Shown here: positions 1-64,000 of the stretch, piece after piece
Numbering within the stretch: position 1 is the first letter of the stretch
Layout: each line of letters starts with the position of its first letter
Source: Macrostomum lignano
Lineage: Eukaryota
Assembly (NCBI GenBank): GCA_002269645.1
Contig: NIVC01002789.1
Location: 76,297-140,296 of the forward strand
Length of the DNA: 64,000 nt
Direction: 5' to 3'
Notes under the pieces: generated by a model
The model's input: only the letters and a program-made list of their open reading frames with translations
What the model was told of the DNA's origin: nothing
Database searches by the model: none
Position numbers and translations under genes: made by a program

Positions 1-215
1 TTCAGATCCCAATCCTGCGATCCCAATCCTGAGATCCCAATCCTGCGATCCCAATCCTGAGATCCCAATCCTGAGATCCCAATCCAGAGATCCCAATCTT
101 GAGATCCCAATCCTGAGATCCCAATCCTGATATCCCAATCCTGAGATCCCAATCCTGAGATCCCAATCCTGAGATCCCAATCTTGAGATCCCAATCCTGA
201 GATCCCAATCCTGAG
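1..215. repeat. 14-bp tandem repeat (GAGATCCCAATCCT)n, truncated by window start
   Basis: About 15 near-identical 14-bp units read directly; the 72-aa minus ORF is its translation. Confidence 0.95.
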
Positions 216-1388
216 TCCACATCTTAGATCTATCAAAATACTGCATTCGGTTTGGGGTCGGCGAGATCAACGGCCAGTTGCAGGGGCCGGGAGCTGCAGC
301 CGCTATTCCAGCGCCCAGAGACCGAAGCGGTGGCCCAGAAATCACAAAGCCAGGCAGTGCAGTGCAGTGGATTTTTCAAAACGCGGGCCTAACAATCTTT
401 GTTGCAGGTTAAAAAGGCGAAAAGCCGGCCATCGCAATCCGGACAGGCTGACGATCGGAGGAGAAAGCGAAGGAAAGAAAGAGAAGAGTGATGAAAGAAA
501 ACTGCAGCTGATTACGCAACCATCTCGGCTACCAGAGCAGAAACCCCCACATGCTATTTGCGTTCTGAAGCCATGGACATAAGAAAGCTGAAAGCATGAT
601 GCATCGCTTGTCTGCCGGTTCTAAAAGCTGAAAGCATACAGAATGGCGGACACCCCAGACTCGCAAGGGGGGGGCTGTGCTGTGACGCCATCAATTCATT
701 CAGTAATCTCTAATCCGCCTCTTCTCTCCGGCACAGAATCCGTGATGAAGAGGGTTCTGTTTCTAAAAACTAAAGAATAATTTCAGAATTCTGACAGTTT
801 TCAGCCTCTCGAATGCAGAGCTGCTCCCAGAGTTCTACTTTTTCACCCCCCCTTGATCTCCCAAATTGTGTCTCCATTGTTTTGTCCGAGGCGGAATGAG
901 CCTCATTAGCCTGGAGTGCTGGCCTGCTGGCTGGTTGGGCCCTAATTATGAATATGCGGATTCGGTGGAATTAGCATTGGCCACTCGGCGATTCACTGCC
1001 AGCGCTGGTGGCTCCGACACATGCGGGGCTGGCGTGCCGAGAGGGGCGCGGGAAATCCCACAATGGGGATGAATTTCGGGGATCGCTGACAGATCCACGG
1101 GGCCCGTCCGGTCCACATTGACGGCAGGTGGGGGATCCGGTGAGGGAGAGGCGCTACTGAGGAGTGGCAGACAGACTGGCTGACTTTTGCTGCTTTTGTC
1201 TGCTTTTATGAGCGCTGGCTGCAGACTTTTTATAGCCTTTGTAGCCTTCTATCTATCTATCTGTCTATCTATGTATAATAACCTACTGAAAGGCTTCGCC
1301 TCGGAGATTCTGCATAGACATTCTCCTCGTTTCAGTTGGTTATTGAAATGTATCCCACGAATGCAAGGAGTGGAGAATACTGACTAGA

Positions 1389-1784
<396 letters not shown>

Positions 1785-2564
1785 GAATTAGTGACTCCCA
1801 ATGCTTTCTAAAGAAGAAAACAGTAACCGGGTGCACAAGGCGAATGCAACACCAGTTAGTGGGGGGGGTGAAGCTGCTGCATGTATCCATGCAGAGGGCA
1901 GGCTGCAGTGCTGGCAAGCCGGCAGACACCCCAATAACCATAAGTCTTAGAAGTCCAGCGCGGAAGTCATGCCGGGTGCGGCCGGGGTGCTTCGCCGCCC
2001 TCCCTCGAGGCGCCGCTGCGCGCCCCACTCCTCAGCTAATCAGCTAATGAGGCGCCGGCGCCCCAGTGAGAAAATCCCCGCCCTATTCTGGAGAATTTCT
2101 TCACGATAAGATCGGCAGTGGAGGCCCGAAGAAAGGGCGAAGCGGGGATAACGAGTCTGCTGCAAGCGAAGCAGTTTCTGACGGCGGTGGAAATTCCTCC
2201 TTGGCATGGCAGACTGGCAGCCATTGGCTGGCCAACCAGATGCCGGCTGCTCCCTGCAAAGACGCTGCCGTGTTTTTATGCCCAAGGAGCTGTTTGGCAA
2301 CACACAGCCAGACAGACAGGCAGGCAGGCAGGCCAGAGCTGCAGCTCCGAGCATGACATCGGATTCTTCGGGTCTACCGGTTGCGTAACCGGCCGCGCCA
2401 AACAAAGCAGATCGGTGCCGAGCTCGAGCCATAGAAAATCGGAGACGAGAGCAGACAGGCCTGTCAGACAGGGGCAGAGAGGGCGAGCAAAACCTCAACA
2501 GCTGAAGAGCTCAAGCAAACTCATTGTGCCGCGGAGTCTGCCCTGCCCCCAGCAACCCAACAAG

Positions 2565-2565
<1 letters not shown>

Positions 2566-2633
<68 letters not shown>
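2566..2633. repeat. (CT)n microsatellite upstream of the Ig gene
   Basis: Direct reading. Confidence 0.97.
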
Positions 2634-2637
<4 letters not shown>

Positions 2638-2743
2638 ACTCACTGCCATCGCGCGCGCACACTTATAAGTCGCGCTTATTCTGCCAGCAAGCCCGACCTG
2701 TTTAAACCCCGAGCAGTCCGCACCCGACTCGCGGCCGGAGAAC

Positions 2744-5700
2744 ATGCTGCCTCTCCTGCTAGCAATGCTCATCCTGGGCCCCCCGGCCTCCGCCCAGGTG
2801 AGCATCAGCGGCCAGTTCGACCCTGCCGGGGCCAAGCAGGCAGCCGGCCGCAGCGTCTCCTTCACCTGCCAGGTGACCAACAAGCAGCCGCTGCTGTCCG
2901 TCCGCCTGACCTGCCCACTGGCCAAGGTCGGCACCATCTGCTTCGAGAACTGCAACCGCATCTGCGCCGACCCCAGCCTGTGCGCTGAGGAGCCGCGCCT
3001 GCTGCGGGTCACCTGCTCGAAGAGCAGCGCCGGCAGCGTGCAGACCTTTGCCTACCGGCTCGACATGCTGGACACCGGCTTCTCCGGCGACTGGGGGTGC
3101 AAGCACGTGACCTACGAGAGCACCCCGAGGAGCCTCACAGTCTACCCCAGCCCCGCCATCGACTCCCTGGACTTCACCGCCGCCACCGTCGTGGAGTCGC
3201 AGTCGACAGCCGCCCTGTGCGTCGCCCAGCCCACTGTGGGCAGCCTGCGGTTCTCCTGGACCCGGCGCGACGGCCTCAGCATCCCGCACTCCAGCTCCGG
3301 GCCCAACGCCACCGCCTCTCGCCTGACCATCGCCAGCGCTCAGCGCACAGACGACGCCGTCTACGTGTGCACCGTCGAGAACGAAGTCGGCGTCAGCGCC
3401 AGCCGGGAGGCCGGCCTCACCGTCAACTATCCGCCAAGCTCCGTGCGCCTGTCTAGCAGCCTGTCGTCGCCGCTGCAGGCCGGCGTCTCCGTGACCTTCG
3501 CCTGCCAGGTGGGCGGCGGCCGGCCGGAGCCGCTGCGCCGGTTCTACCGGGAGCGCCTCGGACAGTCGCGCGAGGAGCTGCCGGCGGCCACCGTCACTCT
3601 GGAGGCGGCCGACAACGCGGCGAAATTCTACTGCAAAGCGGAGAGCGTCGGCATCATCGGCACGGAGGTCTGGAGCTCCCCGATCGCCTTTTCGGTCTCC
3701 TTTCCGCCCAGCGGCCTCGAGCTGCTGCAGCAGCCGCCGGGGCCGGCGACCGATGGCGGGCCGGCCAAGCAGTTCAGCTGCTCGGCCACCTCCAGCAGCA
3801 ACCCGCCCAGCTCGGCCGCCTGGTACTCCATCAGCCCGCTGGGCCTGCAGGAGCAAATCTCGGACAGCCGCGTGTCCGTCAGCCAGACAGACGGGCCGAA
3901 CTCGGCCAAGCAGCTGCAGAGCCGGCTGGACATCGCCGCCAGCCGCGACCTCAACGGCTTCAAATTCCGCTGCGTCCTGCTGTACAACTCGCGCGAGATC
4001 GGCCGCAAAGACGTCGCCCTGGAGGTGAAATTTTTGCCGAGCAGCTCCGCGCTGACGGCTAGCCCGGCCGACGGGGTGCTGGAGAACACGGCGCTGACCC
4101 TGCTGTGCCGCGCCGGCTCCGCGAACCCGCCAGCCCGGGTGCACTGGTTCCGGCAGTCCCGCGGCGGCGCCAGCTCGGCCGAGAATGTCACCGTGCAGGC
4201 GGTGGCAACGACGGAGCCGGCGGAGAACCTCGGCACTGCAGTCAGCAGCCGCCTGCTCGTCACGCAGACCAGGCGGGCAGACAACGGCACGGTGTACACC
4301 TGCACCATCGTCTACGACAGCGCCGCAATCGGCGCCCTGTCCAAGTCGACCTCCGTGCTGGTGCTGTACCCGCCATCCGTCAACGTCACAGTGTCGCCCA
4401 GCTCGCCTCGCGAAGGCGACCCGGTGACGCTGAGCTGCCTGACAACCGGCGGGAGTCCCGACGGCAGCGGCGGCGGCTTCACCTTCGTATGGCGACATCG
4501 GAATGCCAGCGGCGTCTGGGCGACGCTCGCCAGCGCAACGTCCACTTTGAGCATCGCGTCGGCCAGCTCAGGAGACAACGGCGTCTACCAGTGCTCGGTG
4601 GGGTCCCGCGGTGGCTCCGCCACAGCCTCGGCCGCCCTTAACCTGACCTTCGCCCCGGCCGCCTGGCCGGGCACCCAGTTGGCCGTGTCTTCCCCACTCG
4701 GACAGCCGGCCGAGCTGCTCCTGCGGGTGACGGCCAACCCGCCGCCCAGCGGGGCCGTCTGGCAGCGCCTCGGAGCCGATGGCACCAAGCAGGCGCTGAA
4801 CCCGCGCCTGTCCACCGTCAGCAGCGCGGTGAACCTCACCTACCGCCTCGTCATCCCGGAGGTGACCTCGGCTGACTACGGCAACTATGTGTGCACCGTG
4901 GCCAACTCAGTCGGCACTCGCGACTTCACCTTCAGCTTGAACCGGCCGGGGCCGCCCGCCACCCCCAGCGGCCTGCAGGTGCTGAACACCACGGCGGTGT
5001 CCGCCAACCTGCGCTGGCGCAGTGAATTCAACGGCGGCTTCGAGCAGACCTTCACGCTGCAGTGGCGGCCGCTCGGCAGCTCCGTGTGGAGCGTCGCCAA
5101 CCAGAAGACCGGCCTGCGGGACCCCGGCTTCGGCCTGCCCGTCACCGAGACCGTCACCGCGCTGGAGTCGCAGGCCACCTACTATGCGCGAGTCCGAGCA
5201 GAGAACTTCTACGGCGGCGCGATCAACGTCAGCCCCTTCACCGACGAGGTGGCGCTGACCACCCGGAAGCTGCCGCTGATCCCGGACGCATCGGTGGCGG
5301 CCCAGGTGACCTCCGGGCAGCTGGAGATCCAGTTCACAGCGCCGATGTCGCCGCACTACACCGGGGTGTACGTGAAGCTGTGCAGCCCCGGCTGCGTCCT
5401 GCGACAGCTGCTGGAGTCGGAGGTCCGCTCAGGCCGCGCCAGCATCCTGCTGCCCGACCCGCAGGCGGCCTACAGCTTCTCCCTGCTGGTGCTGGACGGC
5501 CCGGTCACCGTCTACGAGACCCGCAGCTTCGACGCCCGGCTGAATGCCGCCGCGTCGACCACTCAGGCGAGCACCGCCAGCGCCGGCCTGTCCTTCGAGA
5601 TCGTGCTGGGCATCTCCATCGGCAGCGCCGTGGTGGTGGCCATCCTGCTGGCCGCGGTCATCGTCACCGCCATCCTGCAGTGCCGTCGCGGCGGCGGCGA

Positions 5701-6050
5701 CGGAGGCGGCGGCCCGGGCGTCGGCAAGTCGATGCGGTCGACCAACTCCAGCGACGTCACCAACGGGTCGGGCGGTTCGCCGGCGGCCATCGCTGCGGGC
5801 CACCCGGTGTGCGGCCAGGCGGTGCAGCTGGGCTACCGCGCCAGCCTGTCCAGCGGGATGGCACCGCAGGACGGCTACTACTGCCCGCCGCCCCCGGCCC
5901 TGGGCTCCGACTGCGGCTGCGGCAACGGCGGCGTCTGCGGCGGCTACGGCTATGGTGGCGGCGGCGGCGGCGGAGGCTTCTCGCCGGGCTCCCGGATGTC
6001 GGCTCAGGAGGCGCCGCTGCACCCGTCGTACTACTCATATCACCTGGCCG

Positions 6051-6096
<46 letters not shown>

Positions 6097-6589
6097 CCAC
6101 ATGTTGATGATGGCAGCTGCCGCCGCCGCCTCCCGCCAGCGACTCAACGGCACTAGCAACGGCTCCCTGAACAGCCAGCAGCCGCAGCAGCAGCACGGCA
6201 GGATGCTGACGCCCGACCTGGTCCAGTCGGAGACTCCGGCGGGCGCAACGGAGCTGATCAGGTACAGCAGCCGCATCTCCTTGGCGAGCAGCCGCAGCGG
6301 CTTCAGCGTCATCCCGGCGACCTCCAGTGCGGCTGCGACGTCAACGCCAGCAGCAACTGGCGCTTCTTCGGCGCCGCCGGTCACTAGCGCCACCGCTGAG
6401 ACGGCCTTCGCGTTCCCCAGCGGCGGCGGAGGTGGCGGCGGCGGCGGATTTCGCATCGTTGCCGGCAACGGCGGCCTGTCGGACATCGGCGCCGCTCTGC
6501 ACAGCCTGCAGCAGCAGCCGACCTTCGTGGCGTCGCCGCTGACGCCGCACCTCGAGTCCAACATGGAGGCCATTGAGAACTACGTGTGA
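2744..6589 (+). CDS. Intronless type I membrane Ig-superfamily adhesion receptor (nephrin/sidestep/echinoid-like), 1281 aa
   Basis: Signal peptide MLPLLLAMLILGPPASA; about 7 Ig domains with C...W...YxC patterns (e.g. DDAVYVC, DNGVYQC, DYGNYVC); FN3 domain (PGPPATPSGLQV..W); TM IVLGISIGSAVVVAILLAAVIVTAIL; low-complexity cytoplasmic tail with polyQ/polyG, ending in a possible PDZ-binding motif ENYV; strong GC3 codon bias. Confidence 0.92.
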
Positions 6590-7257
6590 GCTGCCTAGAA
6601 TCCAAAAAGGACTTCACTAGGAAGTTGTTATACTTTGAGTATAAATTTTAAATATGTTTAGTAGAATAACTCTTTGCAGAGTGGAGACCAATTATCAATC
6701 AAATAAGTTTAAATTGGATAATAAAGTTTAACAAAAAATCACTGCTCATTTTTCTTTGAAAACTTTAAGTTACTAGTTAGTTCCTAGAAATTATCATTTG
6801 AATTAATAAGGCCAATTTTGTTTAACTGGACTCTCAAATCACCGACCGCAACTTTAATTTGCACAAATCATTTGCTCTTAACGTATTCGTCCACTGGCTT
6901 TGACTGCTAACTTTATAATTATAGAATTTTAATGTAGACTTTTAGCACCTGTCCATAAATTATCTCAAGCTCAGTCATTTCTTGCTCAGCTGTGAGATCC
7001 TCGCTGAAGTGACCGTCTTATTTGCTTCAACTTAAAGCAATAATATTTGTTTTAACTGATGAAACGATATTTATTGAATCATTTTCAACCTCACGGCTTG
7101 CAATAAGTTTCATTGCTGACACTCTGCCCTGATTTTCTCGTGTTTTCGAAACTCCGGAACCTCTGTAAAAAATATAAAAATCATTAATTATATTGCTTCC
7201 TGTACACAAATCTTCGAGAATGACAACACAATAAAATTGTTTTGTTTAATTGCTTTG

Positions 7258-7750
7258 TGGAGAGTAGAGGAGACGAGAGGAGAGGAGAGGAGATGAGAGA
7301 GAAGAGAGGAGAGGAGAGGAGATGAGAGGAGATGAGAGGAGAGGAGAGGAGAGGAGAGGAGAGGAGACGAGAGGAGAGGAGAGGAGAGGAGAGGAGATGA
7401 GAGAGAAGAGAGGAGAGGAGAGGAGATGAGAGGAGAGGAGAGGAGAGGAGAGGAGAGGAGAGGAGACGAGAGGAGACGAGAGGAGAGGAGAGGAGAGGAG
7501 AGGAGATGAGAGGAGAGGAGAGGAGAGGAGAGGAGAGGAGACGAGAGGAGAGGAGAGGAGAGGAGAGGAGAGGAGATGAGAGAGAAGGGAGGAGAGATAA
7601 GACAGGAGAGAGATAAGATAGGAATGATAAGAGAGGAGAGATGAGATATGAGTGATAAGAGAGGAGAGATGAGATAGGAATGATAAGAGAGGAGAGATGA
7701 GATATGAGTGATAAGAGAGGAGAGATGAGATAGGAATGATAAGAGAGGAG
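7258..7750. repeat. Purine-rich (GAGAG)n-type low-complexity repeat
   Basis: Direct reading. Confidence 0.93.
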
Positions 7751-8391
7751 AAAAGACGAGAAGCCGGAGGCAGACGTTCGGAGATCTCTGAGCTCCGGTG
7801 GATCCGCAGCAGACAGCCACGGCAGCGGCAGGGCGCCAGCACACAGTCAGGAATGCATCAGGAAGTCCCTCGTGCCCGGGCCTCTCAGACAGCTGCATGG
7901 AGGGTTATAAAAGCTGTGGGTGCGCGGCTGAAGAGGGTGCCGATAGATCACAGCTGAGGAATGCGCTCCGACCGGGGGATCGGGGCCTCAAGAAAAAAGT
8001 CTGGCTCTGATTCGGGCAGCGCAGCAAAGCGGAGCCGACTTGCATGTTCATTGTGAAAGTCGCACTTCCGCAAAATACAAGCGGGCAGTGGCTGCACCCG
8101 GTCGGCTGTGACTAATCACTGGCAGACTCGGGCCTGACCTTCGTGTCCTGAAGCCGCTGGTGGGCGTTTCAGCGCTGGCCGTGATGCTGTTTTGCTCCAC
8201 TTAGCTGCAAGACTGCTTTTACAAGCCACTCTGAAGGGCAATCAGAATTGGAATGCGCTGAAAAATAAAAAATGAACAACAAAAACTTGTTGGCTAACTT
8301 TTTGTGTGCATCGCTTGCATCGGCTGTACAGCGTCGTCCTGAGTTCGATTTTAGCTTGACTGTTTAAAGTTTGAGTAGTTCAGCTAAAAAG

Positions 8392-11300
8392 GACCCACAG
8401 AACTTCTTGACCCACTGAACTCCTTGACCCACTGAACTCCTTGACCCACTGAACTCCTTGAACCAAAGAACTCCTTGACCCACTGAACTCCTTGACCCAC
8501 TGAACTCCTTGATCCAAAGAACTGCTTGACCCACTGAACTCCTTGAAACACTGAACTTCTTGACCCAAAGAACTCCTTGACCCACTGAACTCCTTGACCC
8601 ACTGAACTCCTTGACCCACTGAACTCCTTGACCCATTGAACTCCTTGACCCACTGAACTCCTTGACCAATGGAACTGCTTGACCAAAAGAACTCCTTGAC
8701 CCACTGAACTCCTTGACCCATTGAACTCCTTGACCCACTGAACTCCTTAAAACACTGAACTGCTTGACCCACTGAACTTCTTGACCCAAAGAACTCCTTG
8801 ACCCACTGAACTCCTTGACACACTGAACTTCTTGACCCAAAGAACTCCTTGACCCACTGAACTCCTTGACCCACTGAACTCCTTGACCCACTGAACTCCT
8901 TGACCCACTGAACTCCTTGACCCATTGAACTCCTTGACCCACTGAACTCCTTGACCCACTAAACTCCTTGACCCATTGAACTCCTTGACCCACTGAACTC
9001 CTTGACCCACGGAACTGCTCGACCCACTGAACTCCTTGACCCACGGAACTCCTTGAACCAAAGAACTCCTTGACCCACGGAACTCCTTGACCCACTGAAC
9101 TCCTTGATCCAAAGAACTGCTTGACCCACTGAACTCCTTGACCAATGGAACTGCTTGACCCACTGAACTCCTTGACCAATGGAACTGCTTGACCCACTGA
9201 ACTCCTTGACCCACTGAACTCCTTGACCCACTGAACTCCTTGACCCACTAAACTCCTTGACCCACTGAACTCCTTGAAACACTGAACTCCTTGACCCACT
9301 GAACTCCTTGAAACACTGAACTGCTTGACCCACTGAACTTCTTGACCCAAAGAACTCCTTGACCCACTGAACTCCTTGAAACACTGAACTCCTTGACCCA
9401 CTGAACTCCTTGAAACACTGAACTGCTTGACCCACTGAACTTCTTGACCCAAAGAACTCCTTGACCCACTGAACTCCTTGACCCACTGAACTGCTTGACC
9501 CACGGAACTCCTTGACCCACTGAACTCCTTGAAACACTGAACTGCTTGACCCACGGAACTCCTTGACCCACTGAACTCCTTGACCAATGGAACTGCTTGA
9601 CCCACTGAACTCCTTGACCAATGGAACTGCTTGACCCACTGAACTCCTTGACCCACTGAACTCCTTGACCCACTGAACTCCTTGACCCACGGAACTCCTT
9701 GACCCACGGAACTCCTTGACCCACTGAACTCCTTGACCCACTAAACTCCTTGACCCACTGAACTCCTTGACCCACTGAACTCCTTGACCCACGGAACTCC
9801 TTGACCCACTGAACTCCTTGACCCACGGAACTGCTCGACCCACTGAACTCCTTGACCCACGGAACTCCTTGACCCACTGAACTCCTTGAAACACTGAACT
9901 GCTTGACCCACTGAACTTCTTGACCCAAAGAACTCCTTGACCCACTGAACTCCTTGACCCACTGAACTCCTTGACCCACTGAACTCCTTGACCCACGGAA
10001 CTCCTTGACCCAAAGAACTCCTTGACCCACTGAACTCCTTAAAACACTGAACTGCTTGACCCACAGAACTGCTTGACCCACGGAACTCCTTGACCCACTG
10101 AACTCCTTGACCCACTGAACTCCTTGACCCACTGAACTCCTTGACCCACTGAACTCCTTGAAACACTGAACTGCTTGACCCACTGAACTTCTTGACCCAA
10201 AGAACTCCTTGACCCACGGAACTCCTTGACCCACTGAACTCCTTGACCCACTGAACTCCTTGACCCACGGAACTCCTTGAACCAAAGAACTCCTTGACCC
10301 ACGGAACTCCTTGACCCACGGAACTGCTCGACCCACTGAACTCCTTGAAACACTGAACTGCTTGACCCACTGAACTTCTTGACCCAAAGAACTCCTTGAC
10401 CCACGGAACTCCTTGACCCACTGAGCTCCTTGACCCACGGAACTGCTCGACCCACTGAACTCCTTGACCCACGGAACTCCTTGAACCAAAGAACTCCTTG
10501 ACCCACGGAACTCCTTGACCCACTGAACTCCTTGACCCACGGAACTGCTCGACCCACTGAACTCCTTGAAACACTGAACTGCTTGACCCACTGAACTTCT
10601 TGACCCAAAGAACTCCTTGACCCACTGAACTCCTTGACCCACTGAACTCCTTGACCCACTGAACTCCTTGACCCACGGAACTCCTTGACCCAAAGAACTC
10701 CTTGACCCACTGAACTCCTTGAAACACTGAACTGCTTGACCCACAGAACTGCTTGACCCACGGAACTCCTTGACCCACTGAACTCCTTGACCCACTGAAC
10801 TCCTTGACCCACTGAACTCCTTGACCCACTGAACTCCTTGAAACACTGAACTGCTTGACCCACTGAACTTCTTGACCCAAAGAACTCCTTGACCCACGGA
10901 ACTCCTTGACCCACTGAACTCCTTGACCCACTGAACTCCTTGACCCACGGAACTCCTTGAACCAAAGAACTCCTTGACCCACGGAACTCCTTGACCCACG
11001 GAACTGCTCGACCCACTGAACTCCTTGAAACACTGAACTGCTTGACCCACTGAACTTCTTGACCCAAAGAACTCCTTGACCCACGGAACTCCTTGACCCA
11101 CTGAGCTCCTTGACCCACGGAACTGCTCGACCCACTGAACTCCTTGACCCACGGAACTCCTTGAACCAAAGAACTCCTTGACCCACGGAACTCCTTGACC
11201 CACTGAACTCCTTGACCCACGGAACTGCTCGACCCACTGAACTCCTTGAAACACTGAACTGCTTGACCCACTGAACTTCTTGACCCAAAGAACTCCTTGA

Positions 11301-14069
11301 CCCACTGAACTCCTTGAAACACTGAACTGCTTGATCCACTGAACTTCTTGACCCAAAGAACTCCTTGACCCACTGAACTCCTTGACCCACTGAACTCCTT
11401 GACCCACTGAACTCCTTGACCCACTGAACTCCTTGACCCACTGAACTCCTTGAAACACTGAACTCCTTGACCCACGGAACTGCTCGACCCACTGAACTCC
11501 TTGAAACACTGAACTGCTTGACCCACTGAACTTCTTGACCCAAAGAACTCCTTGACCCACTGAACTCCTTGAAACACTGAACTCCTTGACCCACTGAACT
11601 CCTTGAAACACTGAACTGCTTGACCCACTGAACTTCTTGACCCAAAGAACTCCTTGACCCACTGAACTCCTTGACCCACTGAACTGCTTGACCCACGGAA
11701 CTCCTTGACCCACTGAACTCCTTGAAACACTGAACTGCTTGACCCACGGAACTCCTTGACCCACTGAACTCCTTGACCAATGGAACTGCTTGACCCACTG
11801 AACTCCTTGACCAATGGAACTGCTTGACCCACTGAACTCCTTGACCCACTGAACTCCTTGACCCACTGAACTCCTTGACCCACGGAACTCCTTGACCCAC
11901 GGAACTCCTTGACCCACAGAACTGCTTGACCCACGGAACTCCTTGACCCACTGAACTCCTTGACCCACTGAACTCCTTGACCCACGGAACTCCTTGACCC
12001 ACTGAACTCCTTGACCCACGGAACTCCTTGACCCACTGAACTTCTTGACCCAAAGAACTCCTTGACCCACGGAACTCCTTGACCCACTGAACTCCTTGAC
12101 CCACTGAACTCCTTGACCCACGGAACTCCTTGAACCAAAGAACTCCTTGACCCACGGAACTCCTTGACCCACGGAACTGCTCGACCCACTGAACTCCTTG
12201 AAACACTGAACTGCTTGACCCACTGAACTTCTTGACCCAAAGAACTCCTTGACCCACGGAACTCCTTGACCCACTGAGCTCCTTGACCCACGGAACTGCT
12301 CGACCCACTGAACTCCTTGACCCACGGAACTCCTTGAACCAAAGAACTCCTTGACCCACGGAACTCCTTGACCCACTGAACTCCTTGACCCACGGAACTG
12401 CTCGACCCACTGAACTCCTTGAAACACTGAACTGCTTGACCCACTGAACTTCTTGACCCAAAGAACTCCTTGACCCACTGAACTCCTTGAAACACTGAAC
12501 TCCTTGACCCACTGAACTCCTTGAAACACTGAACTGCTTGACCCACTGAACTTCTTGACCCAAAGAACTCCTTGACCCACTGAACTCCTTGACCCACTGA
12601 ACTGCTTGACCCACGGAACTCCTTGACCCACTGAACTCCTTGAAACACTGAACTGCTTGACCCACGGAACTCCTTGACCCACTGAACTCCTTGACCAATG
12701 GAACTGCTTGACCCACTGAACTCCTTGACCAATGGAACTGCTTGACCCACTGAACTCCTTGACCCACTGAACTCCTTGACCCACTGAACTCCTTGACCCA
12801 CGGAACTCCTTGACCCACGGAACTCCTTGACCCACTGAACTCCTTGACCCACTAAACTCCTTGACCCACTGAACTCCTTGACCCACTGAACTCCTTGACC
12901 CACGGAACTCCTTGACCCACTGAACTCCTTGACCCACGGAACTGCTCGACCCACTGAACTCCTTGACCCACGGAACTGCTCGACCCACTGAACTCCTTGA
13001 CCCACGGAACTCCTTGACCCACTGAACTCCTTGAAACACTGAACTGCTTGACCCACTGAACTTCTTGACCCAAAGAACTCCTTGACCCACTGAACTCCTT
13101 GACCCACTGAACTCCTTGACCCACTGAACTCCTTGACCCACGGAACTCCTTGACCCAAAGAACTCCTTGACCCACTGAACTCCTTGAAACACTGAACTGC
13201 TTGACCCACAGAACTGCTTGACCCACGGAACTCCTTGACCCACTGAACTCCTTGACCCACTGAACTCCTTGACCCACTGAACTCCTTGACCCACTGAACT
13301 CCTTGAAACACTGAACTGCTTGACCCACTGAACTTCTTGACCCAAAGAACTCCTTGACCCACGGAACTCCTTGACCCACTGAACTCCTTGACCCACTGAA
13401 CTCCTTGACCCACGGAACTCCTTGAACCAAAGAACTCCTTGACCCACGGAACTCCTTGACCCACGGAACTGCTCGACCCACTGAACTCCTTGAAACACTG
13501 AACTGCTTGACCCACTGAACTTCTTGACCCAAAGAACTCCTTGACCCACGGAACTCCTTGACCCACTGAGCTCCTTGACCCACGGAACTGCTCGACCCAC
13601 TGAACTCCTTGACCCACGGAACTCCTTGAACCAAAGAACTCCTTGACCCACGGAACTCCTTGACCCACTGAACTCCTTGACCCACGGAACTGCTCGACCC
13701 ACTGAACTCCTTGAAACACTGAACTGCTTGACCCACTGAACTTCTTGACCCAAAGAACTCCTTGACCCACTGAACTCCTTGAAACACTGAACTGCTTGAT
13801 CCACTGAACTTCTTGACCCAAAGAACTCCTTGACCCACTGAACTCCTTGAAACACTGAACTCCTTGACCCACTGAACTCCTTGACCCACTGAACTCCTTG
13901 ACCCACTGAACTCCTTGACCCACTGAACTCCTTGAAACACTGAACTGCTTGACCCACTGAACTCCTTGACCCACTGAACTCCTTGACACACTGAACTCCT
14001 TGACCCACTGAACTCCTTGACCCACGGAACTCCTTGACCCACGGAACTGCTCGACCCACTGAACTCCTT
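8392..14069. repeat. 17-bp satellite (GAACTCCTTGACCCACT)n, about 334 units, with higher-order repeats
   Basis: Constant 17-bp phase; a rare GAGCTC variant recurs at 10421, 11101, 12274 and 13566 (spacings 40, 69 and 76 units). Confidence 0.98.
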
Positions 14070-14910
14070 ACGGAAGTCTTTTATCCACCAGACAGGGAAA
14101 CACTAAAGAGATTCCGTATTTCCAAACGCTAAGCCCCCAACAGTCCGGAGTCAAAGCAGACAGCAGAAGCGCATTGCAACCTAAGTAGCAATTTCAACGT
14201 AAAAAACTTTAAAGTGGCTCCGAGGCTGCTTCAAGTGGTCGCCGAATATGGCAGAATTTACAACTGCTTTTAGAAGCGGGCAATTTTTGCACTTAAAAGC
14301 CGGCGGAACTGCTGGGATGGTTTCCTAGAAGCAATTTATCAGAGCACCGGGCAGCCGGGGTCTCCGCGAATCGCAGACAGACGGATAACCAGACGGGACC
14401 TGAGGGTTGCTTGGGCTGTCGGCTTCTTTTGCTGCCAGACAAGACGGAAGCCTCCGTTCGCTTGTAGAGAGGTATTTTCTGTTTTGTTCTGATTCTTCAT
14501 CTTTCTTAGCTTCGGGTTTCATTATCGAGGCGCTGGGGGTGGGCGGGTGATGATGAATGGTCCAGAGAGGCTGCCCAGCTGCCATGCGAAGGCACGAACT
14601 GAGAAATTCAAGCCAGCGCCTCCGGCCCGAATCCTGTGGAGAGATTTTGTTCAATTAGTTTTTTTAAAGTAAGCCAGGGGTTTTCCTTGGCTGCAGGGTG
14701 ACTGGGTGGGGGGACTGTCTGGATTCTGGGGCTGTGAAATTTTTAAAACTAACAGTGCTTTGCGATTTTGATGAAAATTTACAAAAAGCCACAGATGCCT
14801 CTTGCCTTGATAACTGTTTGGTACTGGTAAGTCACGCTTGGGGCAGGACAGGAGAGATGTTCAAGTGGAGGTTATAGAAGGTGAGAATGAGCGGAAGGAT
14901 GGCAGAGGGT

Positions 14911-15061
14911 GAGTGACAGGGTGTGAGAGTGACACAGGGTGAGAGTGACACAGGGTGAGAGTGACACAGGGTGAGAGTGACACAGGGTGAGAGTGACACA
15001 GGGTGAGAGTGACACAGGGTGAGAGTGACACAGGGTGAGAGTGACACAGGGTGAGAGTGAC
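14911..15061. repeat. 16-bp minisatellite (GTGAGAGTGACACAGG)n
   Basis: About 9 units read directly. Confidence 0.93.
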
Positions 15062-15649
15062 GCATGGAGAGGAGTGAGAGGAACGAACTCCTGATAATCA
15101 GACCAGGCAACTCTTAAAAAGAAGAAGTACGCGCCTGTTATACTTGGCGAGTGGCAGAGAGTGAAGAGTGAAGCTGAGCATTGTGAAAAGTGCAGACTTC
15201 GTCACCTATGCTCAAGGACAGGACTGAATGCTTGAACACCTTTGGTCCCATCTGTCTTCTCCACTGTAAAATTTTGTACTTCTGTCTGCTTTTTCATTCG
15301 ATTTTTTAACTCTTGTACGGCTTGCTGCTGCTGCTGCTGCTGCGCACAAGCATATCCTGCAGCAATGAAGCCACCTCAAAGAGTCTGCAGGCAGAAGGCA
15401 ATAAATCCTGCAGCAGCAGCCGTTGAAACAACTATAATTTGCGTTGAACTGTCCAATTTCTGTTGCGTCAAATTTGAAAACGAAATGCATGGTGATGACG
15501 GTGACTCATAAATTGGCAGACTTGTCTGGGGCAGACAGTCAGCAATTGAATTACTGGTAAACTTTCTTGTGCAGACTCGTTATATTGAGTCTGAAGAAGG
15601 CTGGCAAAGTACGAGTACTTCGAGAAGCTATTCTAGAATTGGGGAAGGG

Positions 15650-15771
15650 GAGAGGATGGAAAAGAGAAAAGAGAAAGGATGGGGATGGGGAGAGGAGAGA
15701 AGAGAGAGGAGGGAGGAGATGAGAAAGGAGAGAGGAGAGCTGAGAGAGGAGAGAGGAGAGAAGAGAGAACA

Positions 15772-15854
<83 letters not shown>

Positions 15855-15973
15855 AGAGAAAAGAGAGAAGAGGAGAGAGAGGAGAGTAGAGAGTAGAGTA
15901 GAGATGAGAGATGAGAGATAAGAGATGAGAGAAAAGAGGAGAGAGAGGAGAGAGGAGAGAAGAGAGAACAGAT

Positions 15974-16027
<54 letters not shown>

Positions 16028-16725
16028 AAAAGAGAGAAGAGGAGAGAGAGGAGAGTAGAGAGTAGAGTAGAGATGAGAGATGAGATATAAGAGATGAGAG
16101 AAAAGAGGAGAGAGAGGAGAGAAGAGAGAGAAGAGGAGACAGAAGAGAGAAGAGAAGAGAGAGAAGAGAAGAGAGAGAAGAGAAGAGAGAGAAGAGAAGA
16201 GAGAGGAGAGTAGAGAGAAGAGGAGAGATGAGGGATAAGAGATGAGAGAAAAGAGGAGAGAGAGGAGAGAAGAGAGAAGAGGAGACAGAAGATGGAAGAG
16301 AAGAGAGAGAAGAGGAGAGAGAGGAGAGAAGAGAGGAGAGGAGAGATGAGGGATAAGAGATGAGAAATGGGAGAGTAGAGAGGAGAGGAGAGAAGAGAGA
16401 AGAGGAGAGAGAAGAGAGGAGATAGGAGAGTAGAGAGGAGCGATGAGAGATAAAAGAAAAGAAGAGAGAGAGGAGAGAAGAGAGAGAATAGGAGAGAGAG
16501 TAGAGGAGATGAAATAGTAGAGAGGAGAGGAGAGGAGAGAGGAGAGATGAGATATAAGAGAAAAGATGAGAGGGAGCAGAGAAGAGAGAGGAGAGGAGAG
16601 AAAATAGGAGAGTAGAGAGGAGAGAGGAGAGATGAGAGAGGAGAGAAGGGAGAAAAGAAGAGAGAGAGGAGAGGAGAGATGAGAGATGAGAGATGAGATG
16701 AGAAAGAGAGAGGGGAGAGAGAGGC
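15650..16725. repeat. GA-rich low-complexity repeat with internal duplications
   Basis: Direct reading; includes (GA)n runs. Confidence 0.93.
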
Positions 16726-17280
16726 AGACTCACTGTCTTAACTGTGAGTTTTAACTCACTGTCTCAACAATAAAGTTAAAAGCAGGCAGAAGCCACTATG
16801 GAATATGCTTGGGTGCAAGCCAATTACAGGAGGCGCCAGCATCAACTGTTTCAAAGTGCAGCTCAGCTGCACCGCAAATTTTCTGTCAATCTTGGGCCGC
16901 CCGATTTCAGGAAGACTAAAACAAGCCAAGCCAAGCATCCAAACAACGTGGCGCGAGGTCGCACTCTCGTTGAACCCCTTTTCCCGCTATCTTTAGTGGC
17001 CTACTTTTTCTAAGAAATAGCGGCGGCATTTCTAGGAAACGGAGCTCTGGCTGACGAGCCCGGGACAGTTGCGTCCGAGCCTCTGATGAGCGGCCGGCAA
17101 AATGCGACCCGACCAGACACCCGCATCCTGCCGACTGATGGCTTCTTTATCGCCTCTATGCTGAGCTGTTTGGTGCAAAAGTTCAGATTTTGGGATTTGG
17201 ACTCTTGCTAGCATAGTTTCACTCTCATTGTCACACTTTTGTCACTCTCAGAAGTAATTATTCTCATTTTTGAGCTGCTT

Positions 17281-17365
17281 GTCACTCTGTTTGTCTTTCT
17301 GTCACACTGTTTATCACTCTGTTTGTCACTCTGTTTGTCACTCTGTTTGTCACTCTGTTTGTCAC
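17281..17365. repeat. 12-bp tandem repeat (TCACTCTGTTTG)n
   Basis: Several units read directly. Confidence 0.85.
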
Positions 17366-17887
17366 ACGATCGTCCCTACTCTATTTCATTAGAATTCGCT
17401 AACCTACCAAAGCTTTTCAAACAAAGAAGCAAACAGAAAAGCATAAATAACGCAGGCAGGAAAGACACACAAGCCCTACCTAGCAACAGCTGAAGGCAGA
17501 TAGATACATCCCGGTTATTCCGCTTAAACAAACAGAAAAACCCGGGATTAAGTTCTTGGACTGCCGGATAAAGTCAGACTTAAGGGCGGGGGGCAGCCTT
17601 CCCTCCTCGCATTCTCGCCCTTCCATCTTTCGTCTGTCTTATCTGCCTGCAGGAGGAGAGCGCTAACCCCCCCCCCCCACAGCTTCGACTGCCCGTTTCC
17701 GTCAGCGAGCCAGCCATCAATAAGCCTCGTTTTCAAATGTTGCCGGGCCTGCCGCCCCAGCCCTCGATCTTGGCTCTGCCTGTTATCTTAAGATTCTTTC
17801 GCGATCAAAGCGATTCTCTGGTTTAATGCCTCTTAAGCCTGGTAGGCTGCGGGCTGTTGCGGAGCCAGTGCTGACGTCTTTAAATAC

Positions 17888-18430
17888 GGAGCTGAAGTCT
17901 CTCCTGAAGTCATAAAGTGGGGAGCTGAAATCTCTCCTGAAGTCCTGAGGTGTGGGAGCTGAAGTCTCTCATGAAGTCTCTCCTGAAGTCCTGAGGTGTG
18001 GGAGCTGAAGTCTCTCCTGAAGTCCTGATGTGTGGAAGCCGAAGTCTCTCCTGAAGTCCTGAGGTGTGGGAGCCGAAGTCTCTCCTAAAGTCCTGAGGTG
18101 GTGAGCTGAAGTCTCTCTTGAAGCCCGCAAGTGGGGAGCTGAAGTCTCTCCTGAAGCCCGCAAGTGGGAGCTGAAGTTTCTCCTGAAGTCTTGAGGTGGG
18201 GAGCTGAAATCTCTCCTGAAGTCCTGAAGTGTGGAAGCTGAAGTCTCTCCTAAAGTCCTGAGGTGGTGAGCTGAAGTCTCTCCTGAAGCCCGCAAGTGGG
18301 GAGCTGAAGTCTCTCCTGAAGTCCTGAGGTGTGGGAGCTGAAATCTCTCAAAAATTCTGAAGTGGCTTACTGAAGTCTCTCCTGAAGTCATGAAGTGGGT
18401 TACTGAAATCTCTCCTGAAGTACTGAAGTG
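17888..18430. repeat. About 35-bp minisatellite (GGAGCTGAAGTCTCTCCTGAAGTCCTGAGGTGTG-like)
   Basis: About 15 diverged units. Confidence 0.9.
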
Positions 18431-19128
18431 GGTCGCTAAAGTTTCTCTAATAAAGTCCCTGAAGCACTACTGCAGTTTTAAAGTACTCATACAATATCCA
18501 AGCACCACTGGAATGTCTAGTAGTCCTTGACAGCATCCTAAATAAATCCGGTTAATTCAGCCGCACTCGATGTAAATATGATTTGAATAAGTTTTCGATA
18601 CATATCGGCAGCAGGGCGCCAGTCCTTTAGTTGCAGAAGTCGGGCATTCGGTGGTACGCATACATAAAGCTGAAAAACCGCTAATCAGGACATCCAGCCA
18701 AGGTTTTGAACATTGCAGGGAGATGTGGAGCATCGATAAGGACCGGCACGCACTCAATACACTGCCACGATGGCGGAACTGTTAAAGCAGCAGGCGATGA
18801 AGCAAGGAGGGCAAAGAGAACAGAAGTCGCGGTTTCATTCCATTTCATACTAATGAAAGTTGACTGGCCGAATTTCTGCTTCGGCTGCCCGGCTCTGCTT
18901 TTAACAATCGGATTATTTGCCAAATACCAAACGCTGTGCCGCTCCTGCAATGTCCCGCAGCTGTGGAAGAGCCGCCTTGGCGACAAGGGGATTGTTGCGA
19001 TTGGAGCAATAAAACTCCACTGATTTTCTGCGCCCAGCAACTGATTCAATAAGGTGTTCCATCGATTGAGGACCGTGCTAGGAAATGTGCTTGGTCTGCT
19101 GATTGGCGATGATTGGCGATTCCTCTGC

Positions 19129-19129
19129 G

Positions 19130-19187
<58 letters not shown>

Positions 19188-19188
19188 C

Positions 19189-19254
<66 letters not shown>

Positions 19255-19345
19255 TTAGATAGATAGATAGATATATATAGATAGACACATAGATAGACAC
19301 ATAGCCAGACACATAGATAGACAGACGGACATAGATAGGCAGAGA
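19129..19345. repeat. (GATA)n microsatellite decaying into GACA variants
   Basis: Direct reading. Confidence 0.95.
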
Positions 19346-19744
19346 GACAAGATTTTTAGGCGCAGACACAGCACAAACACGGATATGCAGGCTGAGATTT
19401 TCGCCCATAAAACAGGTGAAGCGCAACTTTTGTCCAAATATTAAATTGGCATTTATTGCTCAAGGCACCCCAGAATCGGCCTGCATATCAGGGCGGCAGC
19501 GCCCTAACAAGCTGATTTCAGGCTGAATTCAAGGATATTTTTTATCGATCAGCACCGCCTGATTACGAGCGCATAATTTATCAGCTCAGCTGTGCTAAAA
19601 TCCAGCGGAAACGCTTCAATTTACGACTTCTGATAGCTGAATAACAGCAGTCTTTCGAAACGGCTGGCAATTCCCGAACGTCTGCGGTCGGGAACCTGGT
19701 TGGAACTGGATACCGAAGTCTTGGACAATGCATGGCGTCTGTAA

Positions 19745-20210
19745 CATGGCGATCTGCTGTCTGTCCATCTTACCTTACATCTAGCTACAACATGTATCTA
19801 ACTACCTATGTCTATGTCTGTCCATCTACCTGCCTATCTTCCTACCCATCTGCATTTCTATCCACCTATCTTACCTGCCTACCTATCTACCTGCGTACCT
19901 TGTACCTATCTGCCTATCTACCAATTCCTACCTATCTGCCTATGTACCAATTCCTACCTATCTGCCTATCTACCAATTCCTACCTATCTGCCTATCTACC
20001 AATTCCTACCTATCTGCCTATCTACCTTTCTACCTATCTACCTGTCTGCATTCCTACCTATCTGCCTATTTATCTACCTGTCTATCCACCTACCTATCTG
20101 CCTATTTATCTACCTGTCTATCCACCTACCTATCTTACCTGGCTATCTATCTACCTGCCTATCTATCTACCTTCCTACCTATCTGCTTATCTATCTACCT
20201 GTCTACCTAG
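19745..20210. repeat. (CTAC/CTAT)n degenerate repeat, interrupted by a SINE and resuming near 20580
   Basis: Direct reading. Confidence 0.88.
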
Positions 20211-20566
20211 TTTTTATTAGAGACAGGGATGCTCTGTGCACCCTGGCGCACTTTAAGCGACATTGTCGCACAACCGGCGAGAGGCATTACTGCCGATTCC
20301 GCCGACTCCCCTGAGCAGGCACACAAGCGCGCGGATGCGTACGCAGGCACACACTCACACAGGAGTGTACAGCGGCCCTAACTTTATTTATCGCTAGGCA
20401 TGTACACTTCACTGCGCCTTGGGGGTGGGCCTTCAAGGGCGCTAATTGCACGAGCAGAGCCAAGCCGAGATTCCAATTTAGCCTCAGATTAATGTGACTG
20501 CACTCGGAATCGAGCCTGGGACCGCTGGCATATCAGAGCGCCGCGCTAGACCGCTAGACTACGGCC
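20211..20566 (-). mobile_element. tRNA-derived SINE, copy 1
   Basis: Minus-strand head GGCCGTAGTCTAGCGG (A box)...GGCTCGATTCC (B box), A-rich tail; aligns over its full length with the copy at 34171-34535. Confidence 0.85.
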
Positions 20567-21544
20567 TACGACTCTCCCCTATTGGCCTGCCTATCTACAT
20601 GTACTTAACTCTAACTCTGCCTATCTACTCTACCTATCTAGCATAAACTATCTATCAAATGTCTATTCCCACCTGCTAAAGCTACTTAAGAAGCTGGCCT
20701 GCACTGGCAATGCAGTTTATGATACACCTCTACCAGCGGATTGAAACTCCATCAAGGATAATGGAGATTGTCTGCTGTGCACAAAAAAGCAGAAACTCCC
20801 CGAGGCCACACGCAGCGCAGGATCCTGACGAATCCGCATCCCCACCTTCAGGTTTCAGTTGCCAAGGGGAGCGGGCGGATCGATCAAGACTTCAAGTGCG
20901 CTCTTCTAAAAGCAGAAAAGACCAAACGGCAGCTTCTGCGTTTAATCACAAGAGAGAGTTCGCCCAGGTGGCTTGCATTACCCCGGCGAAGAGGCACTGA
21001 CTTACCTGCCCCACTTCACTGGCGAACAGTAGAATTTTCGCCGCACTGCCCAACTACTTAAAGTAGCAACAGAATAAAATGAGGAGATTTCTGAAGCTCA
21101 GCAAAGAAATTTTAATTCTACGTTTTTACAAACGAATATTAACGAAAAACACTGGTCGATATACTGTGGATCTGTCGAAACAAATTGAAATTTATTAAAG
21201 TTATTCAACAGCAAAGCGCAATTTAATGTATAGAAATTGAATAAAACTATTAAGTAACATTATAAGCAGCATTTTTAACGCAAGCTTACAGCACAGCATA
21301 AGCAAATTTTAAGTGCAAAAGGACAGAGATTGAACAAAGACCTGCGCAACTTTCAAAGTCGAGCATAATTAGATAACTAAGAGCATATAAAAAATCAAAA
21401 TAGCATCTAAATTACAGTAAGACAGACAAACAATTTCTAGAGGAACTTTTGGCTGAAAAAGAAGTCAATAGTCGACATTGAAAATACAGAATCTGTCCGG
21501 ATTAAAGTGTCCTACGGAGAGACTGGACTCTTGACCGATAAATA

Positions 21545-22258
21545 ATGACCTTGACCCACTTGCGATCAGCTGTACTCACTAATTGTAGCCTTGACCAAGT
21601 AAGATCTTGACCTAATTCTGACCGTGACCTACTAGTTCTGACCTTGACCTTACTTTGACCTTTACCTTCTAATTATGACCTTGACGTACAAATTATGACC
21701 TTGACCTACTAATTATGACCTTGACCTACAAATTATGACCTTGACCTACAAATTATGACCTTGACGCACTAGTTATGACCTTGACCTACTTACTATGACC
21801 TTTACCTACTAATTATGACCTTGACGTACAAATTATGACCTTGACGTACAAATTATGACCTTGACGCACTAGTTATGACCTTGACCTACTTACTATGACC
21901 CTGATTTAGTTATAATGACCTTGACCTACTAATAATGACTTTGACCTACTAATTTAGAATTTGACCTACTAATTATGACCTTGATCTAATTTTTATGACT
22001 TTGAGTTACTAATTTCGACTCTGATCTACTTATTGTGACCTCGGCTCACTTGAAACAAACAATACCTAATTAACCATGTTCATGGAAAAAATTACTACAA
22101 ATTTGACCCACTAGTTATGACCCTGACCCATTAACACAGTAATAATGTGACCCCACTGAAAATGACCTTGACCCACTAGTTAGGACCCTGACCCATTAAC
22201 ACAGTAATAATGCGACCCCACTGAAAATGACCTTGACCCACTAGTTAGGACCCTGACC
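21545..22258. repeat. 20-bp (AATTATGACCTTGACCTACT-like) array plus 65-bp duplication; 16 copies of TGACCTTGA
   Basis: Counted directly; lies just 3' of the CCHCR1-like stop codon. Confidence 0.92.
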
Positions 22259-22277
22259 AGCTTGCGCCAGCGCAGGC

Positions 22278-25200
22278 TCAGCCGGAGTTGGCCAGCATTT
22301 GTCTCAAGTCGCGAACAGCGGCATGCAGTCGCGGGTCCTCGGACTCCTCGATGGCGGACCCGCCGACGGGCATCGCCGAGTGCGGGCGCGCTGCCCGCTG
22401 CTGCTGCTTCTCTGAGGCGGCCGCCGCCGCCGCGGCCTGCAGGAGGTTCCGCTCGCCCTCCACCAGGCGCAGCCGATCCCGCAGTCGCTCCGTGGCCAGC
22501 TGAAAGTCTTCAACAGCCTGACGGCCTTGAGCCTCGGCGGCCTCGCGTTCCCGCTGCAGCCGGCGCTCCGACTGGGCCAGCGCGGCCGCCAGCTTCGCCT
22601 GCTCGCGCGCCGACGCGTCCAGCGCGTCCGCGTGGCGCCCGGCTTCGAGGCGGCGCGCCTGGCGCTCCGAGTCCAGCGCTGATCGAGTTTCGGACAGGGC
22701 GGCGCGAAGCTCGGACACCGAGGAGAGTTCGGACAGCTGCGAGCGGGTGAGATTGATGGACTGGGGTGAGATTGGTGGACTGGGGTGAAATTGACGATCT
22801 GGGGTGAGATTGATGGACTGGGGTGAGATTGGTGGACTGGGGTGAAATTGACGATCTGGGGTGAGATTGATGGACTGGGGGAGATCGATGGACTTGGGTG
22901 AGATGGATGGACTGGGGTGAGATTAATGGAGTGGGGGAAATTGATGAAGTGGGATGAGATTGATGGACTGGGATGAGATTGATGGAGTGGGATGAGATTG
23001 ATGGAGTGGGGGTGAGATCGATGGACTGGGGGAGATTGATGGACTGGAGTGAGATTGATAAACTAGGGTGAGATTGATGGACTGGGATGAGATTGATGGA
23101 CTGGGATGAGATTGATGGAGTGGGATGAGATTGATGGACTGGGATGAGATTGAAAGAGTGGGATGAGATTGATGGACTGGGATGAGATTGATGGAGTGGG
23201 ATGAGATTGATGGAGTGGGGGTGAGATCGATGGACTGGAGTGAGATTGATGGACTGGAGTGAGATTGATAAACTAGGGTGAGATTGATGGACTGGGATGA
23301 GATTGATGGACTGGGATGAGATTGATGGAGTGGGATGAGATTGATGGACTGGGATGAGATTGAAAGAGTGGGATGAGATTGATGGAGTGGGGTGAGATTG
23401 ACAATTCAGGAGTGAGATTAACCAAGTGGGTAAGATTGAGACTATTAAATCAGACAGTAAAACATGCCGCCTCTGCACCTTCTCGGACGCAGCCAGCTGG
23501 TCGGTGGTGTCGGCCAGGCGGCCGAGGCGCCCCTCCATGTCGGTCAGGCGCTCCATCCACAGCCCGGCCGCAGATTCGAAGGCTGCCCTGGCCGATTCAA
23601 CAGCCTCGGCCGCTTCGCTCGCCTCTCGCGCCCGACGCTCTGCCAGACGCCGGGCGTCCGACTGAAGCCGCTCCGCCAGCCGGTCCGCAGCGGCCAGCTT
23701 GCGCTCGGCGGCCGCAGCGCGCGCCTCCGCCTCGTCTAGGCGGCGGCGAAGATCGGAAACTGCGGCCTCGGCTTCGGCCTCCTACAGGGGTGGGGATTGG
23801 GACTCTCAGTGACCTTTGAGTGTGCCTGAGTGTCCATGTCTGCCTGCCTGTCTGTCTGCCTGTCTACCCCACCTACCGTCTGTTTCAGCTGCCTGTCTGC
23901 CCCACCTAACATCTGTCTCAGCTGCCTGTCTGCCCCACCTACCATCTGTCTCAGCTGCCTGTCTGCCCCACCTACCATCTGTCTCAGCTGTCTGTCTGCC
24001 CCACCTACCGTCTGTCTCAGCTGCCTGTCTGCTCCACCTACCGTCTGTCTCAGCTGCCTGTCTGCCCCACCTACCGTCTGTCTCAGCTGTCTGTTTGCCC
24101 TACCTACCGTCTGTCTCAGCTGCCTGTCTGCTCCACCTACCGTCTGTCTGCTCCACCTAACGTCTGTCTCAGCTGTTTGTCTGCCCACCTACCATCTGTC
24201 TCAGCTGCCTGTCTGCTCCACCTACCGTCTGTCTCAGCTGTCTGTCTGCCCTACCTACCGTCTGTCTCAGCTGCCTGTCTGCCCTACCTACCGTCTGTCT
24301 AAGCTGCCTGTCTGCCCCACTTACCATCTGTCTCAGCTGTCTGTCTGCTCCACCTACCGTCTGTCTCAGCTGTTTGTCTGCCCACCTACCATCTGTCTCA
24401 GCTGCCTGTCTGCTCCTCCTACCGTCTGTCTCAGCTGTCTGTCTGCTCCACCTACCGTCTGTCTCAGCTGTCTGTCTGCCCTACCTACCGTCTGTCTCAG
24501 CTGCCTGTCTGCCCTACCTACCGTCTGTCTCAGCTGCCTGTCTGCCCTACCTACCGTCTGTCTAAGCTGCCTGTCTGCCCCACTTACCGTCTGTCTCAGC
24601 TGTCTGTCGTGCGCCCAGCGCTCAGCCTCGGCCTGCACCAGCGCCTTGTACAGCCGGGGCCTCCAGGCCGCAGCCTCGCCGCCAGCGCTGGGCTCGGCAA
24701 GCAGCTCGGACTGCAGGGCCAGCCGGCGTTCCCGAAGCTCAGCGTCGGCTCGAAGGCGTTCGTTTTCAGCCTCAAGCTGGGCGGCTCTGGTGGCCAGGGC
24801 GTCGCGACTGTCATCCCAGTCCTGCATTGTAAAGCAGTCTAGGTTGTGAGAAACAACTCGAGAATCGAATAGATCTACATGTGTCTATAGATGCCTGTCA
24901 TTGATCTACATCTCTGTGTCTGTAGATGCCTGTCATTGATCTACATCTCTGTGTCTGTAGATATACATGTGTCTATAGATGCCTGTCATTGATCTACATC
25001 TCTGTGTCTGTAGATATACATGTGTCTATAGATGCCTGTCATTGATCTACATCTCTGTGTCTGTAGATGCCTGTCATTGATCTACATCTCTGTGTCTGTA
25101 GATATACATGTGTCTATAGATGCCTGTCATTGATCTACATCTCTGTGTCTGTAGATATACATGTGTCTATAGATGCCTGTCATTGATCTACATCTCTGTG

Positions 25201-26504
25201 TCTGTAGATGCCTGTCATTGATCTACATCTCTGTGTCTGTAGATATACATGTGTCTATAGATGCCTGTCATTGATCTACATCTCTGTGTCTGTAGATATA
25301 CATGTGTCTATAGATGCCTGTCATTGATCTACATCTCTGTGTCTGTAGATATACATGTGTCTATAGATGCCTGTCATTGATCTACATCTCTGTGTCTGTA
25401 GATATACATGTGTCTATAGATGCCTGTCATTGATCTACATCTCTGTGTCTGTAGATATACATGTGTCTATAGATGCCTGTCATTGATATACATCTCTGTG
25501 TCTGTAGATATACATGTGTCTATAGATGCCTGTCATTGATATACATCTCTGTGTCTGTAGATCTACATGTGTCTATAGATGCCTGTCATAGATCTACATC
25601 TGTGTCTGTAGATGTACATGTATCTATAGATACCTGTAATTGATCTACAAGCGTCAATAAAGACGTGGTATAGATCTACATGTGTCCATAGATGCCTGCT
25701 GTACATCCACATGTGTCTATAGATTCCTACTGTAGATCAAAATCTGTCTCTGTAGACGTCGGCTATAGACGTACAAGTGTTCATAAATGCTTGCCATTGA
25801 TCTACAAGCGTCTATAGAAAAGTGTTATAGATCTCTACAAGTGTCTATAGATGCCTGCTGTAGATCTACACGTGTCTATAGATACCTAGAGATATCTGGA
25901 GATCCACGAGTCTATAGAGACCTGTGTAACCACGATGCCCTATAGATTTAAGCTTCTGTTTACACATGTCTATAGAAAAACCCGCTGCAGATCTACAGGC
26001 GCCTATAGATTCCTGATTTTCTACCGCTCAAAACATGTGCCTACAGATGTCTGCTCAATATCTACAGACACTAATACTCAAAAGATTTGTCTGTACAGCA
26101 ACAGGCGCTCGGCTCACCCGCGGCGTTGGCTCAGCCAGCTCCATCCGCTGCTGCCTCTCCTGATCCAGCAGGCTCTGCGTCTCCAGCTGCTGCCGCCGCA
26201 GCCGCTCCAACTCTCGACGCTGCCGGGCGAGGTCGCGCTCCAGCTGCCGGCAGGAGCGGCACGGAGCCGCCGCAGGAGGGGCGTCGGCAGGGACAAACCG
26301 AACCGAGTGCGGCGCCGCAGCGGCAGCCGACGGCAGGAAGGCATCCGGAGGCAGCAGGAGGCTGTCATCCAGCGAGGAGGCAACATCGGTGGTGGCAAAG
26401 CTGGTTGCCATGGGCAACTGCGGTGCGGACTGAGACTCGGGATCGCAATAGTAGTAATTATTATTATTTTGGTTAGTTCGCTGTCTGTCTAAGAAAGCGG
26501 CCAT
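22278..26504 (-). CDS. CCHCR1: Coiled-coil protein, probable CCHCR1/HCR homologue, about 460 aa; exons 26504-26118, 24821-24588, 23781-23479, 22736-22278 (all phase 0)
   Basis: Four GC-rich exons join in frame with GT-AG borders (CGG|GTGAGC, TGCAG|GAC, ACG|GTAAGT, TGTAG|GAG, AAG|GTGCAG, CGCAG|CTG). Motifs WRPRLYKALVQ, AREQAKLAAALAQSERR and RLRLVEGERNLL resemble recalled CCHCR1 segments WREKVFALMVQ, EHAKAVVSLRQIQRR and RLQELERDKNLM. Gene model confidence is higher than confidence in the name. Confidence 0.7.
22745..23400. repeat. 19/20-bp minisatellite (GAGATTGATGGACTGGGAT)n filling intron 3
   Basis: Direct reading. Confidence 0.93.
23845..24607 (-). repeat. 33-bp minisatellite filling intron 2; unit = end of exon 2 plus the donor site
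   Basis: Minus-strand unit CAGACAGACAGCTGAGACAGACG|GTAGGTGGGG, about 22 copies. Confidence 0.93.
24875..25640. repeat. 35/53-bp composite minisatellite filling intron 1, decaying to about 26050
   Basis: Units AGATGCCTGTCATTGATCTACATCTCTGTGTCTGT with or without AGATATACATGTGTCTAT. Confidence 0.92.
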
Positions 26505-26859
26505 TGTGGGGATGCTCTGGTCTCTCTGAAAGCGAGTTCAATATTTCATCTATTAATTCTTAAAACGAAAAAAATCGGTACAAATGAAAAAATGTAAAAA
26601 AAAGAGTATAACAATGAAAACTATCCTGGCGCAAAAATCGACTTTCATATGATTATTCCTTCGTTATTAATTACATTTTAAAACGCTTGGATTGGAAAAA
26701 TGCATCATTATAGATCTAGTATAAAACCAGGAAGATACCGTAGAAGTGAGAGGGGAGGCTTCAATAGAAGAGAGGGCAGGGAGTGAAGTATAGAGCAGAG
26801 GTGAGAAAGCCCAGTCAGAATTTAGACAGGTTAAAAACCACAAGTCCTCAGACAGGACA

Positions 26860-26889
26860 CAGTCAGACGACAGACAAAGACAGACAGAC

Positions 26890-26928
<39 letters not shown>

Positions 26929-26959
26929 TATAGATGGACAGACAAACAGACAGACAAGC

Positions 26960-27000
<41 letters not shown>

Positions 27001-27031
27001 TATAGATGGACAGACAAACAGACAGACAAGC

Positions 27032-27071
<40 letters not shown>

Positions 27072-27200
27072 GACAGGCAGACAGACAGACAGACAGGCAG
27101 ACAGACAGACAGACAGACAGACAGACAGGCAGGCAGACAGACAGACATACAGACAGGCAGGCAGGCAGGCAGACAGGCAGACAGGCAGACAGACAGGCAA
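26860..27200. repeat. (GACA)n microsatellite in the MRM1-CCHCR1-like spacer
   Basis: Direct reading. Confidence 0.95.
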
Positions 27201-27227
27201 AGCGCAAAACTCCGCAGTCCGGAGGCC

Positions 27228-29029
27228 TCAGGCCGCAGCAGACCGCAGCCAGCCCGAGACGCAGTGCAGCAGGATGCCGGCCGCCACTCCCACATTTAGA
27301 TGCGGCATGGCGCAGGCGGCGCCAGCTTGTGGAATTCGCAGCACCAGGTTGCAGAGGCTCAGAAGCTCAGCTGACAGGCCGGAGCCCTCGCTGCCAAGCA
27401 GCAGAAGCACCGGACCGCTGGGCGGATGCGGCAGCAGCTCCGACAGCCGATCGACGCCGGCGCAAGGCACTCCAGGGGCGCCGTCATCGCCTCCCGAGCT
27501 GCCTAGCGCCAGCCAGCCAGCCTGGCGCCATTGGCGCACAAACTCAGCGCTGCTGGTGGGCAGGGCGCGCAAGTCCGTGGCCTCCAGAGCGCCGCAGCTC
27601 ACCTTGGAGACCACTGGCAGAGGGGGGCAGCTGTGGGTGCCCGGTATGAGCACCGGGCTGATACCGTAGAACAGGCAGGTGCGGAGCAGACTGCCGAAGT
27701 TAAGGATGTCCACCACCTGCGGGTGCGTGCTGATTCATGTGATCTTGCCCATTCTTCAATGCATCTCTTGCCGATTCTCTCCTATGCATCTCTTGCCGAT
27801 TCTCTCCAATGCATCTCTTGCCCATTCTCTCCAATGCATCTCTTGCCGATTCTCTCCAATGCATCTCTTGCCCATTCTCTCCAATGCATCTCTTGCCGAT
27901 TCTCTCCAATGCATCTCTTGCCGATTCTCTCCAATGCATCTCTTGCCGATTCTCTCCAATGCATCTCTTGCCGATTCTCTCCAATGCATCTCTTGCCGAT
28001 TCTCTCCAATGCATCTCTTGCCGATTCTCTCCAATGCATCTCTTGCCCATTCTCTCCAATGCATCTCTTGCCGATTCTCTCCAATGCATCTCTTGCCGAT
28101 TCTCTCCAATGCATCTCTTGCCGATTCTCTCCAATGCATCTCTTGCCGATTCTCTCCAATGCATCTCTTGCCGATTCTCTCCAATGCATCTCTTGCCGAT
28201 TCTCTCCAATGCATCTCTTGCCGATTCTCTCCAATGCATCTCTTGCCGATTCTCTCCAATGCATCTCTTGCCGATTCTCTCCAATGCATCTCTTGCCGAT
28301 TCTCTCCAATGCATCTCTTGCCGATTCTCCCCTGCATCTCTTGCCGATTCTCTCCAATGCATCTCTTGCCGATTCTCCCCTGCATCTCTCACCCATTATA
28401 CCCTGCATCTCTCACCCATTATACCCTGCATCTCTTGCCCATTCTACCCTGCATCTCTTCCCCATTATACCCTGCATCTCTCCCCCATTATACCCTGCAT
28501 CTCTTCCCCATTCTCCCCTTCATCTCTTCCCCATTCTCCCCTTCATCTCTTCCCCATTCTCCCCTGCATCTCTTCCCCATTCTCCCCTGCATCTCTCCCC
28601 CACCTGGTCCAGCAGCACACACAGCCGACTCGCCGCCAGCTCAGAGCGGCAGTCGGAGGCACAGCCGGGCAGCACAGGCACAGGGAAGTGTCCGCACCGC
28701 AGCGCGAATCCCTGATGCGCCCGACCCCGGCACAGAGCGGCCAGTTCGCGCCTGTCAGCGTACCTGACCAGGTGAGCATAGCTGGCAGCGATGAGCTGGC
28801 GCAGCTCGGCCGAGCTGGAGCTGTCGCAGCCGAAGTCTTCAATGACGTCGCTTTGCCCTTGGTGCCGAATGTCAACGTAGATTTCGTCAATTCGACGACG
28901 GCGAGACAACAGCGCCTGCCAGACCGGGTGAATGCCGTACACCAGCTCGGAGCCGCCGCCGCCGCTGTTGCTGAACAACCTGTGGCACAGCAGCAGCGAC
29001 AGTCGGGCAGCTGACGGTCGCAGTAGGAG
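27228..29029 (-). CDS. MRM1: Mitochondrial rRNA 2'-O-methyltransferase 1 (SpoU/TrmH family); exons 29029-28604 and 27716-27228; start Met probably supplied by a spliced leader
   Basis: Motifs ELVYGIHPV, GRAHQGFAL, VLLDQ|VVDILNFGSLLRT, LLLLGSEGSGL and LNVGVAAGILL; phase-0 intron CAG|GTGGGG...CCGCAG|GTG; the N-terminus resembles a mitochondrial presequence. Confidence 0.88.
27745..28600. repeat. 23-to-25-bp minisatellite (TGCATCTCTTGCCGATTCTCTCCAA) filling the MRM1 intron
   Basis: Period 25 in the homogeneous lower-coordinate part, 23 near the donor. Confidence 0.95.
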
Positions 29030-29097
29030 CTGGAGAAAAAGGGCTGTCTGAAGAAGCCGGTCGGTGAAATATTGGAGATTCGAAAGTTGGAATGTGA

Positions 29098-29570
29098 CGG
29101 TGGCCCAGCAACTGGGGATCTGAGAGGCTGGCATAGCAACTGGGGATCTGGGAGACTGGCCCAGCAACTGAGGATCTGGGATGCTGGCCTAGCAACTGGG
29201 GATCTGGAAGGCTGGCCTAGCAACTGGGGATCTGGGAGACTGGCCCAGCAACTGGGGATCTGGAAGGCTGGCCCAGCAACTGGGGATCTGGAAGGCTGGC
29301 CCAGCAATTGGGGATCTGGAAGGCTGGCCCAGCCAGCAACTGGGGATCTGGAAGGCTGGCCCAGCCAGCAACTGGGGATCTGGAAGGCTGGCCCAGCAAC
29401 TGGGGATCTGGAAGGCTGGCCCAGCAACTGGGGATCTGGAAGGCTGGCCCAGCAACTGGGGATCTGGAAGGCTGGCCCAGCAACTGACGGTCTGGGAGGG
29501 CGATGGCCCAGCAACTGAGGATTTGGGAGGCTGGTGGCCCAGCAACTGAGGATCTGGGAGGCTGGCACAG
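29098..29570. repeat. 28-bp minisatellite (GGCCCAGCAACTGGGGATCTGGAAGGCT)n in the RPL31-MRM1 spacer
   Basis: About 16 units read directly. Confidence 0.93.
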
Positions 29571-29779
29571 CAACTACCTTTCTAGAACTAATCACAAGCC
29601 ACAAGCACAGGTAGAGATGCTCTCTAAATAATATGAAAGTAAAGAACAAGCGCAGAGACAGTGCAATCCAGCTAAGAACACGCTCAACAGCGTCAGCCCC
29701 TGTATTTCATGCTCAATCAAGAACCTGCCCTCGCAATCTATCAGCAAGTCAGTCCCATCTAGTCAAGTTTAACCTCGCA

Positions 29780-30142
29780 CTACTCGGCCTCAACATTGAT
29801 GGTCTGCTTGCCCTTGAACTCGGCGCAGGGCACGTAGGAGACCAGGGTGTACAGCTTGTGCGCGCTGTCCTCGTCCTCGTTGCGCTTCCTGGCCAAGCGG
29901 ACGCGGACGCGGAACGGCACATTGCGGACGCCTTGGCTCCACACGAACTTGTTCAGCCGGGTGTCCAGCCGCACGTCCGGGGTGCCCATCATTCTCTCCG
30001 CGAATTTGCGAATCTCCGTCATTGCACGCGGTGCCCGGCGCTTGAAACCGATGCCGTGAATGCGCTTGTGCAGGTTGATGGTGTACTCCCGGGTCACCAC
30101 GTCTTTTAGGGCGCTCTTTTTCTTCTCACGTCGGGGAGCCAT
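29780..30142 (-). CDS. RPL31: 60S ribosomal protein L31 (eL31), 120 aa
   Basis: [26 protein letters not shown]...[28 protein letters not shown] is the eL31 signature; an acceptor-like CCGCCAG lies 3 nt upstream of the ATG. Confidence 0.97.
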
Positions 30143-30340
30143 GGACTGGCGGGCATGCAATTGGGGGATTTTTGTTCTGTAGACTTGACAATAAATAATT
30201 TTTGTTTTGTAGACTTGACAATAAATAATTTTTGTCTGTTTCACATTGCTGCCACTTCAGTTAGGATCTCTAGGCTGAATTCAGACCTTGCAGGATTCAA
30301 ATTATAATTTTCCAAGTGTTACTGTTAGTAGAATATATAT

Positions 30341-30352
30341 GACGAAGAAGAG
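30341..30352 (-). promoter_or_regulatory. Possible 5'-TOP transcription start of RPL31 (CTCTTCTTCGTC)
   Basis: Pyrimidine tract starting with C about 200 nt upstream of the RPL31 ATG; position only, no other support. Confidence 0.25.
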
Positions 30353-30377
30353 CGCTGCAAATGTTTTTGGGCTGTGT

Positions 30378-30379
30378 TC

Positions 30380-30448
<69 letters not shown>
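30378..30448. repeat. (GACA)n microsatellite at the GC-rich/AT-rich transition
   Basis: Direct reading. Confidence 0.95.
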
Positions 30449-33400
30449 TTGTGAATGATAAGAATGTCCCTATAAACTGTAATTTTAGTCATTACTCTTT
30501 GCACATCTGTTCTATTGAATGGTAAAACATAAAAATTACTAGAATGAGCTAAATTTATGCCATATCCAAACAAAGCCATCTTTGATCCACTGCTATTACT
30601 TGTAACAAACTTGCTAAGCTCAGCCTAGGTAAATATGAGGAATTGCAATTTGCAAGGCATTGTGTTGGCACCTCTGTTTATGCCTCTAAGGGTATACTAG
30701 GGATGTCAAAAGCCAGTCATTAGAATGCCTAGTTAAAATAAGGGCATCAGGCATCACATAGGAATGCTTTATGAAATGAGTTCTGCTGATAAGAGAGAAG
30801 GGAACTATATAAAATGATAGGTATTTATCAAAGCTAAAGTTCTATGACAGGAAAGTACAATCTATAAAGAGATATTGCTAAATGTAATTATCGAGAGTCA
30901 CTATATAAAGAGTACTATTGTAAAATGAATTAAAGATTGTTATATGAAACTAAAAAGAAGAGTACTATGAAATACAAGGGAACAAAGCAAAAAAAAGATA
31001 TTTTTGACATTGTTATTGTTAATTTACTGCTTAAATTATTTTATAATAACTCATTTGCTAAAATTCCATTTAAAAAACCTAAAAAAGCCTTAAAGCATTA
31101 CTTTTAAAATCTCCTTGTTATATTATAACCATGGTATAATATTAGACAGTTCTAAAAATGTGACAAATGGTTATTTGCAAATTGCCATATCATTCCAAAA
31201 ATATGTTTTTTTATTTTTGCCAGTGTTGAATAAATTGATTCTAAAATATATTATGAAGCATTATCCAAACCTTACTACTCATATGTATAAGTCCTATATA
31301 ATAGTTTATTAAACTATGCATTTTGCATTGCCAATATTATTAAACTTAAAAAAATTTTGAACTAATGTTTAGTTCAACTTTTAATATAAATTATACTAGG
31401 AATTCAAAATACAAGATAATATAGGCCAACTCATGAGTAATAGTTAATACTACTGCATTTTGCCCTTATAGGTGTAATGAAATTCATAATTCTAACATTA
31501 AAAGCATGAAAATTGTTTTTTTCATATTTGACATACTTCCAAATTGATTTTTTATTGTTTAATATTTACTTAGCAATATTGAAAATTTGCCACTCTATGC
31601 ACCATGTGAGCAATTTCTCTTGGACTATTCTGAAAAAAAAAGATACAAGAAAACTGATTGATAGCTTTAATCCATCCAACAAAACCCTTGCACACTACTC
31701 CCTTTACTTTATTCTTCAATTCAAATCTGCCACAGCATATCAAGTTGCATCACTTGCAAAGATTGAAGAAATTTTTGTCTACATTTTCAAAAGTGACAAT
31801 CACAGACAGAATCTTTTGTGATGGCAACTTTTTGATGTTGCTAAGTATATAAGCACACTACAACACTCAGCCGCCAATAGTAGGCATTCAAGTAAAAAAT
31901 TCAAGCATCAAAAGCATTAAAAACTTTGTTTTTTCAAATGTTTGACCTCCTAACATTTGGTAGAAATTTTATATACCAATTTGCCAAATGAATTTGAATC
32001 AATTGGGCCTATTAGCTATTGCCCACCATCTGCAACTGTGCTTCCCAGTGTTGTTACTGTTGTATTTATAAAATAAGACAAACAAGATCAGAGCAGCTTA
32101 GGGGGGTTGATAAATTTTAGGCCAGCTTTTTAACCCCCCCCCCCATGTATGTGTCTACTCTTTTATTAAAGATAATAAAATTCAACCAACCTCACAAATT
32201 GTGAGCATACTATGTGAAGGGTCATAAAACTCCTTAGCTTATTGTAATGAATATACATCCTACACTACATTGGCAAAGGAAAGGCCTAAATGGTATAAAC
32301 TGAGCAATTAAATTTAGAAACAGAGCACCTATTGAAAGCACTAAAAATGTTTTTTGAATATTTGACCCACTTCCTATTCAAATTTTTCATCAAAAAGTTA
32401 TGTATGATTCCTGAAAAATTAGGCATTTGTAAAGCAAATTTGAAAATCTACTGAAAAAACTGAGTTCTACTCTGGAGCTGTGGGCAACATGGCTATAGCT
32501 AGAAGCAGTAATGTGGCTACATGGCTGCAAGGCAAGGTGGTGATATGGGTGCCATGGTAGGTAAAGGTGGTGATGTAGGTACCATGGCAAAGGTGGCAAT
32601 GTGGGTGCCAATGTGGGTAGCGCAGTCAGTATGGTACAAGCTGAACACCTCCACTGGAATACATCAAGTGAAGCAAGTCTGTGGTATTCCACTTGGGGAA
32701 TGCCATTACTGCAACATCTGTGTTGCCAATGAAGGCAATGATCACATTCTAATGCTTGCTATTGTCCTATCACAATTTTTGTACAAACAAGATAGTTATC
32801 TACCATGTAGTTCTTGATTAGTATAGTAGGAAACAAATTACTATTTTAAAGAATTCTATATGCAATATGTATATATATATATATATATATATACCAAATC
32901 TTCCTCTACTATGGTATCCTTTCCATGGTACATATATGAGAAGATTCTAGTGCAAAGAAGCATAATGTATATTTCATTGCATAGATTTCTCATTAGGCCA
33001 AATTCCTTTAATAAGCCTATGAGTGAGTCTAAGCCAAAACAGCATGGTTAATTTTGTACATTTTTAGCGCTATGGCATGGCATCCCACCCCACAGAGCCA
33101 ACACATGTTGCCAAGCAGGCTATAAAAAAGCTTCATTTGATAGTCTTACAATATACTCTATCAATTAGCATTTTTCCCAAAATATGGCAATTATGTCATA
33201 CAAAATCCCTTTACAATTTACTTAAAGGCACATTAGGTTTTATTAAGATTATTGCAGCAATAATCTTAGAATGTAGAGATAATCTTAGAATCTCATTAGT
33301 AGATGAACTCAGTATTCCAAGAAGCAAAGATTAATTTCTCTGCCAGAGAAAATCTTGTGCCAATAAGCATTTCATGGTCTTGTTTTGTTAAAAATGCTTT

Positions 33401-33529
33401 GTTAAGTTCCACAGGCTTTGCCAAAGTAGTCATTTCATTTGTCAAAATGGATTCTCCAAAATTGTCTTTTGCCAAAGTGGCCTTTGTCCAAGTGGTCTTT
33501 TACCAAAATGGTCAATACCTAGCTAAATC

Positions 33530-33925
33530 TAGAGGTCAGATGGGATCCCAATCCTGATCCCAAAATCTCGGGATCCCAAAGAAAATTGAATTCCCATGGG
33601 ACCAGAATCCCGACCCTAAAAACTTGAGATTTAGGAATAGGTCTTTTGATAAAAAAATTATAGAATTAGTGATTACTTGAAGGTATTTTGCTTTAACTAG
33701 TACTCGTTACACTATTTACTTTGTTGGTTACAAAACTTCATATCAATTTTGTTGTGTTTTACTTCTTGATCTTGACAATCTTTTCTCAATTTTGTTTAAC
33801 GGTCTTTATATGGACAATGCACTAAAAGACCTGATCCCAATTCTTGAATCCCGATCCTGATCCTGAGAAAAAAATCATTCCTGATCCCAATCCCGCCCAA
33901 AGATTTTAATCCTGTCTGACCTCTA
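33530..33925. mobile_element. hAT-type MITE, 396 bp
   Basis: TIR TAGAGGTCAGA (11 bp perfect, 15/17 extended); 8-bp TSD GCTAAATC at 33522-33529 and 33926-33933; GATCCCAAT-type subterminal repeats. Confidence 0.88.
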
Positions 33926-34170
33926 GCTAAATCAATGACAAAAAGACTGATAGACAAATAGACAAATAGCACAAAATATATAGACAAACTCTATAAGTAG
34001 GCCTATTACTTTTATAAATTTTGATAAAAAAATTATAGGCCTATTAGTATTACATAGGGGGCTATATTGGCCTACAGCTATATGTAATACAATTAAATTT
34101 TGTGCTAGGCCTAATTTTTCATTTTAGGTCTAATTAGGTTGACAGAATAGAAGCAATCATTCATTTACTA

Positions 34171-34535
34171 TTTTTTTTTTATTAGAGGCAGGGGGGTTGT
34201 GTGCACCCTGGCGCAATTTAAGCATCATTGGCACACAACCGGCGAGAGGCATTGCTGCCCATTCCGCCGACTCCCCTGAGCAGGCATACAAGCGCGCGGA
34301 TACGTACGCAGGCACACACTCACACAGGAGTGTACAGCGGCCCTATCTTTATATTATCGTTAGGCATGTACACTTCACTGCGCCTTGGGGGGGGGTTGGC
34401 TCTCAAGGCCGTTAATTGCACAAGCGAGCCAAGCCGAGATTCCAATCCAGCCCCAAATTAATGTGGCTGCACTTGGAATCGAGCCTGGGTCGCGGCACAC
34501 CAGAGCAGCTGCGCTACCGCTGGGCTACGGCCCCC
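34171..34535 (-). mobile_element. tRNA-derived SINE, copy 2
   Basis: A box (TAGCCCAGCGG) and B box (GGCTCGATTCC) on the minus strand, poly(A) tail, 14-bp TSD TCATTCATTTACTA at 34157-34170 and 34536-34549. Confidence 0.92.
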
Positions 34536-34869
34536 TCATTCATTTACTAAGGAACCCACAAAATTATCAGTATGATTTTTGTTTTTTGAAGAATATCAAA
34601 ATCAAATCTAGCTAGACCCAAGTGGGGAAATTGATGCTAATTTTTAGAAAAATTAATTAGAAAACACATCACTACTTTTGGCATTGCTGGGTACTGATTA
34701 ATAATTACTTGCAAGCTGTGAAGGTTTAGCCATAGGTATAGATAAGGTATAGATAAAAAAGAGCCAAAAAATGAAGCAGTAAAACAAGCAGTATAAACGA
34801 ATGAAAATGGACTTATGCCATAAGACAATGTGTAAAACCAACAGCAGTTACAGATGCTGATGCAGAACC

Positions 34870-35455
34870 AACTTCATGTGGTTCAAGAATGGCTGGCACA
34901 TTCTTGAGCAGAAGTAGGCCTAGGCCTATCGCCAATACTAAGTCTGCTTACAACAAAAGAGGCAATTTCATCTCAATCTCTGGTCTAGGAGACAAGTTCA
35001 AGAGCAGATCCATCGTGCAAGATGAGTCCAATAGGCGAGCAGTTCGCCAGCTTCCCCGAGCTGCTGCGGCTGCTGAGGGGCTGATCAAGGCGACACCTAA
35101 GGACATGTGGTCAGCGTGGATTAAAGAGTTGCAACATTGCAAGCCGATACCATAGGGCCTAACCATTGACAAGTTCATTCGACAGAATGGCGATAACTTT
35201 GAAGATTTTCACGATTGGTGATCTGTTTCTCAAAGTTAAAGTTTTGTTGAGTTAAAGATTGTATTTCTAATTTATACGATTATAGGTTCCTCAGTAAACG
35301 ATTGATTGCTTTTGCTATGTCAACCCGATTTAGCTCAAACTTAAGCATTGAATTCATTACATATAGATCATTTTTCTGTAGGCTAATGGTTTATCAAAAC
35401 CAATCGAACAGATGCAGAGATATGAGGGGTGTCTATGAATTTTTTGGACGCACTA
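34870..35455 (+). pseudogene. Degenerate Tc1/mariner transposase C-terminus and probable right end
   Basis: Fragments WFKNGWHILE, GEQFASFPEL, PKDMWSAWIKEL and KFIRQNGDNFE parallel the mariner C-terminal consensus (GWEIL, F.S.EEL, KCI..NGDYFE); ends ...GGACGCAC-TA. No left TIR found. Confidence 0.45.
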
Positions 35456-38400
35456 AGGTATATTATTAGTGGAAGGCCAGAAGGGCCTTCTTTTTTACAG
35501 GTTTTTTATCATTTTTACCAGAAAATCCAACTTTCTATTGTAGCAAATCTCATCATTGAATTTCAATGGATGCATTTTGGTTTAGTTGGGGGTTAGGATT
35601 GTTAGTGTATATTATCGATGATGTATTTTGTTGTAACTTCCGAAAGTGCGCCCCAATTTAAAAAGCGCTCTCGCATCAGGCCATGTTGGTACCTTTGGTG
35701 GAGTAGTGACGCGGCACCTCGAAATATAAAATCAGAATCGAGTTTGAATTACGTCTCGACAAAGTGCAGGGTCGTTCTCAAATTCTGGGAGGAGGGAAAA
35801 TTTTAACAATTTTCGGAACATTTACTATTGTTACTGCCGTATTGAAAATAATAGGACACTTTCATCTGTGAATAAAGATAATTTTTGGGTTGAAATTTAT
35901 GTTGCAAAAGTGTTTTAAGTTGTCTTGCGGTATTAGGCGATATTAGGTGATGAAAAAATTCAAATTCAATCACTTCACCGATGTCCTAATTTTTGACACT
36001 ATGATGTCTGTAGCTAAAAAAAGTTGTTGTTGAGTTGAAAACTTGCTATATTACATTTAAAATGAAAGCTTATATAAATTTAATTTAAGATTTTTTTAAA
36101 GCTTAATAAACTGCACTATAAATGATTTTATAGACGCTTAACTGTACGCCTAGCATTTCCGGTGGGATAGCCTCTTTGCGTCTCACAAAATGTATTTTTC
36201 AGCCGACGTCTAGAATGTGCGCTTAAAATGATACATTTTGATGCAGATAATTAGAAAAACATGTCTTATTATCTTTTTGTAAAAAATTGTTATGAAATAG
36301 AGCACTATTGTTGATAAAAATAATTAAAAGCAACCATGCATCGCAATAAACTCCTACTTTGAAGCACAAAATACATATCCTGTAACCACACTAGCATTCT
36401 CCATGGAGCACCTTTTGAGCTGAAATTTTACACAGATATCCAGTAAAGTAAACTGAGCAAATGATTTTTTTTGTTTTTGAAAATACTTCAATTTGGCTAT
36501 GTATCAGTTAGTTCATTGGACATATTTATTATATTTTTATTAGAATCCTTGTAACCAAGCTACAGAGAAACATGTGCAAAACTGGACCTTGAAATTTGAC
36601 CTGAATGATCAGCAAATGTGTATCTCGAAATGATTTTTTTTGTTTTCATCAAGTCATTCTATGCTAATTTTTTCTGAAGGGAAAGATACCATGTATTTAG
36701 AGTCAATAGGGGAAGCATTTAGACTTATTCAATAGTCATTAAAATTGCAACTATATTATTATAATATAGTAATAATATTATACATGTATTATATAGTAAT
36801 ATTAACTTCTAAGATGCCCTTATAAATTTAGGTAAAGACAACAGGCCTTAATTAATTAATCAGCATTTTGAAGAAACTGACCTTATACAGATGGGCCCCA
36901 AGCTAAGAAATGAATGTAGAGCTTATTTCGTGTAAAGTATAAAAATCAATTTATTATAATAATAAATACTCCTAATAAATTGGTTAAATTAGTTATTTAC
37001 CTTGAATTAATTTAATTTAATAAAGAAATATATAAATTTGTTTCACTTCTTACTGCATTTAAATAGAGTACCTCTCTACTATACTATAGAAGTATAGTAA
37101 AAGTATATGGTAAAAAAGTATAGTAAAAAATTTTCTTTGGTTTAATCCCAGCTTGCCTCAGTTTTTTTGTCTTAATACGAGCTAGATAGTAAGTGTTGAT
37201 TAATTTGCTCCATCACCTTTTGCCACGGAAACAGCACATGTCGGACATGCAACACTCTTCCTGATCCCTGGATTCAAGATGACTGCTTCTGCTTCTTCAA
37301 TGCTTGAAAACTGAGCTCATGGAGCTTTAGGTTATGCTGTCAGAGTGCTGCTGCCGGTGCTGTGTGTGTATGTGTGTGTCTTCTGCGGGTAGGTTCCCTG
37401 TCCCTCAGTTTAGCCACTGTTGTGGGCTAACTGGAGGAATTGCCGTTGTCGGTGCTGCAGGTGGCACTACATGGTAGTATTGACGCTGTCAGTGACGCTG
37501 GCAAAGGCTTGGACGAAGCTAGGTGCCGTCATTGTCAGGAGGACATGCGTGTGCTGCTTAGACCAGTGCGCACATTCGACTGGACTCGTATCTGGTGCAG
37601 TCTGGTGTATTCACTGAGATTGTGTGGATCTGCCTCCTCGCATCACCTCAACCAGGCTCAATTTCTTTTGTAGAATTTTCGTGCGCTGCTTAACTGCATC
37701 TTGTGCCTGCTGAGTGATGCCAAGAATTGTGCCACACAATAATTTGGCCCATAAACTACTCGTATATTATACATATGTATGCACAGCACACACACACGCA
37801 GTTCATTCACATTTAACGTACTAGTTAATGGAATTCTCATCTCATGAGCTCTAGTCTATGGACAAACCTGAAATTACTAGAATATCTAGACAGATCTAAA
37901 CTTCTTTGAGCAGCGCGCTGCGCTGCGAGCAAATACATGTAGATTCCTTAGCGCAACTAATTAATAGTGTAGTACAGTCTACAGCCTGAAGTAGCCTGTG
38001 TAAGATGCGGAGGGATGATTTTTGCATAGGAAGCCACTACGGTAAGGTTGATGGAACTATGGGGAGGTGAGAGATTCAAAGCGAGGGATGGAAGCCATGC
38101 ATAGTTCGATCATAAGTTTGATTATTGCATGAGTCTGGGGATGCATTAACGAGAGGCAGACGAGAGCATAGAAATAAAGCGGGCTAAATATATTAATACA
38201 CAAAATTACATGTACTAGCTAGTAATTTCAGAATGGTCAGCGACTCCTCCGATTTGTATCCGCGACCGCGTGCCCACAAATCCCCGGCAGACCCTGTCGC
38301 AGTTGGTGGTTGTGCACAGAATACAATGTAATAATTCAATTTTGTCTATTTTCCAAAAAGTTTCAAAAAATGAATTAATTAAAATAAATTTGAATTATTT

Positions 38401-41400
38401 TAAGTTAATTGGAGTAAAATGTCTAATAAGTAACTATGATTTTTTATTTTAAGTACATGTAGCTTTGGTATAAGTATTAATGTAATGAGTACTTAAAGTA
38501 AAATCAAGCAAGTTATAGTTTTCAGAAATTATGCTACAAATAATCAAATATATACTAGTATCTGAATTCCTTTATTAAGGAACATGCAGTCGATATTAAA
38601 TCCACAATGTGCTTTTTGGTGTTCAAGGATAGTTACCTGACTTTTTCTATTATTAGTTAGATTTTATTATATTTAATGTAAAAATGAACAATTCTATTCA
38701 AGGTAAAAATGAACATTCTTTATTTGTCGAATCATCTTGCCTTTGAAAAGATACATAGTGAAAACTTGATTTTTAATTCAACCTTTCAAGACTTATTTAG
38801 ACTTCTCAATTCAGTGATTAGTTAAACTGATCGAAGTTCTTTCGAGTGCATGCTATAATAATTTCGCACTTTTTCGCACACGATAATTTTAAATGTCTGG
38901 GATTTAGAGCAGAGTAACAAAATGCTGTGCTCAAAAACATTTCCTTTGTCAATTTCTTGTTCTTTTATTTTTGCAAAAGAAATTTAACTGCATATTTAAA
39001 ATAAAAATGGAAGAAAATTTTATTTTCTCTTTAATATTTTTGTCGTTTATTTTCCGCAACAAAGAATAACAAATAGCCTTGATTTCTTCTCAATTTCAAG
39101 TTTTCTTGTGGTTTTAGTAGCAGCTTCTTACAGAAATTGTCAAAAGAATTTTTTTGTACGATTATTGGTCAATGTATAAACTTTTTTTGCAATAACAAAA
39201 AGTTGTGACCTAGCTTTGAGAACGACCCTGCAAGTCTTACATTATGCAAGTTCAAATCTGCGCGTTTCTAAGAAAAACACTTCGTTTTGATACACGTATC
39301 TTGTAAGATATTTTCGTAACTTATTTCTTTCTTTTAAACGAACGGAAATTTTAGTATAATATAGACGCGATTTGGGCGAGGAGAAAACAACTCGTTCTGA
39401 TCAGCTTCGAATCAGCCTTTCAGCAATTACTGGCTTTAGTTTTTAGGATTTAAAAGATTTAAAAGATTTAAAAGCTCTCGAGCTGCCCCCTCCCACAGAA
39501 GATATTTGCCCTAGCGCAGCTTGGTGGCATTAGTGGAATTTTAGAGGACAGAGGCAACCTCTACGACAACTTTTGTGGCAGCGTGAAGGCTCAGAGAAAC
39601 GGCAGAACTTTGACAGATCAGGAAGCGACACAAATCCGATAGATCTCATCAGAGAAACGGTGAGAATTCGATGGATTAGCGAGAGGATGACTGTGTAATT
39701 AGAGAAACTGGGACATAAGAAATAATATATGGCCAACGCTAATGATGCGATTGCTGTGCTAGCTGAAGAACAACGAAACAGACTTCAAATTATGACCTCA
39801 AAGGATGTACATGTATGTGAAAATTCAGAGAAGTTCACGCCTGGCCAAGACACCAGGGTCTGGCTGACCGCGTTTGACCAGCGCTGTGAAGCTGAAGGTA
39901 TTGAAGAAGATCACCAGAAGCAAGAGCTTCTCGCAACCTGCATGGCTACTGCGTTTGCAGCAGTTCAGCGTCTAAACCTCGATCCCAGATGCCCAGTCAA
40001 AGCAATGCCGTTGCCTCGACGTCGCTAACACGTCGCAAAATAACGTCGCCAAACCAGCCATTTTGTCGCGCGCGGCGACGTCGCCATTACGACCCCAGGC
40101 GACGTCAGAATTTCACGTACTGGCGACCAAACGACGACCATCTATTACAGATTGCTTAGCACCTTCAATATAGTGCGAATCTCGAAATCATAATTCAATT
40201 AATTTTTACTAAGATTATAGATGAAATTAAACGAAGATTAATAAGCTACCTTGCTCTGGTTAAATATCTTGATTGAATTTATAAATTATTCAATATAATT
40301 CAATTTAAAAAAGGTTTTTTGTTGGTTTATTTAGAATTTTAGTTATTGTTATCAGAAAAGTAATTTTTACACAGATACACTCAAAGACAAATGATTTTGA
40401 ATTTACAAATTCATTTTGAAGTGCAGATATTTTACTCACTAAGAAGGGTCAAAGGGACAATAAAAAACAGTGTCAAACGAAATTGCTCCAGATTTTCCAG
40501 TTAAACCTTACAACATGTTGGCAGCATAATTATACTTAAATCGAACCATTTCCTTCTCATCAAGTCCCCCTCGATTCAGACTGCAGAGAACTAGGTCCTG
40601 GAGCCGGCGACGGAACTGCACTGCATGCACAGCTTGTGGACAAAGCAATTATGCTGCAATGAAATTTATCAGTACATTACATTAGTGACAATTGGACTAC
40701 AATGCTGAACATTATCATTTTACAACAGGAAAGAAATTAAGTTTCATTTTTCTAACTTGAAATATCTGACTTTAAGCATTAAGCATACTCACTATTCTTA
40801 AAAGGAAATGGTGGGAAACCAAAAGCAGCCAACTTCGCCATGGTCCTCCACATCGTGACTCAGATGCATCAGGAAATACAGAAATGGAAGTTCCTGCACT
40901 TGTCCAGTTATTGTCTTGCTGATGTCCTGATGGACCTGCTCAATGCTCATGAATGTTCATCAGGCTTTGTGTTGACATAATTTCTTTGGTATTCTGCTGT
41001 AATTAGCTGCAATTGCCTTATCTGGTGCACATGATGGGAGCATGACATTATTTAACTTCTTGGGCAAAGTATGCCATCTGCAATGCAAAATTTGATAAAA
41101 AATATATCATCTGTATATAAGAAACAAAAAATGAATATTTTTTTCAAGGAAATACATAGAATAAAAGCTTATAAAAATCAATTTTAAATAATCTATAGGT
41201 AGCTATTATTTAATATAAAGATTTATAGGCCTTTTTAGTTAGTTACATTAATTTAATTATTAATTTATTAGATAATTAGATAATTATTAAAGATGAAAAT
41301 AAGATTAGATATTAAATAATTTTATTAGATTTTATTAGAATTTTTTAATTTCTATCAATAAACTGAGGGATAAAAGGCAAAAAATAATAGGCTTACCTAA

Positions 41401-41566
41401 AAGCCAAGTTAGACATAGAAATTGGTTAAGTTTTCAAAGCATAAATTATAAAGCAATTTAAAATAAATAGACAAAATAGGGCCTAAACAATGGCATGCTA
41501 ATGGCAATCCCAATACATAGGCCTTGTCATTATAAAACTAAAAGTATAGGCCTAAAAAATGCAAAA

Positions 41567-44266
41567 TGTGACGTTGCCAGTTTGAGGTGGTCCCGAAAAG
41601 GGCCGTCGGACTATAATTTCCCTTGTAATTTCTCATATTAATTCCTCCAATAGTTTATTTTAACGTTTACTTATAGTAGCGTGCAAATAATTTTTATCAA
41701 CTGCTAATTCACTGTGTATTTGATAGACCTTGCGCCCGTCTGTAAATTTTGGCACGATCGATAATTTTAAGTTCTCTCGCCAGCCAATGAAAACCACTCG
41801 TGCTTCGCGCTACCCCCCTCTGCGCTCCTTTATTAAACCCCCCGTCTGGCGGCGGGCTGGTTTTTCACTTCCTTCCTTTCCTTTCCCTTCTTTTCTTTCC
41901 TTCGTGCTGTGCTTGTCTGTTCTTCGCGACTCTTGTTTTCCTTCTCTCTGTCTGGGCCAGCCTGTTACACTGCCTGCCACTGTCTGCCACGGCTAACGCC
42001 AATCTCACCACTACGCATCTGCCACTGTTGTGCTCATCGCCGTTACTCACCACGTTGCATCGTCTTGCATCACTCGCCTACCACTCGACTGCAATCTCTA
42101 ACTCACCTTCAATTCAAAACCATTGTTGCAGCCGCCAGTGCCCCAAAGCGCAATAAGTTCTATATTGATATTAACCGCATCGAATATTGATCTCAACAAT
42201 AAAACCAACTACGGCCAGTTTCCGGCCTTGTATGCCAAGTGCTCCGCTACACAAATCCGCTATCAAGACTTGACTCGATTCATTTGGGACTAAAACGGCC
42301 CTTTTAAGGGTCACGGACAACATCAAATAACGTGACATAATTTTGGAGGTCCCACCGAGACCAAGCTCAGCACTGCCGGTTCGCAACTAAGCGCCACTGA
42401 GATTCTGCTCAACATCAACACGTTCGAAACTAAGCACCGCCGAGACCAAGCTCAGCACTGCCGGTTCGCAACTAAGCGCCACTGAGATTCTGCTCAACAT
42501 CAACACGTTCGAAACTAAGCACCACCGAGACGCCTACTCAGCCCTGCCAGCTCGTAATCAGCGCCATCAAGACTTCCTCTCAGTCCTGCCAGTTTGCAAC
42601 CAAGCACCAGCCACCAGCGAGACTTCTGCTCAGCTCTGCCGGCTCGTGACTGAGCACCTGCCAGCCTGTGCCACGCCTGAGGTTCGGTCCGCAAGGCTGC
42701 AAGAGCCTGTGCCACGTCAGGCCCAGGGGTCCTGACTGCCCGGCTGGTCTTCGCTCGTCGCCGCGGGTCGTCGCTGGTCGTCGCCCTGAGCAACGCGCGC
42801 TGTCAACTGCGTTGAGCTCGAGCTTACGCTCTGCCAAGATAGCTCCGCTGTGTGTGCCAAGCCACGCCAGGTTACGCTGTGCGCTGATTGTTTGTAGGGA
42901 CTATTGCCTGACAGTTAGTCTGGGTGGTTTGCGTGATAGGAATCTCCCCTATTATAGGCTTTTTGTGGTTTGCCCCTGTCAGGCACGTATTTTTGTTAGT
43001 AGGACGCAATCTCTCTCGTCTCTCTCGCGTCATCAACCTCAATTCGTTCTCTCTGGAACCTTACTCTCACTCGTGGTTGCTCCGTTCGCCTCACTCGGGC
43101 TCCTGTCTGAGCTTCATCTCGCACAATGTCCGGCAACGGGGAAGACTTCGGCATGGCGCCTCCCGAGCCTGTGGCGGACCCAGTCGCCGCACAGGCAGTT
43201 AATCCACCAGCCCCAGCCACTGAACCCAGACCCAGCTATGGGCGCCCCATCTGCCCACCCGTTAGGTACCGGGCGTGCCAGGTGTCCGGCCTGCTCCAGC
43301 TGTAGGGTGGCAAGCATTAGTTTGCTCACGCCCTGGGCAAGGCGTTAAACTACCTCCTGTGGCCCCTGTTGGCCACGGGTCCCTGTGGCCCCGCTGTTCT
43401 CCGCCTTCCGCGCCGGTTCTCTCCTTCCTGCCTGTTGGGCGCTTCCGCGCTGGTCCTCTCCCCCCCTGTCTGTTGGGCGCTTCCGCGCCGGTTCCCTCCC
43501 TTCTGCCTGTTTGGCGCGCTGCGCCGTTTCCTGCCTTGGCGCCCCTGCGCGTCTCCGCCTGGCGCGCTGCGCCGTTCTCTGCCGTGGCGCCCTTGCGCCG
43601 TTTCCTGCCTTGGCGCGTGGCGCCGTTTCCTGCCTTGGCGCGTGGCGCCGTTCTTTGCCTTGGCGCGCTGCGCCTTTCTCCGCCTGGCGCACTGCGCCGT
43701 TTTCTGCCTTGGCGCTCCGCGCCGTCCTGTCTCCGCCTTGGGCGCTCCCTCGCCGGTTTCTCCCTCCCGCCTGTTTGGCGCGCCGCGCCGTGTCCCGCCG
43801 CCCTTGGCGCTTGTCGTCGTTCGCCCGCAGTTGTTCGGACTGTGCCTCCGTTCTGTGCCTCTGTGCCGTGCCTCTGCTCTGTGTCCTTTTGCCTCATCCG
43901 TCTTGTCACCTTTGTTCTGTGCTCCTTGCCTCATCTGTCTTGTCACCTCTGTTCGTCCTGTCGTTTTTTTGTGCGTTCGCGTGCCCCGCGCGCTCTGCTC
44001 TGCGCTACTTTTGTAACCAATGTTATTCTCACTGCCATACCTACGTTGACTTTGATTTTCACCATTCATCTACCTGTATTCATTATTTACTGCAGTCTGT
44101 TCCTTTGTTTTCGTATTCCCCTTCAGTCTCTTCACTTCTTTTTGCGAGCGTGTGAAACATCCCATTTTGTTGCGGTGCCGGACCTCGAAAGCCGAGACTT
44201 GACTCGATTCTTTTGGGACTAAAACGGCCCTTTTAAGGGTCACGGACAACATCAAATAACGTGACA
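41567..44266 (+). mobile_element. Non-autonomous LTR element: full 5' LTR 41567-42337, tRNA-Gln PBS, short gag-like ORF, only the last 72 bp of the LTR at the 3' end
   Basis: TGTGACG...CGTGACA ends; PBS TGGAGGTCCCACCGAGA (42344-42360) complementary to the tRNA-Gln 3' end; 44195-44266 matches 42266-42337 at 71/72; flanking AAAA/AAAA fits a 4-bp TSD; 85-bp leader duplication and 25-bp GC-rich internal repeat (about 43390-43810). Confidence 0.8.
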
Positions 44267-44455
44267 AAAAAATCTATAAACTAACCTCTTAAATTCCTAA
44301 TTAATAGTACACTAGACTAATTTTCAAAATATGAATTTTGGCCAAAGATTAGATTAAATAAAGTTAGGGCCTAACTAGGCCCTATTAACATTAATATGTA
44401 TCATGTATGTCATTATAAATATAAATAATTTTGTAAATCATATCTTATTAGATAG

Positions 44456-45271
44456 TGTGACGTTGTCAGTTTAAGGTGGTCCCGAAAAGGGCCGTTGGAC
44501 TGCTGTTTCTCTATAGTTTCAACCCTTCAGTTTCACCGTTTCAACTAAACTTTTCCATTTGTTTATTGCGACGTTTACTTGTAGTGCCCAACGATTTTGT
44601 GGCAATTTCTAATTCACTGTATATTTTGCTATCTTCTCTCGCAACCGTATAAAGTTGGCACGATCAATAATTTTAAGTTCTCTCGCCAGCCAATTAAATC
44701 ACTCGTGCTTCGCGCTACCCCCCCCCTCTGCGCTCCTTTATTAAACCTTCGCCTGGCGGACTGGGGGCTTCACTTGTGTTCTGTGTTCTCTCTCCTTAGG
44801 CTTGTCCTCCGTCCCGTCTGGCTTGCCTAGCCTTGTCTAGCCTTGTTTTCCTTCTCTCTGTCTGGCTGCCTCGAGCCTCCTGACCTCTCGCCACGGCTGA
44901 CGCCAACCTCGCCACTGCTCATCTGCCTGCCTACTGCGTCTCACTGCCTTCACTGTGCTCATTGCCATTGCTCATCACGTTACATCGCCATTGCACCGTT
45001 CGTCTGTCACTTGACTATCCAATTTATCTTCAAAGAAACCATTGTTGCAGCCGCCAGTGCCCAGAAAGCTATAGTTTGTTTATTGACATAAATTCTAACT
45101 AAGCCTAATATTGATACTACCAATAAAACCAACTACGGCAGTCCCTGCCTTTATCGCCAAGTGCTCCGCTACAAAATCCGCTTTACAAGAATTGACTTCA
45201 ACTTATTTTGGGACTAAAACGGCCCTTTTAAGGGTCATCGCATAGCTAGCCGCTACGTCAATAACGTGACA
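44456..45271 (+). mobile_element. Solo LTR of the same family
   Basis: TGTGACG...CGTGACA; colinear similarity to 41567-42337; 4-bp TSD ATAG (44452-44455, 45272-45275). Confidence 0.88.
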
Positions 45272-45797
45272 ATAGCCTAGGTCTAGTTAATAGTCTACAT
45301 TATTAAATTAAGGCCTAACAATATAAAAGGCCAACTTAAGCTTATAAAATAAAGTCTCTATTATCCCCTTGCTTGTTTTCCCCTATTTAAAGTCCAATTT
45401 TTATTGCTTTTTTCCAACCCAGCTTTCTAATGTCATTGTAAGCAGAATGACATCATTTGTGTACATAGCATCATAGGTTACTAAGGAACAGGCTCCACTT
45501 TATGAACTTGATTTGACAAGCCTTTTGGTTTGGCCAAAAACACAACACAATATTTATAGGTAGGTAGGCCTAGGCTGAGGCAAAATTAGGTTTGCTTGTT
45601 AAGATGTAGACAGCACAAAGAAAATGATAAATTTGAATAATCGTTAAAGACAGTTGACCACAGACCTCTATCATCTTATAAATATAAGTTCATACAATAT
45701 TATACCACACAAGGTACAGAGATCAAATGCAGAAATTATTATTTAGCTACTTCTGTCACTATTAATCAGTATAAATTTACTTATTGTCAAAAGAAAC

Positions 45798-46177
45798 GGG
45801 TCTCCCTAAAACACGCACCGCACCGCCCCGAACCGCTACACATTATAACATTTTTTGTCAATGCAGAATTTGATTTCAAAGAAAACAATTTGTTGTAAGA
45901 GTAATGTAACAAATATCTTTAATTATTATTTTAAATATTATTATTATTTTTTATATTCTCGTTTTCATTACTAAATTATATTATTATTATTTTATTAATA
46001 TTATTATTAATATCACTTATTAGTCACCGAATTTTATATTTCGAATTTAAAAAACTAAATTTAATAAAAACTTTGAAGCTTAACAGCAAACGCATTTTGA
46101 AGTGTCTTCAGTTATAGTCCAATTTGTTTTAATGTGTAGCGCTGCAGGGCGGTGCGGGGCGTGTTTTAGGGAGACCC
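45798..46177. mobile_element. MITE with GGG termini and 8-bp TSD (Merlin- or MULE-like), 380 bp
   Basis: TIR GGGTCTCCCTAAAACACGC (19 bp perfect); TSD AAAGAAAC at 45790-45797 and 46178-46185; AT-rich interior. Confidence 0.88.
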
Positions 46178-49014
46178 AAAGAAACAGTTCGTATTTTGCT
46201 ACTTCGATCAAGAAAATTTTACTATCCATCGTATAACAAACGAGCAAATAACCTTCGTGTAGAAATAAAGGATAGTTCAGCTCAACTAGTTTAAAAATTC
46301 ATAAAAAAGTTATTCCGATTTAAGTAAGGATATAAGATCTTCTATAGCATATCAAATAATTTTTGAAAAAAAGCCTACGTCGCAAGATGACGTCGCCCCG
46401 ACTAAAACAGTGCAACCAATATTTGCCCGCGACGATGGCGACCAATGGCGACTTCATAGCGACGTCGAGGCGACGTACTGCTTTGCTTGGGTGACCTCCC
46501 AGTGGAACGTTGGCAGCATGGACCACTAGTTCAGCAGAATTCAAAGGTCGAATGCAAGGCGGAATTAAACGAGTCACTGGAGTCATACACTGACTGTCTA
46601 ATTGAGCTAGCTTCGTGAGCTTTCCCGAACATGACTATATGGAGCAGCGCGAAGAAGAGATCGTGAAACAGTTCATCCATGCAGGGTGTGAGAATTCTAT
46701 CTGAGACCCATAAGAAGCTCATCTTTGCTCAACCAGCTAATCTGCAAGAGGCCAGAAGGATGCTCATGGAGGATGAAAGCAGCCTGGAACATTTCCCGTA
46801 AGAATTTAGGTATAAGAGTAGCCAAGAGTGAGGAAGAACAAGAACAGAAGGCTGAACAGGAAAAGCTGGAAGAAATCACCAAGTGCCTAGAGTTGCTACT
46901 AACGAGTAGCATCCGGAGAATATGCAATTTGGACAAATACTTAAAATTGGCTCTCCAGAACTCTAAAATTTAATTGGATCAAACTATCACACTATGATTC
47001 ACCAGCTCTTTGTTTGAATTTGGGCTAATCGTCTCTGGACTCTTAACGATGTTGACTCAGCGTCTGGCAGTAATCTAACGGTCGGCTAAATGTCACCGAA
47101 CTCTTAAGGGTACTAAATAACAATTAGCGCTATTTCCGGTGACAAATATCCTAAATAACTTAGATTATGGTAGCTGCGAGTAGTTGGGTCTAATGCTATA
47201 CTGTTATGCATGTACCCAATCGAAGGACGTCGCCCTGAGATGGTCTGATAGAAAGGCTAAGCTTTCTTGATAAGTTGCGGAACCTCACAATGTTAATTAA
47301 CAATAATAATTCTTTACAACATAAACATATCAAACTAGATTGTTCTTCGAGCGACCTAGGACAGCGGCAGATCCTTATTTTTACCCTAAGGTCGACGGAG
47401 TTAATACATGCTTTTTACTTGATACTGCTTCAACCAAGAAGGTTTTGACTAGAAATGCTTGGGGGGGGGATTTTTGTTGGCGAGAACCGTAGAGGAATTC
47501 GCCCGAGTTTCGAACAGGTCCTGTCCTTTAATGACGTAGATATTCCGTTGTTCGGCGAGGCCGAAGCATTTGTGCAAATCGGGGATCTCCGTGTTGAGTT
47601 GAATTAAGTTCCTGTTGTGCAAACAAGACACCGAGAATGTTCTAGGCATGCAGTTCGCACTCCGTTATTGTCAGACACTAAATTAAAGTTCCCGGAAGGT
47701 ACTCTTGTCCTGAAAAACGACCTGTGTCCCTATCTCTGTTATTCTAAAGTTCCGCCACGGACTTGTAAAGTGCTTTCGACTGAGAGAATGGAAGTGCCAG
47801 CTGCTAGCAGCGCCTTGTGCGTGCATACATCAGACTGGTAATGAGAATAAACCGAGGCATGAACCGAAGGCTTCGATTCATTCTTTTCCGATCTGTGTTG
47901 CTTTCCAGGACTTGTTGAGCGTCTCAATTAGAAACTTGAAAACAATTATCACAATTGTCTCCTAAAGACAAGACGAGAGTGGTACGTTGGTAAAACAATC
48001 TTCGCTCATCTGAATAATGTTACACTCATTCCTCCTAAGAGACAGGGACAATGGATACTCAGGCTCTAGATGCTAGCGTAGGTGAAACTGACAGAAATCT
48101 AGACTTGGATGCAGAAGAGCAAGATCAGAATAGTCAATCGACACTTGAAGGCAGAGGCGTCGAAAGAGGCCAAGCGGACGTCGTCAGGAAACCCGTCGGC
48201 AAACCAGACGACGGAGTCCATGGGTCGACCCGGGTCTTTCCGGATCTCGCCTATAGCAGAAGCATCAGTCGAGCGAATCCAGCGGCTGTGGGCCGTGATA
48301 CCAACGTCGGCTGCGCAGATTCAGGAAGAGATACCGCTGCCAAAGGTTGCACCACCAGCGATTGCGCTACCTAGGGTCCTGGCCGAGCGACAGACTCTGC
48401 AGTGCAGTGACAACCTGACCTTGCTGCCGTAGTGATTGAAATTATTTGGTTTGTCACACTTTGTAATTGAGCCTGTCAAATGTTTTTTTATTCTGTGAGC
48501 GAGCTAATCAATTGCTAATCCCTGTAACTGCATCCACTTAATCCGCTAATCTCGTCATTGACTATAACTACTTTATTAACTTTCATGACTGCTTTGGTGC
48601 AGTAACACTTATCGTCGAACTAATTAAGTATATTTACTTTCGTATCGGAGTGGTGTAACGTGCTAAGTTTTATGTGAAGTTTCCCTTGCTCGAGGGATAT
48701 TAATTAACAGTGTCATCCGTGCTCTTATAGTAGGTCGTCGATGTATATTGACAATTATTTTGGTAATAATAATAATAACAGTACTAGAATATATTAATAA
48801 TGCTATTGACTACTATTGAAATAAAAACGTTACTAATCACTTTATTGGTCAAATTAGTTTTTTTAGTTTTTTCATTAGTCCAGATCAGAAAAGAGTTGTG
48901 GTCACAGTCTCTGTGTATTCTGTAGTTGTGGTAGTGCTCCTGGGATATAACGTAGTATCGTAAATAGTAATTAAATATGTATACATAAAAAATGAAAAAT
49001 CTGTCCTTTTTCGA

Positions 49015-49534
49015 AAAGAGAGGAGAGGCGATAAAGGATAATAAGGGATAAGAGAAAAGGTAGAAGATAATAGTAGAGACGAGGGGGTTAGGTCGATGAG
49101 AGAGAAAGGGGGAGAAGAGGGGAGAGAGGAGAAGCGAGATGAGAGAGATAAGATTAGAGAGGAGAGAGTAGAGAGGAGCGAGTAGAGAAGAGAGAGAAGA
49201 GAGTAGAGATTATAGAGCAGAGAGCTGCAGATGAGAGGAGAAAGGAGAGAGGAGCAGAGAGGAGAGAGGAAAGAGGTGAAAAGAGAGATGAGAGATTAAA
49301 GGGAAGAGAGAAGAGATAAAAATACATCTCTACATCTCAAAGGTTGTAGAGATGAGAGAGGTGCAAGGAGAGATGAGAAATGAGAGATCAGAGAAGATGA
49401 CAGATGAAAGAGGGGGATGAGGCAGCAAAGACGAGAGCGAACAGACGGGAGATGGGAGTTTAGATAGAACGAGGAGAGATAAGAGAAAAGATATTACAGA
49501 GATGAGAAGAGAGAGGAGAATAGAAATGGGAGAG

Positions 49535-49593
<59 letters not shown>

Positions 49594-49800
49594 GAGGGGT
49601 AAGAGTAGAGAGGAGAGATGAGATAGAGTAGAGGAGAGAGGAGAGAAGATGGAAGTGTTGAGAGAGGGGAGAGTGAGGAATGAGAAGAGGGGAGAGAAGA
49701 GAGAGTAGAGAGCAGAGAGAAAAGAGAAGAGATAAAAGAGGAGAAAGGAGAGATGAGATAGCAGACGAGAGAGAAGAGAGGAAACAGAAGAGAAGATATA
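49015..49800. repeat. GA-rich low-complexity repeat
   Basis: Direct reading. Confidence 0.9.
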
Positions 49801-50559
49801 AGTTTCAAAGGATCCAAGGTACGTAGGGAGAGTCAGAGGCAGAGGCCAGAGTTTGTCAATTACATGTTCAGAGTCAGACCGACATTGCCTGACATTCTGC
49901 GCAGCACCCCAGCCAACAATATCACTGTTTGCCTCAAATCCAAATTTTACACGAATGTACTCCACTTTATATTTACCTCTACTCTACTAACTATTAACAA
50001 GTTTTTGTTGTGTATGGCCTTGGATTTCAAAATACATGCAAAAATAGTTCCGGGGATTGGAATTCCCCGGGTTCAAAATCTGCAGGTTTCAACAGCTAGT
50101 TAATTAATAATTCGCCTAATAATTCCCTGGAAACTTGTGCACAAGCGATGATTACTAATGAAGTACTACTCCTTCTCGGGTTCTTGAAGATGTTCCTAGA
50201 AATAGAACTCGCTGCTCCTGAAGTAGCTAGATAGCACCGTTGTACTACCTATCGATTTGCCTGAAAATGAACCTAAAACGTTAGCCTTGACTTGGTAGGG
50301 TTGCTGCCACCTTGGTGTGCGGACTCGACGCGTCGGCAGAGTTGTCTATCCGTCACCTGAAATAAAATAACGAAGTCGCTCGGAGCAAAGGCAAATCTGA
50401 AAAATGTCCCGACAGTCGATCGTCTTAGTAAAATGCTGCTCGAACCTGAAAACCTGAAAACCTGAAATGAGAGAGGAGAGCTCGGAGGCAGAGAGGCAGC
50501 TCCGGTCGAGCCCAGGCAGGACGACGCGATCTGGAGAAAAATGGCTCGCAGATGCTCCG

Positions 50560-50922
50560 TATTTATAGCCGAGCGGACCCCCAGAAGTCACGTGAGTTTC
50601 ATGCGGTGAGCGCGTGAAACTTCCTTATTTGGTCACTAAAATCATGCGAGCGACGCGGGATTCAAGGCCAACTTCCAAATAAGGCAACTCTGTCACGCAG
50701 CATTGGCGTGACTCAAGGTCAGTGGCCACGCAAAGTGTGCGTGCACAGTCACGTGCTTTTCTGTGCTAAAAATAGAACTTGGGCGGATGAGTCATCCTGT
50801 TTACTCCCTCTGGGCAGCCATTACACTCCGCGCAGGTGATGAGTCATCCTGCTACGCCTCCTCAGCGCGAGTGGGAAAACATTGAGTGTGGCTGCCCACG
50901 CCTGCTCAGGCGATGAGTCATC
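50560..50922 (-). promoter_or_regulatory. Promoter-like motif cluster: TATA box, 2 CArG boxes, 2 E-boxes, 4 AP-1 sites
   Basis: TATAAATA (minus, 50560-50567); CACGTG at 50589 and 50750; CCTTATTTGG at 50623 and CCAAATAAGG at 50675, each overlapping ACTTCC; TGACTCA at 50709; GATGAGTCATC at 50786, 50838 and 50912. Confidence 0.55.

Positions 50923-64000: not shown

What the first reader, a model, noticed from the sequence alone, without database searches (positions are those of the whole stretch)
28960..29045. MRM1 appears to lack its own start codon; a spliced-leader AUG would complete a mitochondrial presequence
After the strong acceptor CCCTTTTTCTCCAG (AG at 29031-29030) the frame reads CTC CTA CTG CGA..., with no Met before the conserved domain. 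Flatworm spliced leaders end in AUG, which is known to serve as an initiator. Joining it gives MLLLRPSAARLSLLLCHRLFSN, an Arg/Leu/Ser-rich, acid-free presequence of the kind MRM1 needs. The only upstream in-frame ATG lies inside the 28-bp minisatellite and would add an implausible 35-aa extension.
Basis: partly seen in the sequence, partly recalled or inferred. Interest (0 to 1): 0.7.

Follow-up and report, generated by a model that had tools for sequence, protein, structure and literature searches.

The report
Flatworm MRM1 gene borrowing spliced-leader AUG
A mitochondrial rRNA methyltransferase gene of the flatworm Macrostomum lignano has no start codon of its own and most likely takes it from the AUG at the end of the trans-spliced leader, a mechanism known in flatworms since 2006, so this is a clean new example and not a new phenomenon.

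Summary
On the minus strand, a pyrimidine tract and acceptor (CCCTTTTTCTCCAG, AG at 29031-29030) are followed directly by an open frame. That frame encodes a two-exon, 304-codon MRM1/RlmB-type SpoU methyltransferase with no in-frame ATG before codon 279.

The host is Macrostomum lignano or a near-identical relative. Its 35-nt spliced leader ends in ATG.

Two homeologous copies in the published Mlig_3_7 assembly keep the acceptor and the whole ORF. Neither has the window's in-frame upstream ATG. One copy has a different upstream ATG, and the other has an in-frame TAG six codons before the acceptor.

The coding signature (GC3 0.81 against 0.54) switches on at the acceptor. In that assembly's annotation, both neighbouring genes (RPL31 upstream, a coiled-coil gene downstream) have 5' ends that start at AG acceptors. 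This suggests an operon-like cluster.

With the leader AUG, the N-terminus is 28 acid-free residues, net +3, with an RLF|S cleavage motif. Its length matches the Schistosoma mansoni orthologue, which has its own ATG.

No RNA evidence could be reached, so the junction itself is inferred. The mechanism is already known (Cheng et al. 2006), so this is a new member of a known kind, mainly relevant to annotation.

The parts
29030..29043 (-). Pyrimidine tract plus acceptor CCCTTTTTCTCCAG (AG at 29031-29030). This is the proposed SL trans-splice acceptor of MRM1.
   Evidence: for the sequence. It is identical in L001 and L002. The last six bases, CTCCAG, fit the M. lignano trans-splice motif [T/C]TNCAG.
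29048..29053 (-). Second candidate acceptor CTTCAG (AG at 29049-29048), 18 nt upstream and also in phase 0. It would add TALFLQ after the SL Met.
   Evidence: In L002 it reads TTTAG, and its TAG is the in-frame stop.
28604..29029 (-). MRM1 coding exon 1 (142 codons). It holds the presequence-like residues 1-27 and the SpoU_sub_bind domain. There is no ATG in frame.
27717..28603 (-). MRM1 intron (GT...AG, 887 nt), almost wholly a 25-bp minisatellite (27743-28596, 35 copies).
   Evidence: The intron is 339 nt in L001 and 2512 nt in L002.
27228..27716 (-). MRM1 coding exon 2 (SpoU_methylase domain), with stop TGA at 27230-27228.
29101..29575 (-). 28-bp minisatellite in the RPL31-MRM1 spacer (outron or intercistronic region). 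It holds the window-specific in-frame ATG at 29134-29132.
   Evidence: There are about 2.5 units in L001 and about 17 in L002.
29780..30142 (-). Intronless RPL31 (eL31) CDS, 120 aa. It is the upstream neighbour on the same strand and the likely first gene of an operon-like unit.
   Evidence: In L001/L002 the annotated 5'-partial CDS starts 2 nt after an AG acceptor.
30154..30161 (-). ATTGCATG, identical to the last 8 nt of the spliced leader, at the position where L001/L002 carry the RPL31 acceptor ATTCCCAG.
26502..26527 (-). Acceptor TTTCAG (AG at 26527-26526) and own ATG (26504-26502) of the downstream coiled-coil gene. The SL AUG would be in frame here too.
   Evidence: The annotated 5'-partial CDS in L002 starts exactly after this AG.

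Best explanation
This is the Macrostomum lignano orthologue of MRM1, the mitochondrial large-subunit rRNA 2'-O-methyltransferase of the RlmB/SpoU family. It sits between RPL31 and a coiled-coil gene in a same-strand, closely spaced, operon-like cluster.

Its pre-mRNA has no initiator codon. The 35-nt spliced leader, which ends in ...UUGCAUG, is trans-spliced onto the acceptor at 29030, or possibly onto the in-frame one at 29048. The leader's terminal AUG then becomes codon 1.

Translation gives MLLLRPSAARLSLLLCHRLF|SN..., a short, basic, acid-free N-terminal extension that probably acts as a mitochondrial presequence ahead of the methyltransferase domains.

Shown here:
- the gene model;
- host identity and the SL sequence;
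- the lack of a conserved genomic ATG;
- the conserved acceptor;
- the composition of the extension.

Inferred:
- the trans-splicing event at this site;
- use of the SL AUG by the ribosome;
- mitochondrial import and cleavage.
For: 1. Gene identity. Pfam SpoU_sub_bind and SpoU_methylase both hit. The best homologues are vertebrate and Schistosoma 'rRNA methyltransferase 1, mitochondrial' and bacterial RlmB. The SpoU motif residues are invariant in the alignment.
2. Host. RPL31 is 98-99% identical to M. lignano, and the locus is syntenic and 94-99% identical to Mlig_3_7 scaffolds NIVC01001319 and NIVC01000822.
3. The SL ends in ATG (PMC8629364). The final ATG is described as a translation start codon in Macrostomum (PMC10468722). 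A flatworm SL AUG was shown to initiate translation in S. mansoni, where more than 40 cDNAs require it (Cheng 2006, as cited in PMC9851317).
4. All three copies keep the acceptor and an intact 304-codon ORF (98.7-98.8% identical, dN/dS about 0.2-0.65). Upstream in-frame ATGs differ: 35 codons up in the window, 46 codons up at another site in L001, and none in L002, which has a TAG six codons upstream.
5. GC3 is 0.81 in codons 1-27 and 0.77 in the rest of the CDS, but 0.54 in the 24 in-frame codons upstream of the acceptor.
6. The acceptor fits [T/C]TNCAG.
7. In the Mlig_3_7 annotation, the 5'-partial CDSs of both neighbours, and of RPS21 and NAC at a paralogous RPL31 locus, begin within 0-6 nt of an AG acceptor, exactly after it in three cases. 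That annotation pipeline cut transcripts at SL-read peaks (PMC5730564).
8. Spacers are about 275 nt once repeats are subtracted, under the 1-kb operon criterion of PMC8629364.
9. The N-terminus is 28 acid-free residues, net +3 to +4, with an R-3 type motif RLF|S at residues 18-21. S. mansoni MRM1 has a 26-residue acid-free extension before the same SELLYGIHPV start of the domain.
Against: - No read, cDNA or protein record with the SL-MRM1 junction could be found. MRM1 is absent from the M. lignano proteins in the database, with or without the Met, and no gene is annotated between RPL31 and the coiled-coil gene in Mlig_3_7. That pipeline should in principle have cut a transcript at a strong SL peak.
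- The helical hydrophobic moment of the extension is no higher than in shuffles (3948 of 5000 shuffles reached it).
- The SL AUG has a weak context (U at -3, C at +4, read from the sequence).
- For RPL31 the same SL AUG is out of frame with the real start, so it cannot be an obligatory initiator on every mRNA.
- The window and L001 each have an in-frame upstream ATG that an unspliced transcript could use.
Confidence: 0.72

Rival explanations
1. A cis-spliced upstream first exon supplies the ATG. RPL31 would then lie inside, or beside, the first intron of MRM1.
For: A scan of 13 kb upstream finds three phase-0 ATG...GT[AG]AG candidates. The one at 32258-32196 (MYIHYNKLRSFMTLHIVCSQF) keeps its ORF and donor in L001, and partly in L002.
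Against: - Three candidates in 13 kb is about what chance gives.
- The 97% conservation of the 32258-32196 candidate is the same as in the surrounding non-coding DNA.
- It lies in 32-36% GC DNA, unlike the 65% GC exons.
- No candidate lies between RPL31 and the acceptor except a window-specific one with a poor donor.
- No gene is annotated there in Mlig_3_7.
Confidence: 0.08
2. Translation starts at a genomic in-frame ATG in the un-trans-spliced spacer. In the window this is 29134-29132, inside the minisatellite, giving a 35-residue longer protein.
For: The frame is open from that ATG in the window. L001 also has an in-frame ATG, 46 codons up.
Against: - The two ATGs are at different sites, and each is a copy-specific substitution.
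- L002 has none, and has an in-frame TAG six codons before the acceptor.
- The extension is neutral to acidic at its tip (net -1 over the first 25 residues).
- Its GC3 is non-coding-like.
- It lies in a repeat array whose copy number varies from about 2.5 to 17 between copies.
Confidence: 0.05
3. The SL-capped 5' mini-exon of RPL31 (SL-AUG plus CCCGCCAGTCCATGGCTCCCCGAC) is sometimes cis-spliced from the GTGAGA at 30130-30125 to the MRM1 acceptor. This would skip RPL31 and give [15 protein letters not shown]... The initiator would still be the SL AUG.
For: The donor fits GT[G/A]AG and is in phase 0 with both the SL AUG frame and the MRM1 frame. The RPL31 paralogue that is not followed by MRM1 (L003/L004) encodes the same residues without a GTGAG.
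Against: It is a single coincidence found in a scan. The extension would carry an Asp and three Pro. A strong donor inside a highly expressed ribosomal protein CDS would be costly.
Confidence: 0.04
4. Near-cognate initiation (for example CUG at codon 3, or later Leu codons) on an mRNA without a usable AUG. Alternatively, the gene is a decaying pseudogene that has lost its start.
For: Several CUG and UUG codons lie in the first 20 codons. MRM1 is not in the annotated proteome.
Against: Three copies keep all 304 codons open across an intron, with the catalytic motifs intact and exons more conserved than flanks. A conserved strong acceptor directly before the ORF, in a species whose SL ends in AUG, makes a non-AUG start unnecessary.
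Confidence: 0.05

Closest known systems
Flatworm mRNAs that use the spliced leader's 3'-terminal AUG as initiator methionine (Cheng, Cohen, Ndegwa and Davis, J Biol Chem 2006; called 'slORFs' in PMC9851317)
   Same: The SL ends in AUG. The acceptor is followed directly by an ORF in phase with that AUG. No genomic AUG is available before the conserved protein domains.
   Different: The species is a free-living macrostomid, not Schistosoma. The junction is inferred here, not sequenced. The S. mansoni orthologue of this very gene has its own genomic ATG 25 nt after an acceptor-like site, so the dependence would be lineage-specific.
MRM1 / Pet56 / RlmB, the SpoU-TrmH 2'-O-methyltransferases of the large-subunit rRNA (mitochondrial in eukaryotes)
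   Same: It has the SpoU_sub_bind plus SpoU_methylase architecture, the conserved motif residues, and best hits named MRM1 or RlmB.
   Different: It is only 30-34% identical to any database protein. It has a very short N-terminal extension (27 residues), like the S. mansoni protein and unlike the 80-150 residues of vertebrates. It has a single Met codon, at 279.
M. lignano SL-resolved operons (Wudarski 2017, PMC5730564; Ustyantsev and Berezikov 2021, PMC8629364)
   Same: The genes are on the same strand. Repeat-adjusted spacers are well under 1 kb and the spacers are filled with repeats, as those authors describe. The neighbours have trans-splice-defined 5' ends.
   Different: Membership of MRM1 in one transcriptional unit with RPL31 is not documented, and the gene is missing from the deposited annotation.

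Membership tests
SL-AUG-initiated flatworm mRNA (Cheng et al. 2006 type) | The host's spliced leader ends in AUG | tested here: met
   The host was identified as M. lignano or a near-identical relative. The published SL is ...TTATTGCATG, and its final ATG is noted as a start codon.
SL-AUG-initiated flatworm mRNA (Cheng et al. 2006 type) | The mRNA is actually trans-spliced to the SL at the acceptor in front of the ORF | not testable with these tools
   No M. lignano reads or cDNAs are reachable. Indirect support only: the acceptor fits [T/C]TNCAG, it is conserved in three copies, and the neighbours have SL-defined 5' ends.
SL-AUG-initiated flatworm mRNA (Cheng et al. 2006 type) | The SL AUG is in frame with the ORF, with no stop in between | tested here: met
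   The exon starts at a codon boundary (CTC CTA CTG...) and is open to the stop at 27230-27228. This also holds for the alternative acceptor at 29048.
SL-AUG-initiated flatworm mRNA (Cheng et al. 2006 type) | No genomic AUG is able to give the full-length protein | tested here: met
   The first in-frame ATG of the mature exons is at codon 279 of 304. Upstream ATGs are copy-specific, and L002 is closed by a TAG.
MRM1/RlmB SpoU methyltransferase | SpoU_sub_bind plus SpoU_methylase domains with conserved motifs | tested here: met
   PF08032 scores 31 bits (cut-off 22.8) and PF00588 scores 73 bits (cut-off 29.7). N149, R155, E253 and N284 are invariant across 11 homologues.
MRM1/RlmB SpoU methyltransferase | Orthology to MRM1 rather than MRM3 or other SpoU enzymes | tested here: met
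   The top named hits are all 'rRNA methyltransferase 1, mitochondrial', followed by RlmB. No reciprocal search was run.
Matrix-targeting mitochondrial presequence | N-terminal 15-50 residues that are basic, hydroxylated, free of acidic residues, and carry an MPP-type Arg motif | tested here: met
   The stretch is 28 acid-free residues with 3 Arg and 1 His (4 Arg in L001/L002), 5 Ser/Thr, and RLF|S at residues 18-21. The definition of the motif comes from established knowledge (R-3 motif).
Matrix-targeting mitochondrial presequence | Amphipathic helix | tested here: inconclusive
   The maximum hydrophobic moment is 0.41, reached by 3948 of 5000 shuffles. TargetP and MitoFates were not available.
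M. lignano operon (Ustyantsev and Berezikov criteria) | Adjacent same-strand genes, a repeat-adjusted distance under 1 kb, and a downstream gene that is SL trans-spliced | tested here: inconclusive
   Strand and distance are met: 749 nt from RPL31 to MRM1, of which 475 is repeat, and 350 nt in L001. The trans-splicing status of MRM1 is unproven.

The most novel reading that the evidence does not exclude
All homeologous copies of an essential mitoribosome-maturation gene have lost their own start codon, so MRM1 protein can be made only from SL-trans-spliced mRNA. This would make it an obligate, lineage-specific SL-AUG dependence, because S. mansoni keeps its own ATG. It would sit inside an RPL31-MRM1 operon and so tie mitochondrial rRNA modification to trans-splicing and to a cytosolic ribosomal protein promoter. 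It would also explain why the gene is missing from the published M. lignano proteome, whose pipeline trimmed the SL, ATG included.
Probability: 0.55. Interest if true: 0.4.

Novelty: new member of a known kind. Interest (0 to 1): 0.3.

Why it matters
- Annotation. Pipelines that trim the whole leader, ATG included, or that demand a genomic ATG, will truncate or drop such genes. MRM1 is indeed absent from the deposited M. lignano protein set.
- Biology. It would be a clear case, in a genetically tractable free-living flatworm, of a conserved essential gene that depends wholly on the leader's AUG. In this case the AUG also starts an organelle-targeting signal. That makes the role of the SL AUG testable by transgenesis, using a reporter without an ATG and acceptor mutants.
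- Limits. It does not change what is known about the mechanism.

Tried and rejected
- Exact look-up of the window's RPL31 protein: not on record.
- Search for an SL RNA gene in the window with up to 3 mismatches: none.
- Rfam scan of the window at gathering thresholds: nothing.
- Homologue search with the full MRM1: no Macrostomum protein or transcript-derived protein.
- Exact look-ups of MRM1 with and without the Met for all three copies: none in the collection.
- Attempt to learn the locus tag of the downstream gene, to see whether MRM1 was counted as 'g2' of the RPL31 transcriptional unit. The homologue search with exon 1 gave no hits. Five reconstructed 467-aa models were not in the collection.
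- Supplements of the two M. lignano annotation papers: no MRM1 or RPL31 entries in the text that is held. No paper mentions both Macrostomum and MRM1.
- Hydrophobic-moment test of the presequence: not distinguishable from shuffles, so it is not used as support.
- The 8-mer ATTGCATG is not enriched in the window (3 found against 2.8 expected). Its significance at RPL31 rests on position and on comparison with the homeologs, not on frequency.
- dN/dS between copies has too few differences (11-12 per 915 nt) to be more than suggestive.

Full report
**What is in the sequence.**
- On the minus strand the window reads ...cttcttcagacagCCCTTTTTCTCCAG|CTCCTACTGCGACCG..., with the AG at 29031-29030.
- The frame that opens at 29029 gives LLLRPSAARLSLLLCHRLFSNSGGGGSELVYGIHPVW....
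- It runs to a GT donor after 28604 and resumes at 27716, after an 887-nt intron made almost entirely of a 25-bp minisatellite. It ends at TGA 27230-27228, for 304 codons.
- Pfam finds SpoU_sub_bind (residues 29-112) and SpoU_methylase (136-293) above their curated cut-offs.
- The best database hits are 'rRNA methyltransferase 1, mitochondrial' of vertebrates and Schistosoma mansoni (30-34% identity), followed by bacterial RlmB.
- The SpoU motif residues are invariant in an 11-sequence alignment.
- The only in-frame ATG of the mature exons is codon 279.
- Upstream and in frame there is one ATG, 35 codons before the acceptor (29134-29132), inside a 28-bp, 16.5-copy minisatellite (29101-29575), and a TAG at 29191-29189.

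**Whose genome this is.**
- An intronless RPL31 gene lies 749 nt upstream on the same strand (30142-29780).
- Its product is 99% and 98% identical to two Macrostomum lignano proteins, while the next best hits are at about 80%.
- The contigs encoding these proteins are scaffolds of assembly Mlig_3_7, GCA_002269645.1.
- Two of them, L001 (NIVC01001319) and L002 (NIVC01000822), are colinear with the window across RPL31, MRM1 and the next gene, at 94-96% identity in flanks and 98.7-98.9% over MRM1 exon 1.
- The window is therefore a further homeolog or allele of this locus in M. lignano, or a very close relative. M. lignano is a hidden polyploid (PMC10468722).
- The M. lignano spliced leader is CGGTCTCTTACTGCGAAGACTCAATTTATTGCATG (PMC8629364). 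It ends in ATG, and Macrostomum workers explicitly treat that ATG as a translation start codon (PMC10468722).
- About 30% of M. lignano genes are trans-spliced and 15% lie in operons. Conserved genes are enriched among trans-spliced ones, and operon spacers are often filled with repeats.

**Comparison of the three copies.**
- The acceptor, its pyrimidine tract and the first codons are identical or nearly so in all three.
- All three keep 304 open codons, with 4-7 amino-acid differences.
- Exons differ by 1.2-1.3% and the 95-nt unique stretch before the acceptor by 3-5%. dN/dS is about 0.2-0.65, from only 11-12 differences.
- Upstream of the acceptor the copies disagree exactly where an own start codon would have to be:
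  - The window's repeat ATG is absent from L001 and L002.
  - L001 has a different in-frame ATG 46 codons up, created by a TTG to ATG difference.
  - L002 has no in-frame ATG, and has a TAG only six codons before the acceptor.
- In L002 a contiguous reading frame therefore cannot contain a start codon ahead of the conserved domain.
- In the window, GC3 is 0.81 in codons 1-27 and 0.77 in the rest of the CDS. It is 0.54 in the 24 in-frame codons upstream. Overall GC rises from 0.47 in the 72 nt before the acceptor to 0.65 in exon 1. Coding character begins at the acceptor.

**Context.**
- The published trans-splice acceptor motif of M. lignano is [T/C]TNCAG at the junction. The MRM1 acceptor ends CTCCAG.
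- The deposited annotation was built by trimming SL-containing reads, mapping them, and cutting transcripts at the resulting peaks (PMC5730564).
- In the fetched loci, four genes have 5'-partial CDSs that begin exactly at, or 2-6 nt after, an AG acceptor:
  - RPL31 in L001/L002 (cccag|CC-CGC...);
  - the coiled-coil gene downstream of MRM1 in L002 (ctttcag|AGAGAC...);
  - RPS21 in L003;
  - NAC in L004.
- Both neighbours of MRM1 thus carry the signature of trans-splice-defined 5' ends.
- The spacers are short once repeats are subtracted: about 275 nt between RPL31 and MRM1, or 350 nt in total in L001.
- This fits an operon-like RPL31-MRM1-coiled-coil unit. By established knowledge of SL operons, an internal gene in such a unit can acquire a cap only by trans-splicing.
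- All the neighbouring genes have their own ATG 2-30 nt after the acceptor. MRM1 is the exception.

**The N-terminus.**
- With the SL AUG the protein begins MLLLRPSAARLSLLLCHRLFSNSGGGGSE-.
- It has 28 residues without Asp or Glu, three Arg and one His (four Arg in L001/L002), and five Ser/Thr. It carries RLF|S at residues 18-21, which matches the R-3 processing motif as I know it.
- The conserved domain starts at SELVYGIHPV.
- S. mansoni MRM1 has 26 acid-free residues, net +4, before SELLYGIHPV. Vertebrate proteins have much longer extensions.
- The extended forms starting at the window or L001 upstream ATGs have net charge -1 or +1 over their first 25 residues.
- My crude helical hydrophobic-moment test did not separate the sequence from its shuffles. 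The presequence reading therefore rests on composition, length and motif only.
- The S. mansoni gene has its own genomic ATG. If the M. lignano gene depends on the SL AUG, that is a lineage-specific state.

**Alternatives.**
- A scan for ATG-bearing, phase-0 upstream exons found one candidate between RPL31 and the acceptor. It uses the window-specific ATG and has a poor donor.
- With a GT[AG]AG donor there are only three candidates in 13 kb, about the number expected by chance.
  - Two of them share one donor and lie at 32258-32196, in AT-rich DNA. They are conserved no more than their surroundings.
  - The third lies inside the first codons of RPL31 and would still use the SL AUG.
- A second acceptor, CTTCAG at 29049-29048, is also in phase and would add six residues. 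In L002 its TAG is the in-frame stop.
- Which of the two sites is used cannot be decided here, but both lead to the same conclusion.
- Near-cognate initiation and pseudogene decay are unlikely, given three intact copies.

**What could not be done.**
- No M. lignano transcript data are reachable. The homologue search returned no Macrostomum MRM1.
- Exact look-ups of all three copies, with and without the Met, failed.
- Even the RPL31 proteins occur only on the NCBI genome scaffolds.
- MRM1 is not annotated between RPL31 and the coiled-coil gene in Mlig_3_7.
- This absence cuts both ways. It is what one expects if an SL-trimmed transcript without an ATG was discarded. It could also mean that no SL peak was seen there.
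- The supplements that are held, and the literature, do not mention the gene.

**Comparison with what is known, and verdict.**
- Use of the flatworm SL's terminal AUG as initiator methionine was demonstrated in S. mansoni in 2006. There the SL AUG is in frame in 28% of trans-spliced transcripts, and more than 40 cDNAs need it (as summarised in PMC9851317).
- The ATG is recognised as a start codon in Macrostomum.
- The finding is therefore a well-supported new member of a known kind.
- Its value is for annotation, and as a convenient test case in a transgenic-capable flatworm.
- I put the probability that the SL AUG starts this protein at about 0.7, and interest at about 0.3.

Noticed in passing
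window 30154-30161 (minus strand), compared with L001 9991-9998 and L002 9991-9998: Directly before the RPL31 5' end (CCCGCCAGTCCATGG), L001 and L002 have the acceptor ATTCCCAG, while the window has ATTGCATG, the last 8 nt of the spliced leader. Three substitutions within 4 nt recreate the mature SL-RPL31 mRNA junction in genomic DNA. They also destroy the AG and plant an out-of-frame ATG. This is either cDNA-templated gene conversion or an error from polishing the assembly with RNA reads of a highly expressed gene.
   Followed up: partly
window 29780-30142, 27228-29029 and about 26526 downwards (minus strand); L001, L002: RPL31, MRM1 and a coiled-coil gene (465-467 aa in the Mlig_3_7 annotation) form a same-strand cluster. 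Its spacers consist largely of micro- and minisatellites: a 28-bp array, (ACAG)n at 26859-27196, and (CAGA)n at 30379-30448. Array sizes differ greatly between homeologs (28-bp array of about 2.5 to 17 copies; MRM1 intron of 339, 887 and 2512 nt).
   Followed up: partly
L001 10372-12635 and L002 10372-15235 (Mlig_3_7 scaffolds): MRM1 is intact in both published scaffolds, but no gene is annotated there and no M. lignano MRM1 protein exists in the protein collection. This may be a casualty of SL trimming combined with ATG-dependent ORF calling.
   Followed up: partly
window 30125-30130 (minus strand): A GTGAGA donor-like site sits in RPL31 codons 5-7. It is in phase 0 with both the SL-AUG frame and the MRM1 acceptor. 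The RPL31 paralogue followed by RPS21 (L003/L004) encodes the same residues without it.
   Followed up: no
L003 11623, L004 12678, L002 15235: For RPS21, NAC and the coiled-coil gene, the SL AUG would be in frame with the genes' own ATG, with no stop between (7-10 extra codons). For both RPL31 paralogues it is out of frame, and on the RPL31 of L001/L002 it would open a 16-codon overlapping uORF.
   Followed up: no
window 38122-38131 (+): There is a ten-base match, TTATTGCATG, to the 3' end of the spliced leader in AT-rich intergenic DNA, followed by a short closed frame. About 0.1 such matches are expected by chance in the window.
   Followed up: no
window 2744-6589 (+): A single 1281-codon ORF at about 70% GC encodes several immunoglobulin domains, an fn3-like domain, a transmembrane-like stretch and low-complexity Gly/Gln runs. 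It is probably a cell-adhesion receptor in one exon.
   Followed up: partly
window about 8360-14060: A roughly 5.7-kb tandem array of about 51-bp period is open in several frames on the minus strand (GQGVQWVKEFSGSRSSV-type repeats) and has a strong negative GC skew.
   Followed up: no
window 44000-64000: An AT-rich block contains intact ORFs of 150-290 codons with no or only weak Pfam hits. One has a sub-threshold aspartyl-protease match at 53220-53672. They are possibly remnants of mobile elements.
   Followed up: partly
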